From the NCBI GenBank assembly GCA_963719085.1, contig CAVRAL010000001.1, positions 1,312,001 through 1,376,000 on the forward strand: a stretch of DNA of 64,000 bases, given 5' to 3'. Under the pieces are notes generated by a model. That model ran no database searches, was not told the DNA's origin, and was given only the letters and a program-made list of their open reading frames with translations. This document shows positions 1-64,000 of this stretch, in pieces. Every line of letters begins with the position of its first letter. Position 1 is the stretch's first letter. Both the position numbers and the translations under genes were made by a program. The stretch comes from a candidate division FCPU426 bacterium. GTDB taxonomy: Bacteria; Oederibacteriota; Muellerivitia; Muellerivitales; Muellerivitaceae.

Positions 1-42
1 GTTTGACCTTTTCTTGAACCTGGAAAAAACAAGGAGCCATTC

Positions 43-1389
43 ATGGATGTGCTGAGCCTTTCCCGCGCCCAATTCGGTTTCACCGTCGCCTTTCATTATA
101 TTTTCCCTCCCTTGAGCATCGGCTTGGGGCTAATCCTGGTTTCCATGGAAGGGCTTTACTATTTCACCCGGAAAACCCTCTACCTGGAAATGGCCAAATT
201 TTGGACCCGGATCTTCGGACTGATCTTCGCCATCGGCGTGGCCTCCGGCATCGTGATGGAATTCCAATTCGGCACCAACTGGGCCACCTATTCCCGTTTC
301 GTGGGCGACGTTTTCGGAAGCGCCTTGGCCGCCGAGGGCATCTTCGCTTTTTTCCTGGAGTCGGGATTCCTCGCCCTGCTTTTATTCGGTTGGGACCGCA
401 TCAACCGGGGCACGCATTTTTTCGCCACCTTCATGGTGGCCCTGGGCGCCCACTTCAGCGCGGTCTGGATCGTGGTGGCCAATTCCTGGCAGCAGACCCC
501 CTCGGGCTACCACTTGGTGGGACAACCCGGCGGCGCCGTGCGGGCCGAGGTCACCGACTTTTGGCAGGTTGTTTTTAGCCCCTCCACCCTGGACCGCCTT
601 TGGCATGTTTATATGGGCGCCTGGCAGGCCGGGGCTTTCGCCGTCTTAAGCGTGAGCGCTTATTATCTTTTACGGGGCAAAAACTTGGACTTCGCCAAAA
701 GTTCCATGAAGATCGCCCTGGTCATCGCCGCCATCGCCTCAATCCTCCAGCTTTTTTCCGGCCATGACAGCGCGGTGGTGGTTTCCCAAACCCAGCCCGC
801 CAAGCTGGCGGCTTATGAGGGCCATTATGACGCGCTGGGTCCAGCGCCCCTTTATTTATTCGGCTGGGTGGATGAGAAAAACCAGCAAACCCACGGCGCC
901 TTCATTCCCGGTCTTCTCAGTTACCTGGTCACGGGTAAAACCGACGGGCCCGTCACGGGCTTGAATTCCTTCACGCCCGACAAGAGGCCGCCGGTGAATT
1001 TCGTCTTCCAAACCTACCACGCCATGATCGCCATCGGCATGGCGCTGATCCTGATCGCCTGGACCGGGATATTCCTCTGGCTCCGCGGTTCGCTTTTTAA
1101 GTCCGCCTGGTTCCTTAAAATTTTGGTGCCCAGCGTGCTTTTGCCCCAATTGGCCAACCAACTGGGGTGGTTTTCCGCCGAGGTGGGCCGCCAGCCCTAC
1201 ATCGTTTATAACCTGATGAAGACCTCGGACGCCCTGTCCAAGACCGTGAACGCCTCCGAGGTTTTGACTTCCCTGATTCTTTTCGGCTTCATTTACCTGC
1301 TTTTGTTCATCCTCTTCGTCTATCTGCTGAACGATAAAATCCAAAAGGGTCTCCAAATGGAAACCCCCGAACAAGGGAGGCGCGCGTGA
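43..1389 (+). CDS. cydA: Cytochrome bd ubiquinol oxidase subunit I
   Basis: [24 protein letters not shown]-loop [22 protein letters not shown] motifs; RBS AGGAG upstream. Confidence 0.97.
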
Positions 1390-2408
1390 ACTTCGACTGG
1401 CAAACGCTTTGGTTTATTTTGGTGGGGGTGCTGCTCAGCGGTTACGCCATCCTGGACGGCTTTGACCTGGGAGTGGGCGCCCTGCATCTTTTCGTCAAGA
1501 AGGAGCAGGAACGGCGGATTTTCCTGAACGCCATCGGGCCCATTTGGGACGGCAACGAGGTGTGGCTGGTCACCGGCGGCGGGGCCCTTTTCGCGGCCTT
1601 TCCCGAGGTTTACGCCACGGTCTTCTCGGGCTTCTACCTGGCCTTCATGCTGCTCCTCGTGGCCCTCATTTTCCGGGCCATCGCCATTGAATTCAGGAGC
1701 AAACAGCCCATGGCCTGGTGGCGCAACCTTTGGGACGTGAGTTTCAGCGTGAGCAGCATCGTTTCCAGCCTCTTGGTGGGAGTGGCCTTGGGCAACATCG
1801 CCTGGGGAATCCCCATCGGGCCCGACCATGAGTTCGCGGGATCTTTCTTGGGGCTTTTAACCCCCTACCCCCTGCTTTTGGGCGTGACCACCCTGGCCCT
1901 TTTCATGATGCACGGCTCGATCTATATCGTGCTCAAGACCGAGGGAATCCTGCAGGCCCGTTTGAAAACCTGGGTGCCCAACACCATGATCGCCTTCATC
2001 CTTTTATATGTCTTCACCACCATCGCCACCCTGCTCTTCATTCCCCACATGGTGGACACCATCAAGCGCGTTCCGGTCCTGGCTTTGATCCCCGTCATCA
2101 GCGTGCTGGCCATCGCCAACATCCCCCGCAATATCAGCAAAGGACATGGCCTGGGGGCCTTTTTCTCCTCTTGCGCGGCGCTTTTGAGTTTGATGGCTTT
2201 GTTCGGCATCGGCATGTACCCAAACATGGTTTTTTCAAACCCCTCGCCGGAAAACAGCCTCACCATTTATAATTCCTGCTCCTCCATCAAAACCTTGAAG
2301 ATCATGGCGCTCTTCGCCCTGATCGGAATGCCTTTGGTCTTGTCTTATACGGCCAGCATCTATTGGGTTTTCCGGGGTAAGGTCAAACTGGACAACCACA
2401 GCTATTAA
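1386..2408 (+). CDS. cydB: Cytochrome bd ubiquinol oxidase subunit II
   Basis: LDGFDLGVG and IGPIWDGNEVWLV motifs; GTGA overlap with cydA stop. Confidence 0.97.
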   Translation: MNFDWQTLWFILVGVLLSGYAILDGFDLGVGALHLFVKKEQERRIFLNAIGPIWDGNEVWLVTGGGALFAAFPEVYATVFSGFYLAFMLLLVALIFRAIAIEFRSKQPMAWWRNLWDVSFSVSSIVSSLLVGVALGNIAWGIPIGPDHEFAGSFLGLLTPYPLLLGVTTLALFMMHGSIYIVLKTEGILQARLKTWVPNTMIAFILLYVFTTIATLLFIPHMVDTIKRVPVLALIPVISVLAIANIPRNISKGHGLGAFFSSCAALLSLMALFGIGMYPNMVFSNPSPENSLTIYNSCSSIKTLKIMALFALIGMPLVLSYTASIYWVFRGKVKLDNHSY

Positions 2409-2470
2409 TTCAACGCAAAGCTTTCATTTGGCCCGGGAATGGGCCAAGTGAAAGAAGCGGGGTCGCTCAG

Positions 2471-2809
2471 CTAGGCTTGCTGCGCGCGGCGCAGGCGGCT
2501 TCGGTTGGAACGGCGCTCCACCTTCGCGCCTTTTCCCCGGAACCCCATCACGGCCTTTGTGGCATGGGGTCCATGGGGCTCCCGGTTGGAATAGCTTCCC
2601 CGGTGGTGAAACTCCTCGATGGCCTTGGTTCCCGCCGGCGGGGTTCCCTTTTGAGCCTTGGAAAAACGCCGGGTCTTGTTTTTCACCGGCTTGCCCCCGG
2701 GAATAATCCAAGCTGCGTCTTTTTTATCGGCCACAGGTAATTCGCCCGGCGGCGTCCAAAACCATTTACCCACGCGCCATTTAAATTTCTCGATCCATTG
2801 GTTTGCCAT
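2471..2809 (-). CDS. Small basic hypothetical protein
   Basis: ATG at 2809 preceded by AGGAGG; no recognisable family. Confidence 0.55.
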   Translation of the reverse strand: MANQWIEKFKWRVGKWFWTPPGELPVADKKDAAWIIPGGKPVKNKTRRFSKAQKGTPPAGTKAIEEFHHRGSYSNREPHGPHATKAVMGFRGKGAKVERRSNRSRLRRAQQA

Positions 2810-2932
2810 AGCTTCCTCCTTTTTCCTTGATTCCATCCTAGGCCGATCCGGAGGACTTTTTTATGACCTGGGTCATAAGTCAAAGTGACCGGAGTCGGAA
2901 AATGGCTGGCGGAGGGCTTGAAAAATCGAAAC

Positions 2933-2967
2933 AAAAAAGCCATGGAACCGAACGGTTCCATGGCTTT
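2933..2967 (-). terminator. Intrinsic terminator
   Basis: AAAGCCATGGAACC-GAAC-GGTTCCATGGCTTT hairpin with T-run on minus strand, after 2988..3275. Confidence 0.7.
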
Positions 2968-2987
2968 GGAAACCCGGGCGGCAGCGG

Positions 2988-3275
2988 CTACGGATGCCAC
3001 TCTTCCCAGTGATCCCCGTGGGCCCGGTGCCAATCATCGTCATGATGGTCATACCAGATCCGATGGTGGTCGCTATCGTAGTAATAAAGCGGATGGCCTA
3101 AGTCCACCGTTACCCGCCTGACGCAGCCCGCGGACAAACCCGCCCCCAAAACCAGAAGAAGGACCAGGACCTTCGCCGGACTCAAAGCCCGGCGCCCGCC
3201 CTTCAAAAACCAATAACCGAATCCTCCCACCGCCACAGCGGTCAAAGCCACTGCCAGAAAATGAATCAGTCCCAT
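2988..3275 (-). CDS. Small membrane/lipoprotein-like hypothetical protein with His/Asp/Trp-rich tail
   Basis: GGAGGT RBS; two hydrophobic segments; LSAGC lipobox-like; downstream terminator. Confidence 0.55.
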   Translation of the reverse strand: MGLIHFLAVALTAVAVGGFGYWFLKGGRRALSPAKVLVLLLVLGAGLSAGCVRRVTVDLGHPLYYYDSDHHRIWYDHHDDDWHRAHGDHWEEWHP

Positions 3276-3504
3276 AAAGCACCTCCATGGGTCAATCACT
3301 TCCCCGCCGATGTGGCCGGGAAAATGAACTGCTCACAATCAACTCTGTTCAATTCCATTAATTTATCCTAGGCTCCAAAAGCTAAAAAATGCCAGGCCTG
3401 GGCAAAATAGATCTCATAGGCGGTCAAAATTTTACGCTCCCTCCGGGCAGGCTCCGGCGTCTAAAGGAAAACCTTGCCCTTCTTGAGAAATCCCTTTTCC
3501 CAAT

Positions 3505-3536
3505 AAAAAAGCCCGCCGCCCAAAGGCGGCAGGCTT
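3505..3536 (-). terminator. Intrinsic terminator downstream of MFS gene
   Basis: GCCGCC-CAAA-GGCGGC stem with A-run (T-run on minus). Confidence 0.6.
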
Positions 3537-3639
3537 CCATCCACTTAATTTTGAAATTGAGATTTGACGCTTATTCCGCGGCCGCTTCCCTACATTTAAT
3601 TGTCAAGTTGAGGAGCGACGCCTCGCCTACTCGGCGGCC
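3533..3639. repeat. Degenerate tandem duplication (~51-56 bp units) overlapping the MFS stop codon
   Basis: gcttccatccacttaattttgaaattgag...gcggcc aligns with gcttccctacatttaattgtcaagttgag...gcggcc. Confidence 0.6.
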
Positions 3640-5261
3640 ATATGCTTGGTCTCCATCGCTTGGGGCCGCTTGAGGAAAAAGATCGGAATCGCCGTCAGGG
3701 CGATGGCGATCAGCATGTACCAACCCACCTCATCAAAACCCATCACGAAGGCCTGCTTCTTGACCCGGAAATAGGCTTCCTTGGCCAAGAGATTCATCGG
3801 ATGGGACAATCCCACTTCGTTCGAAAAACGGTAAGCCACGCCCTGCACGCTCTGGGCCCACTGGCTGAATCCCATGGCGAGGGGGCTGATGAACTGGCGC
3901 AGGTGGTCATAGGCCTTATCCTGGGCGTGATCGAAAAAGACGGAAAGAACAGCGATGCCCAAGCTTCCGCCCAATTGCCGGGACAGGTTCATCATGCCGG
4001 CGGCCTGGCCCAGCGAGGGTCCCTTGAAGGCGCCCAACACCATGGCGTTCAAAGGAATAAAGATGCCCGGCAAGCCGATGCCCCGCACCATGAGCGGCCA
4101 GAAAAGTTCCCAATAGCCGGACTGGGGCGACAGATAGGTCAGCATGTACATGCCCAGCGCGGTGATCGCGATGCCCGACAGCATGAAAAGCCGGGGCTCA
4201 TATTTAAAGAGAAGCGCGCCCACGATGGGCATCATGACGCCCATGGCCAGGGAGCTTGGCATAAAAAGGTAGCCGGTCGCCGTCGCGTCCATGTTTAAAA
4301 TATTAGTGGCGAAAAAGGGGATGAAAAAAAAGCCGGCGGTCACGATGGTCCCCACCAAGCCCATGACCAAGACGCCGTTGGCCAGCTCCATGCGCTTAAA
4401 GAGCTTCAAATCCACGATTGGATATTCCTGATTCCATTCCCACCAAACAAACAGCGGCAGGGCCAAAGCGCCGATGAGCGTCAGGGTCATAATCGTGCTC
4501 GAGGAGAACCAATCATCCGCTCCCCCGCGTTCCAAAACAAACTGGAGGCATCCCACCCAAACGGTCAAAAGCGCCAGACCCATGCTGTCCATGGGCGCTT
4601 CCCTCATCCGGCGGTGCGCCTCGCTATCCTCGCCATCCTTTGAATGGTTTTTCACGAACAGGGTGGTCAAAAAGGCCGCCAAGAGTCCCAAGGGCAGGTT
4701 GATATAAAAGATCCAGCGCCAACCCATGTGGTCGGTCAGCCAGCCGCCCAAAGGCGGGCCGATGGTCGGCCCCACGATGACCACGATGCCGAACAAAGAA
4801 CTCCCCATGCCCGCCCGCTTGCCCGGGAAAAGTTCTTGGATGATGGCCTGCGATGTCGGCAATAAAGCACCGCCCGCCGCGCCCTGGATGAGCCGGAAAA
4901 AGACCAAGGTCCAAAGGTTCGGCGAAAGCCCGCAAGCCACCGAAGCGGCGGTAAAAAGAAGGATGCAGGTGATCAGGTAACTGCGGCGGCCAAAGCGAAT
5001 GCCCAGCCAGCCCGAAATGGGAAGCACGATGGCGTTCGTCACGATATAGCCGGTCACCACCCAGCCGATCTCATCCAGGGTGGCTCCCAGGTTGCCCATC
5101 ATGGTGGGCAGGGCCACGTTGACGATGGTGGCATCGATGACTTGCAGCAAAGCCGCCATGCCCACGGTCAAGATGACCATGATTTCCACGCGGGTCAGGC
5201 CCCCGGCGTGTTCTTCCACCGGGGCGGGAGCGGTTATTTTCTTAGGGTTAGAGGCCGGCAT
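3627..5261 (-). CDS. DHA2-family (EmrB/QacA) MFS efflux transporter
   Basis: IDATIVNVALP, WVVTGY, GPTIGPPLGGWLTD and WRWIFYINLP motifs; many TM helices. Confidence 0.93.
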   Translation of the reverse strand: MPASNPKKITAPAPVEEHAGGLTRVEIMVILTVGMAALLQVIDATIVNVALPTMMGNLGATLDEIGWVVTGYIVTNAIVLPISGWLGIRFGRRSYLITCILLFTAASVACGLSPNLWTLVFFRLIQGAAGGALLPTSQAIIQELFPGKRAGMGSSLFGIVVIVGPTIGPPLGGWLTDHMGWRWIFYINLPLGLLAAFLTTLFVKNHSKDGEDSEAHRRMREAPMDSMGLALLTVWVGCLQFVLERGGADDWFSSSTIMTLTLIGALALPLFVWWEWNQEYPIVDLKLFKRMELANGVLVMGLVGTIVTAGFFFIPFFATNILNMDATATGYLFMPSSLAMGVMMPIVGALLFKYEPRLFMLSGIAITALGMYMLTYLSPQSGYWELFWPLMVRGIGLPGIFIPLNAMVLGAFKGPSLGQAAGMMNLSRQLGGSLGIAVLSVFFDHAQDKAYDHLRQFISPLAMGFSQWAQSVQGVAYRFSNEVGLSHPMNLLAKEAYFRVKKQAFVMGFDEVGWYMLIAIALTAIPIFFLKRPQAMETKHMAAE

Positions 5262-5370
5262 TCGGGGTCCCTCTCAAAATTTCAGGGGCAGTTGGATGAC
5301 TTTTCTATTAGTGGTATAAGGATTAGGGACTTTTTCCACAAGTAGGCACAAAAAGGATACCGACCCCTTG

Positions 5371-5781
5371 ATGAAACCCAAGCCCGTCCGCCGTCAAAAA
5401 CCCGTCCAATCCCTGGAAATCAACGGAGTGCGCTATGAGATCGCCCAGCGCATTGAGATCATCGGAAAGGTCCTCAAGGTGGTGGGCGGCAAGTGGAAGC
5501 TTCTTATCATCTACCACCTGACCACCAACAAGTTTTGCCGCTTTGGCGAGCTCCAACGCAAGATCCCCGGCATCACCCGGCGCATCTTGACGCTTCAGTT
5601 GAGGGAAATGGAAAAAGACGGCCTGGTCCACCGCAAGATTTACGCGGAAATGCCACCTCGGGTCGAATACACCATCACCAAGGAAGGCTATGCCCTGCGG
5701 AAGGTTTACCGCCAAATGCTCTACTGGGGGGCCAATCATCCCAAGCTTTTGAACAAGGCCAGCCGTTCGGAAGACAAATAA
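5371..5781 (+). CDS. HxlR-family winged-helix transcriptional regulator
   Basis: GGKWKLLII, RFGELQR, LTLQLREMEKDGLV, PPRVEY; divergent from MFS. Confidence 0.92.
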   Translation: MKPKPVRRQKPVQSLEINGVRYEIAQRIEIIGKVLKVVGGKWKLLIIYHLTTNKFCRFGELQRKIPGITRRILTLQLREMEKDGLVHRKIYAEMPPRVEYTITKEGYALRKVYRQMLYWGANHPKLLNKASRSEDK

Positions 5782-5831
5782 GGCGAAAGCCTTTCTTCCA
5801 AAAGTTTCCTCCGCCCTTGTTTTTTTATATT

Positions 5832-5848
5832 GTTACTATTAAAGTAAC
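5832..5848. promoter_or_regulatory. Putative Rrf2 operator GTTACT-N5-AGTAAC (site 1)
   Basis: Perfect 6-5-6 inverted repeat ending 3 nt before the Rrf2 ATG; same motif at 6289. Confidence 0.75.
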
Positions 5849-5851
5849 TTT

Positions 5852-6271
5852 ATGGCAACCAACACCCAATTTTCAATCGCGGTGCATTTTATGACCGCTT
5901 TGGGGGTCAATTCCCCGAACAGCGTCACGTCGAGCCGGATGGCCCAAAGTGTCAACACTTCCCCCAGCTTCGTGCGCCGGACGCTTTCAAAATTATCAAA
6001 AGCGGGTTTGGTCCATACCACCACCGGAAAGAACGGCGCCTGTACCCTCGCCCGGACTCCCAAAGCCATTTCGCTCTTGGATATCTACGAAGCGGTGGAA
6101 AGCCCCAAGATTTTCGCGATCCACCACTATCCGGAGGATAAAAGCTGCGCGGTCAGCTGCAACATCAAACCCGTCATGGAAAAGGTGTTGAAAGCGACCC
6201 AAAGGTCCACGGAAGAAAGTTTGGGGAAAGTGAGTTTGGCGGACGTTATTTCCGGCGTAAAGGCCGGCTGA
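5852..6271 (+). CDS. Rrf2-family regulator (HypR/SaoR-like)
   Basis: NTQFSIAVH, SVNTSPSFVRR, ISLLDIYEAVE, CAVSCNI. Confidence 0.92.
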   Translation: MATNTQFSIAVHFMTALGVNSPNSVTSSRMAQSVNTSPSFVRRTLSKLSKAGLVHTTTGKNGACTLARTPKAISLLDIYEAVESPKIFAIHHYPEDKSCAVSCNIKPVMEKVLKATQRSTEESLGKVSLADVISGVKAG

Positions 6272-6286
6272 TTTTTTTTGCTTATT

Positions 6287-6307
6287 TTGTTACTTAAAAA
6301 GTAACAA
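6287..6307. promoter_or_regulatory. Putative Rrf2 operator TTGTTACT-N5-AGTAACAA (site 2)
   Basis: Extended inverted repeat upstream of the SDR RBS. Confidence 0.75.
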
Positions 6308-6326
6308 TAAACTCAAGGAGAATGAT

Positions 6327-7076
6327 ATGAAAAGGCTCGAAGGCAAAGTAGCGCTGGTAACCGGCGGTAATAGCGGCATCGGATTAGCGACGGTCAAAAG
6401 GTTCGTTGAGGAAGGGGCTGTTGTTTATTTCACCGGCCGCCGTCAAAAGCAACTCGATGAGGCGGCGAAATCGATCGGCGCCAACGCCATCCCCGTGCAG
6501 GGCGACATCGCGAAGCTGGCGGATTTGGACCGCCTCTACGCCAAGATCAAACAGGAAAAAGGACACTTGGACATTCTTTTCGCCAACGCCGGCACCTTTG
6601 AATTTTTGCCCATCGAAATGGTGTCGGAAGCGCATTTCGACAAACAGTTCAACACCAATGTCCGCGGCACGGTTTTCACAGTCCAAAAGGCCCTTCCCCT
6701 TTTGAAGGACGGCGCCTCAATTATCTTGAACGCCTCGATCGCCGGCTTAAAAGGCATGGCCGCCGCGTCGGTCTATAGCGCCACCAAAGCGGCGGTCCGC
6801 TCCCTGGCCCGCACCTTGGCCACAGACCTCAAGAGCCGGAAGATAAGGGTCAACATTGTCAGCCCCGGCCCGGTCTTGACGCCGGGTTTTGACACGTTAG
6901 GCATGACCAAGGAGCAAGTTCAAGGTTTCCTGGACAGCATGACCGCCCAGATTCCCTTGGGCCGCACGGGACAGCCCGTCGAGATCGCTAACGCGGTTCT
7001 TTTCTTGGCGTCCGACGAAAGCAGTTTCGTGAATGGCATTGAGTTGGTAGCCGATGGCGGCTTGTCGCAAGTCTAA
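6327..7076 (+). CDS. SDR-family oxidoreductase
   Basis: TGGNSGIG, NAG, YSATK catalytic motif; AGGAG RBS. Confidence 0.95.
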   Translation: MKRLEGKVALVTGGNSGIGLATVKRFVEEGAVVYFTGRRQKQLDEAAKSIGANAIPVQGDIAKLADLDRLYAKIKQEKGHLDILFANAGTFEFLPIEMVSEAHFDKQFNTNVRGTVFTVQKALPLLKDGASIILNASIAGLKGMAAASVYSATKAAVRSLARTLATDLKSRKIRVNIVSPGPVLTPGFDTLGMTKEQVQGFLDSMTAQIPLGRTGQPVEIANAVLFLASDESSFVNGIELVADGGLSQV

Positions 7077-7088
7077 AAGAATTGGTAT

Positions 7089-7125
7089 AAAAAAGCCCTT
7101 AGGCGGAATGCTTAAGGGCTTTTTT
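7089..7125. terminator. Bidirectional intrinsic terminator
   Basis: AAAAAAGCCCTTA...TAAGGGCTTTTTT between convergent genes. Confidence 0.8.
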
Positions 7126-7191
7126 AATTTCACGCTAGTTTCGAGTCAAAACAATCTCCGTCAATTCTCAAACCGAACCCTTTTAATTTGT

Positions 7192-7767
7192 TCAGGGATG
7201 AAACTTTTCGCCCTTCGAAAGCATTTCCACGAATTGGTTTATCCGTTTGCGCCGGGTTTCAGGTTTTTTCGCCGTTTGAAGCCGGTAAATGATGGAATAC
7301 ACATTGGGGCGGCTCAAACTTTCTAAAAAGACCTTCGCTTTTGAATTTTTACTGACTTCCCGCAAAAAATCCGCCGGTAATTCGGCTGAACTTTGCGATT
7401 GGTAGGCTTTCAACCAACGTCCGTCTTTTTTAGCGGATTCGATTTTTTGTAGTCCTACCGGTTTCATGCGGCCCGCTTTGATTAGGCGTTCGGCATGGCC
7501 GACATTGATCTTCGACCAAGCACTTTTCGACTGTCGCGGGCCAAATTTCTGCAGCCAGGCCTTATCATCAAAAGCCGCCTTTTGGCCGTCAATCCAACCG
7601 TAGCAAAGGGCTTCGTCCAAAGCTTCCGGGTAGCTAATCGAGATGACTTTAGAATCTTTCTTAAAAATTTTCAGCCAAACACCCTGAGACGCGACATGAT
7701 TTTTAGCGAGCCATTTTTTCCATTCATGGGCCGATTTGAAAGAAACGATTTTTAAGTCTCTGGCCAT
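7192..7767 (-). CDS. YdeI/OmpD-associated family protein
   Basis: EALDEALCYGWIDG, WSKIN, AKKPETRRKRI motifs. Confidence 0.88.
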   Translation of the reverse strand: MARDLKIVSFKSAHEWKKWLAKNHVASQGVWLKIFKKDSKVISISYPEALDEALCYGWIDGQKAAFDDKAWLQKFGPRQSKSAWSKINVGHAERLIKAGRMKPVGLQKIESAKKDGRWLKAYQSQSSAELPADFLREVSKNSKAKVFLESLSRPNVYSIIYRLQTAKKPETRRKRINQFVEMLSKGEKFHP

Positions 7768-7786
7768 TTTTAAACGTTCCTTTACT

Positions 7787-7814
7787 GGTCCAACCCGGGG
7801 CCCCGTCGCGGACA
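7787..7814. repeat. Degenerate copy of 28-bp palindrome TGTCCACGACGGGTCCCCGTCGTGGACA
   Basis: ggtccaacccggggccccgtcgcggaca; right arm well conserved. Confidence 0.6.
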
Positions 7815-7956
7815 CCCGATCCCATCACATTGATTTTAATAAGGGAATTTCAAGATTTTCCATCAACTTCCCAGTAAAAATCGCTATCTTTTTTTCCCTT
7901 TAATGTCTAACGTACAAGCCAATATCAAGGCTCTAGGAAGCCAAAAGGAAATCGCA

Positions 7957-8214
7957 ATGGATATGTTGAACAGCAACCCCACGGAAACCGAGGCGGTCCC
8001 CACCTCCGTTCCAGCCCCCATGCCCAGCACCCCGGAATCGGCCGCCACTCCGGCCCCGACCCCCGCCCCTGCGCCGGTCGCAGCCGTTAAGATTGAAGTT
8101 GCAAAAACGGATAAAAAAACGGTTGGCGGATGGAACCGCTTTGCGGGCTACAACCCCAATGCCGCGAAAAACAAGCCAAAGGACGGCCGCAAAGGCCCCG
8201 GTGGCCGTAAGTAG
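7957..8214 (+). CDS. Small Pro/Ala-rich hypothetical protein with basic C-terminus
   Basis: AAGGA RBS; terminator 8253-8300 follows. Confidence 0.5.
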   Translation: MDMLNSNPTETEAVPTSVPAPMPSTPESAATPAPTPAPAPVAAVKIEVAKTDKKTVGGWNRFAGYNPNAAKNKPKDGRKGPGGRK

Positions 8215-8252
8215 TTCTAAAAAGGGCACGCGTTTCTTTTTCGTCTGGAAAT

Positions 8253-8300
8253 AAAAAAGGGCCACACAGTACGCATCGAGCGTGAAGAGTGGCCCTTTTT
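8253..8300. terminator. Intrinsic terminator
   Basis: AAAAAAGGGCCAC...GTGGCCCTTTTT. Confidence 0.65.
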
Positions 8301-8374
8301 GTTTAACCCTTAGCTCTTAAAACATATGGGTCCAGTTGGAGTTCCCCCGCCTTAGTGGGCGGTCCATCTGTCAA

Positions 8375-8430
8375 TTGTCAAGCCTGACCCTTTTACCTCT
8401 ATATGACAGGCCGGCGCTCTAACCAAGCTA
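8375..8430 (-). pseudogene. Decayed tRNA-Asp fragment / old att scar
   Basis: tgacaggccggcgctctaaccaa (8404-8426) matches tRNA-Asp 20662-20684 at 22/23 positions; weaker similarity continues leftward. Confidence 0.65.
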
Positions 8431-8439
8431 AAAATATTG

Positions 8440-9057
8440 TTATTTCAATACGCACCAAAAATTATCATCTTCAGCGCCAACATGGGCTTCTGGAGTGGTA
8501 GGTTGGCTCATACAAGCAACAACCTGTCCATCGCTATACTCCAAATACAAACCACTGGAGCTTTGAAATGTATAAACATTTGAGCCGTCCGGATCCACGC
8601 GCAGGAAAGTTATAGTCCACAAATGATTATTAGAATTGGCAAGACTATCTAACATTATTAAAGCTTTTGAATAATTGGTACCAAAAGGTCCTTGAATCAA
8701 GTAATAAACATTGGATCCATCAGAAAAATTATTACTGTAAATTGGCGTAACAACGGTTTGGCCTACCGCAGTAGGTATTGAGTTCATGCACCATTGGAAG
8801 TTTCTTGAACCGTCCGGAGGAGAAACTACGGTTTCTTGTTTATTGGTCATTCCGGCGCCATAAACATTAAGCCCGTATCTAATTTTATTTTTAGAACACC
8901 TCGAAAAAGTGTTGATGGTATAAACACTTGTCGGCGTAATAGCGCTTGCTTCACTTAAAAAACCAGAAATTAAATAAACGCTAACTAAACCAACGATAAT
9001 AAAAACCCCAAAAAATAAACTATTATTAAACCAAGTGGTCTTTCCGATCATATGCAA
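8440..9057 (-). CDS. AT-rich exported hypothetical protein (possible beta-trefoil-like C-terminus)
   Basis: N-terminal hydrophobic segment; low GC; fold guess is weak. Confidence 0.6.
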   Translation of the reverse strand: MHMIGKTTWFNNSLFFGVFIIVGLVSVYLISGFLSEASAITPTSVYTINTFSRCSKNKIRYGLNVYGAGMTNKQETVVSPPDGSRNFQWCMNSIPTAVGQTVVTPIYSNNFSDGSNVYYLIQGPFGTNYSKALIMLDSLANSNNHLWTITFLRVDPDGSNVYTFQSSSGLYLEYSDGQVVACMSQPTTPEAHVGAEDDNFWCVLK

Positions 9058-9648
9058 GTCACCTCAAATAATTTAATTTAAACACAGCCAATTTTATCCC
9101 TGCATGTTTCGAAAACCGTTCACCTTCATGTCGACTATAACTTGAAGGTGATCCTCAATCAAAACCGTCTACCAATTTGATCCTTAATAAACACCGGCAG
9201 CAAAAAATCTGCAGTTAAATAATCCCCACCAATAATAGTATTGGTTAAATCGTATTGTTCGGAACTAACTAGTGCAGCACCAGCAGAAACAAAACCGCCA
9301 TTTGACGTTCAACCGCCAGAAACAATAAAATCAAATAAAGATATACAAGCTAAAGAAATTAATTTCGTCATACATTCCAATCCGATTTAAATTTCAAGTA
9401 TTGTGCCTTTTTTTAAACATATATATCAATAATAAAATGTACCAAAATATTTTTTTACATTCCCATAACACAAACCACTGCAAGAGAACAAAGGGTCGAA
9501 TAGTCCATGCTTTCCCCAAATACAGACACAAAAATAAAAAGCCTAAATTGGAAACCCATGTTGGGGCCTTATTTATATGGCGGGGGCATAAACCCTCCAG
9601 GGGGGCTACGCCTGGATCTCTATCGCCCCACCAACCCTCCACCGCAAA

Positions 9649-9687
9649 TAAAAAAGCCCCCAAATGGTTGTCCATTTAGGGGCTTTT
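9649..9687 (-). terminator. Terminator following the displaced tRNA 3' end
   Basis: AAAAGCCCC-CAAATGG...CCATTT-AGGGGCTTTT hairpin. Confidence 0.7.
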
Positions 9688-9693
9688 ACTAGT

Positions 9694-9739
9694 ATGGCGG
9701 GGTTGACGGGGCTCGAACCCGCGACCTCCTGCGTGACAG
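9694..9739 (-). repeat. att core (duplicated 3' part of tRNA-Asp, 46 bp)
   Basis: Identical to 20622-20667. Confidence 0.95.
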
Positions 9740-9794
9740 CTCAACGCGGATTTAGCCCGACTGCTCCAAAACCATTACCCTACAATGCGAATCT

Positions 9795-10907
9795 TCACTC
9801 TGCCGACTTAGCGATCTGTCCGTTTGTCATACTGGTGTCATTGTACTTTTCCACCTGTTTAAAGGCGTCCTCCCGGTCTTTCCGGTCGATCCGGTTGTAC
9901 CGTTTGAACATGGCATAAGTCTTATGGCCTGATATCGACATAATGACTGAATCGTTCACTCCCGCTTTCCTCAAATTAGTCACCGCGCAATGCCTAAGGT
10001 CGTGAAACCTGAAATCCACGATCCCCGCCTCGCGCCGGGCGTTGGTGAAAGCGGTTTTAATATCATCCATACGTTCGCCCTTATGGGTGAAAACATAAGG
10101 ACTTCCAAGGGTCTTAGGCGTCCGTTTCAAGAGTTCAATCAAAGTCTCCGTCAACGGCACTTCCCGTTTTTCTTGGGTTTTAGTGTCGGCGGCTTCCAGC
10201 GTAATAACCTTATGCTGAAAATCCACCTGCTCCCACCTTAGGCCCAAAATTTCACCCTTCCTCATACCCGTCCAATAAGCCAACTGGACAATGGTACTGA
10301 TACGGGGTGAACACCGCGCCAAAAACACCTGGTATTCCTCAGGTGATAAGGTACGGTCACGGGATGCTTCCTTGAAGGCTCGGACCCTCTGAATCGGGTT
10401 CTTCTCCGACAAACCGTTAAGAACAGCCCGATTCAAAATGCACTTGAGGATACCCAAGTCCCGGTTAATGGTGCTGTTAGACAGCGACTTCCCAAAACGG
10501 TTTTTTCCTGGACCCTGATTCCCGGCCTTCCGCCGATGGTTCAAAAAGCCTTCCACGAGGTCCGGGGTAAAACTCGTCAAGGGCCTGTCACCAAAATAGG
10601 CCTTGAGTCTGTCCACCATTTGGATGTCGTTTTCGTAGGTCTTCCTTCGCACTTCGGAATACCCTAGAAACGAATCCGCCGCCTCGAAAAAGCCCGGTTC
10701 CGGTTTGCCTTCGGCCAAAAACTTGCCCGCCACAATTTCCTGCGTATGCTTGGCAAGGATTAATCTAGCCTGGGCCGCCGGAATCTGTCCCAATCGGACC
10801 CTCTTACGCTTCTTAATTCCCCCTTCTTCGACAAAATAATCTAAAAAATAACCCTTCAAATCCTTTCGGAGATGTTCGGGCAATCCATGAACATTAGGTT
10901 TACTCAT
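9795..10907 (-). CDS. Tyrosine recombinase / phage integrase
   Basis: TGMRKGE, KT, FHDLRH, SGHKT, Y catalytic residues (R-K-H-R-H-Y). Confidence 0.96.
   Translation of the reverse strand: MSKPNVHGLPEHLRKDLKGYFLDYFVEEGGIKKRKRVRLGQIPAAQARLILAKHTQEIVAGKFLAEGKPEPGFFEAADSFLGYSEVRRKTYENDIQMVDRLKAYFGDRPLTSFTPDLVEGFLNHRRKAGNQGPGKNRFGKSLSNSTINRDLGILKCILNRAVLNGLSEKNPIQRVRAFKEASRDRTLSPEEYQVFLARCSPRISTIVQLAYWTGMRKGEILGLRWEQVDFQHKVITLEAADTKTQEKREVPLTETLIELLKRTPKTLGSPYVFTHKGERMDDIKTAFTNARREAGIVDFRFHDLRHCAVTNLRKAGVNDSVIMSISGHKTYAMFKRYNRIDRKDREDAFKQVEKYNDTSMTNGQIAKSAE
9824..9841. promoter_or_regulatory. Putative integrase arm-type sites ((T/G)TGTCAT x2)
   Basis: Same motif occurs three times at 20464-20491 near the other att. 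Confidence 0.6.
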
Positions 10908-11106
10908 TACGTCCTCCCAATGTCCCTAGCGGCTCAATTGTATCAGGCTTGTGAAAAACCCGGTTAAACTCTGAAAGCCATATCCGCGGGTGTTTCCCCA
11001 CCTTTACAAAAGGCAATACCCCAGTTTGCCGCCAATACTTAACCGTATTGGGGCTAACCTTTGCTAATTGGGCTACCTCTTGATCCGTTAATAAGCTATC
11101 AGCCAT
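10900..11106 (-). CDS. Excisionase-like HTH_17 protein
   Basis: LLTDQEVAQLAKVSPNTVKYW...G.LP..KVG; overlaps integrase start. Confidence 0.88.
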   Translation of the reverse strand: MADSLLTDQEVAQLAKVSPNTVKYWRQTGVLPFVKVGKHPRIWLSEFNRVFHKPDTIEPLGTLGGRNE

Positions 11107-11229
11107 AAATTTAACCCTATCCTTAAATTACTCCCCGATAACCGGGGATAAACTTTCAAAAACTGCTTTTAAATTCGTTTAAAACTATCGGTTAACTTCT
11201 AAATAACTCCCCTAATATTTGGGAAATCC

Positions 11230-11619
11230 CTAAGAAGATTCCCCCTCCCCTGCTTTAGCCTTCTTTTTTAACCCCTTTTTAATTTGAAGCTTTATGGCTT
11301 CAATTTCGGCTTTTAAAGCCGTTTCAACGAACTTCGTATCCTCATCCACGAATAACCCCCTCTTATCCCTAACATCCTTCAATTTGGCCTTCACTTCTTC
11401 CAACAGGGCTACTTTTTCGAGGATTAGCCCCCCGGACTTCTTTTTGAATGCTTCGCCTTCCCCTTCCATCCATTCCCGAAGCTTTTCTTCTCCCCTTGCC
11501 CTTCGAATGAAAGCTTGAAGACCGCAGGCATCACATATGAAATACGGTTTTGCTTTCACCGTTTTCTTAACTTCAACCATTCCGCCACATAAAAAACATG
11601 GGATTTTGTTTAATTCCAT
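11230..11619 (-). CDS. Zinc-ribbon (CxxC...CxxC) coiled-coil hypothetical protein
   Basis: CFLCGG...CDACG followed by a helical, Lys/Glu-rich region. Confidence 0.7.
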   Translation of the reverse strand: MELNKIPCFLCGGMVEVKKTVKAKPYFICDACGLQAFIRRARGEEKLREWMEGEGEAFKKKSGGLILEKVALLEEVKAKLKDVRDKRGLFVDEDTKFVETALKAEIEAIKLQIKKGLKKKAKAGEGESS

Positions 11620-11800
11620 GAAATGACCATCCTTTCGTTACGTTACGTTCGTTGTGGACCATTCCCCCAGAAAAGACTCAGGGGGAAATAAAAAAGCCCA
11701 TAGAAGAATGATTCCTTCTATGGGCGAATACTAAACGACTAATGGAAAAAGACGGTAGGAGCGGACAAGGAACGACGAAGGAATGAAACAGATTTATCTT

Positions 11801-12712
11801 TTATGAATTTTGGGTAGGATTCTCAAAAGAAAGGCCGAGATCAATTTCCCGAACACTATTTTCGAGGTATTTCGGATTCAATTGCCAAAAGCCTTTTCCC
11901 GAAGGCCCAGCAATCACCAATTCATGCCACGATTCCCCTTTATGGCTTTTGAATATTTGGCTCAGGGAATCGCTTTGAATTTCCTTCGGTAAATAGGCGT
12001 GAATTTCGTCAATATGAATTTCGGGGAGGTTTTTCAAAAAGGTTTCGAATAGAATTCGAACAACCTTGGCCGCGTTCGAATGAAATGACCATTTCTTCTT
12101 CCCAAACATAACCACGTTACACAATTTCGAATAACAGAGCTGTGTTTTCGACTCCCCAAGGGAATTCCCCTGATTAGGATAAAGGCGTAAATCCAGCCTG
12201 AATTTCACCCAAGCTTCCCCTAAAAGGCTCTGAATATCTTTGTAATTCAAATAAACGTCAATATGCTCATCACCCGAAAACCCTATTTGGTCTTGGCCGA
12301 ATTCCCCGCCTGTATTCCTAGTCCCACTTGACCAAAACGTTCCGTAATATCCCAAATGCCCTAGGGCCTCTTTCGAAGCTTCGACCGAAATTTCGGTCAA
12401 TTCGGAAATTCGAACCGCCGAAATAGACTTCAAATTGGGGTTTTTACGAAGTTCAATCCGGATTGCCTTGATAACCTTATCAAGGTTTTCGAATACCGTA
12501 TCTTTCGAATTAACTACCCAAATACCCAAAAGATTTAAAAGGTTGTCCGTAACAAAGGCCCGATGTAGGTTTTCATACTTAAACCCTGCTGGAATTTCAC
12601 CGTAAAGATTCACTTTAAATGTCGCGGGATCGGGGACACCTTCATTGGCGTATATGGCCTTAAGCCAAAGCATTTCAGGCTTCGAAAGTTTAAGGTCTTT
12701 TAAAAATAACAT
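11801..12712 (-). CDS. Hypothetical protein with probable winged-helix domains
   Basis: 303-aa AT-rich ORF followed by terminator-like hairpin ~11690-11725. Confidence 0.7.
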   Translation of the reverse strand: MLFLKDLKLSKPEMLWLKAIYANEGVPDPATFKVNLYGEIPAGFKYENLHRAFVTDNLLNLLGIWVVNSKDTVFENLDKVIKAIRIELRKNPNLKSISAVRISELTEISVEASKEALGHLGYYGTFWSSGTRNTGGEFGQDQIGFSGDEHIDVYLNYKDIQSLLGEAWVKFRLDLRLYPNQGNSLGESKTQLCYSKLCNVVMFGKKKWSFHSNAAKVVRILFETFLKNLPEIHIDEIHAYLPKEIQSDSLSQIFKSHKGESWHELVIAGPSGKGFWQLNPKYLENSVREIDLGLSFENPTQNS

Positions 12713-12783
12713 CTATCATTTAACCCCGTTATTCGGAAAAACTAAAATCAACTAAACCACTTCAAAACCAAACAAATGCACAT

Positions 12784-13659
12784 TCAATCAGAAGTAATTT
12801 TATTTAACCAAGATTTCACAATCTTCAGCGATTCTTCATTACTATTGTAATTTTCGTATATCTTATGAAAAAAATCGGAGGGCATTTTTTGAATATTTTT
12901 ATTTTTCAAAAGCAAACACTTCCGCTGCAGGAAATGCATCATTCCGAGTTCATATGTGACATTTGGGTTGAAGATCGGTTTCCGTGGCAAAGAATCAAAT
13001 ATAGCTATGCCATATTTGGAACTTATTAAACAAGCTTGCCAGTTATACATGTCGTCAGTTAAAGAATGTTCATTCGCAATAATGGCATTGAACGTTTTAT
13101 CGTTTTCATGATATTCGTTAATAGTTTTTTTTATCGCAAGATACAGCTTACTACTTGCTTTTTCGTAACGAGTCATAATAAAAACATTGGTATCAAAAGG
13201 ATATTTTTTTAAAAATTTTTCTATTTTCCCGACATGTCCAACCAAATGAGGTGGAAATAATTCCGAAGGTAAATCCGGAATACTTTGAATGAACCCCAGA
13301 TGTTGAATTGCAGTTCCCGGCGCCCCCCCAAACTTAAGGGTATTTATAGTCAATAAACCGATTATTTTTCGTATGTCTTTTAACTTTAATCGAAATTTAG
13401 ATTTATTAATTTTTTTCGTAATATTCGAAAACACGTATTCAAATATTGGCTCAACTTGACTCAATAAGTCTGTATTGCTTTTTGTAGCGCTAAAAATAAC
13501 CTTTATGTTCTGCGACCAGGTGAAATAGAGTTCGTTTAACCGTTCTTTAAGCGATGAATCAGTAATGGTTTTCGTACTGATCTTTGAAATGTCGCCAATG
13601 ATGGCGTCCAGTTCCTGATTAAAAACTTTAATCTTTACCATCAAATGGCTAGATGTCAT
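12784..13659 (-). CDS. Protein with C-terminal TIR-like / nucleoside 2-deoxyribosyltransferase-like domain
   Basis: NVFIM, YGIAIFD, FNPNVTYELG, LLLK, MPSD motifs. Confidence 0.7.
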   Translation of the reverse strand: MTSSHLMVKIKVFNQELDAIIGDISKISTKTITDSSLKERLNELYFTWSQNIKVIFSATKSNTDLLSQVEPIFEYVFSNITKKINKSKFRLKLKDIRKIIGLLTINTLKFGGAPGTAIQHLGFIQSIPDLPSELFPPHLVGHVGKIEKFLKKYPFDTNVFIMTRYEKASSKLYLAIKKTINEYHENDKTFNAIIANEHSLTDDMYNWQACLISSKYGIAIFDSLPRKPIFNPNVTYELGMMHFLQRKCLLLKNKNIQKMPSDFFHKIYENYNSNEESLKIVKSWLNKITSD

Positions 13660-14141
13660 TTTTTAGAAGAAGCTATTAAATTCAAAACGATATCTTCTCC
13701 ACTAGTTGTGAGTGCAAAAGTCCTTTTATTTTCTTCATTTTCACCCGCTCCCATCATTAACCCTTGCTTGACTAACTTAGAAACGGTGTCACTGATATTT
13801 GTGAATTTTGATTGCTTAGCGTTTTTACATAATTCAGCAATGTCAGATGTTGTGAAATTGGGCTTATCGAGATTATTTTCCAAAAAATAAGCTAATGCCA
13901 AAGCTAAATCAGCTTGGCTTTTTGGTGAAACTTTTTTCCTTATAAACTCGCTAGGAGCCAAAGCCTTATCAATCGGCTTCGAAACCGCTTGCGCAGCCGA
14001 AGGAATTACCATAGAGTCGCCAAGATTATTTTTTTTATGTTTGGCAATAAATTCTTCAATTTTATTTTCCACATACTTCTCAGGTCCCGTAACTTCGACG
14101 GAAAAATTCCCTAATTGTACTTTTATTGTTACGTTCGGCAT
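13656..14141 (-). CDS. Winged-helix hypothetical protein
   Basis: LAYFL...FTTSDI...NISDTVSKLVKQG...FALTTSGE; GAGGA RBS; ATGA overlap with next gene. Confidence 0.75.
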   Translation of the reverse strand: MPNVTIKVQLGNFSVEVTGPEKYVENKIEEFIAKHKKNNLGDSMVIPSAAQAVSKPIDKALAPSEFIRKKVSPKSQADLALALAYFLENNLDKPNFTTSDIAELCKNAKQSKFTNISDTVSKLVKQGLMMGAGENEENKRTFALTTSGEDIVLNLIASSKK

Positions 14142-14347
14142 TTGTTTCCTCGATTCAAAACTTAATGTTATTTGGATATTGAAATGCAAAGGAACTGCAT
14201 CTCCGCAGTATACAGCTATCGTTTCCAGGCACATCGCTTTAATCAGATAATTCTAATTCGCAAACTACTATCTGGGTTAAATCTGAAAAAGCAAACTTCT
14301 GTCAAAGCAGACATTTTTAAATAATCAACGGCTTGTGGCATTTGAAA

Positions 14348-14749
14348 TCAATGTTGTTCGATGTACTCCTGAATCTTCTTCTTAAACTCAATCGGGCTTT
14401 CAATACATTTATAAACTTCTCTAATACCGCCGGAACTCGCAATAATAATTGTACCGTAATTCAACCATCTCCCGAATATCCCCTGGTTTACAGCGATATT
14501 TGAAATTTTGTTTAACTGTGTTTCCAACGTGCGAGTTTCAAAAACACCCACTTTAATTAAAGTCCTCTTATCGGTAACTGCAAATTCAGAAGATTTTCTC
14601 TTTATAAAATTATAAACCCCTAAAATGATCCCCAATGGGAAAAATACTATTAACCAAAAAACCGTCCAACGAAAAACGATCCAATGAAATCGCGTTTCAT
14701 AAATAAGTTTTTCGTCATTTGCTAAATTCTCATCAATATAACGGCCCAT
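14348..14749 (-). CDS. Bacterial PH-domain (bPH_2-like) membrane protein
   Basis: One TM region, SEFAVTDKR.LIK.G, QGIFGRWLNYGTI motif. Confidence 0.85.
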   Translation of the reverse strand: MGRYIDENLANDEKLIYETRFHWIVFRWTVFWLIVFFPLGIILGVYNFIKRKSSEFAVTDKRTLIKVGVFETRTLETQLNKISNIAVNQGIFGRWLNYGTIIIASSGGIREVYKCIESPIEFKKKIQEYIEQH

Positions 14750-14900
14750 TGCCCCCCCTATTTCTTCACGATTTTAATATTTTCTGTTTTTTAAATCGCG
14801 CCTATTTCGCATTCACCTCATTACTCATGCTTTACTTTTTCTGACTTTCGACTCCAATCACCCAAGTTGAACCGCCATCACAACTTCACTTACATAAAAT

Positions 14901-15671
14901 TCAATTTTGAGTTCTCGTTCTATTTTCAAAAAGGAGTTTTTTGAAGATCACTTCGTTGTGGTAAAACACACTTTCTTTGCTAACCAAATGGTCCTTAGCT
15001 ATCTTTAATTTGAATTTATTTAACGCTATAGCGCCGAAGTCCAATAAAACATGATGTAAAGGACACACACAAATAACATTTTCTACTTTATCCGAGCCCT
15101 TGTGTTGTCGACCCAATGGCCTTATATGATGGGCTTCAGAATAGAAGTTTCCACGGGACAATCGAATTCGTTTGCCACATACCTGACACCGATGTTGGTG
15201 CATTTCCTTTACCCATCTGGAAACTTTGGTATCTCTAATAATTCGATAACTTTCTTTAAGCAACCTTCTTATCTCTTGAGAACCTTTAGGCATGTCGAAA
15301 GCCCGTAGTCGTCGCCTCTTAATATTTTGCGCTTTCATTTTTGAGGCTTGTTCCGAGGTTCGGATCATTTGTCTGACTTCAGAGTACTTAAAATTTCTAT
15401 AGCCAGGAACGGCCGATATACCTTTCTTAACATGCAAATCATGCCCATGTTGAAAATATTTATTTTTCTCATAGGTCTTACGATTGCGAATTACTAAATA
15501 GCCGCCTTTGTCAAAGAGCACACCCGGGAAATTTTTTAGGCTGTGATACCACTTACCGTCCTTACGATATAAGGCATGTTTTGCCCCAAGGCCAAAGTGG
15601 GCATTCAACATCTTTCCAGTTAACTTTTCAGAGTTTTTTTTATTTATTATATTTTTCAAAACATTGTCCAT
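14901..15671 (-). CDS. HNH endonuclease
   Basis: CQVCG...EAHHIRPL...GSD...NVICVCPLHH...D; distinct N-terminal domain (ALYRKDGKWYH). Confidence 0.88.
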   Translation of the reverse strand: MDNVLKNIINKKNSEKLTGKMLNAHFGLGAKHALYRKDGKWYHSLKNFPGVLFDKGGYLVIRNRKTYEKNKYFQHGHDLHVKKGISAVPGYRNFKYSEVRQMIRTSEQASKMKAQNIKRRRLRAFDMPKGSQEIRRLLKESYRIIRDTKVSRWVKEMHQHRCQVCGKRIRLSRGNFYSEAHHIRPLGRQHKGSDKVENVICVCPLHHVLLDFGAIALNKFKLKIAKDHLVSKESVFYHNEVIFKKLLFENRTRTQN

Positions 15672-15690
15672 TTAATCATCAAAAAAATAA

Positions 15691-16479
15691 TTAGACCGCG
15701 TAAGGACGCCGAAGCGAAAGATACCCTTCGACCGTTTTCACAATTTGAATTGAAGCACCATCATCTATGTCAGGAACACCAATGACTTTAGAAATCCAAG
15801 CCATTTTTCCATCACGCCTAACTATCCAATTCGACAAGACTCCAGAACTATCCTCAATTTGAATTTCGCCATTAGGAATTCTAATTGTAGACGCAAACAT
15901 AATTGCTCCATCAGTCGCACTATACTTTCCAAATCCCAAACTTTCTTTCCGAACATCTAAAGTCCCCTCAACACCATAAGCTACAACACCATTGCCAGTT
16001 CGAAAGACAGATACAGAAAGCATCTGAACATCCAAACCTAGTAATGCGAGTTCCCAAGAACGAAAATTTTTGTTAGCTACGACAGCAACGCGCTTGGGTA
16101 CGTTATCTAAAAAATTAACAGCTTGTCCTCGGGAGATATCCAAGCTACTAGCCAGAGTACTAATACAATCATCCTCCCAGCGACCGTACCTTAGTACCTG
16201 AAGTTGAGGCAATACATGTTGCTCAAGAGAATGTGATACTAATTCCACCTCGATAACAAACCAATGAGAAGCGTCTGGAGCAACAAGTGCCAAATCCGCC
16301 CTAGATTTCCGGCCTTCAAAGCTGAAGGTCCCCCTAAATGGGATGCACTTATAGCCAAGCCTAAAACACATTAAAGCCTTTGCCACTTCGCTTTCAAACT
16401 GAGCCTCAGTGAAAGAGACAGGATCAACCAGTCCAAACCGACGATCATCTGAACACTCTCCTACCATAACCATCTTCAT
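15691..16479 (-). CDS. Putative PD-(D/E)xK-fold nuclease (E...RAD...IEVE variant)
   Basis: FTEAQFE, RADLALV, WFVIEVEL; ATGA overlap with helicase stop. Confidence 0.6.
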   Translation of the reverse strand: MKMVMVGECSDDRRFGLVDPVSFTEAQFESEVAKALMCFRLGYKCIPFRGTFSFEGRKSRADLALVAPDASHWFVIEVELVSHSLEQHVLPQLQVLRYGRWEDDCISTLASSLDISRGQAVNFLDNVPKRVAVVANKNFRSWELALLGLDVQMLSVSVFRTGNGVVAYGVEGTLDVRKESLGFGKYSATDGAIMFASTIRIPNGEIQIEDSSGVLSNWIVRRDGKMAWISKVIGVPDIDDGASIQIVKTVEGYLSLRRPYAV

Positions 16480-17639
16480 GCCTTGCCCCATTCCACTTTG
16501 GCAATTCCTTCCATTTCCCGTTCCTCTTCTTTTAACCGTGCCACTTCAGGATCAGTCGCGACCAATGTATAAACAACAGCATTACTCTTATCATGGGAAG
16601 GGCGCAAAACTCTCCCAAGTCTTTGAATGCGCTGTCGCCTTGTTGCCGTGCTCGCAGCGACAATCCCGATTTCAACTTCAGGAACATTAAAGCCTTCATC
16701 CAAAGCACGACATGTAACCAAAACATTTATTATACCTTTTCTAAAAGCAGCCAGTGTTTCAGCTCGCTCCCGTAAAGGTAATTTAGAATGATAGACGCCA
16801 GCTTTTACAGAGTTTGTCGTGAGCACTTCATAAATCAAATTGCAAGCTTCAATGTCTTCGTGAAAAACAAGAATCCTTCTTCCTGCGTTCTTCCGAACGA
16901 GACGCAACGCCAACTTTACGCGATTCAAACTCATATTTAAAATACGGCTCCTGCGCAATAACAGCGCTATGGTTTCTTCGGCTTCTATCCCTCGGCTTTG
17001 TATTGAGCGCGCAATCGATCGAGTTAACTTGTCATATTCCCTTTGATTATCTTCCTCCAAATCAAAAACGATATTTTTCAAAACGAAAGGAACAATTAAT
17101 TTGTCACGAAGGGCATCTTTATATGTATATTCGTAAATTACATTTCCAAGCTGCGGAATTAATATTTCCGTCAACCAATCATCGTAAGCACGCTCAGGGG
17201 TTGCAGAAAGTCCCAATGATGCTGATCGAGGAACCTGGAAAATGTTGCGGAACTTCTCACTTGCAGCTTTATGACATTCATCAACAATTAGAAGGCAGGA
17301 CTTACCCAAGTGTGCAGATGCTTTGGACCAATCCAATTTCGCAGCTGAATTCAAAACCGCAATATTGATCGCCCCACGCCTGAATCCTTGGCGCTTATCA
17401 ATTATTCGTATGTCGTCGAGTTCGAGTCCAAAGTAGTGGCTAGCTTCTTCCCACCACTGTTCAAGCAATGCTAACGTGGGAACTACAATGAGAGTTGTTT
17501 CTGGCGAAATCTCTTTGATGCAGGCAAGAGCAAAAACAGTTTTACCGGCACCTGTAACAACACTGGCGATACCCTTATTACCTGCCGCTTTCCAAACCTT
17601 TAGGGCTTCCTTTTGCCATTGTCGTAATTGGTTGCTCAT
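16476..17639 (-). CDS. SF2 DEAH-box helicase (XPB/ResIII-like)
   Basis: LRQWQ, TGAGKT, DECH, SATP, LDEGFNVP, QRLGRVLR. Confidence 0.93.
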   Translation of the reverse strand: MSNQLRQWQKEALKVWKAAGNKGIASVVTGAGKTVFALACIKEISPETTLIVVPTLALLEQWWEEASHYFGLELDDIRIIDKRQGFRRGAINIAVLNSAAKLDWSKASAHLGKSCLLIVDECHKAASEKFRNIFQVPRSASLGLSATPERAYDDWLTEILIPQLGNVIYEYTYKDALRDKLIVPFVLKNIVFDLEEDNQREYDKLTRSIARSIQSRGIEAEETIALLLRRSRILNMSLNRVKLALRLVRKNAGRRILVFHEDIEACNLIYEVLTTNSVKAGVYHSKLPLRERAETLAAFRKGIINVLVTCRALDEGFNVPEVEIGIVAASTATRRQRIQRLGRVLRPSHDKSNAVVYTLVATDPEVARLKEEEREMEGIAKVEWGKA

Positions 17640-17648
17640 TTTTATCGC

Positions 17649-19238
17649 CTATGAAGTTGTAGGCCTTGACGAAGAAGATGCCTCAGGAACATTCGACGCA
17701 GCTTCCCTTTCAGTTGCTGCCTTGTTCTCAATCCTAACAATTTTGGCCTTAAGAAGATCATTTTTGAGACGACGGACACTGTCAGGATTCACGCGACCTT
17801 GCAAACTTGTAACGCGAAATTCCGAAATAGCATCATAAATAAACTGCCGCAAACACTCTTCGATAGCTTCGGTTGAATAAATTGAAGAGTAGTATGGATG
17901 AAGACCGTTGACAATGATATGGATGACCCCCTTTTCAGCCCCAGCCTCAATCGTAACATAGGGATCGTGCTCGCTTCTTTCCTGTTCTGAGACTATCACT
18001 TTCAGATCAGACAAAACTTCGAGAGTATATAGACGATCGTCCACGCTGAGTGAAGCGACTTGTTTAGCATTATTGGCTTGAATCGTCTCAACTGGAGGTA
18101 ATACCACCGTACTAATTGCATCCTTGATCTCAGGATTTACGAATTCCGAAGCCATACTTTCAACCAAGTCCTTCATCTTTTCTTTTGACCATGATTGCCC
18201 TCGATCGCCCCGACGACTTTGAGCATACTCCCGATATGTTTTTGTTGCGTTTTCAAGATATCTTTCCAATTCCTCTTCTTCATTTCCTTGAAAAAGAATC
18301 GCATCCTTTGTATGAGAAACCTCAAAACCATCCAACTCGATGACTCCAGCGAGACGTTGGGCAATAAGATTATTTGCACCCTCATCATCAACACCGCCAA
18401 ATATGTTACTCGGCTTCCAAGCATTTGGGACACCTTGGATTTGACGCCCATGTTGGAATAAGGAAAAACCTGCCCATTTTCTGCCACCACTCCCTTTACG
18501 AAGGACACCAAACCACCCCTTCACTTTCTTCCCTTCAATATTTACATCAAATTCTTGTTTCATAGACTTACCTTCTGCATCGGTATCGATAGCATATTTA
18601 TCAATACTGGTAACCGCCTCACCGTTATAAGTAAGTTTCAAAACACCTGAAGAAAGGTCAAACCGATACATAGAGCCAAAATAAGTACGAATGGTATCTT
18701 CAGTTCTTTTCTGAATGTGTCTATTCAAATCAGAAATGATAATACGAGTGTAGTGTAAATTTTTATCTACGGGGCGGGACGTCAACGGAACGCGGGCGCG
18801 CCCTTCGACAATCGCGTTTACATCAATATCTGCCGTCCACTCAATACCACTATCCCATTCACAAGTAACTACCTGCCACCGTCTTCCTATCCAACACGCG
18901 GCCGTCTTCAATCCCATTCCATACTTCGATCGCCCCTTACTATCGCTAGTAGGATTAGCGATTTTAAGGGCTTGAATTAGCTTATCTTTAGTCATTCCAA
19001 TTGAATTGTCCTCAATGGTTATCGTCTTTTGTGTTTTGCTGTGAATTATATCAACCACTAGACCTGTGCCTTCCGCCTTGAAAATATCATTCACAATTCC
19101 GCCATAATTCGTGCGCGATTGAGTCGAATTATCAATAAACTCGGCGAGCGCATACCACATCGTATAAGGCAGACGGCTAAACTGACTAATGGCGCTTACA
19201 CCAACAGTTAAATCCGTTACATCATTTTCCTGTTGCAC
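17649..19238 (-). CDS. MORC/GHKL-family ATPase
   Basis: ALAEFIDNS, IEDNSIGM, SKYGMGLKTA; S5-like region (GFSLFQHGRQI); GGAGG RBS before GTG. Confidence 0.88.
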   Translation of the reverse strand: MQQENDVTDLTVGVSAISQFSRLPYTMWYALAEFIDNSTQSRTNYGGIVNDIFKAEGTGLVVDIIHSKTQKTITIEDNSIGMTKDKLIQALKIANPTSDSKGRSKYGMGLKTAACWIGRRWQVVTCEWDSGIEWTADIDVNAIVEGRARVPLTSRPVDKNLHYTRIIISDLNRHIQKRTEDTIRTYFGSMYRFDLSSGVLKLTYNGEAVTSIDKYAIDTDAEGKSMKQEFDVNIEGKKVKGWFGVLRKGSGGRKWAGFSLFQHGRQIQGVPNAWKPSNIFGGVDDEGANNLIAQRLAGVIELDGFEVSHTKDAILFQGNEEEELERYLENATKTYREYAQSRRGDRGQSWSKEKMKDLVESMASEFVNPEIKDAISTVVLPPVETIQANNAKQVASLSVDDRLYTLEVLSDLKVIVSEQERSEHDPYVTIEAGAEKGVIHIIVNGLHPYYSSIYSTEAIEECLRQFIYDAISEFRVTSLQGRVNPDSVRRLKNDLLKAKIVRIENKAATEREAASNVPEASSSSRPTTS

Positions 19239-20238
19239 TTTTCACCCTCCTGTTTTTTTTAATCAATTTTCCAAATCGACCAACCGAGCCTCTTATATAT
19301 TCTTTATTCGCCTCAATGGATAACCAACGACGCTTCAATGACTCGGCAGTCGCCCCAGTCGTATTGCTTCCACCAAACGGGTCCAAAACAAGATCCCCCT
19401 TAACGGTTAGAAACTTGATAAAAAATTCCGCCATTTCTTTCGGCATACGAGCCGGGTGAAAAGCTATATTTTTTTCTTTGCAATATTCCTGATAAGGATC
19501 GTTTGTTCTAGTATTTGAAAAAATCAAGACATTGCTAGGAATGGCCCCGCCGTTTTTAGTAAGAAATGAAGTCTCCCCAATGTTATGTTCGGAAGGGCGT
19601 TTACCGGAATTATACTTTTGGGTCTTTAGCAACCGTTTCATAGACTCGCTGTATTCAACGAGCACGCGCTTATTGTTTGCCTTAGGAAATGCATCTTGCG
19701 ACATCCACCAAATATGGGTATATGCATCTTTTACTCGAATGCGCCGGACATTCACCCATTCAGCTGGTCCCGGTAAACGAGCAGGGTTATACCAAACAAA
19801 TTGCTGGCAAAGCTTCAAGTGACCCAAATCCAGAAACGCAAGAAGAGATCGCAGAGCAAGTGTCGACATCACTGGTTCGCCAGGCTCCCATGCATTGCCC
19901 ATTTCGAGAACAACAGACCCGCGCGGCTTCAAGAAATAATTCAATTCTTTGGCAAATCCCGAAAGCCACTTCGTGAATTCTTCCCCTTCCTTGTTTCCAT
20001 ATTTTTTTTTGCGGTTCAGCGGAAAAGGCGGGGAAGAAAAAATTAGATCGACTTTACCTTTATATTTTTCAAACATTTTCGACTTTAGAACAATTTCCGA
20101 ATCCCCGTGAATCATGGCTCCCAAACTAGTCCTATAAGCTATTTTCGGTTTTTGAATACTGATTTTTTCCAATGTCGTTCCAAATTCAAGAAAATGTTTT
20201 AGTGATTCTAACCGAACATCATTCAAAAGAGAACTCAA
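19222..20238 (-). CDS. Beta-class N4-cytosine DNA methyltransferase (M.PvuII-like)
   Basis: SSPPF motif IV N-terminal, DPFGGSNTT motif I C-terminal, EWVN.RRIRVKDA and HPARM blocks as recalled for M.PvuII; start codon uncertain. Confidence 0.9.
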   Translation of the reverse strand: MSSLLNDVRLESLKHFLEFGTTLEKISIQKPKIAYRTSLGAMIHGDSEIVLKSKMFEKYKGKVDLIFSSPPFPLNRKKKYGNKEGEEFTKWLSGFAKELNYFLKPRGSVVLEMGNAWEPGEPVMSTLALRSLLAFLDLGHLKLCQQFVWYNPARLPGPAEWVNVRRIRVKDAYTHIWWMSQDAFPKANNKRVLVEYSESMKRLLKTQKYNSGKRPSEHNIGETSFLTKNGGAIPSNVLIFSNTRTNDPYQEYCKEKNIAFHPARMPKEMAEFFIKFLTVKGDLVLDPFGGSNTTGATAESLKRRWLSIEANKEYIRGSVGRFGKLIKKNRRVKSATGK

Positions 20239-20463
20239 GTCAGCCTATGCAAATAAAACCCCAAACTGATTAGGCCACCTAAAAGACAGCTTATAACGTC
20301 CCATTTCGAGCCTTTATCCTTCAATTTATTTCAAAGTTAAGCTAATACACATTTCCACTTCTTTACGAATCCAAGACAAGAATTGCCACCTTTGAAATTG
20401 GCCTTGATCGATTTCAACAACCTCCTGCATGAAACGCAGGTGGCTGTTCAATAGAACCTTTTC

Positions 20464-20491
20464 GTGTCATATACGTGTCATTCGGTGTCAT
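20464..20491. promoter_or_regulatory. Putative integrase arm-type sites (GTGTCAT x3)
   Basis: Direct repeats at 20464, 20475, 20485 (10-11 bp period). Confidence 0.65.
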
Positions 20492-20622
20492 TCAAAGCAT
20501 GTTTTTACCATCTCTAACCGTCGACTACCATCAGAAATAAAAAAGACCTTTGCTCGCTCGGGTGATGAAACCCTTACAGGCAAAGGCCTTTGAAAATGTG
20601 CTAGGGACATTTTAATTTGTAA

Positions 20623-20699
20623 TGGCGGGGTTGACGGGGCTCGAACCCGCGACCTCCTGCGTGACAGGCAGGCGCTCTAACCAACTGAGCTACAACCCC
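20623..20699 (-). tRNA. tRNA-Asp (GTC), CCA encoded
   Basis: Reverse complement GGGGTTGTAGCTCAGTTGGTTAGAGCGCCTGCCTGTCACGCAGGAGGTCGCGGGTTCGAGCCCCGTCAACCCCGCCA folds as a cloverleaf. Confidence 0.98.
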
Positions 20700-20922
20700 C
20701 TGCAGAAGGACGAAAAAGCGGGAAAACACATCGCTTTGTCACAGGCCCCAAGGGGCCTTCCCACAAGGGAAGCGAAACGAGGCGCTATACTACAAAGCGG
20801 GGCCGGTTTAGTCAAGAAAAGCCCGACTAAAACGGGTGTGCGAAAGCGGTGTTTCCAAAGCTTATGATATAAAGTCTCAAGTTAGCTTTGGCCCAATCCA
20901 TTCCAATAGGAACCATTCTTAC

Positions 20923-21696
20923 ATGGCAAAAAAACTAAGCTGGTTGGAAAAGCACCCGAAAATAGTCGAAGTCCTGGATCGGCTTTGGCTTCTGCTGATC
21001 GCCCTCAACGTCCTGGCGGTGATTTACGGGACCGAGGAAGACTTGTATCAGGCCTACAAGTCTCGGTTCGACGGGTTCGAGTTTTTCTCGATCTTAGCCT
21101 TCACCTTGGAATACATCCTGCGGTTGGTCATTTGCACACGGGACAAACGCTACTCAAAACCCTTTAGCGGGCGGCTCAAATACGCCCTGACGCCCATGGC
21201 CCTCATCGATCTTTTCTCGTTTCTTCCCTTTTACCTGCCCTTCCTCATCCCCATGGACCTTCGGGTGCTTCGCGCCATCCGCCTTTTGCGCATCTTTCGA
21301 ATCCTCAAGATCTTCCACCACTCGGGTTATTCCAACGCCCTCACGCTTATCGTCAAGGTCTTCCATAATCGGCGCAAGGAACTGGCGGTAACTTTTTCGG
21401 CGGCCTTGGTGATTGTCTTGATCAGCTCATCTTTGATGTACTTCGCGGAACACGACGCCCAGCCCGTCGTCTTCCCCGATATTCCCTCAACAATCTGGTG
21501 GTGCGTGATGACCCTTTCGACCATCGGCTACCACGAGATTTATCCCGTGACCTTCGCGGGAAGATTTATCGGCGCTTTTATTTCGATAGTGGGAATCGGC
21601 CTATTCGCCCTGCCGGCCGGCATTTTGGGATCGGGATTTGTAGAAGAAATTAGGAATGAAAAGCGGGTTGAGGAAGAAACTAAGAAGCGAAAGTGA
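20923..21696 (+). CDS. Voltage-gated (6TM) K+-channel-family ion transporter with variant filter
   Basis: S4 LRVLRAIRLLRIFRILK, pore helix PSTIWWCVMTLST, filter TIGYHE, S6 ALPAGILGSGF. Confidence 0.9.
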   Translation: MAKKLSWLEKHPKIVEVLDRLWLLLIALNVLAVIYGTEEDLYQAYKSRFDGFEFFSILAFTLEYILRLVICTRDKRYSKPFSGRLKYALTPMALIDLFSFLPFYLPFLIPMDLRVLRAIRLLRIFRILKIFHHSGYSNALTLIVKVFHNRRKELAVTFSAALVIVLISSSLMYFAEHDAQPVVFPDIPSTIWWCVMTLSTIGYHEIYPVTFAGRFIGAFISIVGIGLFALPAGILGSGFVEEIRNEKRVEEETKKRK

Positions 21697-21729
21697 TCGT
21701 TCAAGCCCGACATTGTCCATAATTGGCTT

Positions 21730-21757
21730 TGTCCACGAAGGGTCCCTGTCGTGGACA
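21730..21757. repeat. 28-bp palindrome, copy 1
   Basis: tgtccacgaagggtccctgtcgtggaca. Confidence 0.85.
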
Positions 21758-21841
21758 GGATTAACACAAAGAGTCTGACCAAAAGTGGTAACTTCAGCCA
21801 GACTCCAATTACCAAATTTCGCCGTAGTTAAAGTTTCGGTC

Positions 21842-22809
21842 TTACTTTCGATTCCCGATTTTGATGTCAACTCCAGATACTTTTACAACCGCCCGCCAAA
21901 GGGCGTCCTGATTTGCGCGGTCATGGAGGTGTTCATGGCGCATGATCTCAATGGGACCCGTCATCTTTTTTGGAGGCGAGCAAAAGAACTTGCCAGAAAC
22001 ATCGACGCCAAACTTCGAGGCCGCGAGATATCTTTTGGCCCCTTCATCGACGGAATGCGACATTCCAGGAATAAGTTTCGAGATCGGCACAAATACGTTC
22101 TTCATCACAAAACCTAGATTGCGAGGCGCCTGGGTATCTGGAGCGGCTCCGGGTGAAACTGCGTATACGGCCATGTCCGCAGGAAGCTTTCGAGCAAGGG
22201 CCGCGACCCACCACGCGACAAATATTTTAGCATCAGAGTAAGCCGTGTAGGCTTGTATTTTACATTCGGGGAGCTGCGCAAAATCGCTTCTATGGCTGAA
22301 ACCCGGTCGCCTTTGTACTCTTTCGCGGCGAATGCCGCCAAGTCGGTAAATTGAAACATGGGTACATCACCTCGTGCAGGTTCCGCACCGGCAATAACGA
22401 TACGAGCATCCGGCGCCAGAAGTCCGGCCCCTAAAAGTCCCATCGTTAACTGGTGATGGCCGATCAACGGCGCTTGCGAAGCCTCAATGTTCTCGCTTGT
22501 CACAACACGTTCTTTGCCTGGCATCATACCGGCATTAAGAAGGAGAAAATCTATGGGTTCGCCTCCCTCTCCCTTAACTAGCTCGGCGACCGCCTTCTTC
22601 ACGCTTGCAAACGAATCTAGGTCGAGGGCAAGACCAGCGATATTTTTCGTTCCGGCATCGGTCCTTAATCCTCTAACGGCTTCATCCACTTTGGCCTGGC
22701 TGCGTCCAGTGACTATAACCTGACTCCAACCATCCATGGCAAGCTGCTTGGCTGCCGAGTATCCTAAACCAGACGTAGCGCCGGTAACGAGTGCAACAGC
22801 CTTTTTCAT
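21842..22809 (-). pseudogene. Frameshifted SDR oxidoreductase
   Basis: TGATSGLG N-half; catalytic YSDAK and VYAVSPG continue in a shifted frame after ~22247. Confidence 0.8.
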
Positions 22810-22856
22810 AGTTTGTCTCCCAAATCCAACATTGAAGAAATTTCAAAAGCCCATTA

Positions 22857-22918
22857 CTGTAGTACACGCTACAGATTTACGCATCCGCCGTCAAGCGATA
22901 TTGTTGTGGTCGCTACAA
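22857..22918. promoter_or_regulatory. Two putative TetR operators (TGTAG...CGCTACA-like)
   Basis: ctgtagtacacgctacag (22857-22874) and ttgttgtggtcgctacaa (22901-22918) in the divergent promoter. Confidence 0.55.
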
Positions 22919-22957
22919 ATGGATTGTTTAATGAGTTTCGCGTGGGTAAAATAAGGC

Positions 22958-23545
22958 ATGAGTCGAAAAATAGAATTTAATTACGATAAGGCGTTGGATC
23001 AAGCGATGCGAGTTTTCTGGGGTGAGGGGTACTCCGGCGCATCCTTAAGAGACCTTCTCAAGGCGATGAAAATTGGAGAAGGCTCCTTCTACAATACCGT
23101 CAAAAGCAAAAAGCAACTCTACCTCGAATGCTTGAATCGATATGGAGCGGTCGAAGGCAATAAAAGAATTTTGGCTCTAACATCAGCCCCGAATGCGCGT
23201 CTCGGACTGCGGGCTATGCTAAGCGCAATGTTCGATTGTCTCGATGATCCGAAGAACCCCTCATCTCTTTGCATGATCGCGGCAATGATTTCCAATGATG
23301 TAATGGCTGATAGCGAATTAAAGAAAATGGCTATTGCCCATGTCAAACAAGCAAAAAAGTTAATTGAAGATAAGCTCCATGAGGACAAAAAAGCTGGGCG
23401 TCTTCCAAAAAGCTATGACTCACATACAGTCGCTGATGTCATAGTTACTTATTTCCAAGGCATTTGGCGCATGGCCATGATTTCATACCAACGGGAACAG
23501 TTCGAGCGTGAATCAGAGGCATTTCTTCAAGGACTGGGCCTTTAG
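22958..23545 (+). CDS. TetR/AcrR-family regulator
   Basis: ALDQAMRVFW..GY..ASLRDL...GSFYN...SKKQLY HTH. Confidence 0.92.
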   Translation: MSRKIEFNYDKALDQAMRVFWGEGYSGASLRDLLKAMKIGEGSFYNTVKSKKQLYLECLNRYGAVEGNKRILALTSAPNARLGLRAMLSAMFDCLDDPKNPSSLCMIAAMISNDVMADSELKKMAIAHVKQAKKLIEDKLHEDKKAGRLPKSYDSHTVADVIVTYFQGIWRMAMISYQREQFERESEAFLQGLGL

Positions 23546-23644
23546 TTTTAAAATTCCTGAGTCACACGGATACTCCAACATCCAAGTCATCGACACTTCG
23601 CCGGAAATGAAACAAGAAAATTAATTTTCAAAGGTCTTTTTTCT

Positions 23645-23672
23645 TGTCCACGACGGGTCCCCGTCGCGGGCA
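23645..23672. repeat. 28-bp palindrome, copy 2
   Basis: tgtccacgacgggtccccgtcgcgggca. Confidence 0.85.
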
Positions 23673-23712
23673 GCCAAACAATGGCTAAATAATAAGCCGC
23701 TACCTTCAGAAA

Positions 23713-24930
23713 TTATTCTTGGCCGAATGTTGTTTGATATGCGGGGGAATGAATGATTTGCCGAAATTGTGTATCAGCCTCAACTTTGGCCCTGTTTCCA
23801 GGATCCATTCCGTAAAGTATTTTTAAATCACTTATCGCGCTTGCCGCGTCTCCGGCCGCCCAGTCGGCAAGCGCCAAGTTATATCGGCTCATGTCATTCC
23901 CGGGGTCAAATTGGATTGAGGTTGAGAGAGCCCGGATAGCCTGACCGATTTGATGAACTCTATAGAAGGAATACCCCATCAAACCGTAAGCCTCACTATT
24001 TTTCGAGTCAACCTGAACGGCTTCCTGATATTTCCGGATCGCCGGAAAGAACTTGCCTTTCAAATAATAATCTTTTCCGGCTTTAATAAATTTTTCCAAT
24101 TCCCCGTTTTGATCAATTTCCTGCGCGCCCCAACGATCGAACTTATTATCCGAATGTCCGCTCGTTAGAACATAATCTTTACGGGTATCGAGCTTATAAA
24201 AGTGCAATTGGCGGTCAACATAATCCATCCAGCAACCCTCCACCCACAGAACCCACTGTTTGTCCGGGGTTAGATCAAAATTGATGCCATCACCAATATG
24301 GGTCAAGGTTTTTTTCTCAGGATCAAAACTGTAATAGTTCCAATTGCGGCCATTCGAGGGACCACCCGAAACCGCGATAAACGCCAAATCCCGATTGGGG
24401 TCCCAAAATAAAAAATGCCACCAATCCTCGTCAGATTCGAAGGACTCACCGTCAAACGAGGGCATTTTGACCCGCCAGATCGCGCCTGTTTCATTATTGG
24501 CCAGGATCATTTCGGGGTCATTATATTGATTCGGGCCAATGGCCCACGACCCGGTCGGGGATACGGATTCAATATCTAAATCATACTCAGGGACCGAAGT
24601 CGCCCTTTTCATATTAATCTGCATCATTCCATCCGCGTCAAGTTCATCGCCCGAGGCACTTTGAATGGTGCCATTCGTGGTCAATCGGCATGGTTTAAAG
24701 TAACTTTTCCCTTTAAGTCGGTAGACCCGACGCCAAAAATAAAACGTGGGGAACAAAGGCTTGTCCATCGCTATATCCCCTCCGGCCACAAGTAAAACTT
24801 GCGCGGCCACTGGAGTCGCATTGAGTATCAAAGTGGGTGTTGCGGCAGGGATATCCTTATTGTTGAAGGAATCAGCAAAAGTGTTATTGGCGCAGATGAA
24901 CGCCAAGAAAAAAATCCAAAAGAATTTCAT
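23713..24930 (-). CDS. Secreted protein with beta-rich middle and C-terminal TPRs
   Basis: Signal peptide MKFFWIFFLAF...TFA; TPR pattern (AIRKYQEAVQVD, AYGLMGYSFY, YNLA). Confidence 0.8.
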   Translation of the reverse strand: MKFFWIFFLAFICANNTFADSFNNKDIPAATPTLILNATPVAAQVLLVAGGDIAMDKPLFPTFYFWRRVYRLKGKSYFKPCRLTTNGTIQSASGDELDADGMMQINMKRATSVPEYDLDIESVSPTGSWAIGPNQYNDPEMILANNETGAIWRVKMPSFDGESFESDEDWWHFLFWDPNRDLAFIAVSGGPSNGRNWNYYSFDPEKKTLTHIGDGINFDLTPDKQWVLWVEGCWMDYVDRQLHFYKLDTRKDYVLTSGHSDNKFDRWGAQEIDQNGELEKFIKAGKDYYLKGKFFPAIRKYQEAVQVDSKNSEAYGLMGYSFYRVHQIGQAIRALSTSIQFDPGNDMSRYNLALADWAAGDAASAISDLKILYGMDPGNRAKVEADTQFRQIIHSPAYQTTFGQE

Positions 24931-25004
24931 ATAAGAACCCTTCTTCAACGACTTCTTAAAGTCTCTCGATAAAAAGCGGGATCAAACTTACCCCAACTTT
25001 TCCC

Positions 25005-25032
25005 TGTCCACCACAGGTCCCCGTCGTGGACA
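25005..25032. repeat. 28-bp palindrome, copy 3
   Basis: tgtccaccacaggtccccgtcgtggaca. Confidence 0.85.
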
Positions 25033-25045
25033 GATCTGGAAAATC

Positions 25046-25336
25046 TTAATGCGCGTTAGAAGGCTTCTTTTTTCCAGCGACACTCAATAAGGCTTCGTTG
25101 ATGACTGTTTGGTATCCAATCCCCTTCTCACGGCCTATTTTCTTGGCCCATTCCAAGGCTTTCGGGTTGAGGCGGATGGAAACCGGAAAATAAAGCTCAT
25201 GAGGCGCTTTAGGCGGTCGACCACGCGGACGGCGCGGTTTTCCGGTGTGATGTTCGATTGCCCGACGGTTCTTCTCCACTTCTCCGGGAGTTAACCTCCG
25301 TGCTTTGTGAAACGGGAATTCATTTGAGCTCTTCAT
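25046..25336 (-). CDS. brnA: BrnA-family antitoxin
   Basis: GRPPK...VSIRL...GYQTVINEAL; overlaps toxin. Confidence 0.85.
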   Translation of the reverse strand: MKSSNEFPFHKARRLTPGEVEKNRRAIEHHTGKPRRPRGRPPKAPHELYFPVSIRLNPKALEWAKKIGREKGIGYQTVINEALLSVAGKKKPSNAH

Positions 25337-25601
25337 AACGGGTCCTTTCCCGACGGCTTGCCGGCCTCGCGCTGATGACGCGACAGACCTGGCCTTGTGA
25401 GCGCTTGGTGAAAACTACCACCAGAACTTTTCCACCATCAGATTCTCCAATTAACCATTCCCTGGACTCCGTGGTCGAATGCTTAGGGTCGGCGGCCACT
25501 AGGGCATATGGATCATCAAAGGCCGAGATAGCTGCTTTGAAAGAAACACCGTGTTTCTTGAAATTAGCTTCGTCCTTGGCGGCGTTCCAGTCAAATCGCA
25601 T
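25320..25601 (-). CDS. brnT: BrnT-family toxin
   Basis: FDWN..K...N.KKHGVSF, RVISARPA..RER..Y. Confidence 0.92.
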   Translation of the reverse strand: MRFDWNAAKDEANFKKHGVSFKAAISAFDDPYALVAADPKHSTTESREWLIGESDGGKVLVVVFTKRSQGQVCRVISARPASRRERTRYEELK

Positions 25602-25681
25602 GTTATTAGTATATACTGTAAATGGGGGGTAGTCAAGATTGGGCTTACCAGCATCAGACCATCCCGCTTAGGGTTTTTAGC

Positions 25682-25709
25682 TGTCCACGACAAGAACTCG
25701 TCATGGACA
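25682..25709. repeat. 28-bp palindrome, copy 4 (probably inverted)
   Basis: tgtccacgacaagaactcgtcatggaca. Confidence 0.8.
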
Positions 25710-25983
25710 AGCGCCGACTTTCCGCTTAGAAGGGGGCTCAACGTACTGCGCCCATAGGCCGCGAACAGGGACAGGACCACGGGGATCAGCCCTCTATGCA
25801 AAATGATAACCGTCGGCCACAAGCCAATTCCTTTAACTCATTTTTTGAAAATTGGCTAAGATTGCCGTATCGCGCGTTGATATCGACCATTCATTTTGGC
25901 AAATGAAAAAGAGGTCGGTTCACGCCCAATTCTCGTAACCACCTTATGGAGAATTGGGATGCCTCGCAATGACAAATTCTGAA

Positions 25984-28900
25984 TCAAGCCGTTGTAGGCT
26001 GTGGTTCTTGCGCCTTAGAAGCGGCCTTTTGCATCTTCAATTTCTTCACCGAGAAACGGGACACGGCGTTCTTCGTAATGCTCTTGGCCGACAGCTTATA
26101 TAAATATTCCCCTTCGGCTTTGCCCGTGGCGTCCCAAACGCTGACGGCGTAGGCGCCGCCTTCCCGGCGTTCCTCGATCTTGTCGATCAATCCCCCGGTG
26201 GAATCAAACACTTCCAAGGTGACCTGGCAGTCTTCCTTCAAGAAATAATAAAAGCGGATCGGACCGGGAACTGGCGGGATGGGGAAAAAGCCCATGTCTT
26301 CCACGAATAAATGCGCCTTGCCGTTTTCTTCCGGCTCGAGGGCGATATCTTTCAAACGTAAGACCGGGAATTGGTCGCTGTGCAGGCGGATTTCGTATTT
26401 GCCTTCGGGCATGTTGGAAAAGTAAAAGGCTCCCTTCACATCGGTCACCGCCGTGGCCACCACCTGGTCATTCTTGGCCAGCTCAATTTTGGTTCCTGAA
26501 ACCGGGGTGGCGGCGTCTTTTCGGAAAAAGCGGCCGTTCAATTGGCTGAGTTTGCGGATGATGATCTTTCGATGGGCGGTGAGGGGCGCGGGTTTGCCCT
26601 TGGCATCCACCGCGGCCACATGGAAATACCAGGTGCCTTCGGGGATGTCTTTTAACTCAATGTTGCTTTCCGAGGTGAACACGTCATCGGCGGTGAGCTT
26701 GTCATCTTCCTGACGGCTGAGCTTGTAGATATAGCCAATCGCCTCATATTTGACGTCGGTGTTCGAGCGCAAATGAAAGATCGGGTTAAAAATCGGCGTC
26801 GCTTCGTCTTCTTTGGGATGGGTGGGACTTTCCACCAAAGGCGGTGGAATTTGACTGCCCGCGACCCGCACCGCCAAATGATTGGGGTCCGAGACATTCC
26901 CGGCCCCGTCCCGGCAAACCACATGCAGGTACCAGGTGCCCGGCTCGCCGGCTAAGGCCGTAAAGCCCGATTCAGTGGTGCGGACGACGGTGGAAAGGTC
27001 GGGGATCGTTTTGGCCGATCGGTCGAATACGTAGTAAAAGGCCTCGAACCCTGAAAGTTTCGGGCGGGGCGCCAATTGGAAATAAACCTTGCTGGCCTGA
27101 TACCAACGGCTCTCATCGGGGTGGCTGGTGGAAACGACTTCCGGCGGCGCCGGCCGTTCCAGGTCCACCTTCATACGGTAATGGGCCGGTTCGCTGAAAT
27201 TGCCCGCCCGGTCCCGGGCGACCAAATGGAAATACCAAATCCCGCTCTTGAGATTGCTTAAAGACGCCCGCAATTCTTCCGTGCCCGTGGCCTTGCCGGG
27301 CTCGGGCTTGGTCGTGGGATGCTCATCCAACAAATGGTAATAACCCGCGATGCCGGTGGCGTCCGAGGGGGCTTTCCAAATTAAAAGCGGCGCGGCGTTG
27401 GTGCTCCATTGATCCGGCGGATGGGTGGGGCTGGTAATTTCGGGGGCGTCCACGCCGTGGTCCGACAGGGCCGCGGCGGTTTGGTTGTCCTCGTGCTGTT
27501 CATTGCCCATCTTATCCACGGCCTGGGCGCAGTAATAATAGGCGGTGTTTTCGCGAAGGCCCGTTCCCTTGTCCATGAAACCCGGTTCCTTCACTTCCCC
27601 GTCGATGGAGATTTTTTGCTTTTTCTCGCCCTCGACCCAGCGGTAAACCCGGTAATAGGCGGTGCCCGAAACCCGGTCATTGACCGGATCCCACTTGAGC
27701 TCGATATCCCCATGGGGTCGCGACAAGGCCTTGAGGCTGACCACCGGCGGGGGGGGTGAAATATCCAGCGTCACGCTGGCCATCTCCACCGACGGGAAAG
27801 GTTCCACGTTGCCCACCTTGTCCTTGGCCCGGCAGCGGAAAGCGAAGCGCTGGCCGTCTTGGCCCTGGTAGCTGGCGCCCCTTTCATAAGTGTCCACCAG
27901 CCAATCGGTCCAAGCGCCGTTGGGGCCCGCCTTCACTTGCACATCAAAACAAGCCACGTCGCTTCCGGCGTCCACGGCTTCCCAGGTCACCGGGATTTGG
28001 GTGCGATCGAGGAATAAGGGCAAGGGATTGAGTTTTGATTTCGGCGCCGTAGTATCGATAAAGACCGGGTAATGGGCGGCTTCCCGGCTGAGATTGCCCA
28101 CCTTGTCTTTGGTAGTGATGTGGAAATACCATTTGCCGTCTTTGAGCGCGGGCGCCTGGAACTGGTTGGCCTTGACCCATTGGCCGTTTTCAGGCGTGGG
28201 GATGGTTCCCGGATGGCCGTCGATTAAAAGGTAATAACCGTCAACGCCCGATAGCTCGGCCGGGTCTTCCCAGGTGAATTGCGGAGTCTGGCTTTTCACC
28301 CAGTGATGGGCCGGATGGGTGGCGCTTTTCACCAGCGGCGGCTTGGCGGAAGAATCGACTTGGATTTTAAGACGCCCCGCCTCGCCAAAGTTGCCCGCCT
28401 TGTCCTTGGCCGACACATGGGCGTACCAAACCCCGTCGTCGGGCAGTGTAAAAACCGTATGGGTTCCGGTGATCCAGGTCATTTTTTCCGCCAGCGGTTT
28501 CCAATGCTCTTCGGAATTCACGGCGAAGTAATAGCCTTCGATACCGGATAGATCGACGGGTTCTTTCCAGAATAACTCCACCCGCCGGGCGACCATCCAG
28601 CCTTCGGGATTGGGATGCGTGGGAGACGTCAAAACCGGCGCGGCCACATGGGTATCGACCTTGATCCGGTACCGGGCCGGTTCAGGCGAGGTGTTGCCCG
28701 CGGCGTCCTGACAGATGACGGACAGGATATGGATGCCATCCCGGGGAACGTCGATTTCCAGATCCGTGGATTCTAAAAAGGCCGAGCTTTTGGGATCGGG
28801 CGTTACCTTTTCATCTTCCGAGAAGGTGTAGTAATAACCGGTGATCCCCGAAGGATCCGCCGGGGGATGGAACTTGAACTGGGCCTTGGATTTCGAAACC

Positions 28901-31572
28901 CAGTGCTTCTCGTCCGGATGCGACGAGGAGGTGATCTGGGGCTTGTCGGCGTGGGTATCCACCCGCAGGGCGTAGTGGGCGGCCTTGTGGTCGATATTGC
29001 CGGCCTTGTCTTTGGTGGCCACGTGAAAGTACCACTGGCCGTCCCCCGCGATTTCCAAGGTGAGCGTCCTTTTATCGGTGAAGGTGCCGGTCTTGTCATT
29101 GGGCACGCTGTCGTTTTTTTGGTTCAGCGTATAGAAATAACCTTCCACGCCCGAATCATCCAACGGGTCTTCCCAGTGAAGCGTCACTTTTTTCTCGGCG
29201 TACCAGCGCTGGGGTTCCGGATGGGTGGGGGATGAGACCAAAGGCGGCTGGGCCTTGGTATCCACGCAGACTTTGTAATGGGCGGCCTGGTTGGAAAGAT
29301 TCCCGGCCTTATCTTTGGTGCGAACGTGCAAGAACCACTGGCCGTCCTCGATGTCGGGCACGGTAAAGCTGGTTTTGGTCGTCCATTCGGAAGTTTCCGG
29401 ATGCGGCAAGGTGGAAGGGTCTTGGTCCACCGTAAAGTAATAGCCGTCCACACCCGATAACTCTCGCGGCTCCGCCAGCTCGATCTGCATGTCCTTCGCC
29501 TTATACCACTCCCCTTCTTTGGGGTGGGTGGAGGAGCTGATTCCCGGCGGCAAGGCCTTGGTGTCGATCCGGATGGCGAAATGCGCCGCGTTGGGGCCTA
29601 AGTTCCCCGCCTTATCCTGGGTGGACACATGGACGTACCAAAGGCCGTCTTCCAAGGGGCCCAGCGTCTGGCGGTTGGACTCCGTAAAATCACCCGCGGT
29701 CAATCCCGGAACCGTTCCCGGCTCGTGGTCGACCTTCACGAAATAACCCTTCACGCCCGAAAGATCTTCCGGCGCTTCCCAGGCCACCACGGGTGTGGGA
29801 TTGGGCGTCCAGACTTCGGATTTTTTGTGGGTTTCGCTTCCTAGATGGAGCGGCGGCAGGGCTTCGGTGTCGATCTGCGCCTTATAGTGGGTGGCTTCCG
29901 TGCCGATATTCCCCGCCTCATCCACGCCCGCCACGTGAAAATACCAAACGCCTTGGGAAGCCACCGGCAGCACCAAACGGCGCTCCGGGGTGTAAATGGC
30001 GTCCGGTGGAACGGGAAGGGTTTCGGGATAACGGTTTAATTTGTAGTAAAAACCGGCCAGGGGCACCGGAGCCTGGAGCTCGATTTCAATTTGATTCTTT
30101 TTTTGCCATTCCCCCTGTTTGGGGTGGCTGGGAGAGACGACCTTGGGCGGCAAGGCGGGTTTGGTTTTAAAAAAATCTTGCGACGCCGATTCCCGGGAAG
30201 AAGAGCGAAAAGCGCTCACGACCCGGTAGGCATACTGGGTATCGGCTTTTAAATTGGTGAGGCGGACCTTGTGGCTTAAAACCGGGGCCTTGTCGAGAAC
30301 CGCTAAGGAATAATCCGGCGCGCCCCCATCACCTTCAGGGACGATGCCGTAATAAACCTCCGAAGTGGCCGGAATATCGGTTTCCCAAGTCAGGGTCGCG
30401 CGGCAAGAAGTCAGGTCTTCCAGCTTCACGTCTTTCACTTCGGGCATTCGGGCCATATCAAAAGTGGAGCGCAATAAACTGCCGCCATTTTCGGTGCAGG
30501 CGTAAAGATAATCCCCGAACAAGGCGAAGGACCGAACCCCTTCCACATCGCCCGCGAAAGCCGTGGTCCAGTTTTGGCCGTCTTGGGATTTGAGGATGCG
30601 GCCCGAATTGCCGGTTCCGGCGAAAAGGGTATTCTCGAAAACTTCCAGTCCGTAGATATTTAATTCCCGGGCGCTCTCATAAACCCGCTCCCAATCCTTG
30701 CCGTTCTCCGTGCGGTAAAGCGTAATGCCCTTGCCGCCGGAAGCCCCGGCGTAAAGAAAACCGTTAAATTCCTTGAAGGACTGGATGAAATTTTGGCCGG
30801 TGGCCGAGCATTCTTCCCAGTGAACGCCGTCCTCGGTGGAAAAGAGAATGCCGCTGGGGTAGGTGCCCGCGTAAAGTTTTCCTTTAAAGACGCCCATGGC
30901 CGTGACCGCCACTTCGCTGAGCGAAGCCAAATGGTTCCATTGGGTGCCGTCAAAAGCGTAGACCCGGCCTTCGGAGCTGGTGCCGGCGTAAAGGCGGTTT
31001 TTGAATTCGCATAGGGCGTGGACCCGGTCCTCGCCGGTGGAAAAGGCATCCTTCCAAGTTTCCCCATCGGCGCTTTGGTAAATGGCTCCGTTGAGATTGG
31101 TTCCGGCGAAAAGGGAAACTTCCTTGCCCGGGGGGGCGTAGGTCGCCAGGCAATAAATTTGGGTGACATAGTCCCCTTCGCCCTCAGAGCCCGGCTGGGG
31201 ATTAAAAAATTTGGAGTTGCTGTTGGTGACGACATGGGCTTTCCAGGAGCCCGGCGCGCCGCTGCCGGACAAAAGCACCTTATCCCGGTTGGTGGCGGCC
31301 ACCAGCTTGCCCTTATATTCTAAAAGATCGTAAAAAATCGGGATTTCGGGAAAAGACTCGCTGGAAGAGAAAAAAGCCGGGGCCGCCGAGGCGAAATAAA
31401 GGTCGATGGCGTTCTTCAGTTTTTCCAGGGCGTCCTTGGCGTTTTTGCCCTGGGCCTGACAGCCGGGCAAAAGCGGGCAGCGGGCCACCACTTGGCCATG
31501 GGCCCGGGTTTCCAATTCCACCGGGAAATCGTAAGGAAAGGTCTTTTGGGCTGGGTGCTTTTCTTTTTTCAA
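25984..31572 (-). CDS. Giant multidomain protein: HicB-like domain, beta-propeller, FN3, ten SxTHP Ig-like repeats, carboxypeptidase-regulatory-like domain, FlgD-Ig-like C-terminus
   Basis: VARCPLLPGCQAQGKNAKDALEKLKNAIDLYF; LYAGT blades; repeated S.THP..W...GYY...DG.WYFHV..DKAGN units; TTG start. Confidence 0.85.
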   Translation of the reverse strand: MKKEKHPAQKTFPYDFPVELETRAHGQVVARCPLLPGCQAQGKNAKDALEKLKNAIDLYFASAAPAFFSSSESFPEIPIFYDLLEYKGKLVAATNRDKVLLSGSGAPGSWKAHVVTNSNSKFFNPQPGSEGEGDYVTQIYCLATYAPPGKEVSLFAGTNLNGAIYQSADGETWKDAFSTGEDRVHALCEFKNRLYAGTSSEGRVYAFDGTQWNHLASLSEVAVTAMGVFKGKLYAGTYPSGILFSTEDGVHWEECSATGQNFIQSFKEFNGFLYAGASGGKGITLYRTENGKDWERVYESARELNIYGLEVFENTLFAGTGNSGRILKSQDGQNWTTAFAGDVEGVRSFALFGDYLYACTENGGSLLRSTFDMARMPEVKDVKLEDLTSCRATLTWETDIPATSEVYYGIVPEGDGGAPDYSLAVLDKAPVLSHKVRLTNLKADTQYAYRVVSAFRSSSRESASQDFFKTKPALPPKVVSPSHPKQGEWQKKNQIEIELQAPVPLAGFYYKLNRYPETLPVPPDAIYTPERRLVLPVASQGVWYFHVAGVDEAGNIGTEATHYKAQIDTEALPPLHLGSETHKKSEVWTPNPTPVVAWEAPEDLSGVKGYFVKVDHEPGTVPGLTAGDFTESNRQTLGPLEDGLWYVHVSTQDKAGNLGPNAAHFAIRIDTKALPPGISSSTHPKEGEWYKAKDMQIELAEPRELSGVDGYYFTVDQDPSTLPHPETSEWTTKTSFTVPDIEDGQWFLHVRTKDKAGNLSNQAAHYKVCVDTKAQPPLVSSPTHPEPQRWYAEKKVTLHWEDPLDDSGVEGYFYTLNQKNDSVPNDKTGTFTDKRTLTLEIAGDGQWYFHVATKDKAGNIDHKAAHYALRVDTHADKPQITSSSHPDEKHWVSKSKAQFKFHPPADPSGITGYYYTFSEDEKVTPDPKSSAFLESTDLEIDVPRDGIHILSVICQDAAGNTSPEPARYRIKVDTHVAAPVLTSPTHPNPEGWMVARRVELFWKEPVDLSGIEGYYFAVNSEEHWKPLAEKMTWITGTHTVFTLPDDGVWYAHVSAKDKAGNFGEAGRLKIQVDSSAKPPLVKSATHPAHHWVKSQTPQFTWEDPAELSGVDGYYLLIDGHPGTIPTPENGQWVKANQFQAPALKDGKWYFHITTKDKVGNLSREAAHYPVFIDTTAPKSKLNPLPLFLDRTQIPVTWEAVDAGSDVACFDVQVKAGPNGAWTDWLVDTYERGASYQGQDGQRFAFRCRAKDKVGNVEPFPSVEMASVTLDISPPPPVVSLKALSRPHGDIELKWDPVNDRVSGTAYYRVYRWVEGEKKQKISIDGEVKEPGFMDKGTGLRENTAYYYCAQAVDKMGNEQHEDNQTAAALSDHGVDAPEITSPTHPPDQWSTNAAPLLIWKAPSDATGIAGYYHLLDEHPTTKPEPGKATGTEELRASLSNLKSGIWYFHLVARDRAGNFSEPAHYRMKVDLERPAPPEVVSTSHPDESRWYQASKVYFQLAPRPKLSGFEAFYYVFDRSAKTIPDLSTVVRTTESGFTALAGEPGTWYLHVVCRDGAGNVSDPNHLAVRVAGSQIPPPLVESPTHPKEDEATPIFNPIFHLRSNTDVKYEAIGYIYKLSRQEDDKLTADDVFTSESNIELKDIPEGTWYFHVAAVDAKGKPAPLTAHRKIIIRKLSQLNGRFFRKDAATPVSGTKIELAKNDQVVATAVTDVKGAFYFSNMPEGKYEIRLHSDQFPVLRLKDIALEPEENGKAHLFVEDMGFFPIPPVPGPIRFYYFLKEDCQVTLEVFDSTGGLIDKIEERREGGAYAVSVWDATGKAEGEYLYKLSAKSITKNAVSRFSVKKLKMQKAASKAQEPQPTTA

Positions 31573-31661
31573 TCGCCGTTCCGCAAGTGGGGTCAGCCCG
31601 GGAAGAAGAGCCGGGGAGGGCTATTTTAAACAAACCCAGGCCAAAACCGAAGTAAAACCAT

Positions 31662-31741
31662 TTCACCGCCAAGACGCCCCGCCAGCCTATTTCAGGCTAA
31701 CCACCGCTGGACAGTGCCGCCCTTGGGCTTGGGCGGTGAAA
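31662..31741. repeat. Intergenic inverted-repeat element (ACCGCCAAGACGCC family)
   Basis: ttcaccgccaagacgcc ... cttgggcttgggcggtgaa. Confidence 0.6.
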
Positions 31742-31791
31742 ACTGTGTTGTCTGTGATTTGTTTGAGGATTCCAGCCCTATTCGCCGCGCT

Positions 31792-33705
31792 TTACCGCAA
31801 GAGGACGATTTTGGCCTCGCGGATCCGCAAGGGTTCGGTCTCGTAAAGGATATAAACACCGCTGGCGCAGTTTTGCTTGAGGTAGTTTTGGCCGTACCAG
31901 AGATAAGAATGAAAAGTGCCGTCCGAAGGCTCTCCCATCCCCAAATCAACGATAAATTCCCCCGCGGAGTTATAAATTTTCAAGCCGTGCTGGCCGGCGA
32001 TCGGGTAACTGACATAGATCGAAACCGGGTCGGAGCCCGAGGTGATCACGTTTTTCGAGATATAAAAGTCCTCCGGCCCCGGAGTGTCGGTGATGGTCGG
32101 CGTCAGGGTGATGGTGGGGGTGAAGGTCACGGTAGGCGTCGGAGTGATCGTGGGGGTCCAGCTAGGGGTGAAGCTCGGCGTGGGCGTCAAGGACACCGTC
32201 GGGGTCGGCGTCTGGGTCGGAGTCCGGCTGAAAGTGGCGGTCAAGGTCGGTGTCTTCGTGATGGTCACTGTGAAGGTCAAAGTCTCGGTCGGGGTGTTCG
32301 TGATCGTTCGGGTGGGGGTGGGGGTCAAGGTCGCGCTGGGTGTCAGGGTCAAGGTCGGTGTTTTTGTATCAGTCCTGGTGCTCGTCGGCGACGGGGTTGA
32401 AGTGACCGTCGCTGTAAAGACCGGGGTCTGGGTGAGGGTCGGGGTGCGCGTGGAGGTCGCCGTCAGGGTACTGGTGATGGTTTGCGTCAAAGTGGGGGTC
32501 AAAGTCCCCGTCAGGGTCTGGGTGGGGGTCGGCGTGCGGCTGGCGGTGACGGTCGGGGTCGGCGTCACGGTAAAGGTGAAAGTCCTCGTGGGTGAAAGCG
32601 TGGGAGTCGCGGTTGGGGTGGCGCCGCAGGCCGCGCCGGTGCAATCCGACACCAAATTGGCGCAAAGTTTGAATTGGCCCCCGCCATAGTTGGGATTAAT
32701 ATCATCCACCGTAAAGGTGATGGTATTGGCGCCGCACTGAAACAGCGCCGGTGAAATAACCGTGTTCGGGCCGCTCGCGCAGACCGCGTTCCCGATATTA
32801 CTGCATTGGACCGCCGCCGCCCCGTTGACCGAAACCGCCATTTGGTCGTCCATGCCATAACATAAGTTGAAAGTCGAGGCCGCGATGTCCACGCCCGGCG
32901 GGATCATCAAAGTCCGGGTATCCGTGAAAACGCTTCCCCCGACCCCGCCATCGTAACCGCCCGCCGTCAGAGCGAACCAAGTGGTGCCACAGGAATCGTT
33001 GAATCGACCTGGAACCGAAGCCGTCAGAAAAAGACCCGGGGTATCCCCCCCATCCCCGCTGCTCAGGCAGGTCGTGACCGTGGCGGGAACACAAGCCGGC
33101 GGAGGCGTCGGCGTGAGCGTCGGAGTCGGGGTAACCCCGCCGCCGCAAACCGCGCCGGTACAATCCGACACCAAATTGGCGCAAAACCTAAACTCACCGC
33201 CATAGGAAGCCGGCGCCGTATCATGCACCGTGAAGGCGATCGTATTGGTCCCACATTGGAACAAACTGGGCGACAGGATGGTATTGGGTCCGGTCCCGCA
33301 AATGCCGCCGCCGGAGTTAGTGCATTGAACCGCCGCCGCCCCATTCACCGTCACCGCCATTTGGTCGTCCATGCCGTAGCACAAATTGAAGGTCGAGGCC
33401 GCGATGTCCACGCCCGGCGAGATAAAAAGGAACCGGGTATCCGTAAAACTCTTGCCGGCTACGCCACCGTCCGTCGTGTCGATGCTGGCGGACACCCAAG
33501 TGGCCGAGCAGGAATCCACCCACCCATGGTCGGAAGGAACGGGAAAGGTGTAGAGGCCGGGCGTGTCCCCCCCGTCCCCGCTGGAAAAACAAGCCGTGGC
33601 CGTCGTCGGGGCGCATTGGGCGAAGGCGTTTTCCGCCGTGCCCCAAACCACGGTTAACAATGCGGCCCAAAATAAATTCATTCGTTTTTTTCGTCCCAAA
33701 CCCAT
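31792..33705 (-). CDS. Secreted protein with two Cys-rich beta domains, long Thr-Pro linker and FlgD-Ig-like tail
   Basis: Signal peptide ending AFA-Q; (TPT)n linker; KIYNSAGEFI...W.G.N...ASGVY tail; start may be 33681. Confidence 0.8.
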   Translation of the reverse strand: MGLGRKKRMNLFWAALLTVVWGTAENAFAQCAPTTATACFSSGDGGDTPGLYTFPVPSDHGWVDSCSATWVSASIDTTDGGVAGKSFTDTRFLFISPGVDIAASTFNLCYGMDDQMAVTVNGAAAVQCTNSGGGICGTGPNTILSPSLFQCGTNTIAFTVHDTAPASYGGEFRFCANLVSDCTGAVCGGGVTPTPTLTPTPPPACVPATVTTCLSSGDGGDTPGLFLTASVPGRFNDSCGTTWFALTAGGYDGGVGGSVFTDTRTLMIPPGVDIAASTFNLCYGMDDQMAVSVNGAAAVQCSNIGNAVCASGPNTVISPALFQCGANTITFTVDDINPNYGGGQFKLCANLVSDCTGAACGATPTATPTLSPTRTFTFTVTPTPTVTASRTPTPTQTLTGTLTPTLTQTITSTLTATSTRTPTLTQTPVFTATVTSTPSPTSTRTDTKTPTLTLTPSATLTPTPTRTITNTPTETLTFTVTITKTPTLTATFSRTPTQTPTPTVSLTPTPSFTPSWTPTITPTPTVTFTPTITLTPTITDTPGPEDFYISKNVITSGSDPVSIYVSYPIAGQHGLKIYNSAGEFIVDLGMGEPSDGTFHSYLWYGQNYLKQNCASGVYILYETEPLRIREAKIVLLR

Positions 33706-34665
33706 ACCTCGAAAAGCAAATAAGCGGCGGTTAACAAAAATCAAAACGGCCCAAACGCGGACCCTCAAGGGATAACTAGAAGTTTCCCCCGAGCGAGCGC
33801 CTTTTGGCCGCCGACGACCACGTAATAATAGATTCCCGGCGAAACAAGAACCCCGCCGTGGTTTTTTCCATTCCACTCGGTGGGATCCCCCGCCGGGCTG
33901 AGGGTGTTTACCCATTCCCCGGAAACCGTATAGACCGAAAATTGGGCGTTGTACTCGGGCAAACAACTGATTTTGAGCGATTGGCCCTGGGCGAATTGCG
34001 GGCTAAAGGGAACGGGCCAAACATGGATCTGGCAAGGCGGCGTGGCGGTGGGGCTGGGCGTGGGGCTTAAAGTAAGCGTGGGAGAGGGTGTCACCGTCAA
34101 AGTGGGGGTAATGGTCGGCGTCAAACTGGGAGTGGGGGTGAAGGTCGGACTGGGAGTCATTGTTAAGGAAGGCGTAGGGGTAACCCCGCCGCCACAAACC
34201 GCGCCGGTGCAACCCGACACCAAATTGGCGCAAAACCTAAACTCACCGCCATAGGAAGCCGGCGCCGTATCGTGCACCGTGAAGGCGATCGTATTGGTCC
34301 CACATTGGAACAAGCTGGGCGACAGGATAGTGTTGGGCCCGGTCCCGCAAATACCGCCTCCGGAGTTAGTGCATTGAACCGCCGCCGCCCCATTGACCGT
34401 CACCGCCATTTGGTCATCCATGCCGTAGCACAAATTGAAGGTCGAGGCCGCGATATCCACGCCCGCCGGGATGAACAGCGTCCGGGTATCCGTGAAGCTC
34501 TTCCCGGCCACGCCCCCGTCCGTCGTATCGATGCTGGCGGACACCCAGGTGGCCGAGCAGGAATCCACCCACCCATGGAGGGCGGGATTGGAAAAAGTAT
34601 AAAGACCCGGCGTATCCCCCCCATCCCCGCTGGTTAGGCAAGTCGTGACCGTGGTCGGCACGCAG
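32617..34665. repeat. Three copies of a ~480-bp Cys-rich domain, shared across two genes
   Basis: ~34177-34665 nearly identical to ~33128-33620; more diverged copy ~32617-33095. Confidence 0.85.
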
Positions 34666-37538
34666 GCGGGAGTGGGAGTCGGCGTGGCTGTCGCGGTGAG
34701 GGCGGCGCAAGTATAGGCCTGAAAATTGGCGGCGCGCACCACGTTCGGCTGGTAAACATTAAAGGTTCGAATGCCTACCCCTCCCGAGGCATAAGGAGCC
34801 AAGTTTGTTCCGGGATCGCTGATATTGCTGAATATCTGCTGGTCCCCGCTTCCAAAATTCACGTAGGCGTTGAACAGGCTCCCGGTCACCACCACTTTTA
34901 AATGCACCCAAGTCCCCGGCACATAAGCGGGAGTGTAAACAAATGAGCCTAAATAACTGTAACCAAATCCGCCGGTCGCGGTTTGCTTTTCAATCTCCCA
35001 ATTGGTGGAGTTCCATTGAAAGATATAGGCTTGACCAACGGCTGTTTGCCGAAACACCAGTCCGAACAAGCCTCCGGCCTGATCCATTTCAAAATCTCCT
35101 TCCACCGTATAATCGCTGTTGGTCTGGCTGAAGAGGGCGTTGTTGACGGATAAATAACCGCCGTTGGCGTCGCTGGATCCGGCGGGCGGGTTCTCCACCA
35201 GCTCAGGGGCGCCGCCCGTCACCGTGAATCCCATGGCGGCGGCGGAAGAGGGGTCCCAATGCTCATCCGTGAAAGTGTAATTCGAAAGACTGCCGCTATT
35301 CGCGAAACCATCCGAGAAGGATTGGCCCGGCCCGCAATTCACGGTTGAAACGGGCGTTGGCACACTGTTCGGAAAGGATAACTTCGCCGCCCAGGCGGTG
35401 TGGGTGCCGGGAGCGCTGGTTTGATAAGCTCCGGAGGTCGTCGGAAAGTTGGAGGAATAGGTATCACCGGCCAAGTAAACATTCCCCGACGTGTCCAAGG
35501 CCAAACCATAACCGCCATCGGCGCTACTGCCGCCAAAATAAGTCGAGTAAAGCAATCCACTCCCCGCCGGGTTGAACTCGGACACGAACGCGTGGGTAGA
35601 ACCGATCCCCGGATCCGCCGGCTGATAGGCCCCGGCGGTCGTGGGAAAGTTGGACGAACTCGTGTATCCCGTCACATAGGCGTCCCCCGCCGAATCTACC
35701 TGGATTCCAAAAGCCAGATCATCGTTATTCCCGCCCAAATAAGTGGAATAGACCAAACCCCCGGTTGAATTCAGTTTTGTGAGAAAAGCGTTGCCGTTAC
35801 CGGCCAAGGCGGTTTGATAAGCCCCGGCCGTCGTGGGAAAATTCGTCGAAGAGGTAGAACCCACTACATAAAGGTTCCCGCCCGCGTCGACGGCGACCTT
35901 ATAACCGACCTCACTGGAAATTCCACCCAGATAGGTGGAATAGACCAGGGCCGATCCCGTTGAATTCAGCTTCACCACAAAAGCGTCCTGGAGGCCGATC
36001 AAGCCGGATTGTAAGGCCCCCCCGGTGGTTGGAAAATCACTTGAGGTCGTATAACCCGTCACATAGGCGTTTCCCGACGCGTCCACGGCGATTCCATAGC
36101 CCCAATCGTTTCCGCTTCCACCCAGATAGGTCGAATAAACCAACGCGCTTCCGGCCGGATTCAACTCCGCGACAAAGGCGTCTCCCGTGCCGCTGGAGCT
36201 TGTTTGAAAAGCTCCCGCGGTGGTGGGAAACGTCCCGAGCGCGGCCTGGCCTGTCACAAAAGCGTCGCCGGCGGAGTCCACATCAATTCCGTAACCGCCC
36301 GTCGTGAGGCTTCCGCCCAAATAAGTCGAATAAATAAACGCGGTCCCGCCGGGGTTCAGCTTGACCACAAAGGCCGACGAGGAACCCAATCGAGTCGTTT
36401 GGAAAGCCCCCGCGGTGTAGGGAAAATTGATCGAAAAAGTGTACCCTGTCACATAGGCGTCCCCCGCCGAATCCACCTTAATATTCTGCCCCTCATCCGC
36501 GCTGGTTCCCCCAAAAAAAGTCGAATAAACCAACGCGCTCCCCGCGGGATTGAACTTCGAAACGAAGACATCGGTGTTCCCGCCCAAAAGAGTTTGCACG
36601 GCGCCGGCGGTTGTCGGAAAATTAGTCGAGGCGGTCCAACCCGTCACATAGGCGCTCCCGGCGCCGTCGACCGCGATCGAGTAGGCGAAATCCCCGCCGC
36701 TGCCTCCCAGGTAGGTGGAATAAACCAAGGTGGGATCAATGACCAAGGGAGCGCTTTTGTCGTAGGCCCCCAACGAAAACCCAATCTCATCCCGGCCTAT
36801 CCCAACAAACTTCCCCGCGACGAAAACCTTCCTTGTCCCCCCGCCTTGGTAAACCACCGGTTTTTGAAAAACCAGCGGGCCCGCTTTCGTCTCCAAAGCG
36901 AGGTTTCCTTGGGGGTCGATCCGGACTTTTCGGGCGCCCTGAAACTTGAGCCGAATCTCTTTCGGGTCGGCTCCCGGCTTCAGTTGGAAATCATATTCCA
37001 GGCGCCCCTGGTTCCCGTAATACACCATGTCGATACCGGGATACACTTCCCGGGCGCTGACCCGCCCGAAGTTCCCCACCCCCCGGCGCCAGTTTTCGGG
37101 ATCATTGCCGATTAAATAATTGGATTTACTTTTTAACGGGTCCAAACCCTCCAACGAGCACAAACGATTGCCGCCCATCAGCCTCATCCGAACCACCTGG
37201 CTGACGCTGTTCCCAGGTTTGGAAGAGGCTCCGTGAACAGCCAGTACGGCCTCCGCCGGGGTTAGGAAAAGCGAATAGCCGCTCCCGCGGGACAGAAACC
37301 GGACTTGGGAGTCGGTTTGACCCTGATTCTTCTCAAATCGCAGGGGCAAATTGCCATAGACCTTTTGGAGTTTCTTTTCGGAGGCCGGATCAAGCGCCGG
37401 GGCGGACGCCGTTAAATGGGTCCAGGCGTTGGAAACCACAACGGGCTGGATAAAAAAAAGGAAAAGGGCCGGGAGCATAAGCCAGCGAAAACGATTTGAG
37501 GAACGGTTTAAAATGTAAGCCAGCCGGTCAAAAGACAT
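33765..37538 (-). CDS. Secreted SBBP beta-propeller repeat protein with lectin-like, Cys-rich and FlgD-Ig-like domains
   Basis: FEKNQGQ, EVYPGID, LVIDP.LVYSTYLGG; repeated IAVD.AG.AYVTG.T.S.NFPTT.GA units. Confidence 0.9.
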   Translation of the reverse strand: MSFDRLAYILNRSSNRFRWLMLPALFLFFIQPVVVSNAWTHLTASAPALDPASEKKLQKVYGNLPLRFEKNQGQTDSQVRFLSRGSGYSLFLTPAEAVLAVHGASSKPGNSVSQVVRMRLMGGNRLCSLEGLDPLKSKSNYLIGNDPENWRRGVGNFGRVSAREVYPGIDMVYYGNQGRLEYDFQLKPGADPKEIRLKFQGARKVRIDPQGNLALETKAGPLVFQKPVVYQGGGTRKVFVAGKFVGIGRDEIGFSLGAYDKSAPLVIDPTLVYSTYLGGSGGDFAYSIAVDGAGSAYVTGWTASTNFPTTAGAVQTLLGGNTDVFVSKFNPAGSALVYSTFFGGTSADEGQNIKVDSAGDAYVTGYTFSINFPYTAGAFQTTRLGSSSAFVVKLNPGGTAFIYSTYLGGSLTTGGYGIDVDSAGDAFVTGQAALGTFPTTAGAFQTSSSGTGDAFVAELNPAGSALVYSTYLGGSGNDWGYGIAVDASGNAYVTGYTTSSDFPTTGGALQSGLIGLQDAFVVKLNSTGSALVYSTYLGGISSEVGYKVAVDAGGNLYVVGSTSSTNFPTTAGAYQTALAGNGNAFLTKLNSTGGLVYSTYLGGNNDDLAFGIQVDSAGDAYVTGYTSSSNFPTTAGAYQPADPGIGSTHAFVSEFNPAGSGLLYSTYFGGSSADGGYGLALDTSGNVYLAGDTYSSNFPTTSGAYQTSAPGTHTAWAAKLSFPNSVPTPVSTVNCGPGQSFSDGFANSGSLSNYTFTDEHWDPSSAAAMGFTVTGGAPELVENPPAGSSDANGGYLSVNNALFSQTNSDYTVEGDFEMDQAGGLFGLVFRQTAVGQAYIFQWNSTNWEIEKQTATGGFGYSYLGSFVYTPAYVPGTWVHLKVVVTGSLFNAYVNFGSGDQQIFSNISDPGTNLAPYASGGVGIRTFNVYQPNVVRAANFQAYTCAALTATATPTPTPACVPTTVTTCLTSGDGGDTPGLYTFSNPALHGWVDSCSATWVSASIDTTDGGVAGKSFTDTRTLFIPAGVDIAASTFNLCYGMDDQMAVTVNGAAAVQCTNSGGGICGTGPNTILSPSLFQCGTNTIAFTVHDTAPASYGGEFRFCANLVSGCTGAVCGGGVTPTPSLTMTPSPTFTPTPSLTPTITPTLTVTPSPTLTLSPTPSPTATPPCQIHVWPVPFSPQFAQGQSLKISCLPEYNAQFSVYTVSGEWVNTLSPAGDPTEWNGKNHGGVLVSPGIYYYVVVGGQKALARGKLLVIP

Positions 37539-37621
37539 TATATATTTCCCATCAAACAGCAAATAAAACCCAAAATATAAAGCCAATAGATTAAAAACTT
37601 ATCACATTGCTTATAAGAGAG

Positions 37622-40237
37622 CTACTCCCGCACCTTCTTTTTCCAGTCGGCGATCAGGTTTAAGGCGTCCCGGGGCGTCAAATCATCCACTTCCAGGCCC
37701 TTGAGTTCTTGTAAAACCGGGTGATTGTCGCCGGAGCCGAAGAAAGACATCTGGGGCTTGTCTTCGCCCGGGGCCGGGCTGGGCGCGGGGGCTTCAGCGG
37801 TCTTGGACAAGAAAGTCCCCGACTCCAGCGTGGCCAATATCTTTTTGGCCCGGGCCACCACTTCCTTGGGCACTCCCGCCAAACGGGCGACCTGGATTCC
37901 ATAGCTCTTGTCGGTCCCGCCTTCCACGATCTTGCGAAGAAAAAGAATCTGCTCGTTCCATTCCCGCACCGCGATGTTGAAGTTTTTCACGTTGGGAAAG
38001 GTGGCCGCCAGCCGGGTGAGCTCGTGGTAATGGGTGGCGAACAGGGTGCGGGCCCGGAGTTTTTGCGCCAAAAACTCCACCACCGCCCAGGCGATCGAAA
38101 CCCCGTCAAAGGTCGAGGTTCCCCGCCCCACCTCATCCAAAATAAGAAGGCTTTTGGCCGTGGCGTGGTTGAGGATATTGGCCGTCTCCACCATCTCCAC
38201 CATGAAGGTGCTGTGTCCCTGGGTCAAGGCGTCGGAGGCGCCCACCCTTGAAAAGATACGGTCCACCACGCCCAGTTTCATTTCTTTGGCGGGCACAAAA
38301 AAGCCGACCTGCGCCATAAGCGAGAGCAGCGCCACCTGGCGGATATAGGTGCTTTTGCCCGCCATGTTGGGGCCGGTCAAGACCACGATCTCCACCCCAT
38401 CCACGCCCAGCTTGGTGTCGTTGGGCACAAACTGGTCGGAGGATAGCAATCGGTCCAAGACCGGATGCCGTCCGTCTACGATCGTCATCTCGGCGGAATC
38501 GTCCACCTCGGGCCTTGTATGCCTTCCCCGGTCGGCCACGAAAGCCATGCAGGCGAACACATCCAATTCGGCGATGACCCGGGCCATGCGCTGGAGCCGG
38601 GAAAGTTCTTTTCCCACCTGGAGCCTAACCTCGTCAAACAACTCGTATTCCATCCGGTCGGCTTTTTCCTGTGCGCCTAAAACCTTGCCTTCCATTTCTT
38701 TGAGTTCGGGGGTGATGAATCGCTCAGCGTTCACCAGGGTCTGTTTGCGGTGATAATCCGCCGGGACCTTGTCCAGGTTCGCTTTGGACACCTCGATGTA
38801 ATAACCAAAAACCGAGGTATACCGCACCTTAAGTGAGGCGATACCCGTGCGGGCCTTTTCGCGCTCTTCCAATTGGGCGATCCAGGACTTGCCTTCCAAC
38901 GACCCTTTTTTCAGCTCATCCAATTCGGCGCTATAGGCCGCTTTAATGAGTCCGCCTTCTTTCAAAGCCAGGGGCGGTTCATCGGCGATGGATTTTTCCA
39001 ACAGTTTGTGGACTTCCTTGAGATTGTCCCAGCCCTCGACCTTGTCCCTCACCCATTGGGCTTTGAACCCTGAGAGCCTTTGATGCAATTTAGGAAGAAG
39101 GCCTAAGGTGTTTTTGAGCGCCACCAAGTCCCGGGCGTTGGCCGTGCCGCAGCCGATACGGCCCGCGAGCCTCTCCAGGTCGGAAATTTCCCGGAAATGG
39201 TCCCGGAGCGTTTCCCTTTCATCCGTGCGGGCTAAAAATTCTTCCACCGCGTCCTGCCGGTGCTTGATGTTGGAAACGGAAGTCAGCGGCGTCACCAGCC
39301 ATTGGCGCAGCAGGCGGCCGCCCATGGAGGTCACCGTCTCATCCAAAACCGAAAGCAAGGTGCCTTCCTTGCCGCCGTCCATGCCCTTGAGGATTTCTAA
39401 ATTTCGCTGGGTGGTGGCGTCCAGCACCATGCCTTCGCCGACCTGGTATGTGGAAAAGCTGGCCAAGTGCGAAAGCACGCTATGGGTGGTTTCTTTGAGA
39501 TATTGCAGTAAAGCGCCCGCGGCCCGGATGGCTTGGGGATGGCCCGAGAGGCCGAAGCCGTCCAGGGTCTTGACCTGAAAATGGTCCCGAAGCGCGCCCT
39601 CCCCTTCCTCAACGGAAAACTTCCAATCTTCCAGGTGCGATTTTTTCGCGCCATTGAGCGAATGGATCAGCTTGCCCCAATCCTCGGCCTCCGGCTGGTT
39701 TTGGGCGATCAGGATCTCGGCGGGATTAAATTTGGAGATCTCATTGGCGGCCACGGAAAATCGCTCGGGCCCGGTCAATTCGCAGGCTTTGAATTCCCCG
39801 GTCGTCACATCCACCACGCCCAGCCCCAAGGCCTGGGGCGAATAGGCCAAGGCCGCCAAATAGTTGTTCGACTTCTCATCGAGCATGGCGGTGGACAAAA
39901 CCGTGCCGGGAGTGATGACCCGGGTAATTTCCCGCTTCACCAACCCCTTCCCAAGCCCCGCTTCCTCCGTCTGCTCGCAAATGGCGATGGAATGGCCGCC
40001 CTTCACCAGGCGGGAAATATAATTGTCCGCCGCGTGATAGGGGATGCCCGCCATGGGCACCTTTTGGCCTTGGCCGCCCTGGCGGGCGGTGAGGGTGAGG
40101 TTCAAGACCCGGGCCGCCGTCTTGGCGTCGTCGAAAAACATCTCATAAAAATCACCCAGCCGGAAGAAAAGGATCTCGTCCTTGTGGGCGCGTTTGATTT
40201 CCAGGTACTGCCGCATCATGGGGGTTAAATCATCCAT
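37622..40237 (-). CDS. mutS: DNA mismatch repair protein MutS
   Basis: TPMMRQY, GDFYEMF, TGPNMAGKST, DEVGRGTST, FATHYHE, SYGIQVA. Confidence 0.98.
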   Translation of the reverse strand: MDDLTPMMRQYLEIKRAHKDEILFFRLGDFYEMFFDDAKTAARVLNLTLTARQGGQGQKVPMAGIPYHAADNYISRLVKGGHSIAICEQTEEAGLGKGLVKREITRVITPGTVLSTAMLDEKSNNYLAALAYSPQALGLGVVDVTTGEFKACELTGPERFSVAANEISKFNPAEILIAQNQPEAEDWGKLIHSLNGAKKSHLEDWKFSVEEGEGALRDHFQVKTLDGFGLSGHPQAIRAAGALLQYLKETTHSVLSHLASFSTYQVGEGMVLDATTQRNLEILKGMDGGKEGTLLSVLDETVTSMGGRLLRQWLVTPLTSVSNIKHRQDAVEEFLARTDERETLRDHFREISDLERLAGRIGCGTANARDLVALKNTLGLLPKLHQRLSGFKAQWVRDKVEGWDNLKEVHKLLEKSIADEPPLALKEGGLIKAAYSAELDELKKGSLEGKSWIAQLEEREKARTGIASLKVRYTSVFGYYIEVSKANLDKVPADYHRKQTLVNAERFITPELKEMEGKVLGAQEKADRMEYELFDEVRLQVGKELSRLQRMARVIAELDVFACMAFVADRGRHTRPEVDDSAEMTIVDGRHPVLDRLLSSDQFVPNDTKLGVDGVEIVVLTGPNMAGKSTYIRQVALLSLMAQVGFFVPAKEMKLGVVDRIFSRVGASDALTQGHSTFMVEMVETANILNHATAKSLLILDEVGRGTSTFDGVSIAWAVVEFLAQKLRARTLFATHYHELTRLAATFPNVKNFNIAVREWNEQILFLRKIVEGGTDKSYGIQVARLAGVPKEVVARAKKILATLESGTFLSKTAEAPAPSPAPGEDKPQMSFFGSGDNHPVLQELKGLEVDDLTPRDALNLIADWKKKVRE

Positions 40238-40270
40238 TAAAAACCTTCCGAAAAAGATAAAACAAACACC

Positions 40271-40370
40271 TTTTACCGCCAAGACGCCAAAGTAGTTTAA
40301 AACCAAAATCCTTGTTCTATTTTCAAAATCAAAACTTGCTTAACTTTGTGTCTTAGCGTCTTTGCGGTGG
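40271..40370. repeat. Intergenic inverted-repeat element (ACCGCCAAGACGCC family)
   Basis: ttttaccgccaagacgccaa ... tcttagcgtctttgcggtgg. Confidence 0.65.
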
Positions 40371-40385
40371 ACTAGGTTGGCTGTG

Positions 40386-41621
40386 TTAGTTGGATTGGTC
40401 CTCGACCACGATCACCTGCTGTTTGAGGGAGCGGGATAACTTTTTGGCGGTTTTTTCCGCCGCCGCCCGGGTGGCGTATTGTCCCACCCGCACCTTGTAA
40501 TAGGTATAGGGGCTGGAATCGCTTTTGGCCGAAACCACGAAAGTCTCATAACCGAGTTGTTTCGCCGATTTCCGCGCCTTGGCCACGTAACCCATTTGGG
40601 TGAATACTCCGATTTGAACATGGAACGGCAAGGCCGGCGCTTCGGTGGCGACTGCCTCCGGCGCGGCCGCGGGAGCGGGCGTTGGGACAAGCGTGGGCGC
40701 TAAAGCGGCGGTCGGCTGGGAGATGGCCGCTGGCGTCGGCGCGTGGGGCACTGAGACCGTCGCTCCGAGGGTCGGAGTGGGCGAAGGTTCTTGCCCCTCG
40801 GCGGCGGCGGCGTAATCCGGATGAACTTTAGCCAAGGCCGTCAACCGGCCCTGGGCATCGCTCACTTCCAAGGCTTTGGGATAACGGTCCAGCAAGGTCT
40901 GGTAAGCCGCGTAAGCCTGGCGGTCTTTCTTTTCCAGCTCAAAGGTTTGCCCGAGCTTGAAATAAACCAGGTTCAATTCATCGTAAGCGGGATCGTCCTG
41001 GAGGATTTTGAGATATTGCTGTTCGGCCTGGTCGTAGCGCCCTTTCTTGAAATAAGCGTTGCCCAAACCCACCCGGCACTTGGAGGCCCAGGGGCTGTCT
41101 TTGGAATCATCCAAAACTTTTTGGAACTGCTGGATGGCGTTGTCGTTCTGGTCCTGGGCCAAGTAAGCCGAGGCCAGCCAATAACGGATTTCGGGCAGAT
41201 CCGGGCTCTTGGGATATTGGTCGATATAATCCTGGTAGCTCGCGGCCGCTTCCTCGTATTTATCGGCCAAGTAATAGCGGTCAGCCAAATCTTTCTGGGC
41301 CTCCGCGCCTTCCGGGCTTCCCTCATATTCGCTGGCCAGCATCTGGAACCGGGCCGTGGCGGAGGTGAAATCCTCCTCGAGATTGGCCAAAAGAAGCTCG
41401 GCCCGGGGCACAAAGCTGTCCATCGGATGCTCAGCCACCAATTCGCTCAGCGAGGTACGGGCTTCCTGATAATGCTTTTCGTCGAATAATTTCTGGGCCT
41501 TGTCAAAAAGCGCCGCCGGGCTGTCGTCCCGCGAAGCCGGCGTCGCGGAAGGCGCGGGTGTTTGGGCCAGCAAAGGCGAGCCGAGGGCCATTAGGAAGAT
41601 CAGGGAGAATATTTTTTTCAT
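40386..41621 (-). CDS. Secreted TPR + SPOR-domain protein
   Basis: Signal peptide, TPRs, Pro/Ala linker, FHVQIGVF...YKVRVGQY.TRAAA SPOR motif. Confidence 0.88.
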   Translation of the reverse strand: MKKIFSLIFLMALGSPLLAQTPAPSATPASRDDSPAALFDKAQKLFDEKHYQEARTSLSELVAEHPMDSFVPRAELLLANLEEDFTSATARFQMLASEYEGSPEGAEAQKDLADRYYLADKYEEAAASYQDYIDQYPKSPDLPEIRYWLASAYLAQDQNDNAIQQFQKVLDDSKDSPWASKCRVGLGNAYFKKGRYDQAEQQYLKILQDDPAYDELNLVYFKLGQTFELEKKDRQAYAAYQTLLDRYPKALEVSDAQGRLTALAKVHPDYAAAAEGQEPSPTPTLGATVSVPHAPTPAAISQPTAALAPTLVPTPAPAAAPEAVATEAPALPFHVQIGVFTQMGYVAKARKSAKQLGYETFVVSAKSDSSPYTYYKVRVGQYATRAAAEKTAKKLSRSLKQQVIVVEDQSN

Positions 41622-41723
41622 GTGTTCCTTTATAAAGCTAACTAAAAAAACCCGCACCAACAAAAAAGCTCGCACAAAGACGCATGCGCCTAAAGGCGGC
41701 CCCGTTCCACCCAATCAATGTTG

Positions 41724-41838
41724 GGGCAGACGCCAAGGTAGTCAAAACACTTATGTTTTGGGACAGATTAGAAAAACAAGAAATCTTTTGTGTTTATAGT
41801 TGTTCGCCCTTCTTGGCGTCTTAGCGTCTTTGCGTGAG
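41724..41838. repeat. Intergenic inverted-repeat element (AGACGCCAAG / CTTGGCGTCTTAGCGTC)
   Basis: Same 9-bp-unit motif as 40271-40370. Confidence 0.6.
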
Positions 41839-41850
41839 CAGTTTTTTTGG

Positions 41851-43197
41851 TTAAATCTTCGTTCCGTATAACGCGGCGATTTTGCTGCTCTCAATCCTCA
41901 CCTTTACCAGGCTCCCCGTCTCAAAAACCCCGTTGGTCACCACCACGGTCTTATTTTGGCGGGTCTTGCCATAACTGGCGTTGGGCGTGCGGTCCGCGGG
42001 CCCATCGACCAAGACTTCTTCCACCAGTCCTACCCGGGCGGCGTGCTTTTGGGAGGCGTGTTTCCAGGCCACGACGTTCAGCCGGGCCAACCGCTCGTTT
42101 TTGACTTCCTCAGGAACCTGGTCCAACATCCGGGCCGCCACGGTTCCAATCCGGGGGGAATATTTGAAGCTAAACACCAGGTCGTACTGAACCTCTTCCA
42201 ACAAACGAAGCGTTCCTTGAAAATCCTCCTCGGTCTCGCCGGGGAATCCGACGATCAAGTCGGTCGTCAAGGCGATGTCTTTCACCGAGCGCTTCAAGGA
42301 TTGGGCCCTTTCCAAATAATGCGCCACGCTGTATTTGCGGCTCATGCGCTTCAAGATCGGGTCCGACCCGCATTGGACGGGCAAATGGAAATATTCGCAA
42401 ACAGCCGGGGTCGAGGCCATCACCTCAATGAGCTCATCGGACAAATCCAACGGATGGGAAGTCATGAACCGCACCCGCTCAATGCCCTGCACTTCCGCGA
42501 CCTTCCTCAACAGCTGGGCGAAGGTCAGGGTCTTTCCTTTGGACTTGAGACCCAGCCCGTAGGAATTCACGTTTTGGCCGAGCAAGGTGACTTCTTTGAC
42601 GCCGGCCGCCGAAAGCCGCCGGGTCTCGGCCAAAATATCCTCGGCCTCGCGGGAAACTTCCCTCCCCCGGGTAAAGGGCACCACGCAAAAGGTGCAAAAC
42701 TTGTCACAGCCCTTCATGATCTCGAGGAACGCCTTATGCGGCTGGGCGAGGTGGGCAACGTCATTCTCCGGAAAATAAACCGGGTCAAAATCCGCCAACA
42801 CCTGGCTTAACCCCGTGCGGGAGGCTTGCTCCAAAACCTCGGGTACTTTCAAGTATTGGTCCGGACCGATCACCAAATCCAAATGGGGCGCCCGTTCCAG
42901 CAGTTGGTTTTTGTAGCTGGTGGCCATACAGCCCAAAACACCCACCACCCGGCCGTCTTTGCCTTTTTTCCACTCGCCCAGTTCCCCTAAGCGGGAAAAA
43001 ACCTTGTCTTCGGCGTGCTGGCGGATGGAGCAGGTATTGAAGAGGATGACATCGGCTTCCGCTTGGTCCTGGGTCATTAAAAAACGCTTCTCCCGCAGGA
43101 GCTTGGCCACATGGTCCGATTCCAAGACGTTGGATTGGCACCCGAAGGTTTCCAGGAAAACTTTTTTGTCTGGGGCGATAACGACGGTCGGTTCCAC
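41851..43197 (-). CDS. miaB: tRNA methylthiotransferase MiaB
   Basis: TFGCQ.N, NTCSIR, GC, GCDKFCTFC radical SAM motif, LLGQNVNSY, TRAM domain. Confidence 0.95.
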   Translation of the reverse strand: MEPTVVIAPDKKVFLETFGCQSNVLESDHVAKLLREKRFLMTQDQAEADVILFNTCSIRQHAEDKVFSRLGELGEWKKGKDGRVVGVLGCMATSYKNQLLERAPHLDLVIGPDQYLKVPEVLEQASRTGLSQVLADFDPVYFPENDVAHLAQPHKAFLEIMKGCDKFCTFCVVPFTRGREVSREAEDILAETRRLSAAGVKEVTLLGQNVNSYGLGLKSKGKTLTFAQLLRKVAEVQGIERVRFMTSHPLDLSDELIEVMASTPAVCEYFHLPVQCGSDPILKRMSRKYSVAHYLERAQSLKRSVKDIALTTDLIVGFPGETEEDFQGTLRLLEEVQYDLVFSFKYSPRIGTVAARMLDQVPEEVKNERLARLNVVAWKHASQKHAARVGLVEEVLVDGPADRTPNASYGKTRQNKTVVVTNGVFETGSLVKVRIESSKIAALYGTKI

Positions 43198-43261
43198 GGG
43201 ATTCCTTGAAAAGAATGGGCCTTAAAAGAACACCGATTTTAGCAGGTGCGGAGTCATTCGG

Positions 43262-43564
43262 CTAGGGCTGGTGGCCTTTGATAATAATGAAAAAAGCCAC
43301 CGCCAGCGCGAACAAAAGCACGCCCGCCCTCAGGATCCAGCCGGTCTTTTGGGGGGACACGCGGTAAGGCACGAAGGCCCTGCCCCCGGGGGAAACACCG
43401 CTTTCCTGCTGGAACACATTGCCGTCCTCGTCGAAAACCAAGGGCAGGCTGGCCCCGCAGGCGCCGCAGAATTTATTCTCGGCGATGTTGAAGGCGCCAC
43501 AGCGCAGGCATTCCACGTCCAGATTTTTGCGTTTGGGAATGGGCGGCAAAAGTTCGGCCGGCAC
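43262..43564 (-). CDS. Zinc-ribbon membrane protein
   Basis: CLRCG...FCGACGA plus C-terminal TM helix. Confidence 0.75.
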   Translation of the reverse strand: MPAELLPPIPKRKNLDVECLRCGAFNIAENKFCGACGASLPLVFDEDGNVFQQESGVSPGGRAFVPYRVSPQKTGWILRAGVLLFALAVAFFIIIKGHQP

Positions 43565-43570
43565 GGGGTT

Positions 43571-44827
43571 TTATTTGAACCCGGAAAGCTTGTTGATGAT
43601 CATGCCGATTTTACGCGCGTCCTCGGACATTTTTTTCTGGGTCAGGACGGCCTGGTATTGCTTATAGGCGTTGATGGTTTCCTGTTTTTTTCCGAGCTTC
43701 AAGTTGAACTCGGCGCGCTTTTTAAGAATTTCCAAATGGTCGGGCTCATAGGCCAGAATCTGCTCGAAAATCCCCAGGACGGCCTCGATCTTGTTTTCTT
43801 TGATGGCCTGGGCCGCTTGCTTGATGAAAATTTGGGTGGCCTCGGCTTTTTTACCGACCTGGACCAGGATCCGCGCCAAACGGTTCTGGAGGACGGCGTC
43901 CTCCGGATACCTCGCCATCAAAAAGCCGGCGTGGGCGAGGGCCGCGTTCCAATCCTTCAAGTCCTCTTCCAGGGAAAGCAGTTGGGCGATCAAGGACTCA
44001 TCCTCCGGGCTCTCGGCGAGCAAAAGGTCAAATTCCTTTTTCGCCTCGGCGCTCAGGCGAAGTTCGGCCAGGATTTTCGCGTGGAGCAGCCGGAGGCCCT
44101 GGTGGCCCGCCGCGATGGCTTTTTCCACCGCCATCTTGGCTTCGTCCAAATGGCCCGCGCCGTAAGCCACCCGGCTTAAGCGGTCATAAACCCGCGACAG
44201 GGTGTCCTGGTCGCCTTTGCGGTCGGCCAATTCCCCCAAAAGCTTCAGGGTGTCATAGCCGTCCGGATCCATCTCGGCCATCTGGTTGGCCATAGCCTGG
44301 GCCTTGTCCAGGCGCCCGGCTTCCAAATGGATATCGGCGATGGCCCTGAGCTGTTCCAGCGCGTCGGTGATCTGGGCGTTTTCCAGGAACAAGGAAGCCA
44401 ATTTTTCCCGGTAGGAAAAATTAATGGGCTCGGCCTCGATCAGCTGTTTGTAAAAAGCCACCGCCTCTTCCGGGTTTCCCTCGGCGGCCATCCGGTCCGC
44501 CTCCAGGGTTTTGGTGACCGAGTCGTAAATATGCCGGCGCTTTAAGTCCATGCGGCCCGTATTGAGCTTTTGGATTTTTTTCTCGATGGAAGAGACCTTG
44601 GCGAAATTGCCTTGTTTGGAATAAAGGGCCCGCGCGGTCATATAGGCGTCGAAGGCGTCCTGGTCGTCCTCTTTTTTGCCGTAAGCGTCGCCCATCATGT
44701 TGAAAACGTGGGCATCCTCGGCGTCGAGGGCCAAAAGCTTCTTATATTCCTCAATGGCCTTATACCACTCCCCGTTTTGGACGTAGAGGTAAGCCATCTT
44801 GACGATGATGTTTTTATCTTCCGACAT
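43571..44827 (-). CDS. TPR-repeat protein
   Basis: Repeated helical TPR pattern (KAIEEYKKLLALD, AVAFYKQLIEAEP). Confidence 0.85.
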   Translation of the reverse strand: MSEDKNIIVKMAYLYVQNGEWYKAIEEYKKLLALDAEDAHVFNMMGDAYGKKEDDQDAFDAYMTARALYSKQGNFAKVSSIEKKIQKLNTGRMDLKRRHIYDSVTKTLEADRMAAEGNPEEAVAFYKQLIEAEPINFSYREKLASLFLENAQITDALEQLRAIADIHLEAGRLDKAQAMANQMAEMDPDGYDTLKLLGELADRKGDQDTLSRVYDRLSRVAYGAGHLDEAKMAVEKAIAAGHQGLRLLHAKILAELRLSAEAKKEFDLLLAESPEDESLIAQLLSLEEDLKDWNAALAHAGFLMARYPEDAVLQNRLARILVQVGKKAEATQIFIKQAAQAIKENKIEAVLGIFEQILAYEPDHLEILKKRAEFNLKLGKKQETINAYKQYQAVLTQKKMSEDARKIGMIINKLSGFK

Positions 44828-44927
44828 GGCGCCTCGCTACGGTCTTTGAAAAAGAAACGAACGGCCTACGGGAATCCAGGTCAGTATAAATCGAAGGGAA
44901 TAAAAAACAGTTAAAAAGGCCCGAAAG

Positions 44928-46529
44928 TTACAGCAGCCCATCCACGCTGTAGGCGATGACCTTCTCGGTTTTCCCCTTCACCTTGATGGGATCGAGCATG
45001 GTGGCGCGGACCTTGTGTTTGACTTTCTCGTAGGTGGCGCTGGAGATGAGAATTTGCCCCTTTTCCGCCACCGACTCCAGCCTTTGGGTGAGATTGACGT
45101 TGTCGCCGATCGCCGTGTATTCCATCCGCTCGTTGGAGCCGATATTGCCCACGACCACCTCGCCGGTGTTGATTCCGATTCCAATATTAACTTCCCGTTT
45201 ACCTTCCGACCGCCATTTAAATTGGAGTTCCTTCATCTTCACGCTCATCTCGATCGCCGACAAAACCGCCCGCTCCGCGTGGTCCGGCATGTCGATCGGC
45301 GCGCCGTAGACGGCCATGATGGCGTCGCCCATGAACTTGTCCAGCGTGCCCTCGTATTTAAAAATGATGGAAGTCATGGCGGTGAAATACTCGTTCAGTA
45401 AATGCACCACCTCTTCGGCGCTCAAGACTTCCGACATGGGCGTGAAACCCCGGATATCGGAGAAGAAAACCGTCACGTTCTTTTTCTCGCCGCCCAGCTT
45501 CAGCCCGTCCTTGTGTTCCAAAATCCGGTCCACCACGCTTTTAGTGACGTATTTGGAAAAGGCGCCCTTGATGACCTCTTTTTCCCGCAAGGATTTGGCC
45601 ATGTTGTTGAAAGCGCTGGTGAGGTCCCCGAGTTCGTCCGAGCGCTTGATCCTGATCTCTTGGTCGAAGTCGCCGGCCGCGATGGCCGACACGCCGGACA
45701 CCAAAAGCCGGATGGGCTTGATGAGCAGGGTCACGAAAACCGTCATGCCGATGATGCCGATGAGAAGGATCGCCAAGGTCGTCAAGATGATGGCCACCGC
45801 CACGTAACGCACCACCCGGGTGATGGTGTTTTGGTTCATTCCCAGATGCACTTCCCCGAGTTTGTTGCCGCTGACGCGGTCTTTAATGACCGCCGCCACG
45901 TCATAGAGGGGAACGCCGCTTTGGGTATAGGCCTGGGTCAGAATGGATTCGGTGTCCGCCATGGGCCGCACGCCCGCGGGCAAAGTGTTGGGGGTATTGA
46001 CCCTTTGCAAGTCATTGTCGGCCACCACCATGCCGTTTTTATCCACGATATAGGCGTATTCAACGTCCGACGCCTGGGCGTCGCCCTCGGGCCACAAAAA
46101 TTTTTGCACGGCGTTGTTGGCTTGGGCGCTGATGCCCACCAGTTCTTCTTGAAGCGGGTTGTAGCCCGAGGGGATCACGCGGTTGGAGCTGACGCTTTCC
46201 AGCTTCATGGCGTCCCGCACGTTTTGCATCAAGGTGAGGTTAATGTCCTCGGCGGAACCTTGCTGGGAGGTGGCTTGGGAAAGCTGGGTGAGGAGCGGGT
46301 CCTCGCTGTTTAAAGCCAGCCCGCGGACCTGGGCTTCCCCGCGGTCCAAAACCTGCTGGATCAAGGTTTGCCGCATTTGGTCCAAAACGAGCCAAGTCAC
46401 CACGCCCATGACGGCGCAAATGAGAAAAGTAAGCACCAGGATGAACTTCACGCGAAGGGAAAAAAGATGATGTTTGAGGACGGCCTTCGGTTTTTTGTCG
46501 CCCGAAGTCTTAGTTGGAGTCGGTTCCAA
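44928..46529 (-). CDS. Membrane HAMP-domain class III adenylate cyclase
   Basis: Two TM helices, HAMP (DELGDLTSAFNNM), FSDIRGFT, DKFMGD, YTAIGDNVN..QR. Confidence 0.93.
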   Translation of the reverse strand: MEPTPTKTSGDKKPKAVLKHHLFSLRVKFILVLTFLICAVMGVVTWLVLDQMRQTLIQQVLDRGEAQVRGLALNSEDPLLTQLSQATSQQGSAEDINLTLMQNVRDAMKLESVSSNRVIPSGYNPLQEELVGISAQANNAVQKFLWPEGDAQASDVEYAYIVDKNGMVVADNDLQRVNTPNTLPAGVRPMADTESILTQAYTQSGVPLYDVAAVIKDRVSGNKLGEVHLGMNQNTITRVVRYVAVAIILTTLAILLIGIIGMTVFVTLLIKPIRLLVSGVSAIAAGDFDQEIRIKRSDELGDLTSAFNNMAKSLREKEVIKGAFSKYVTKSVVDRILEHKDGLKLGGEKKNVTVFFSDIRGFTPMSEVLSAEEVVHLLNEYFTAMTSIIFKYEGTLDKFMGDAIMAVYGAPIDMPDHAERAVLSAIEMSVKMKELQFKWRSEGKREVNIGIGINTGEVVVGNIGSNERMEYTAIGDNVNLTQRLESVAEKGQILISSATYEKVKHKVRATMLDPIKVKGKTEKVIAYSVDGLL

Positions 46530-46639
46530 GGGAAGCCCCCCGATGGCCCTTAAAGGTATGGTAGACGTCTAACTTAACTATAGACGGGGCAAGAGGGGCT
46601 GTCAACGAACGACCCACCACGCGGCCCTAAAAGCCCGCC

Positions 46640-47362
46640 TTAAGCTGACTCGGGGCTCGATTCACCTTCCGCCATGGGCGGTTGGGTCTCAGCGGCGGCG
46701 TCCGGCGCGGCCGGGGCTTCGGCTTCTTGGGCCTCCTCCAAAGACGAGGCGGTAAGGCCCAGCTTTGTTTCCCGTCGGCGCAGTTCCCCTTCCATCTCTT
46801 TGAGAAAACCCGGGGAGGGCCGGTCGCCGGCCAATTCCTGTATCTCGGAAACCTTTGGCAGGTCCAGCAGGTCCTTCAATCCGAAATGGATCAAAAACTC
46901 GTGGGTGGTCCCATAAAGAAGCGGGCGACCGGCGGTTTCAGCCCGGCCCAGGATACGGATCATCTTCTTTTGAAGCAGGGACTGGACCAGATTGCTGACC
47001 TCCACTCCCCGGATCGCCTCCACCTCCGCCCGGGTCACGGGCTGCTTATAGGCGATGATGGCCAGGGCTTCCAGGGAAGCTTTGGTCAGGCGGGTCGTGG
47101 AAATAACCTTATATAACTCCTTGGCCCAGCCATGGTATTCGGGCCGGGTGACCAGTTGGAACCCTTCGGCCACTTGAACTACTTGGAAACTGCGTTCCAT
47201 GGCGTTCAGCTCTTCCTGAATCGCCGCGAAAGCCTTCTCCACCTCTTCCAAGGGATAGTCTTCCAAAATATCGGCCGCGCGTTTGGGCGACAGGGGCTGC
47301 TCGCTCACGAACAAAAGGCTTTCCAGAATTTGGTTTAAACTTTGTTTCGCCATGCTGGTCAT
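46640..47362 (-). CDS. scpB: Segregation and condensation protein B
   Basis: LEALAIIAYKQPVTRAEVEAIRGV, GRPLLYGTT.EFL..FGL. Confidence 0.95.
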   Translation of the reverse strand: MTSMAKQSLNQILESLLFVSEQPLSPKRAADILEDYPLEEVEKAFAAIQEELNAMERSFQVVQVAEGFQLVTRPEYHGWAKELYKVISTTRLTKASLEALAIIAYKQPVTRAEVEAIRGVEVSNLVQSLLQKKMIRILGRAETAGRPLLYGTTHEFLIHFGLKDLLDLPKVSEIQELAGDRPSPGFLKEMEGELRRRETKLGLTASSLEEAQEAEAPAAPDAAAETQPPMAEGESSPESA

Positions 47363-48283
47363 TTACTCCGTTTGGGATTGAAGATTCGCTTCCCCATCAT
47401 TCGGCAAGGATACCTCGCCTTCAGGGGACTCAGCCGACGCCTGCGGGGACTCCGTCGACTCGGACTGTATCAGATAAATTTCGATCTCGTCAAAAATTTT
47501 ATTTTGGAACGCCTTCGCCAGCTTGAGCCGGAGCAATTCCAAAAGGGCCAAAAGACAGATGATTTTCTCGATTTTCGTCCGGCAGGCCGTCAGCATGGAT
47601 TTGAAAAGGATCTTTTTGTTCGCCTGGAGCATGTCCATCACGTCGTTGATCTTCTGGGTCACGGTGATTTCGGGGCGGATGAGCTCGGCCGTGGGATCTT
47701 CCTGGGAATGGATCAAGACATCCTTAAAAGCCGCCAAAAGGCCGAACAAGGTGACTTCTTCCAAGTGCTCTTCCTCGCCCACCTGCTTCATATCCTCGGA
47801 GACCATCCGGCCCAATAGACGGGTCCTTGTCTTTTCCATACCCTGAAGCTGGTCCGCGGCGTCCTTGAACATCTTGTACTCCAGCAGGCGCCGCATCAGC
47901 TCGGCCCGGGGGTCTTCCACTTCTTCCTCGGTTTCCGGCTCAATCGGCAAAAGCATCTTGCTCTTCACATGCATCAAGGTGGCGGCCATCACCAAAAAGT
48001 CCCCGGCGATCTCCAGGTTGAGCGAGCGCATAATATCCAGATAAGCCAGATACTCCTTGGTGATCTTGGAAATGGGAATGTCATAGATATCCAGCTCGTG
48101 TTCCTTGATCAGGTGGAGCAACAGGTCCATGGGCCCGTCAAAGGACGGCAGGGTGATTTGATAGGTCAGGCGCTGGTCTTCGGCGTTGAGGATTTCCTTA
48201 ATCACAACCCCGGACACATCCTTGGACAAGGAAATGTTCACGGGCTCGGGAGTGTTTTCAGGTTTGAGAGATTCGTCGGTCAC
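47363..48283 (-). CDS. scpA: Segregation and condensation protein A
   Basis: FDGPMDLLLHLI, FLVMAATL..KS..LLP, DPRAEL..RLLEY. Confidence 0.95.
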   Translation of the reverse strand: MTDESLKPENTPEPVNISLSKDVSGVVIKEILNAEDQRLTYQITLPSFDGPMDLLLHLIKEHELDIYDIPISKITKEYLAYLDIMRSLNLEIAGDFLVMAATLMHVKSKMLLPIEPETEEEVEDPRAELMRRLLEYKMFKDAADQLQGMEKTRTRLLGRMVSEDMKQVGEEEHLEEVTLFGLLAAFKDVLIHSQEDPTAELIRPEITVTQKINDVMDMLQANKKILFKSMLTACRTKIEKIICLLALLELLRLKLAKAFQNKIFDEIEIYLIQSESTESPQASAESPEGEVSLPNDGEANLQSQTE

Positions 48284-48312
48284 ATTTTCCTCATTCGATA
48301 ACTTTTAAAATG

Positions 48313-48374
48313 ATAAACGCCGATGAACGCGGATAAAAAATTCTTTTCCCTTAAATCAGCGTCCATCCGCGCGG
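48313..48374. repeat. Intergenic inverted-repeat element (AACGCCGATGAACGCGGAT / ATCAGCGTCCATCCGCG)
   Basis: 9-bp tandem units facing their complements across an AT-rich spacer. Confidence 0.55.
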
Positions 48375-48375
48375 A

Positions 48376-49380
48376 TCAAGGTTGATTGCCTTTGAATCTT
48401 CGCGACAACCCGGTGGCGGCGTAAACTTTTTCCATGGTCTCAGCGGCGGTCCGGCGGGCCTGGCGGGCGCTTTCGGCCAAAATTTCCTCGACTTGTTCCG
48501 GATGCGCGTCCAACCGGCGGCGTTTTTCCCGCGTCTCGCCGCCGAAGTGTTTCTCGATTTGGTTTAGCAGCAGTTTTTTGGCGTCCCCGTAGCCCATACC
48601 GCCCTGCCGGAATCCCTTTTCCATTTCCGCCGTTTCCTCCGGGCTCGCCAGCAGTTTATATAAGAGGTAAATCACGTTGTTTTCAGGCTCCTTGGGCTCC
48701 GCCACGCCCTTGGAATCGGTGACGATGGCCATCACCTTCTTTTTAATCTCGGAAGCCTCCCCAAAGATCGGGATCACGCTGGCCTCGTCGCTTTTACTCA
48801 TCTTACCGCCGGTCAGGCCGATCACCTTCGGGGTTGGGCTTAACAGCGCCTCGGGAATTTTAAAGACATCCTTGGCGTAATGTTGATGAAAATAACCCGC
48901 CATGTCCCGGGTCATTTCCACGTGTTGGATCTGGTCCTGCCCCACGGGCACCCGGTCGCTTTGATAAATCAAAATATCGGCCGCCATCAGGATCGGATAA
49001 AAGAAAAGACCCATGCTGGGGGCCAATCCCCGGGCGATTTTGTCCTTAAACGAGTGGGCCCGTTCCAAAAGACCCATGCCGGTCACCGTGCTTAAAATCC
49101 AGGCCAGTTCCGTCACTTCGGGGACATCGCTTTGGCGGAAAAGCAGCGCCTTGGCCGGATCCAGCCCCAAGGCCAAATAATCGGCCGCGGCCATAAAGGT
49201 GAACTTCTCCAGCTCGGCGGCGTTTTGAAGGGTCGTGAGCGAGTGATAGTTGGCGATGAAATAATAGCACTGGCCCTTTTGCTGGAGCGCGATATGGTTT
49301 TGGATCGCCCCGAAATAATTCCCCAAATGAAGCCGTCCATTGGACTGGACGCCTGACAGATAGCGCGTGGGCGCGGTCAT
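48376..49380 (-). CDS. trpS: Tryptophan--tRNA ligase
   Basis: HLGN (HIGH-like), YPILMAADIL, VPVGQDQ.QH, KMSKS. Confidence 0.97.
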   Translation of the reverse strand: MTAPTRYLSGVQSNGRLHLGNYFGAIQNHIALQQKGQCYYFIANYHSLTTLQNAAELEKFTFMAAADYLALGLDPAKALLFRQSDVPEVTELAWILSTVTGMGLLERAHSFKDKIARGLAPSMGLFFYPILMAADILIYQSDRVPVGQDQIQHVEMTRDMAGYFHQHYAKDVFKIPEALLSPTPKVIGLTGGKMSKSDEASVIPIFGEASEIKKKVMAIVTDSKGVAEPKEPENNVIYLLYKLLASPEETAEMEKGFRQGGMGYGDAKKLLLNQIEKHFGGETREKRRRLDAHPEQVEEILAESARQARRTAAETMEKVYAATGLSRRFKGNQP

Positions 49381-49483
49381 GCGGCCCTCGATTCCAATGG
49401 TTTACGAGCGATTTTCATTAAAAATAATTCCTGTTCATTGAGCGTGGTCAGCGGAAAGGGGTCTCAATTTACCAACGGTTTCT

Positions 49484-50746
49484 TTAGATGACAAAGGTTT
49501 TTTTAACCCAAGCCAGGGCTTCCAAGCGGTTTTTGAATTTGCCGTCCAACTGCCCGTCCAACGCCTCAAGCAAAATGAAGGAATAGCGGAACCCCGGCGG
49601 GATTCCCATGGCTTTCAAATCGCCGCCCCGGACCCAAGGCTGGATCTGGTGGACCCGTTTGAAATAGACTCCCATCTTTTTGCGCGAGGCCGCCGGCGCG
49701 GTGGCCCAAAGGAAACATTGCACTTCCGGGCGCAGGGGCGAGAGGAAACGATAAAGCCGGCTCACCGAAAGACCCGGCTTGGCGATCTCGTGAAACAAGG
49801 ACGGGACAAAGCGGGCGGACTGGGACACAATCTTTTGCTCGGTGCGCGAAAGCGCCAGGCGTTTGGACAGGCCCGCGACCTCCTTGGGCGAGGGATGATT
49901 CAAGAGCGCTTGAAACCAGACCGCGGTTTCTTCCAAACCCAAACTCACTTTTTTAAATTCCTCGACCGCCGGAACGACGCGCGCGAGCGACTGGCGCACC
50001 AGCGGGGAAACGCCCAAAGCCGGATGGATATGGGGCAAAACCCGAAGTTCTCCCAGCCGCTTCACCGCCCCCGCGGGGTGGGGTTCTTGAAAAATCAGCC
50101 GCAGCTCATTGCGCAGCCGCTCCCCCGACACCCGTTGGATATAGTCGCCCCGGACGGCCTGGGACAGCCATTGTTGGGTCTTGGCCTCAATGCGTTTCCC
50201 AAACCGCTGCTCAAACCGCACCGCGCGGAAAATACGGGTCGGGTCGTCGATAAAACTTTTATCATGCAGGGCGCGGATCCTTCCCTTTTTAAGGTCTTCC
50301 AAGCCGTCGAAAGGATCCAACAGCTTGAGAAAATAACCCGGGGACAGGCTCAAGGCCATGGCGTTCAAGGTAAAGTCGCGCCGGTACAGGTCCTGCACGA
50401 TTCCGCTTTTTTTAACCGAGGGCAGGGCGCCGGGCCGCTCATAACTTTCGGTCCGGGCGGTCGCGATATCCACCTTGCCGAATCCCGGCACGATCACGAT
50501 GGAGGTGCCGAACCGGGTGAAGGACTCCACGTCCGATCCCGTGAGCTTGGCGAACTTCTCGGCGAAGGTGACCCCATCCCCCTCCACCGTGATGTCGATA
50601 TCCACGCCGGGAACTTTTAGGAAAAGATCCCGCACGAAACCACCGACGGCGTAAGCCGCCTCGCCGCGGGAATCGGCCAAGCTTCCAATTTTCCTGAGCA
50701 GGGAAAGGGTTTGGGGCGGGATTTTAAAAGCGAACTGGGTTTTCAT
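49484..50746 (-). CDS. cca: Class II tRNA nucleotidyltransferase (CCA/A-adding family)
   Basis: VGGFVRD, DIDI, RRDFT.NA, DDPTRIFRAVRF. Confidence 0.85.
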   Translation of the reverse strand: MKTQFAFKIPPQTLSLLRKIGSLADSRGEAAYAVGGFVRDLFLKVPGVDIDITVEGDGVTFAEKFAKLTGSDVESFTRFGTSIVIVPGFGKVDIATARTESYERPGALPSVKKSGIVQDLYRRDFTLNAMALSLSPGYFLKLLDPFDGLEDLKKGRIRALHDKSFIDDPTRIFRAVRFEQRFGKRIEAKTQQWLSQAVRGDYIQRVSGERLRNELRLIFQEPHPAGAVKRLGELRVLPHIHPALGVSPLVRQSLARVVPAVEEFKKVSLGLEETAVWFQALLNHPSPKEVAGLSKRLALSRTEQKIVSQSARFVPSLFHEIAKPGLSVSRLYRFLSPLRPEVQCFLWATAPAASRKKMGVYFKRVHQIQPWVRGGDLKAMGIPPGFRYSFILLEALDGQLDGKFKNRLEALAWVKKTFVI

Positions 50747-50959
50747 GACGGCTCCTGAGTCTATCGCGAAAAGCAAAGGGCTCTTCTTCCGGCCAACTTA
50801 CCCGGCTTCGCCCAAAACGGGCTTCGCCGGGTTATCCTTTGCCCCTGATCAAAATCCGGCGTAGCTCCTCGTGTGATCCTCGGTTTCTCATTGTATCAAG
50901 ACGAAGCCGGATAAAAAAACCAGGGGCTTGGGTTCCAATCCCTAGGAGCGTTGAAAGAG

Positions 50960-51343
50960 TTAAACGAAAAAATGGCCCGTTGTTTCGTAGGCGTTTTCAT
51001 AATGACGGATTTTTAAGCGCCCGAACAGCCCTTTATCCGGGCCCAGGGTAATAATGTCAAAACGGCAGGATTGGGCCGAAAGCCCTTCCTTCGCCAAATA
51101 AGCCGCGGCGGCCGCTGAGACGCGTTGAACCTTCCGGGGCGAAACCGCCTCCAGGGGGCTCCCCGCGAAACTACCCCGGCGCATCTTGACCTCGACAAAC
51201 ACCAGCCAATCGCCCTTGGCCACGATCAAATCAATCTCACCCGAAGGGACCCGGTAGTTTTGGGCCACCACCCGGTAACCCCGCCGTTTGAAAAAAGACG
51301 CCGCGCGCGCCTCGCCTTGCCGCCCCTCCGAATGGCTGGTCAA
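50960..51343 (-). CDS. yraN: YraN-family protein
   Basis: G..GE..A, GEIDLI, LVFVEVK, CRFD. Confidence 0.92.
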   Translation of the reverse strand: MTSHSEGRQGEARAASFFKRRGYRVVAQNYRVPSGEIDLIVAKGDWLVFVEVKMRRGSFAGSPLEAVSPRKVQRVSAAAAAYLAKEGLSAQSCRFDIITLGPDKGLFGRLKIRHYENAYETTGHFFV

Positions 51344-52314
51344 AGCGCGCCGCCCCAGACCGCCATTTTCACCCGGTAATCCTCGCGCAACTCCTCCAAA
51401 CCTTTGGCGTTCAATCCCGGTGTTCCCAGCCGTTTAATTTGATGTCCCACCTGTTTGAGTTCCGCCGCGTTTTGGGTTTGATGGATGCGGCCCTTCCAAT
51501 AAGCCACGGGTCCGCCTCCCCATTGGGCCAGAAGCGCCTGCACCACGGGCCCAAAGGAAACCCGGTGCTCGGGACAAGGCCCCTTTTCCCGCAGGGCTTT
51601 TAAATGCTCCTCCGTGCCGTAACCCTTATGGGCCATAAATCCATAGCCCGGATACCGCTGGTCCAAGTCCTCCATTTCATGGTCGCGCGTCACCTTGGCG
51701 ATGATGGAGGCCGCCGCGATGCTGGCGGACAAAGCGTCCCCGTGAATGAGGGGCTTTTGGGGAATGGACGAAAGCGCGGGCAAGGGCATGGCGTCGGTTA
51801 AAAGGAAATCAGGCAAGGGCGAGAGGACCCGGACCGCCCGTTCCATGGCCGTCTGGGTGGCTTTATAGATGTTCAGCTCGTCAATTTCCCGCGCGCTGGC
51901 CCGGCCCACGCCGACTGCGAGGGCGGAGCGGTTGATCTCCACGAACAACTTTTCCCGTTTTTCAGGGGTCAGTTTTTTGGAGTCATTGAGCCCGGCGCAG
52001 GACCAGCCCTCCGGCAAAAGGACCGCCGCCGTCACCACCGCGCCCACCAAGGGCCCCCGGCCCGCCTCATCAATCCCCGCCACCCGTTTGGCGCCGGCGG
52101 CCAAGGCTTCCCGCTCATGGATCCAAAGGGCCGCGACGCGCGTTTGTTCTTTCTCGTGGGCCCGTAAAAGCTTTTCATATTTTTCGATGAGCTTGCGGGC
52201 TCCCGCGCGCTTGTCCGCGCCAAGGGCTTCTCGCAGCGCGGATAAGGCCTCCCGGGGGGAGCGGCCCTCGGAGGCGGACATTTCTACTTCAGATAGTGAT
52301 TTTTCTTCGGACAT
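51340..52314 (-). CDS. rnhB: Ribonuclease HII with terminal extensions
   Basis: GIDEAGRGPL, DSKKL, AAASIIAKVTRD, HKGYGT. Confidence 0.96.
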   Translation of the reverse strand: MSEEKSLSEVEMSASEGRSPREALSALREALGADKRAGARKLIEKYEKLLRAHEKEQTRVAALWIHEREALAAGAKRVAGIDEAGRGPLVGAVVTAAVLLPEGWSCAGLNDSKKLTPEKREKLFVEINRSALAVGVGRASAREIDELNIYKATQTAMERAVRVLSPLPDFLLTDAMPLPALSSIPQKPLIHGDALSASIAAASIIAKVTRDHEMEDLDQRYPGYGFMAHKGYGTEEHLKALREKGPCPEHRVSFGPVVQALLAQWGGGPVAYWKGRIHQTQNAAELKQVGHQIKRLGTPGLNAKGLEELREDYRVKMAVWGGAL

Positions 52315-52350
52315 GGGCCCTCTTTAAGGGATTCAAAACCTTTAACAAAA

Positions 52351-52435
52351 ACCATTTTTACCAACCAGTTCACCAAGTGAAACAAAACCAAAAAATCTTT
52401 GATTTTATTTTTTCTTGGTAGCCTTGGCGGTAAAC
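52351..52435. repeat. Degenerate intergenic inverted-repeat element
   Basis: tttaccaaccagttcaccaag ... cttggtagccttggcggtaaa. Confidence 0.5.
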
Positions 52436-52452
52436 GCGGCTTCAGTTCTCGC

Positions 52453-54054
52453 CTAGGGATTCGATCCGGGAGTGGGCGTCGGTGAGGCGTTGGCTGTCGA
52501 ACCAGGCACGGCCGTCAGGACAGGCGTGGGCGTTGATTTTACGGAAGGCGCCAACAGCAAGGTGACCGGCGCGGCGTCGGCCACATCCTGATCCTGGGAT
52601 TTCAAAGCCGCGTTAAAGATAGGGGACTTTTTCGGGTCCCAGTCCTTGGGAACCTCAAATTGAAGCGTCAGTGTTTTAATTTCCGAGGAGGCCACCGTGC
52701 CCAAATCCCAATCGACTTTATCCCCATTTAATTTCCAACCCGTGGTGAGGGCGGTCGGCGCCGAGGGAGCCAAGGTCGTGCCCGCCTGGCCGGCGGCCGG
52801 CGCGGGCGTCGGCGTGGCGGTAACGGTCGGCGAAGGCGTTGGCGCCGTCACACCGGCGGTCGCCGAAACCGTGGGAACCAGTGTCAGAGACTTATCCTCG
52901 TAAGGCTTAAAGTTTTTGGGCAGCGACAACTCAAAGGTGACCGCCGGCGACACCAATAAACTTTGGTTCAAGATTGTGTAAGTCAGGGTCCAAAGCTTGG
53001 TGGCTTTGGCCGGCTTGGCCAACTCCCCTTTAAATAAGAATGAAAATTTGGGGGATTCGCCTTTGGATTGGAACTTGAAAATGGCCCCCGCTTGGCCCAC
53101 GGCGAAACCCGTGTCACCGGAGAAGGACAGCGCATTTAAGGAGGGCTTGCTGTCGGGCTTGGGATGGGGGATCCAACGCGAGCCGTCATAATAAAGGATG
53201 GTTCCATTCTGCCCCACCGCCCAGCCGTCGCTGTCATTACGCATATAAACTTGATAAATGTCGAAGCCCGAAAAAGCCGTTCCCAGGCCGGCCCAAGTGG
53301 TCCCATTGAACCGAAGGATCGTTCCATAGGCTCCCACGATCCAGGCTTGCAGATTATCGATGGTGGAGACCGCGTTGAGCCTTTCGGTGGTCGGCGGGGC
53401 CGGGAAAGGCTTCCAGGTTTGGCCGTCAAACTTGAGGATAACCCCCTGGTTTCCCACCGCCCAGCCGTTGTTGGTGTCGGATAAATTCACGTCGTTCAAA
53501 TCGCCCGTCACCGGCGGATCGAGTTTGCTCAGGTCGATCGCGCTCCAGGAAACGCCGTTGAAATTAATCAGGGTGCCGTTGGCGCCCACGGCCCAAGCGG
53601 TTCGATTGGGATTGACCGAGATGCCGTATAAGTTTTGCTGGGTGGGCGAGGGGAAAAGGCTCCAGACGCCGCCTTTGTAACAGAGGATCAATCCATGGGT
53701 GCCCACGATCCAGCCGTTATTCTCGTCGGAAAACCCCATCGCCATAAAATTTTCGGTTTGGGCCAGGTTCAGGGGAAATCTTGACCAGGTATCGCCGTCA
53801 TATTTGAGGATGGTTCCGTTATTGCCGCAGATCCAGCCCGACTTGTTTGAAACCATGTCGATGGCGTTCAAGCTGTCGGTCAAGGTAAAGGTCACCGGAA
53901 AGGAGGTCCAATAAATGACGCTGGACTCGGGAGCGATCGCCCCGTTGGATTGGGTGGCGTTCTGGGGGGTCAGGGGATTTACGGCTCCGCTGCCGGTACA
54001 ACCGGTGGCATTGAGCGCCAAGAACCCTAAAAGCAAGAGAAGTAAAAAAGGCAT
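52453..54054 (-). CDS. Beta-propeller (Ycf48-like) lipoprotein
   Basis: Lipobox-like ATGC; repeated GWAVG..G.IL.FDG..W blades. Confidence 0.8.
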   Translation of the reverse strand: MPFLLLLLLGFLALNATGCTGSGAVNPLTPQNATQSNGAIAPESSVIYWTSFPVTFTLTDSLNAIDMVSNKSGWICGNNGTILKYDGDTWSRFPLNLAQTENFMAMGFSDENNGWIVGTHGLILCYKGGVWSLFPSPTQQNLYGISVNPNRTAWAVGANGTLINFNGVSWSAIDLSKLDPPVTGDLNDVNLSDTNNGWAVGNQGVILKFDGQTWKPFPAPPTTERLNAVSTIDNLQAWIVGAYGTILRFNGTTWAGLGTAFSGFDIYQVYMRNDSDGWAVGQNGTILYYDGSRWIPHPKPDSKPSLNALSFSGDTGFAVGQAGAIFKFQSKGESPKFSFLFKGELAKPAKATKLWTLTYTILNQSLLVSPAVTFELSLPKNFKPYEDKSLTLVPTVSATAGVTAPTPSPTVTATPTPAPAAGQAGTTLAPSAPTALTTGWKLNGDKVDWDLGTVASSEIKTLTLQFEVPKDWDPKKSPIFNAALKSQDQDVADAAPVTLLLAPSVKSTPTPVLTAVPGSTANASPTPTPGSNP

Positions 54055-54230
54055 GGACTTATCCTACCCATGATTTTAAAAGGACGCAAGCGAAGCCCAT
54101 ACAGAAGGGGCGAAGTCCACGGCCAACCATACAGCCGGGGACAAATCCAAATGGCTGGGTTGCGCGGCCGCGAAGACACTTTCAGGGCCACTGGTTAGAC
54201 GAAGGAACGATCCCAAACGGACCCTAAAAC

Positions 54231-54259
54231 AAAAAAGCCGCCCCGAAGGACGGCTTTTT
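54231..54259 (-). terminator. Intrinsic terminator after rplS
   Basis: AAAAAAGCCG...CGGCTTTTT. Confidence 0.75.
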
Positions 54260-54282
54260 CAAACAAAGTCAGTTGAAAAAAA

Positions 54283-54732
54283 TCAGGCCTTTTCTTGCGA
54301 ACCAGCCTCAGCCGCGGACTCAGCCGGCGCGGGAGCGGCCGCAGGGGCCTCAACCGCCGCGGGAGCCGCCGTCGTTTTCGTCGGCTTCTTGGATTCTTGG
54401 ATGCGGGCGTCCTTCTTGCTGAGCTTGGAGCGCAAGTAGAAGAGCTTGGCGCGGCGGACCTTGCCGGAACGGATTGTCTTCACTTCTTTGAGCATCGGCG
54501 ATTGGTACAGGAAGGTTTTTTCCACGCCCACGCCGTAGGAAACTTTGCGCACGGTGAACCGCATATGGGATCCCGAGCCTTGGATGCCAATGACCAGGCC
54601 CTCGTACAATTGAACGCGTTCTTTCTCGCCTTCCTTGATGCGGATCGACACTTTCACGGTATCGCCCACCCGGAAGGGGACGTCTTTGCGGATAATCTGG
54701 GCATCGTCAATCTTCTTAATAATCGCGTTCAT
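54283..54732 (-). CDS. rplS: 50S ribosomal protein L19
   Basis: FRVGDTVKV, EGEKERVQ, FTVRKVSYGVGVE, GKVRRAKLFYLR. Confidence 0.97.
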   Translation of the reverse strand: MNAIIKKIDDAQIIRKDVPFRVGDTVKVSIRIKEGEKERVQLYEGLVIGIQGSGSHMRFTVRKVSYGVGVEKTFLYQSPMLKEVKTIRSGKVRRAKLFYLRSKLSKKDARIQESKKPTKTTAAPAAVEAPAAAPAPAESAAEAGSQEKA

Positions 54733-54770
54733 CTTTTTCTCCTTCAGTTTCACCCCGGTGAGGGGGTCCT

Positions 54771-55514
54771 TCATTTTTTGGGGGGCGGGTTTTCCTTTTG
54801 GATTTCCCGGATCAGTTCCCGATCCCCTTCACTTAACACCACTCGATTCAGCAAATCGGGGCGTTTCAACAGCGTGTTCCTGAGCGATTCTTTTCGACGC
54901 CATCGCTCGATATTTTTGTGGTTTCCCGAGAGCAAAACCTCGGGCACCTTCAAACCTTTAAAAACGTGGGGTCGAGTATAATGCGGATAGTCCAATAATC
55001 CATTAAAAAAACTGTCTTTTTCGACCGATTCCCGGTCCCCCACAACCCCTGGGAGAAACCGCGCCAGGGCATCCACCAGAACCGCCGCCGCCGGTTCCCC
55101 GCCCGTTAAAACAAAGTCCCCGAGGCTTATTTCCTCGTCCACCAGGCCCATCACCCGCTCGTCCAGGCCCTCATAATGCCCGCACACCAACAGCAGGGAC
55201 TTTTCCTTCACCAACTCCATCACCAACCCGTGGGTGAGGGGCCTGCCCTGGGGCGAGAGCAGGATCACCTTTACTTTTTTCCGGCCCTTTTTCAACCGTT
55301 GAATGCCCTTCATCAAGGGCTCGGGCTTCATCACCATGCCGGCGCCGCCGCCATAAGGCACATCGTCGGCGGTCTTTCGTTTGCCCTCGGCGAAGTCCCG
55401 CAGGTAAGTCACCCGAAGGTCCAAGGCTTTCTTTTCGACCGCCCGCTTCACCATGCTCACCGTGAAGGGGCCCTGAAAATATTCCGGAAACAACGTCAGA
55501 ATATCAATCCGCAT
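54771..55514 (-). CDS. trmD: tRNA (guanine-N1)-methyltransferase
   Basis: DD.PYGGGAGMVM, LSPQG, CGHYEG.DER, SLGDFVLTGGE. Confidence 0.98.
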   Translation of the reverse strand: MRIDILTLFPEYFQGPFTVSMVKRAVEKKALDLRVTYLRDFAEGKRKTADDVPYGGGAGMVMKPEPLMKGIQRLKKGRKKVKVILLSPQGRPLTHGLVMELVKEKSLLLVCGHYEGLDERVMGLVDEEISLGDFVLTGGEPAAAVLVDALARFLPGVVGDRESVEKDSFFNGLLDYPHYTRPHVFKGLKVPEVLLSGNHKNIERWRRKESLRNTLLKRPDLLNRVVLSEGDRELIREIQKENPPPKK

Positions 55515-56067
55515 TGTCCCCATCAATTTCCCCCGGCATCACCACCACCATGCGTTTGGTTTTGAAGTCCACCCGTTGAATGACGGACTTCAAAGCCGGA
55601 ATCAAGGTTTCCTTTTCGCCGTCCCGCGCCACGCAGACCCAATTGGCCGGTGTTTCCAAAATATCGACGATGACTCCCAAGGAAAGCCCTTCGGCCGTCT
55701 CCACCTTTAGACCGTTCAAGTCATGCAAGTAATAGGAATCCTCGGGCAATTCTTCCTCGGAACCCGCCGGCACGCAAAGCTGGGCGCCCCGCAAACCTTC
55801 GGCCGCCTCGACGCCGGCCACTTCTTTTAAAAGCAGGACCGCGTCCCCGTCGTTATGCAGGAACCCTTTGACCACCGAGACCTTCTTCACTTCCAAACCC
55901 TTCACGACCAGCCGCAAATCCCGGCAAGCCGCCAAACGTTCCAGGCCCGAACAGCTCAAGGAAACCTTGACCTGGCCTTTGAGGCCATGGGGACGCACGA
56001 TGGTGCCCAGGACCACGAAATCCGCGTTGGAGTTTTCGGAGTGGAGTGAAGCTGAGTTATTCAACAA
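55504..56067 (-). CDS. rimM: Ribosome maturation factor RimM
   Basis: G.I..PHGLKG.V, YYLHDL.GL, LIPA; synteny. Confidence 0.93.
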   Translation of the reverse strand: MLNNSASLHSENSNADFVVLGTIVRPHGLKGQVKVSLSCSGLERLAACRDLRLVVKGLEVKKVSVVKGFLHNDGDAVLLLKEVAGVEAAEGLRGAQLCVPAGSEEELPEDSYYLHDLNGLKVETAEGLSLGVIVDILETPANWVCVARDGEKETLIPALKSVIQRVDFKTKRMVVVMPGEIDGDNAD

Positions 56068-56287
56068 CTTCGAGGGAATACTTCGAACCGTTCTTGGCGC
56101 AGGAAGCCGCGATCAAGGTACGGATGGCTTTAATCGTGCGGCCCTGCTTGCCGATCACTTTTCCATAATCTTCTTTGGAAACGCGTAATTCCAAGACCGT
56201 CAAATTCCCTTCCATGCGTTCTTGAAGGGCGACGTTCTCGGGCTTATCCACCAAAGACTTGGCGACGAACTCAATTAATTCTTTCAT
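56057..56287 (-). CDS. khpA: KH-domain RNA-binding protein KhpA
   Basis: MKELIEF..K.LVD.P, GKVIGKQGRT; between rpsP and rimM. Confidence 0.93.
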   Translation of the reverse strand: MKELIEFVAKSLVDKPENVALQERMEGNLTVLELRVSKEDYGKVIGKQGRTIKAIRTLIAASCAKNGSKYSLEVVE

Positions 56288-56317
56288 GACAACCTTCTAT
56301 TAAACGAAGTGGCCGGC

Positions 56318-56566
56318 TTAAATCTTGACGCCGGCTTTTTTAAGAATCCCGCTGACGGTTTCCGACGGAATCGCGCCCTTCTTGACCCAAGACTGAATGG
56401 CTTCTTGGTTCAAGTTCAACACGTGATTGTCGACCGAACGGGGGTTATAGGTGCCCAAATCCTCAACTCGACGGCCTTTTCCCGGAAAACGGGAATCGAC
56501 GACGATCAGGCGGAAATAAGGCTTCTTCTTGCTTCCCATACGCTTTAAACGAATCTTGACAGACAC
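56318..56566 (-). CDS. rpsP: 30S ribosomal protein S16
   Basis: VKIRLKRMG.KK.P.FR..V.DSR, LGTYNP, GA.PSETV. Confidence 0.97.
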   Translation of the reverse strand: MSVKIRLKRMGSKKKPYFRLIVVDSRFPGKGRRVEDLGTYNPRSVDNHVLNLNQEAIQSWVKKGAIPSETVSGILKKAGVKI

Positions 56567-56726
56567 AAGTCCTCCTCAAAACAGGGCAAAAGAATGTGAA
56601 AGAGGAAGGATTCTAAAAACCTACCCCCGGTTTGTCAAGGAAATAGCCCCTCAAAGGGCCTCCGGGGCAAGCCCATATGGCTCCGGTGCCTCCCTAAACG
56701 GCTTTATCGCCCCATCGGCTCAAGTT

Positions 56727-58391
56727 TCATTGTTTGAATCTGGCTTGAAGCCGCTTGGCGGCCAACGAAACGACGCTTTCCCAATCCCCCAATATTGGCT
56801 GCCTTAAAAGCTCGGCGGCGGGGTACCAGGGGCAATCCGCGCGGTTGAGGAACCAACGGTAGTCCGGCGCGAAAGGGACTAAAACCCAGAGGGGCTTTCC
56901 CAAGGCGCCCGCCAAATGGGCGGCCGAGGAGTCCACGGAAACAACCCCATCCAACTGGGCGACCAGCGCGGCCGTATCCGAAAAATCGCCCAAGGCATCC
57001 CGATGATCCTGAATCCGCTTGGACGCGTTCAACCATTCCTGGTCCACCGCGCGCAGTTCTTTTTGCAAGGAGTGGAACTCATAAGGCAGATCGAAAAGCG
57101 GGGCCAATGTTTTTAAGGGAACGCTCCGATTATGGTCATTGCTATGTTCCGGCCTTCCCGACCAGGCCAATCCAATCCGCGGTTTTCTTTTCGGCCCCAG
57201 TGCTTGACCCCAAGCGTCCACCTTAGATGGGTCCGCGGTTAGGTAGGGAACCTCCGCCGGAATCGCCGCCAAGGTCGTCTTAAAAGCCAAGGGCAAACTG
57301 ATAAGCGGACATTGCAGGTCAAACGGAGGCAGATCAACTCCCGCATCCACGACTCGAGCCTTAGTCTTCAAGGTTCTGAGCAATGGCACCAGGGGCCTGG
57401 GCGCCTCAAAAATAACCCGGGCTCCCAGCTTTTCCACCATCGGCACGTAGCGGGCATACTGCATAATGTCCCCCAGGCCCTGCTCCGCCCAAATCAGGAT
57501 GGTTTTTCCCGCCAGGGGCGGGCCCCCCAGCCAAAGCGGCTGGGAAAAATTCCGGGCTTCCTTTTTCATCGCGCTTTTCCAACGCCATTCGTAAAGCTTC
57601 CAGCCCTCCTCAAACTCACCCTGCAAAAGCCGGGCCTGGGACTTATTCCAATAAGCGAAAGCAAAATCGGATTTGAGCGCGATGGCCTTGTCGTAATTCT
57701 CCACCGCTTCCGGCAGGCGCCCCAATTCCTGCAAAGCGATTCCCCGGTTGTTCCAGGAATCCGCGTGATCGGGTTTGAGTGAAATCGCCCGGTCATAATC
57801 CGCCAAGGCCTCTCGCGGCCGCGCCAAAAACCGAAAGGCGTTTCCCCGGTTGTTGAAACCCTCCGGATCGGCCGGCCGAAGCGAAACCGTTTGGTTGAAG
57901 TTGTCCAGGGCTTTCAGGGGTTGGCGCGCGCGAAGATAAAGCGCGCCTTGGTTGTTGAGGGCTTCCACTTGATGGGGGTTCAGCCGCAAGGCCGATTCAT
58001 AGCTTTCCACCGCTTCTTCCAGCCGTCCCAAATCCCGGAGCGTGTTTCCCCGGTTGAAATAAAGCCAAGCTTCCGGCTTGAGGGCGATGGCCCGGTCGTA
58101 ACTCTCCAGGGATTCCTGAAGCCGGCCCAAGCCTTCCAAAGCCTGGGCCCTCCCGGTCAGGGCCGGGAGAAAATCCGTCCGCGAGGCCAGGGCCCGTTCA
58201 AATCCTTGAAGCGCCTGGTCGAAATGCTTCTGTTCGAGATGGAGGGCGGCCAGGTGGACGAGAAGCGGAAGACTATCGGGAAAATCTTTCAGCAGTCCCT
58301 GAAGCCCTCGCGCGGCTTCGGAAAGTTCGCCGGAGCGGTGAAACGCGATGACCTTTTGGAGCCGGGGGTCGGAAGGGTCGAGCTTCATCAA
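56727..58391 (-). CDS. TPR + glycosyltransferase-9-like protein
   Basis: TPRs followed by GW..YEWR, EQGLGD..Q, IGLAWSG, SVDS..AHLAGALG. Confidence 0.88.
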   Translation of the reverse strand: MMKLDPSDPRLQKVIAFHRSGELSEAARGLQGLLKDFPDSLPLLVHLAALHLEQKHFDQALQGFERALASRTDFLPALTGRAQALEGLGRLQESLESYDRAIALKPEAWLYFNRGNTLRDLGRLEEAVESYESALRLNPHQVEALNNQGALYLRARQPLKALDNFNQTVSLRPADPEGFNNRGNAFRFLARPREALADYDRAISLKPDHADSWNNRGIALQELGRLPEAVENYDKAIALKSDFAFAYWNKSQARLLQGEFEEGWKLYEWRWKSAMKKEARNFSQPLWLGGPPLAGKTILIWAEQGLGDIMQYARYVPMVEKLGARVIFEAPRPLVPLLRTLKTKARVVDAGVDLPPFDLQCPLISLPLAFKTTLAAIPAEVPYLTADPSKVDAWGQALGPKRKPRIGLAWSGRPEHSNDHNRSVPLKTLAPLFDLPYEFHSLQKELRAVDQEWLNASKRIQDHRDALGDFSDTAALVAQLDGVVSVDSSAAHLAGALGKPLWVLVPFAPDYRWFLNRADCPWYPAAELLRQPILGDWESVVSLAAKRLQARFKQ

Positions 58392-58395
58392 AGGA

Positions 58396-58974
58396 TCAAG
58401 ACCCGCTGACCCGGGATTCGATCCGCGTGTCCGGGACCAGCCAGATCAAGGCCACGGCCACGTAAAGCGCCCAGGCGATCCATTCCTGGACAAAAGCCAA
58501 TGGAATGGCGGAAGCGTAAAGCGCCAAGCTCAAGTTGCCTTTGAAATCATTCCCCACCGCCTGAGCGAGCTTGGAATTTTCGCCCTCGGCCTGAATGAGG
58601 GACCTCAAAAGAATCGTGTAGGCGAGGGCGTCCATCAACAGCACTACCCCGTAAAGCGCCGTGGGAACCGGCTCGAAATGGTTTTCCCCCATCCAACCCG
58701 TCACGAAGGGGATGAGCGAAAGCCAGAAAAGCAAGTGGAGGTTCGCCCAAAGCACCCGCCCATTGATGCGGGAAGCCGCGTGGAGCGTGTGGTGGTGGTT
58801 GTTCCAGTAGATGCCCAAAAAGACGAAACTGAGCACATAGGTCAGAAAGACCGGCAGGACCGGTTTCAGGGCACCCAGGTCCGTGCCCGAAGGAATCTTC
58901 AGGTCGAGGACCATGATGGTGATGAGGATGGCGATCACACCGTCGCTAAAAGCTTCCAATCGGGATTTATTCAC
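58396..58974 (-). CDS. TMEM175-family K+ channel (DUF1211)
   Basis: RLEAFSDGVIAILITIMVL, YW.NHH; GTG start with AGGAG RBS. Confidence 0.92.
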   Translation of the reverse strand: MNKSRLEAFSDGVIAILITIMVLDLKIPSGTDLGALKPVLPVFLTYVLSFVFLGIYWNNHHHTLHAASRINGRVLWANLHLLFWLSLIPFVTGWMGENHFEPVPTALYGVVLLMDALAYTILLRSLIQAEGENSKLAQAVGNDFKGNLSLALYASAIPLAFVQEWIAWALYVAVALIWLVPDTRIESRVSGS

Positions 58975-59086
58975 AGATAAGGCTCCTAAGGTTTCCAACG
59001 ACGCCATCATCCCAGAAGAAGGCTGGCGGCTCAAGCTTGGACAGGGTCCCAAGACGGCCGCAAGGCATCTCAGGTGGCCTGAACGT

Positions 59087-60121
59087 TCACGATCTCTTTT
59101 GGAATAGGTAATGCGAAACCAACCATTCGTTGCCGCCGTCGTAACCCCACAACTCTGAGCAAGCCATAAAAAAGACCCGCCAATAGGACCAACGCCAAAG
59201 GGCGTTCTGAGGGCCATAGGTTTTGGCGAAGACTTCCAATAGGACGCCTTTATTCCGGTCCATGTTGGCCAGCCACGCCTCACTGGTCTTTTGATAATGG
59301 GTGCCGGAAACCCGCCAATGGTCGATGATCCCTAATTTTTCCTGGAAATAAAGCAGCAGATGGTCCGAGGGCATGATGCCCCCCGTGAAAAAATAGCGGG
59401 ACATCCAGTCATCTTCGCCCTGAGCCTCAAAAAGATAGGCCAGGTCCTTGTGGGTGAAAATATGGACGAAAAGAAGGCCCTTGGGCTTCAGCCAAGACGC
59501 CACTTTCGCCATGAGCTTTTCGTAATTGCGCATATGCTCAAACATCTCAACCGATAGGACCCGGTCGAATTTGCCTTTCAATGCCAGATGGTTGATGTCC
59601 CCTGTCACGATCTCAAGGTTCTTCAAACCCCTTTTTCGGGCCTTATCCAGGATGGTGACGCGCTGGGTCGCCGAATTGGAAACCCCCGTGACTTGGCACC
59701 GGGGATACCGCTCAGCCAAGTAAAGCGAAAGGGCTCCCCAGCCGCATCCCAGATCGAGCAACTTCAAGCCGTCCTTCACCCGGGCCCTTTCGCAGGTCAA
59801 CTTCAGCATGGCTTCCTCGGAATCGTCCAAAGCCGCGACGTCTTCAGGCCAAAAGCCGCAGGAATATTTAAGATGTTTCCCCAAGACCAATTGGTAGAAC
59901 TCGGCGGGAACCTCGTAATGTTGCTCGTTGGCCGCCGGGGTTTCCACGGCGATGGGGCTTTGTCGAAGGGACCGGACCAGTTGGGAAACGCGTTCCTGTT
60001 GTTTTTCCACCGCTTCCCAACGGCCCGCTTCGTCAAGCCTCAAACACAAAAGCCGTCGGATGCCCCAACGAATGAGGAAGTCCGGAAGCAGGTTCTTACG
60101 GATCAGAAAATCGGCTATCAT
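59087..60121 (-). CDS. Cfa-like SAM-dependent methyltransferase
   Basis: ANEQHYEVP, LKYSC, LDLGCGWG, SVEMFEH, FFTGG.MPS. Confidence 0.92.
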   Translation of the reverse strand: MIADFLIRKNLLPDFLIRWGIRRLLCLRLDEAGRWEAVEKQQERVSQLVRSLRQSPIAVETPAANEQHYEVPAEFYQLVLGKHLKYSCGFWPEDVAALDDSEEAMLKLTCERARVKDGLKLLDLGCGWGALSLYLAERYPRCQVTGVSNSATQRVTILDKARKRGLKNLEIVTGDINHLALKGKFDRVLSVEMFEHMRNYEKLMAKVASWLKPKGLLFVHIFTHKDLAYLFEAQGEDDWMSRYFFTGGIMPSDHLLLYFQEKLGIIDHWRVSGTHYQKTSEAWLANMDRNKGVLLEVFAKTYGPQNALWRWSYWRVFFMACSELWGYDGGNEWLVSHYLFQKRS

Positions 60122-60918
60122 CCGCGGTCCTCCTTTCGGGGGAACCAGGGTACAAACACAGGGGTTGTCCGTTGATAATGCCGGTAATCCTCACCCCGGG
60201 ACTTCAGGGCCTGGGCCTCGGTCAAGGGGATCCCCGTGACCTTGAAGAGGAAAAAAAACATCAGGACCGGACAACCCCAGGAAACCCAACCCGTGGGCGA
60301 AGCGCTCTCAAAAAAGGCGTAGGCGCACCAGACAAGCCACTCGAAAAAATAATTGGGGTGGCGAGAATAGTTCCAAAGCCCCACCCGGCAGGTCTTGCCC
60401 TTATTGGCGGCATTCCTTTTGAAATCCTCCAACTGCCGGTCCGCCAAGGATTCACCGGCCCAAGCGACGGCCCAAACCAAGAGGCCGACCCACTCCAGGG
60501 GTGAAAGCCCTTGGGTGGCGTTACGGAAAGTAAGGAAAAAAGGCACTGAAAGTAAAACATCCAAAGCGCTCTGGAACTGGAAGGTCAGGAACAACATCAC
60601 CCCGGCGCTCTTTCCCCATTTCTTTTTCATGTCCGTGTAACGGGGGTCTTCCGGATGTCCACCCAAAACGCGCGTGGTCAAAAGATAAAGGGCCAGACGG
60701 CCTCCCCAAAAAAGGACCATGGCCGCCAAAAGGGCGCGCCGCAAAGGGTCCCCTGACCCACGCAAAGCTTCATAAAGTGCGAGCCCCACCAGGCCGGAAG
60801 CCCAACCCACATCCAGGATGGCGGCGTTTCGGGTCTTAAGCTGGATTCCCCAAAGGGCCAGCATCAAAAGAAATATCCCCAACCATCCCCAACCCAAGGT
60901 CGTCAAAGCTTCACTCAC
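60118..60918 (-). CDS. DUF1295 membrane protein (steroid 5-alpha-reductase-like)
   Basis: EDPRY, E..AD.QL, GLW.YSRHPNYFFE. Confidence 0.9.
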   Translation of the reverse strand: MSEALTTLGWGWLGIFLLMLALWGIQLKTRNAAILDVGWASGLVGLALYEALRGSGDPLRRALLAAMVLFWGGRLALYLLTTRVLGGHPEDPRYTDMKKKWGKSAGVMLFLTFQFQSALDVLLSVPFFLTFRNATQGLSPLEWVGLLVWAVAWAGESLADRQLEDFKRNAANKGKTCRVGLWNYSRHPNYFFEWLVWCAYAFFESASPTGWVSWGCPVLMFFFLFKVTGIPLTEAQALKSRGEDYRHYQRTTPVFVPWFPRKEDRG

Positions 60919-61384
60919 GAGCCCCTCCTTGAACGGGCATCTGTTTCAACAAAAAATATAAAAAAAAGAAAAGAACCAAGGCCCCCAAGGGCGCGACCAG
61001 ACACCAGACCCCAATGCCATGAAGGGTGGCGACCCAAAGCCTTTGGATGGCCCCCCCGGGATCGAGCCGGACCATTTGGACCAAATGGGAAGCGCTGGAA
61101 GGCAAGGCTTGGGCGCCGGACAACCGCCCGCCCCAGCGAAGGAAGGGGATGATGAGTATGAGCTGCAGGGGATAGACCAGCCAATTGACGGACTGGATCA
61201 AGGGCAGGTTCCAACGAAATAATAGGGCGGCCAAAGCGCAAAGCAGGCTGGTGGAACCCAAAACCGGGAAAACCCCCAGGGCCACACCCCAAGCCAAGGT
61301 CCAGGCGATCTGCCGAGGCGTGAGCCCTTGGCTGAGCCAGCGTTGGAAGAAACCCCAAATCCCCGCCCGGGGGGCGAACTTCAC
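60911..61384 (-). CDS. DUF2062-family membrane protein
   Basis: QGLTP..IA, GVFPVLG, NLP.IQ.VN; GTGA overlap. Confidence 0.75.
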   Translation of the reverse strand: MKFAPRAGIWGFFQRWLSQGLTPRQIAWTLAWGVALGVFPVLGSTSLLCALAALLFRWNLPLIQSVNWLVYPLQLILIIPFLRWGGRLSGAQALPSSASHLVQMVRLDPGGAIQRLWVATLHGIGVWCLVAPLGALVLFFFLYFLLKQMPVQGGARE

Positions 61385-61716
61385 GTCTTTTTGCCCGTCA
61401 AAAATTCGGCAACGGTTCCACGAGCTGGAAGTTTTGCCAAACGCCAAATCAGGTAAGCGGCGATGGCCATATTCCCCAAGGCCATGATGAGCAGGAACCA
61501 GACAAACCGGCCGACCCAGCCTTTTTCCCGATAAGCCAGCCAAAGCCAAAAGGTGAAAAAGGCGAAATAGGTGTCGAAGAATGTCGCCCGACCCCAAGGC
61601 AGGGCCCAGACCTGGACCGCCCCTTCCCACACATTGCCCGTCAGGCTGGCCCAAGTGGTGACCACGGCCATGACCAGAAAAACCAAGACGTAATAAACGA
61701 TAAGTGCCTTTTTCAC
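61381..61716 (-). CDS. DUF1475-like membrane protein
   Basis: PW..ATFFD.Y..F..F.LW.AYRE, LGN; GTGA overlap. Confidence 0.75.
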   Translation of the reverse strand: MKKALIVYYVLVFLVMAVVTTWASLTGNVWEGAVQVWALPWGRATFFDTYFAFFTFWLWLAYREKGWVGRFVWFLLIMALGNMAIAAYLIWRLAKLPARGTVAEFLTGKKT

Positions 61717-63755
61717 GGGCGACCCCTTTCCATCCGATTCTCTACCACCGTTTCCGTTTTTATAACCACCGGGCCCCGCTCGCGGGTCATGGGACGGGCC
61801 AAAACCAGTTGAAGGTTGTTGAGCAGTCCCGCGGCAAATCCGGCCTCGCAATAAGCCAGGTAATAGAGCCACATCCTTTGAAATTTTTCATCAAATCCCA
61901 AACGGGTGATCTCTTCACGGTTCATCCGGAAGCGCCGGGCCCATTCGGCCAGCGTCAGGGCGTAATGGGGGCCGATGTTCTCCAGGTCTTCCAGCACCAA
62001 CCGGGACTGGGAAGTCATGGCGTCGTTCAGGGCTTTGATGGAGGGAATGACGGACCCCGGGAAAATATATTTTTGGATGAAATCCTCCCCGCGCCGGGCT
62101 TGCTCGTAACGCCGGTCGGGCAGGGTAATCACCTGAAGCACCGCCCATCCCCCGGGTTTCAACAACCGGTCGAGGGCCTCAAAATAGGTCCCATAGTGCT
62201 CGTGGCCGACCGCTTCCAACATCTCAACGGAGATGATCCGATCGAAGGTCCCGGTCAGATGGCGGTAATCGCTAAACTCCACCCGGACCCTTTCGCTCAA
62301 ACCCAAGCTTTCAACCCGGGCCTTGGCATATTCAAACTGTTCCTTTGAAATGGTCACGCTGGTCACGCGGCAGCCCGTCGCTTGGGCCGCCTCGATGGCG
62401 AGTGTTCCCCAACCGGTCCCGATTTCCAAGAGATGGTCGTTGGGCCCCAATTGGGCTTTTCCTAAAAGCCGGGCGATCTTGGCTTTTTGGGCCTCTTCCA
62501 GGCTCGATCCCCTCGGCTCATAAAGGGCCGATGAATAGGTCATGGAACCATCCAGGAAGGTCTTGAAGAAATCATTGCTCAGGTCGTAATGGGCTTGGAT
62601 ATTTTTTCGGCTCCCCGTGGGCGTATTGCCCCGGGTCAGGTGGAACAGCCATGCCCTCAAGCGTCCCCACCGGGCGGTCCAAGGGTGGTTTTGGACCAAT
62701 CCGTCCCAATTCTCCGCCAACATTTGGAGAAGATTCGCCAGATTCCCGGTTTCCCAATCCCCCTGCATATAAGCTTCCCCAAATGCTAAATCCCCGCCCC
62801 AAACCAGCTTCGGGAAAAAATTCCAACTCTTCACCCAAAGCGTCAAGGACCTATGGGGCGGGGCTTGCGGATCCCCAAAAAGTTTGAGGCTCTTGTCCGG
62901 AAGAACCAGGGTCAGGCAGCCCTTTTGAAGCTGGGAGGGCCAGCGGGTGAAAAGATGAAGGCAAGCCTTTTGCCAAAGGGTCGGGCGCGCGACCCGGATG
63001 GTCAGGTCGCTTTGGGGATGGGGTTTTGTGAAAACCTTCAAGCCCTTGAGGTAGAGCTTGCCGGCCTGCCAAAAGATCCGCGGCAGGGAAAGGCTCGCGG
63101 CCAAGGGATAGCGGAACAGGGTTCCCAACAGGTTTTTGGACGACATGGGCATGGCGGTTCCCCACATTCGGGAATGGAACACTTCCCGCCCCTCTTTCAG
63201 GATATTGACCCGGATATCCAGGTCCTGATCGATGGCCGAAAAGTGGAAGTCATAGTCCCCCGACATGTCGTTGAAGGGAGAAACATGAAAGTCTTTGGGG
63301 ACGGTGTAACGGGCTTCGAACCCGGGCCGAGGGGTGCCGGAACCCGAAAGGATATAAAGATGTTTCTCGCGAAAGGTGTTGTTCACTTCGGCCACCACCG
63401 TTTGAAGCCGGTCCAACGGGCCATAACAATAAAAAAAGGAAACAGGATTAAAGACGTAATTGAAGTAACGGGCGCCAGTGATCAACTCCACCCGGGCGAC
63501 TCCTTCCGACAAACCCTTTTCCCGAAGAAAACGAAAAAGTTTTTCTTTGAGGGTCCCCCCCCGGTCGTCCAAATAGTCCCGGTCATGGATAGAAACGGGC
63601 CGAAGGAGGTTGTAGCCGAACCAAGGCACCTCGCGTGAAAGGCCCTCCAACTCGTCCAAGTCAAAGGCATAAAAGTAAACCGGATATTGGAACCCGTGTC
63701 CCACGGGTTCCAATCGGCGGTGCATGACCTGCCCGGTGAATATCCGGGATCTCAT
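61713..63755 (-). CDS. DUF1365 - cyclopropane-fatty-acid-synthase-like methyltransferase fusion
   Basis: N-half G.V.HRR..P..H.F.Y, FNPVSF.YCY, AEVNNT, K.FHVSPF; C-half NIQAHYDLSNDFF, LEIGTGWG, SVEMLEAVG, FIQKYIFPG. Confidence 0.9.
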   Translation of the reverse strand: MRSRIFTGQVMHRRLEPVGHGFQYPVYFYAFDLDELEGLSREVPWFGYNLLRPVSIHDRDYLDDRGGTLKEKLFRFLREKGLSEGVARVELITGARYFNYVFNPVSFFYCYGPLDRLQTVVAEVNNTFREKHLYILSGSGTPRPGFEARYTVPKDFHVSPFNDMSGDYDFHFSAIDQDLDIRVNILKEGREVFHSRMWGTAMPMSSKNLLGTLFRYPLAASLSLPRIFWQAGKLYLKGLKVFTKPHPQSDLTIRVARPTLWQKACLHLFTRWPSQLQKGCLTLVLPDKSLKLFGDPQAPPHRSLTLWVKSWNFFPKLVWGGDLAFGEAYMQGDWETGNLANLLQMLAENWDGLVQNHPWTARWGRLRAWLFHLTRGNTPTGSRKNIQAHYDLSNDFFKTFLDGSMTYSSALYEPRGSSLEEAQKAKIARLLGKAQLGPNDHLLEIGTGWGTLAIEAAQATGCRVTSVTISKEQFEYAKARVESLGLSERVRVEFSDYRHLTGTFDRIISVEMLEAVGHEHYGTYFEALDRLLKPGGWAVLQVITLPDRRYEQARRGEDFIQKYIFPGSVIPSIKALNDAMTSQSRLVLEDLENIGPHYALTLAEWARRFRMNREEITRLGFDEKFQRMWLYYLAYCEAGFAAGLLNNLQLVLARPMTRERGPVVIKTETVVENRMERGRP

Positions 63756-64000
63756 AAATCCACCCCCAGGGACCGGCCGACGGCCACCCCGGCCTTCACC
63801 GCGTCCTCGTGGAAACCATAGCCAAAATAGCTGCCGCAAAAATAAGTGTTCCGGACCCCGTTCAACCGGGGCAATTCGGACTGGCTTTTGACCGACGCCA
63901 AACTATAAGTGGGGTGATGGTAAAAAAATTCCCGGATGGTTTCCTCTTCGCGGGGCGGAACACTCCGGTTCAAGGTCACGCAATATGTTTTTTGGGTCGT
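63752..64000 (-). CDS. FAD/NAD-dependent oxidoreductase, 3' end (runs off window)
   Basis: VTLN, Y.HP, TYFCGSYFGYGFHED motif; ATGA overlap with next gene. Confidence 0.85.
   Translation of the reverse strand, partial: TTQKTYCVTLNRSVPPREEETIREFFYHHPTYSLASVKSQSELPRLNGVRNTYFCGSYFGYGFHEDAVKAGVAVGRSLGVDL

Follow-up and report, generated by a model that had tools for sequence, protein, structure and literature searches.

We interpret four of the five co-oriented genes at positions 14901-20238 of the window (the whole 64,000-nucleotide stretch of DNA that was analyzed) as a predicted ATP-dependent restriction-modification (R-M) cassette carried on a tRNA-Asp island, and give this reading a probability of about 0.65. 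The four genes encode a DNA methyltransferase (MTase, M), a MORC ATPase (A), an SF2 helicase (H) and a protein that we refer to as U. The fifth gene, for an HNH endonuclease, is in this reading separate and located downstream by happenstance. An earlier note on this DNA had treated all five genes as one unit; this did not survive our comparison across genomes, in which the conserved unit consisted of M, A, H and U.

Gene organization and the island

All five ORFs are on the minus strand and have the tight junctions that had been claimed for them. The MTase gene (19222-20238; 338 aa, TTG start) overlaps that of the ATPase (17649-19238; 529 aa) by 17 bp, and the GTG start of the latter has AGGAGG 7 nt before it. 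The ATPase gene is separated by a 9-bp gap from the helicase gene (16476-17639; 387 aa). U is encoded at 15691-16491 (266 aa), although its start may instead be the ATG at 16479, and its overlap with the helicase gene is therefore 16 bp or 4 bp, according to the start used; the ATGA overlap described previously was reproduced with the alternative start. The HNH gene (14901-15671; 256 aa) follows U after a gap of 19 bp, and no terminator-like site was found between the two on the minus strand.

The operon had been described as part of an integrative element, and this is borne out by several features of the region. The island is 10.9 kb in length and is flanked by a perfect 46-bp direct repeat of the 3' half of tRNA-Asp. 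The tRNA-Asp gene identified by ARAGORN (20623-20699, minus strand) provides the proximal att repeat in its 3' part (20622-20667), and the distal copy is at 9694-9739 (minus strand). The island encodes a tyrosine integrase (9795-10907, minus strand; PF00589, 2.2e-31) and an excisionase-like HTH protein (10900-11106, minus strand; HTH_17, 1.1e-8; TIGR01764 excise, 5.3e-6, slightly under the cut-off), and its GC content is 35-45%, compared with 55-60% beyond it.

Conservation of the cassette across genomes

Contigs representing one genome per species held 396 relatives of the ATPase, and the neighborhoods of the best 80 of these 396 were surveyed. M, A, H and U were all co-oriented in 60 of the 80 loci, and judging by the record titles the 80 loci span many phyla. 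With the four genes recurring together this often and across so many phyla, their arrangement goes well beyond what chance would produce. Up to a distance of 6 kb from the ATPase (<=6 kb), the orders recorded were MAHU (32 loci), MHUA (21), AMHU (7), MA (6), A (4), MUA (3), AHU, AHUm and HUA (2 each) and mAHU (1), the complete cassette occurring in three permuted orders (MAHU, MHUA and AMHU) with unrelated flanks. In-frame stops are present within cassette genes at some of the surveyed loci. At one locus (L070), a PbeA-like protein and an ABC ATPase are joined to the U-MORC pair.

An M.PvuII-like MTase was present <=6 kb from the ATPase in 69 of the 80 loci. U was found by profile HMMs in 75, with four of the five misses attributable to contig ends, and no other gene showed as tight a linkage to MORC; the earlier note had overlooked this linkage, together with the B3-like DNA-binding domain of U. 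H immediately precedes U in 67 of the 75 U-bearing loci, and in 31 U immediately precedes the ATPase. Comparison of 1953 flanking ORFs revealed no flanking family recurring in more than 4 of the 80 loci, based on which we consider the cassette to be self-contained and mobile.

Predicted properties of the four proteins

The sequence of M is that expected of a beta-class N4/N6 DNA methyltransferase, for which we predict a self-marking role via N4-methylcytosine (m4C). It matched PF01555 (1.5e-36) and the PADLOC model MTase_II (PDLC03323, 8.5e-90), and its previously proposed similarity to M.PvuII was confirmed by a match to PDB entry 1BOO (M.PvuII) over residues 32-322 (E = 1e-76). SPPF (S69-F72) precedes DPFGGSNTT (D286-T294); these motifs, like those of the ATPase and helicase given below, are as read in the earlier note. 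A PvuII-type restriction endonuclease and C protein are absent, in agreement with the earlier note, given that Pfam was matched neither by U nor by any of 19 further ORFs of the small or shadow kind (0/19). CAGCTG, the site suggested in the earlier note, is not avoided in the 64-kb window (5 occurrences observed vs 8.4 +/- 2.9 expected), a count that speaks neither for nor against it as the target.

By motif and predicted fold, A is a MORC-type GHKL + S5 ATPase, in agreement with its earlier identification. It matched PF13589 (5e-24), and its GHKL motifs (E33/N37, D77-x-x-x-G81 and G107-x-G109) are invariant in the ATPase alignment (A1), in which S308-D312 is also conserved. The S5 motif, G257-FSLFQHG-R265-QI, matches the MORC signature as it is given in PMC2292703. 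The best Foldseek matches to the ATPase model were to MORC3 (5ix2), MORC2 (9cdj) and MORC4 (7k7t), at ~3e-16; the confidence of this model is moderate (pLDDT 69), and its C-terminal region (~320-529) is poorly modeled and without a domain assignment.

H is predicted to be a compact Rad25/XPB-like SF2 helicase or translocase without a fused nuclease. The matches to ResIII (1e-21), Helicase_C (2.3e-17) and ERCC3_RAD25_C (2e-11) support this assignment, along with those to XPB NF045503 (7.8e-27) and TIGR04095 (1.3e-57), both of which are under the cut-off. In PADLOC it matched PbeA (4.7e-79), in an alignment confined to PbeA positions 252-644 of 672. In alignment A3, motifs I, II, III and VI show no variation, and with TGAGKT (T29-T34) and DECH (D120-H123) the motifs indicate an intact enzyme, as had been expected of an SF2 helicase.

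U had no match in Pfam, PADLOC, NCBIfam or PHROG. Based on its AF2 model (pLDDT 94.8, pTM 0.88), it looks like a restriction subunit, with a predicted PD-(D/E)xK-like nuclease domain at the N-terminus (~18-155) and a B3-like, all-beta, putative DNA-binding domain at the C-terminus (~156-262). Foldseek returned no match at E <= 1e-3, and these domains were assigned from searches with the undivided model, on the basis of Foldseek probability, TM-scores and secondary-structure order. On the B3 side the matches were to 6fas_A (E = 3.3e-3, prob 1.0, TMt 0.60), the LlaJI.R1 N-domain and BfiI, and the modeled domain resembles that of the restriction enzyme LlaJI; on the PD-(D/E)xK side they were to XisH, NucS, R2 RLE and SdaI. 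The model and its matches are thus in line with the nuclease type that the earlier note had assigned to U.

The U family comprises 1147 clusters at 50% identity, and nearly all members among the 150 listed are ~260 aa. Six positions (E29, D66, E81, E83, H87 and Q96) are occupied by the same residue in 58 of 58 sequences. U has E-x-E (E81-x-E83) in place of the canonical (D/E)-x-K, a substitution for which BamHI may be a precedent. Mean pairwise identity is lower in the C-terminal domain than in the N-terminal domain (25.5% vs 36.8%), as would be expected if the former is a specificity domain.

Proposed mode of action and alternatives

In the restriction-modification reading, the mark left by the MTase on host DNA would probably be N4-methylcytosine within a short specific sequence, and the B3-like domain of U would read that sequence when unmethylated, with the N-terminal domain nicking or cutting the DNA. 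ATP-driven dimerization would turn the MORC ATPase into a DNA clamp, and this ATPase would license or position U in a manner comparable to MutL-MutH. The Rad25-like motor would translocate or unwind from the site or nick, linking distant sites or feeding degradation, in the way of the H subunit in CglI and of UvrD in mismatch repair; the motor is dispensable in some variants. Catalytic residues are conserved in the ATPase, helicase and U alignments. We found no report in the literature of experimental restriction, methylation or binding for this cassette family.

The system might instead be non-degradative or abortive, with the MORC ATPase and helicase clamping or remodeling invading unmethylated DNA so that its replication is blocked, or attacking host DNA so that the infected cell dies, and U serving as a site reader and not as a classical restriction nuclease. 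This would suit the E-x-E of U and the kinship of the helicase with PbeA motors, since the single experimental study of Pbe reported that viral replication was stopped without visible DNA cleavage (PMC6459918). It would also suit the fact that eukaryotic MORC ATPases are DNA clamps, MORC2-DNA structures being among the top fold matches. However, we consider this alternative unlikely, as the invariance in U of four acidic residues together with H87 and Q96 suggests catalysis beyond binding, a cognate MTase fits self-protection against cleavage, and PbeA was argued in a later analysis to carry an HKD DNase, with cleavage likely (PMC10853773).

Improbable, in our estimation, is a chiefly selfish addiction module that stabilizes the island by post-segregational killing, or a methyl-directed repair module, in place of an anti-phage system. 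While the mobile island with its integrase and excisionase, the interphylum movement and the unrelated flanks are compatible with such roles, as are the shared logic of MutL, MutH, helicase and methylase in mismatch repair and the occasional recruitment to repair of such modules noted in PMC2292703, addiction and defense are compatible in R-M systems. Furthermore, no conserved MutS-like or Vsr-like gene was found beside the cassette in the 80 loci, and defense genes typically show such a patchy distribution with horizontal spread.

The HNH endonuclease is probably a neighbor outside the conserved cassette, a stand-alone McrA-like (Type IV-like) enzyme that is predicted to be modification-dependent. 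It matched HNH_2 (1e-8), PADLOC mREase_IV (5.3e-9) and, over its HNH part only, NF045808; its homologs are mostly stand-alone proteins of ~210-270 aa, some of them auto-named 5-methylcytosine-specific restriction enzyme A. An integral effector in a five-gene system with the MTase, MORC, helicase and nuclease could be proposed from its co-orientation and proximity to U, and from the HNH nucleases in some MORC/paraMORC neighborhoods described in PMC2292703. This is made very improbable by the stand-alone nature of most homologs and by the survey, in which tblastn matched the gene in 2 of 80 loci (L026 and L078), the matches being confined to the HNH motif region and lying outside the cassette in both. 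Its separateness, raised as a possibility in the earlier note, is therefore borne out. Lastly, we give practically no weight to the idea that an orphan MTase came by chance to lie next to unrelated genes for an ATPase, a helicase and a hypothetical protein, which is refuted by the 60 of 80 co-oriented loci, the three permuted orders, the many phyla and the stop/start overlaps.

Comparison with known systems

The earlier note did not recognize the combination as a named system, but MORC operons of this type were predicted in 2008 by Iyer, Abhiman and Aravind. Their text treats as R-M systems those prokaryotic MORC operons in which Rad25-like SF2 helicases occur with RE-fold nucleases and with methylases that mostly act on cytosine, proposes a MutL-like role and draws an analogy to MutL-MutH-UvrD-Dam (PMC2292703). 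The cassette belongs to the class predicted there, as distinct from experimentally established, and according to that description resembles its members in having a GHKL+S5 MORC with the S5 motif, a Rad25-like helicase, a methylase acting on cytosine and a nuclease of the RE fold, and in being mobile and patchily distributed. For some neighborhoods the paper also mentions a protein with a VP1/RAV (B3) domain, a domain type that it cites for the SWI2/SNF2 operon group. Compared by text description, the Rad25-like helicases of those operons are commonly fused to an RE-fold or HKD nuclease, whereas the cassette has a bare helicase and a separate predicted nuclease-B3-like protein. No system model in PADLOC or NCBIfam covers the cassette, and the only PADLOC matches of the ATPase, both weak, were to MzaB and one MTase model.

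PbeABCD (CxC ABC-ATPase/DndE; PMC6459918, PMC10853773) includes the nearest named relative of the helicase, and some Pbe-type systems have N4-cytosine methylases; unlike these, the cassette has no HKD domain on its helicase and no ABC ATPase, DndE-like protein or dnd genes. Hma (PADLOC, PMC8565338) is likewise a helicase, methylase and ATPase trio with a proposed role in defense, but it has an m5C MTase and a DUF3883 nuclease on HmaA, and no Hma model was among the 25 best-listed PADLOC matches for the helicase or MTase. The PvuII type II system has the MTase that ours matches over ~290 residues, but the cassette is without an R.PvuII- or C.PvuII-like gene and is predicted to restrict DNA in an ATP-dependent manner with several subunits.

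On our best reading, the cassette would resemble CglI/NgoAVII and MutL-MutH. As described in PMC5861437 and PMC4267653, CglI/NgoAVII has an MTase, an R subunit with nuclease and B3-like domains and an SF2 motor, as the cassette appears to have, and cleavage depends on ATP-driven translocation, the CglI R subunit working with the SF2 H subunit (PMC5861437). No sequence similarity was detected between CglI/NgoAVII and the cassette, and by these accounts CglI R has a PLD nuclease whereas that of U is PD-(D/E)xK-like, CglI H is a 632-aa DEAD-Z1 protein in contrast to the 387-aa Rad25-like H, and the CglI described has no MORC ATPase, which the cassette has. Relative to MutL-MutH-UvrD-Dam, the cassette has no MutS-like sensor, an SF2 instead of an SF1 helicase and a mobile island context, with homology at the superfamily level only; yet the two would have in common a GHKL+S5 ATPase that works with a helicase, a cognate methylase and a small stand-alone RE-fold nuclease reading a site open to methylation.

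Organization of the gene cluster and its genomic island

Five co-oriented genes lie on the minus strand of the window: a DNA methyltransferase (M, 19222–20238), a GHKL ATPase (A, 17649–19238, with a GTG start 7 nt after AGGAGG), an SF2 helicase of 387 aa (H, 16476–17639), a 266-aa protein without a family, here called U (15691–16491), and an HNH protein (14901–15671). In gene order, M and A overlap by 17 bp, A and H are 9 bp apart, H and U overlap by 16 bp (or 4 bp, ATGA, if U begins at its alternative start at 16479), and U and the HNH gene are 19 bp apart. Pfam assigned N6_N4_Mtase to M (1.5e-36), HATPase_c_3 (PF13589) to A (5e-24), ResIII (1e-21) and Helicase_C (2.3e-17) to H, and HNH_2 to the fifth gene (1e-8), while the translations contain SPPF and DPFGGSNTT in M, GHKL motifs in A, and TGAGKT and DECH in H. 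The genes, junctions and motifs on which the earlier note had based its proposal of a five-gene anti-phage system were therefore confirmed by coordinates and translations. The interpretation in that note found partial support, in that we regard the feature as real but as a four-gene MORC restriction-modification cassette (M, A, H and U; 4.6 kb and intact) with an unrelated HNH neighbour, a variant of a kind predicted previously.

The operon had also been described as the cargo of an integrative element, and here the prediction was correct. A perfect 46-bp direct repeat is present at 9694–9739 and 20622–20667, the latter copy being the 3' part of a tRNA-Asp gene (20623–20699), and a tyrosine integrase (9795–10907) and an excisionase-like HTH protein (10900–11106) are encoded at the far end of the island, whose GC content is 35–45% versus 55–60% in its surroundings. 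Based on this att-like repeat at the tRNA, the integrase and excisionase genes and the low GC, we consider the operon to be cargo of a 10.9-kb tRNA-Asp island. The island further carries a gene for a bPH_2 membrane protein and four genes whose products have no family. Scans for promoters and terminators gave results at or below shuffled expectation.

Several other features of this region were recorded. The bPH_2 (bacterial PH domain) membrane protein (14348–14749, minus strand; Pfam 4.8e-13, phrog_3707 2.5e-27) is encoded directly downstream of the HNH gene. Two minus-strand genes in 12784–14234, neither with a family, overlap by 4 bp: the protein of 13656–14234 (192 aa) has only weak winged-helix leads (E = 0.02–0.08) and that of 12784–13659 (291 aa) a weak lead to the CAP12/Pycsar TIR (E = 0.081, below cut-off); the pair possibly represents a further defence module of this island. 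Adjoining the excisionase and integrase genes, 11230–11619 (minus strand) encodes a protein of 129 aa that has a zinc ribbon at its N terminus and a weak lead to the Lar restriction-alleviation family (E = 0.026, below cut-off). Low GC extends past the distal att repeat, through 7100–9690, a stretch which includes an ORF of 205 aa whose one lead, to ricin-B lectins, is weak and, at 8404–8426, a 23-nt fragment identical to the tRNA-Asp body at 22 of 23 positions; the stretch looks like a relic of an earlier element that used this tRNA. Outside the island, in high-GC host DNA, a minus-strand ORF of 1862 aa (25984–31572) contains many tandem repeats of ~90–100 aa with SPTHP...W...G..GY motifs.

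Conservation of the four-gene cassette

A scan of contigs from one genome per species returned 479 pattern-matching stretches, 396 of which encode a relative of the ATPase, and the best 80 were kept with 8-kb flanks. Gene orders were determined up to 6 kb from the ATPase by tblastn, for which the proteins of the window served as queries (lower case denotes the opposite strand). The orders found were MAHU (32 loci), MHUA (21), AMHU (7), MA (6), A (4), MUA (3), AHU, AHUm and HUA (2 each) and mAHU (1). The first three of these mean that M, A, H and U are all co-oriented in 60 of the 80 loci, in three permuted orders, and so the survey through ATPase homologues did find co-conservation. Gene order tracks sequence clades, the identity of the ATPase to that of the window being ~53–66% in MAHU loci, 49–57% in AMHU loci and 33–42% in MHUA loci. 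With profile HMMs from our own alignments U was found in 75 of the 80 loci, more than by tblastn. Four of the five loci without it (L001, L029, L044 and L074) end at a contig edge by the ATPase and only L077 is fully flanked. H is immediately upstream of U in 67 of the 75 U-bearing loci, and U immediately upstream of the ATPase in 31.

The surroundings of the cassettes are not conserved: in 1953 ORFs (≥80 aa) located up to 4 kb away, no family was shared by more than four of the 80 loci. A search for annotated relatives gave two distant partial matches in plasmids and none in phages. In-frame stops occur in the best tblastn-derived frames for U (L003, L019), the methyltransferase (L013, L059, L063, L075) and the ATPase (L008, L027, L041, L042, L065, L066, L076) of some loci; these could be decayed copies, sequencing errors in metagenome-assembled genomes or artefacts of ORF extension.

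The HNH protein did not share this conservation. By tblastn it matched only two of the 80 loci (L026 and L078), in the HNH motif region alone and outside the cassettes, and its homologues are mostly stand-alone proteins of ~210–270 aa, some of which carry automatic McrA-like names. This rarity near the ATPases, together with the stand-alone homologues, indicates that the conserved unit is M, A, H and U and that HNH is a neighbour. The five-gene unit was thus not upheld, while the reservation made with it, that HNH might be a separate gene, proved justified. The best PADLOC match of the HNH gene is the Type IV model mREase_IV (5.3e-9). McrA-like Type IV enzymes join an HNH motif to an N-terminal reader of modified DNA; in the HNH protein the former is recognizable, whereas residues 1–107 matched no model in Pfam, PADLOC or NCBIfam.

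The MORC ATPase

To characterize the ATPase we used an alignment of 23 sequences, hand-picked for spread from 120 listed homologues. All GHKL motifs are intact, with E33/N37, D77-x-x-x-G81, G107-x-G109 and K111-T112 invariant in all 23. MORC proteins are set apart from paraMORC1–5 by the S5 signature GhXhhpXXRhl, as given in the text of Iyer et al. (2008; PMC2292703). The window's G257-F-S-L-F-Q-H-G-R265-Q-I fits this signature at 10 of its 11 positions (the exception is a Q for an 'h'), as judged by eye and independently of those authors' alignment; G257, F258, F261, R265, Q266 and I267 are invariant in our alignment. In a Foldseek search with a model of moderate quality (pLDDT 69), the best matches were MORC3 (5ix2_B) and MORC2 (9cdj_B), both at 3.3e-16, and MORC4 (7k7t_A, 1.6e-15), and MORC modules outranked Hsp90/TRAP1 and SMCHD1. 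The GHKL motifs, S5 signature and GHKL+S5 fold all place the protein among the prokaryotic MORC ATPases.

The methyltransferase and helicase

M aligned with the M.PvuII structure 1BOO over residues 32–322 (E = 1e-76), with the SPPF and FGGSNTT motifs in register, and in M the SPPF motif IV precedes motif I (FGGSNTT in M.PvuII). This alignment and motif order substantiate the initial description of M as M.PvuII-like and place it, by sequence, with the M.PvuII-like beta-class N4-cytosine methyltransferases. At ~47%, its identity to M.PvuII is too low for specificity to be read from it. CAGCTG occurs five times in the window, versus 8.4 ± 2.9 expected; the site is not avoided there, and the count is uninformative on M's own site.

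The helicase matched XPB/Rad25 models of NCBIfam below their cut-offs. Its strongest match was to the PADLOC model PbeA (4.7e-79), confined to positions 252–644 of 672. PbeA carries an HKD nuclease (PMC10853773) and, judging from sequence, the matched section is the motor without that nuclease. In an alignment of 53 helicase sequences (the window's and 52 of 65 available references), motifs I, II, III and VI do not vary.

U, a probable nuclease-B3 protein

No match to U of the window was found in Pfam, PADLOC, NCBIfam or PHROGs. Pfam searches with all 58 aligned family members gave only scattered single matches at E ≤ 1, and the U profile returned nothing usable from the PDB sequences (best E = 1.8). 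The alignment contains the window's U and 57 of 59 intact ORFs of 250–300 aa, the near-duplicates from L040 and L049 having been dropped and the copies with in-frame stops left out. Eleven residues are invariant in all 58 sequences (E29, D66, W77, E81, E83, H87, Q96, V137, W146, G176 and W222).

An AlphaFold2 model built on this alignment (pLDDT 94.8, pTM 0.88) has an alpha/beta N-terminal part, up to residue ~155, and an all-beta C-terminal part (156–262). The order of the N-terminal elements (helix 29–42, four strands, strand 77–83 and helix 89–102) fits the alpha-beta-beta-beta-alpha-beta core of PD-(D/E)xK nucleases, and the invariant acids are modelled on the helix, just before a strand (D66) and on strand 77–83 (E81-x-E83). 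U thus has E in place of the K of (D/E)-x-K, an E-x-E variant of the motif also found in BamHI. Foldseek against the PDB matched U to PD-(D/E)xK folds (XisH 2inb/2okf, NucS 2vld, the R2 restriction-like endonuclease, Cdn1 and SdaI; prob 0.60–0.98, E = 0.011–0.07) and to B3-type domains, foremost that of VAL1 (6fas_A; E = 3.3e-3, prob 1.0, TMt 0.60, rmsd 3.3 over 112 columns), with further matches to LEC2, ARF1, the B3-like N-domain of LlaJI.R1 (6c5d_B, prob 0.99) and BfiI (2c1l, prob 0.57). In restriction enzymes, B3-like domains (EcoRII-N, BfiI-C, those of NgoAVII/CglI R and LlaJI.R1) are pseudobarrels of beta strands, ~100–110 residues long, attached to a nuclease domain. A language-model search gave a lead to NucS_C (score 0.83). 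The nuclease proposed in the earlier note agrees with the fold order and the invariant acids, but every Foldseek match in the whole-protein search was weaker than E ≤ 1e-3; for this reason, we regard the N-terminal domain as a probable, rather than proven, PD-(D/E)xK-like nuclease and the C-terminal domain (156–262) likewise as a probable B3-like DNA-binding domain.

Mean pairwise identity is 25.5% in the C-terminal domain versus 36.8% in the N-terminal domain, as would be expected if the former determined specificity. The family is large: a cut-off of E ≤ 1e-3 yields 1147 clusters at 50% identity, and one of E ≤ 1e-30 still yields 361. Its members are also uniform in length, almost all of the best-listed 150 having ~260 aa, and no fused forms were seen among longer proteins, which is weak evidence.

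Variant cassettes

In eight loci U lies directly upstream of the ATPase with no helicase of the H family beside it, and we examined four of these. In L054, a gene for a PIN_8 protein comes after M-U-A, and in L064 a DbpA-type RNA helicase is the sole helicase near M-U-A. In L071, U-A is preceded by a protein of 758 aa that has no Pfam family and by an N6_N4 methyltransferase of another kind, and in L070 the genes upstream of U-A-PIN_8 encode a PbeA-like PLD-helicase, an ABC-type ATPase (AAA_23) and a further N6_N4 methyltransferase. These loci indicate that the tightest link is that of U with the MORC ATPase and that the helicase and the type of methylase are exchangeable.

Two arrangements may be noted in their own right. 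A PIN_8 protein follows the U-MORC pair in both L070 (589–10542) and L054 (6287–10534); with the PLD-helicase, ABC-type ATPase and methyltransferase that precede the pair in L070, this looks as if a Pbe/CxC-type system had been combined with U-MORC. The L071 variant (3560–9524), in which a ~755-aa protein without a Pfam family is combined with a different N6_N4 methyltransferase, U and MORC and there is no Rad25-like helicase, also occurs in L079, L080 and L076, all in Bacteroidota-type contigs.

Proposed function

The best-supported reading of the cassette is that of an ATP-dependent restriction-modification system, for which the protein families, intact catalytic residues, co-occurrence and predicted folds are the basis, and from which we infer all activities and the order of events. 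M would mark self DNA, probably as m4C. U would read the unmethylated site via its B3-like domain and cut via its nuclease domain. MORC would serve as a clamp gated by ATP and license or position U, in a role like that of MutL towards MutH, and the SF2 motor of H would translocate or unwind from the site. This reading draws on two precedents. In CglI an R subunit (nuclease and B3-like domain) and an SF2 H subunit work together as R2H2, and translocation is driven by ATP (described in PMC5861437 and PMC4267653), and a MutL-MutH-UvrD-methylation analogy was drawn for MORC operons in the text of Iyer et al. (PMC2292703).

Its main rival is a Pbe-like block of replication that does not involve cleavage, or an abortive mode. 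For systems with a related motor there is a single experimental study, in which no cleavage was observed (PMC6459918), although that reading of the Pbe study has been disputed (PMC10853773).

Returning to ATP-dependent restriction-modification, a bolder form of it would make the U-MORC pair the obligate core of a distinct restriction class, in which a MORC clamp of the MutL kind licenses, at the expense of ATP, a small nuclease that recognizes unmethylated sites with its B3-like domain, and the helicase and methylase are swappable accessories. We put this forward tentatively, at a probability of roughly 0.4. If true, it would provide the first mechanistic model for bacterial MORCs, and would mean that MORC ATPases and B3 domains, which later appear in eukaryotic, especially plant, chromatin silencing, already acted in concert in one bacterial cassette. 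In 2008 bacterial MORC ATPases were put forward as ancestors of the eukaryotic MORC chromatin silencers. The cassette is widespread (396 ATPase relatives in the one-genome-per-species contigs and 1147 U clusters), and because it is also compact and intact and has separable parts, it offers a practical entry point to bacterial MORC function, well suited to asking how such an ATPase works together with nuclease, helicase and methyl mark. It likewise gives access to a family of predicted restriction subunits, nuclease-B3, for which there is no Pfam model or name.

Comparison with known systems

A full-text literature search turned up no study in which a bacterial MORC system had been tested experimentally, and the text of an October 2026 preprint still words the defence role of bacterial MORCs as "proposed" (10.64898/2026.09.30.754977). 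In CglI/NgoAVII, R is a PLD nuclease with a B3 domain and H a DEAD-Z1 helicase; the likeness is functional only, as no PLD or Z1 domain was found by Pfam in the cassette and its helicase has only 387 aa. PbeABCD (the HKD-helicase PbeA, small PbeB, CxC ABC ATPase PbeC and DndE-like PbeD) matches in its helicase module alone, and PADLOC detected no PbeB, PbeC or PbeD among the island proteins. In Type III systems Res, a helicase-nuclease fusion, relies on the Mod subunit for DNA recognition, whereas here the helicase has no nuclease domain, the methyltransferase is a type-II-like M.PvuII relative and a separate B3-like reader is predicted. A type II system of the PvuII kind would include, next to the methyltransferase, a small homodimeric R.PvuII-type endonuclease and a C (controller) protein; neither had been recognized initially, and Pfam detected no such family among the 14 proteins of the island, nor among 19 additional small or shadow ORFs, some of them from the 380-bp upstream region. 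Hma is a different trio with an m5C methyltransferase (PMC8565338). In PADLOC the ATPase matched only MzaB (0.0058) and one methyltransferase model, U matched nothing, and no Hma model was among the 25 best-listed matches of H or of M (18 and 28 weaker matches lie beyond these). On these grounds the cassette was not assigned to CglI/NgoAVII or to the Pbe, Type III, PvuII-type or Hma systems.

The combination had been considered an unnamed one, and this holds insofar as PADLOC v2.0.0 and NCBIfam r20 contain no system-specific model for the ATPase or U. The kind, on the other hand, was predicted in 2008 by Iyer et al., whose text interprets as restriction-modification systems those prokaryotic MORC operons that combine a Rad25-like helicase with an RE-fold or HKD nuclease and a methylase, usually a cytosine one, and places VP1/RAV (B3) domain proteins in some of these neighbourhoods (PMC2292703). 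As far as that text description goes, the present cassette is set apart from those operons by its bare helicase and its separate nuclease-B3 protein.

What the first reader, a model, noticed from the sequence alone, without database searches (positions are those of the whole stretch)
25984..31572. HicB-type antitoxin domain fused to a 1862-aa beta-propeller/Ig-repeat giant with no signal peptide
Seen: residues ~13-60 (YDFPVELETRAHGQVVARCPLLPGCQAQGKNAKDALEKLKNAIDLYF; ~31393-31536) follow the HicB N-terminal pattern. They continue in frame into a beta-propeller, FN3 domains, ten S-x-(T/S)-H-P...W...DKAGN-type Ig-like repeats, a carboxypeptidase-regulatory-like domain and an FlgD-Ig-like tail. 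There is no hydrophobic leader, although both upstream neighbours with similar tails have one. No hicA is visible in the window. Known: HicB antitoxins are small proteins that bind HicA RNases. Inference: this may be a cytoplasmic sensor or scaffold that holds a HicA-like toxin until the propeller or Ig array binds a trigger, or a HicB fold reused as an oligomerisation or export tag. Composition is host-like, so it is not obviously a recent accident.
Basis: partly seen in the sequence, partly recalled or inferred. Interest (0 to 1): 0.82.

Follow-up and report, generated by a model that had tools for sequence, protein, structure and literature searches.

The report
Giant leaderless fibre protein, HicB-fold cap
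A 1862-residue rod-like protein that is conserved in an unnamed group of uncultured bacteria really does begin with a small domain borrowed from HicB antitoxins instead of an export signal, but nothing suggests it still works as an antitoxin and its real role is unknown.

Summary
ORF 25984-31572 (-) encodes 1862 aa with no hydrophobic stretch. Residues ~13-62 are a HicB/UPF0150-type beta-beta-beta-helix domain, running in frame into a beta-propeller, FN3 domains, ten divergent OmpL47/Big_13-type repeats, a CarboxypepD_reg-like domain and a beta-sandwich tail. The direct Pfam score is sub-threshold (18.5 bits). Homology is instead carried by an exhaustive phmmer search, a PHROG profile, profile-profile alignment and Foldseek.

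The fusion is no artefact. At least 46 other protein clusters share the architecture; none has a leader, and most are 1845-1882 aa. The closest relative sits directly beside mutS.

The antitoxin or "HicA-holding sensor" reading has no support:
- no hicA in the window;
- no DNA-binding domain;
- no defence-library hit;
- a vertically inherited, lineage-core gene.

My best reading is that the HicB fold was exapted as the N-terminal cap of the propeller head of a fixed-length fibre, acting as a docking or retention module. Whether and how the protein leaves the cytoplasm is unresolved: it has no Sec signal, no RTX repeats, and only a sub-threshold T9SS-like tail. It is a new domain architecture of known parts, and moderately interesting.

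The parts
25984..31572 (-). Whole gene, 1862 aa (206 kDa, pI 5.65), TTG start
   Evidence: An in-frame TAG lies at 31623-31621. The start aligns with the M/L/V-KKDDKIQKK starts of 46 relatives.
31573..31660 (-). Conserved 5' region of about 90 nt (own promoter or leader RNA, contains TTGTTTAAAATA and a CCCGG/CCGGG hairpin)
   Evidence: This stretch aligns with L001 even though L001 has a different upstream gene. No Rfam family matches it.
31387..31536 (-). HicB/UPF0150-fold domain, residues 13-62 (three strands, L-P-G-C...G turn, long helix); basic (pI 9.0 for residues 1-66)
   Evidence: P36 and G42 are invariant in the family.
31339..31386 (-). Short conserved connector, residues 63-78 (A-x-P-A-x-F-E-x-x-E-x-F). 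Strand 68-73 forms only when the propeller is present in the model
   Evidence: versus 32
30457..31338 (-). Beta-propeller head, residues 79-372 (Ycf48/BNR/DUF6242-like)
   Evidence: pLDDT mostly above 90; propeller hits; Ycf48 5ojr TM 0.70; DUF6242, 30.8 bits
30163..30438 (-). FN3 domain, residues 379-470
   Evidence: fn3, E=4.8e-11
28033..30135 (-). Repeats 1-7 of about 100 aa (S-x-T-H-P...W...D-K-A-G-N), residues 480-1180
   Evidence: Big_13 107 bits. OmpL47-type NF047446 83 bits.
27433..28032 (-). Two FN3-like domains, residues 1181-1380
   Evidence: (the FN3 part of phrog_31, residues 1191-1362)
26548..27432 (-). Repeats 8-10, residues 1381-1675
26323..26514 (-). CarboxypepD_reg / prealbumin-like domain, residues 1687-1750
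   Evidence: 28.6 bits, below cutoff. 21 of 25 family members match at E<=0.01.
26047..26280 (-). Conserved C-terminal beta-sandwich tail, residues 1765-1842 (weakly FlgD_ig / T9SS-CTD-like), followed by a variable K/Q/P-rich end
   Evidence: (0.71 pairwise identity, the highest of all segments)

Best explanation
This is one member of a conserved, vertically inherited family of giant leaderless fibre-type proteins in an unnamed uncultured bacterial lineage. A HicB/UPF0150-fold domain has been exapted as the N-terminal cap of the beta-propeller head. It no longer serves as a toxin-antitoxin component.

Anatomy (shown):
- a conserved head: basic HicB-fold domain, a 16-residue connector, then the propeller;
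- a stalk of about 14 divergent beta-sandwich domains whose number is fixed in most relatives;
- a conserved C-terminal beta-sandwich tail.

Mechanism (inferred). The stalk is a rigid spacer of set length. The two conserved ends do the work. In HicAB the HicB fold clamps a small partner protein, and in HicB3 it joins dimers into tetramers. Here it would act as a protein-docking or retention surface of the head.

The domain types, and the leaders on other proteins with a related propeller, argue for a life outside the cytoplasm. With no Sec, Tat or lipoprotein signal, export would have to be Sec-independent. If it runs C-terminus first, the quickly folding HicB-plus-propeller head would be the part that stays behind, as in the retention modules of type I secreted adhesins. 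This last step is an analogy, not a finding.
For: Homology of the cap.

Conserved fusion:
- 46 of the 93 hits to residues 1-380 carry the same N-terminal motif.
- 0 of 47 (window included) have a hydrophobic leader. The maximum Kyte-Doolittle 12-residue window is 1.66.
- 26 of the 47 other hits, which share only the propeller, do have a leader.

Conserved ends, variable stalk. Pairwise identity in 31 orthologues is 0.67 for the HicB-like domain, 0.67 for the propeller, 0.71 for the tail and 0.50-0.62 for the repeats.

Fixed length. 34 of 47 members are 1845-1882 aa, including members only 36-40% identical. The repeats within the protein are only 32% identical on average.

Core-gene behaviour:
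- Host-like GC.
- In L001 the gene lies directly downstream of a mutS that is 91% identical to the window's.
- Seven family members and MutS relatives share the same 'longest contig' length.

Not a TA or defence part:
- no HicA in 115 ORFs;
- no DNA-binding domain;
- no PADLOC hit.

That the HicB N-domain binds HicA, and joins dimers in YpHicB3, comes from passages read in PMC11594946. The retention-domain principle comes from passages read in PMC12077191.
Against: - Localisation is not shown by anything here.
- No secretion genes (ABC/MFP/TolC, T9SS) lie in the window.
- No RTX nonapeptides: 0 of 46 relatives, and none in the window protein.
- The tail is only sub-threshold T9SS-CTD/FlgD_ig-like. 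It was found on no other kind of protein: the 21 shorter hits are all fragments of the family. It therefore does not look like a shared sorting signal.
- Direct Pfam support for HicB is weak: 18.5 bits, and 2 of 25 at E<=0.01.
- phmmer of the 80 residues against PDB sequences found nothing at E<=1.
- All Foldseek E-values are above 0.001.
- The small HicB-like set used was chosen by similarity to the query, so those two results are partly circular.
- Genomic context could be inspected for one relative only (L001).
Confidence: 0.5

Rival explanations
1. Giant antitoxin or sensor. The HicB-like cap sequesters a HicA-type RNase encoded elsewhere and releases it when the propeller or Ig array meets a trigger.
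For: The cap is homologous to the HicA-binding domain of HicB (passages of PMC11594946). The protein has no export signal, so a cytoplasmic location is possible.
Against: - No hicA among 115 ORFs of the window.
- In L001 the neighbours are mutS and about 330 nt of non-coding DNA.
- No PADLOC hit.
- The gene is a core, syntenic, host-composition gene.
- FN3, Big_13, OmpL47-type and CarboxypepD_reg domains are typical of surface proteins.
- Many stand-alone UPF0150 proteins have no known toxin partner (my own knowledge, not from a call).
Confidence: 0.1
2. Oligomerisation tag. The HicB-fold cap joins two or more fibres head to head, as the N-domains do in the YpHicB3 tetramer.
For: Passage in PMC11594946 on N-domain contacts in HicB3 and BpsHicB tetramers. 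The cap is as conserved as the propeller.
Against: No direct evidence. The cap is tied to the propeller by a short conserved connector, so part of its surface may be buried.
Confidence: 0.15
3. Nucleic-acid or polyanion binder. The basic cap binds RNA, DNA or acidic envelope polymers and so tethers the fibre. Its fold class is the partial RNase H / dsRBD-like one.
For: Residues 1-66 have pI 9.0, against 4.9-5.6 for the propeller and stalk. After the HicB family, the next Foldseek neighbours are dsRBDs with probability 0.1-0.75. 3kwr is deposited as a 'putative RNA-binding protein'.
Against: The dsRBD matches are weak: E above 0.25, TM 0.26-0.44. No nucleic-acid binding by HicB N-domains is reported in the passages read.
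Confidence: 0.1
4. Artefact. The fusion comes from a misassembly, a wrong start, or a lost frameshift that hides a signal peptide. An alternative-frame ORF, 31313-31672 (-), begins with a hydrophobic stretch.
For: The alternative-frame ORF starts L-A-V-K-W-F-Y-F-G-F-G-L-G-L-F-K-I-A. The start codon is TTG.
Against: - The same junction and start appear in 46 independent clusters from several sources, 35 of 47 listed with M, and none with a leader.
- The HicB segment is under as much constraint as the propeller.
- In L001 the alternative-frame ORF ends at a TGA before the gene start.
- The alternative-frame ORF has no Pfam match.
- The hydrophobic stretch lies in the conserved T-rich 5' region.
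Confidence: 0.03

Closest known systems
HicB antitoxin N-terminal domain / UPF0150 (Pfam PF15919, PF21748; PDB 6hpb, 6g1c, 6u0i, 2dsy, 2yzt)
   Same: The same small beta-beta-beta-helix fold with the (L/F)-P-G...G turn and a following helix. Support: profile-profile probability 99.5%, all top Foldseek hits, phrog_497.
   Different: No C-terminal RHH/HTH domain. No adjacent hicA. About 13-18 times larger than the HicB chains matched in the PDB (85-142 aa). Sub-threshold Pfam score. Followed by a propeller and a long stalk. A chromosomal core gene rather than a TA cassette.
RTX adhesins exported by type I secretion, with an N-terminal retention module (LapA, MpIBP, AhLap)
   Same: Giant single-chain fibre, no N-terminal signal peptide, a folded N-terminal module, a long run of Ig-like extender domains, and the business parts at the ends (passages of PMC12077191).
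   Different: No RTX nonapeptide repeats. No type I secretion genes nearby. The C-terminus is a beta-sandwich, not a beta-roll plus helical signal. Extender repeats are divergent and fixed in number. The retention fold is unrelated.
Type IX secretion cargo with a C-terminal sorting domain (Por_Secre_tail PF18962, FlgD_ig PF13860)
   Same: The last about 80 residues form a beta-sandwich with weak matches to these models. At E<=0.01, 10 of 25 members match FlgD_ig and 3 of 25 match Por_Secre_tail.
   Different: All matches are below the Pfam cut-offs. There is no Sec signal peptide, which such cargo needs. The tail was found on no other protein family.
OmpL47-type / Big_13 repeat surface proteins (Leptospira OmpL47)
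   Same: The ten repeats pass the NCBIfam domain model NF047446 (83.4 bits, cutoff 40) and Big_13 (107 bits). OmpL47 is described as surface-exposed (title and abstract listing of PMC2698987).
   Different: My recollection is that OmpL47 is a much smaller protein with a signal peptide. That is not from a call. It has no HicB cap or propeller head.
Periscope proteins (variable-length stalk proteins)
   Same: A rod of tandem folded domains holding a functional end away from the anchor (abstract listing of PMC9704523 and 10.1101/2020.12.24.424174).
   Different: Periscope stalks are near-identical repeats whose number varies. Here the repeats are 20-47% identical and the length is nearly constant across the family.

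Membership tests
HicB antitoxin (type II HicAB) | N-terminal partial RNase H-like domain homologous to PF15919 | tested here: met
   Homology is shown. The direct Pfam score is below cut-off (18.5 versus 27 bits; 2 of 25 at E<=0.01).
HicB antitoxin (type II HicAB) | C-terminal RHH or HTH DNA-binding domain | tested here: not met
   No such Pfam or NCBIfam match in 1862 aa. The cap is followed by a propeller. The feature is taken from PMC11594946.
HicB antitoxin (type II HicAB) | Adjacent hicA toxin gene | tested here: not met
   No PF07927 match in 115 window ORFs of 40 aa or more. In L001 the flanks are mutS and non-coding DNA. The small ORFs of L001 were not scanned.
HicB antitoxin (type II HicAB) | Binds and neutralises a HicA RNase | not testable with these tools
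   No candidate HicA was available in the window.
RTX / type I secreted adhesins | Ca-binding nonapeptide (GGxGxD) beta-roll before a C-terminal signal | tested here: not met
   0 motifs in the protein and in 0 of 46 relatives.
RTX / type I secreted adhesins | No N-terminal signal peptide, and a folded N-terminal retention module | tested here: inconclusive
   No leader and a folded N-terminal head. A retention function was not tested.
RTX / type I secreted adhesins | Linked ABC transporter, membrane fusion protein and TolC-like genes | tested here: not met
   None among the window's ORFs. The rest of the genome was not seen.
Type IX secretion cargo | C-terminal sorting domain | tested here: inconclusive
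   - FlgD_ig: E=0.048.
- T9SS-related NCBIfam models: E=0.0014-0.009 on the tail alone.
- Por_Secre_tail: 24 bits in P0036 and P0039.
- FlgD_ig: 25.6 bits in P0031.
All are below the cut-offs.
Type IX secretion cargo | N-terminal Sec signal peptide | tested here: not met
   The maximum Kyte-Doolittle 19-residue window is 1.04 over the whole protein. 0 of 47 family members have a leader.
OmpL47-type / Big_13 repeat proteins | Repeat domain passing the curated model | tested here: met
   NF047446: 83.4 bits against a cutoff of 40. PF19077: 107.3 bits against a cutoff of 27. Ten copies.

The most novel reading that the evidence does not exclude
The HicB-fold plus propeller head is the cytoplasm-side stopper or targeting element of a Sec-independent export and anchoring route. 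That route would place a fixed-length fibre of about 200 kDa on the surface of an unnamed candidate phylum. It would be a new way to mount giant surface proteins, built from an exapted antitoxin fold.
Probability: 0.15. Interest if true: 0.8.

Novelty: new variant of a known kind. Interest (0 to 1): 0.45.

Why it matters
The protein shows an antitoxin-type fold recruited into a wholly different setting: the first domain of a giant, length-conserved fibre that is a core gene of an uncultured lineage. If the fibre is extracellular, its export and anchoring cannot follow the Sec-dependent textbook routes, and the HicB cap is the obvious handle for finding out how. If it is cytoplasmic, it would be an unusual intracellular use of surface-type Ig, FN3 and OmpL47 domains.

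It is also a caution for annotation. One source names several members 'predicted RNase H-like HicB family nuclease'. That name describes 3% of the protein and probably not its function.

Tried and rejected
- Complex prediction, residues 1-380 in two copies with alignment A1. Score 0.21 against a mark of 0.42, so no verdict. It is not used for or against dimerisation.
- phmmer of residues 1-80 against PDB sequences. No hit at E<=1.
- Foldseek of the 1-380 model. Only generic propellers, which says nothing about the cap.
- ESM Atlas on residues 1-380. Only propeller leads with scores of 0.82 or less, the range that chance hits also reach.
- The listing of cluster members for organism names of ten relatives. 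The database was switched off and the query was not sent.
- Taxonomy through MutS. All relatives at 62% identity or more are unnamed 'bacterium' records.
- The search for related loci. The context of the other relatives stayed unseen.
- Search for the tail on other, shorter proteins. Only fragments of the family came back.
- Riboswitch search upstream. Nothing but the tRNA.
- Sigma-70 and terminator scan. Nothing above the shuffled controls near the gene start.
- Alternative-frame 'leader' ORF 31313-31672. Rejected; see the artefact rival.
- Phage origin. PHROG hits are to generic Ig/FN3 parts (phrog_11157, phrog_31), and there are no phage genes around the gene.
- Literature. No paper describing this architecture was found, and the phrase 'HicB family nuclease' occurs in none. 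Subscription-only papers were not searched.
Full report
THE GENE

The minus strand carries one ORF from 31572 (TTG) to 25984, 1862 aa. An in-frame TAG lies 51 nt upstream, so the protein cannot start earlier in this frame. The product is 206 kDa with pI 5.65. It has no hydrophobic stretch anywhere: the maximum Kyte-Doolittle 19-residue window is 1.04. GC content is 0.55-0.58, the same as the conserved chromosomal genes of the window. A low-GC tract (0.37-0.48) runs from about 8 kb to 26 kb and ends just downstream of the gene.

IS THE N-TERMINUS A HicB-TYPE DOMAIN?

The direct Pfam evidence is weak.
- Residues 1-70 give PF15919 at E=0.0023 (18.5 bits, cutoff 27) and PF21748 at E=0.0052.
- When 24 full-length relatives and the window fragment were scanned, only 2 of 25 reached PF15919 at E<=0.01, and one of the two is the fragment.
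- phmmer of the 80 residues against PDB sequences found nothing at E<=1.

Four other lines agree with one another.
1. An exhaustive phmmer run of residues 1-80 over 1.84 billion representatives gave 143 hits at E<=1e-3. Apart from the family itself, these are mostly 58-126 aa proteins aligned to residues 16-60 at 40-53% identity. I scanned 63 of the 143, and 56 of 63 are PF15919 at E<=1e-3. The seven exceptions are four family fragments, two low-complexity or TPR proteins, and one unassigned 65-aa protein.
2. phrog_497 'toxin-antitoxin system HicB-like' matches residues 14-61 at E=8.5e-6.
3. A profile of the N-termini of 47 family members aligns to a profile of 45 of those small proteins with probability 99.5%, E=3.6e-22, over 54 columns. 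The small set was picked by similarity to the query, so this result and the PDB profile search are partly circular. That search found HicB 6g1c and 6g1n at about 6e-7, 2yzt at 2.6e-6 and 6hpb at 4.9e-5.
4. The AF2 model of residues 1-80 (pLDDT 77.9) has three strands and a long helix. Its Foldseek ranks 1-16 in the PDB are all HicB antitoxins or TTHA0281, TTHA1756 and 3kwr. TM is about 0.5 and rmsd is 1.2-1.5 A over 41-45 columns for 2dsy and 6g26. E-values are only 0.01-0.24. dsRBDs follow.

P36 and G42 of the L-P-G...G turn are invariant in the family. I take the homology as established at the level of the fold and domain family.

THE REST OF THE PROTEIN

- The AF2 model of residues 1-380 (pLDDT 89, pTM 0.79) shows the cap, a strand at residues 68-73 that forms only in the presence of the propeller, and then a multi-bladed propeller.
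- The propeller's structural neighbours are generic, such as Ycf48 and virginiamycin B lyase.
- An FN3 domain follows.
- Seven repeats of about 100 aa come next, then two FN3-like domains, then three more repeats.
- The repeats pass Big_13 (107 bits) and the NCBIfam OmpL47-type domain model (83 bits, cutoff 40). They are only 20-47% identical to each other.
- A CarboxypepD_reg-like domain scores 28.6 bits, below its cutoff, but 21 of 25 relatives match it.
- The last part is a beta-sandwich tail with weak FlgD_ig and T9SS-CTD resemblance (E=0.048 here). Por_Secre_tail reaches 24 bits and FlgD_ig 25.6 bits in relatives.

The tail assignment is the weakest.

THE FUSION IS REAL AND OLD

A search with residues 1-380 found 93 proteins.
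- 46 of them carry the same N-terminal motif. Identity to the window is 89% down to about 33%, from several sources.
- With the window protein that makes 47. 35 of these are listed with M, 7 with L and 5 with V as first residue.
- None has a leader: the maximum Kyte-Doolittle 12-residue window in the first 70 residues is 1.66 or less.
- 26 of the 47 remaining hits, which share only the propeller, have a clear hydrophobic leader.
- 34 of the 47 family members are 1845-1882 aa long, including members only 36-40% identical. Seven form a subgroup of 2415-2443 aa.
- In 31 orthologues, pairwise identity is 0.67 for the cap, 0.67 for the propeller, 0.71 for the tail and 0.50-0.62 for the repeats.

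A misassembly, a wrong start or a recent accident can be set aside. One relative seems to be split into 1275 + 583 aa on the same contig.

CONTEXT

- In the only close locus I could fetch (L001, 88% identical), the gene lies directly downstream of a mutS that is 91% identical to the window's mutS. It is followed by about 330 nt of non-coding DNA and what looks like the start of a tRNA.
- The window has two extra genes between mutS and the giant, of 1273 aa (DUF7948 + SBBP propeller) and 724 aa. Both have leaders, P/T-rich linkers and weak FlgD_ig or CHU_C-type tails. They are therefore not obligatory partners.
- About 90 nt upstream of the start are conserved between the two loci, although the upstream genes differ. 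This suggests the gene has its own promoter or leader.
- Seven family members and MutS relatives share identical 'longest contig' lengths. This fits linkage but does not prove adjacency.
- MutS relatives at 62% identity or more are all unnamed 'bacterium' records, with a gap down to 55% or less for named candidate phyla.
- A brnT/brnA pair lies 380 nt downstream, inside the low-GC tract, and is absent from L001.
- No HicA_toxin match was found in 115 window ORFs: 8 + 37 + 70, with small ORFs of 40 aa or more taken from the gaps between genes.
- No type I or type IX secretion genes are in the window.
- The giant has no PADLOC hit.

INTERPRETATION

HicB antitoxins are defined by three features, taken from passages of PMC11594946: the N-terminal HicA-binding domain, a C-terminal RHH or HTH domain, and a paired hicA gene. 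Only the first is met here. The protein is therefore not a HicB antitoxin but a carrier of its fold.

Three things point to a fibre whose ends are functional and whose stalk is a spacer of set length:
- strong conservation of the cap;
- its short conserved tether to the propeller;
- the conserved-ends, variable-stalk pattern.

The domain repertoire, and the leaders on propeller-only homologues, favour an extracytoplasmic life. Yet there is no Sec signal, no RTX roll (0 of 46 relatives), and a tail that occurs on no other protein family. The nearest working analogy is the N-terminal retention module of type I secreted adhesins, which folds inside the cell and cannot pass the duct (passages of PMC12077191). 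I hold this as analogy only.

The alternatives are:
- a cytoplasmic HicA-holding sensor;
- an oligomerisation tag;
- a polyanion-binding basic cap, with pI 9.0 against 4.9-5.6 for the propeller and stalk.

NOVELTY

Four literature searches found no description of this architecture. The only existing label is an automatic one, 'predicted RNase H-like HicB family nuclease'. All parts are known; the combination and the leaderless, fixed-length family are new. I rate it a new variant of a known kind and of moderate interest. It would be higher if the export or retention idea proved true.

Noticed in passing
window 25046-25601 (-): A BrnT toxin (25320-25601, PF04365, E=5.9e-25) and BrnA antitoxin (25046-25336, PF14384, E=1e-6) pair lies 380 nt downstream of the giant. 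A sigma-70-like site sits at 25636-25608. The pair lies in the low-GC tract and is absent from L001.
   Followed up: partly
window about 8000-26000: A low-GC tract (0.37-0.48 against 0.55-0.60) that looks like an integrated island with defence-type genes. It carries a tyrosine integrase (9795-10907), an HTH_17 excisionase-like ORF (10900-11106), an HNH_2 / type IV restriction-like gene (14901-15671), a PbeA-like helicase (16476-17639, PADLOC E=4.7e-79), a HATPase_c_3 protein (17649-19238), a type II methyltransferase (19222-20238) and tRNA-Asp (20623-20699).
   Followed up: partly
window 31313-31672 (-): An alternative-frame ORF of 119 aa overlaps the start of the giant and begins with a hydrophobic, leader-like stretch. 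In L001 the matching ORF stops before the gene start. It has no Pfam match. I judge it a by-product of the T-rich conserved 5' region.
   Followed up: yes
window 25823-25839 (-); L001 about 9194-9212 and 9281-9299: The 17-nt motif GAGTTAAAGGRATTGGC occurs just downstream of the giant in both loci, twice in L001. The window has one exact copy, where 0.03 matches (up to 2 mismatches allowed) are expected by chance. Its meaning is unknown.
   Followed up: partly
window 31792-33966 (-) and 33765-37586 (-): Two secreted proteins lie between mutS and the giant. The 724-aa ORF probably starts at an internal ATG near 33681, where a signal peptide begins. Without that correction it would overlap the 1273-aa gene by about 200 nt. 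Both have P/T-rich linkers and weak FlgD_ig or CHU_C tails. Both are missing in L001.
   Followed up: partly
relatives P0022 (1275 aa) and P0371 (583 aa): Both are listed with the same longest contig of 78,713 nt and together add up to 1858 aa. In that genome the gene seems to be split by a frameshift or stop.
   Followed up: no
window 52453-54054 (-): A 533-aa lipoprotein-type BNR/Ycf48-like propeller protein (leader ending in ...L-N-A-T-G-C) with a P/T-rich C-terminus. It is a second propeller surface protein in the window.
   Followed up: no
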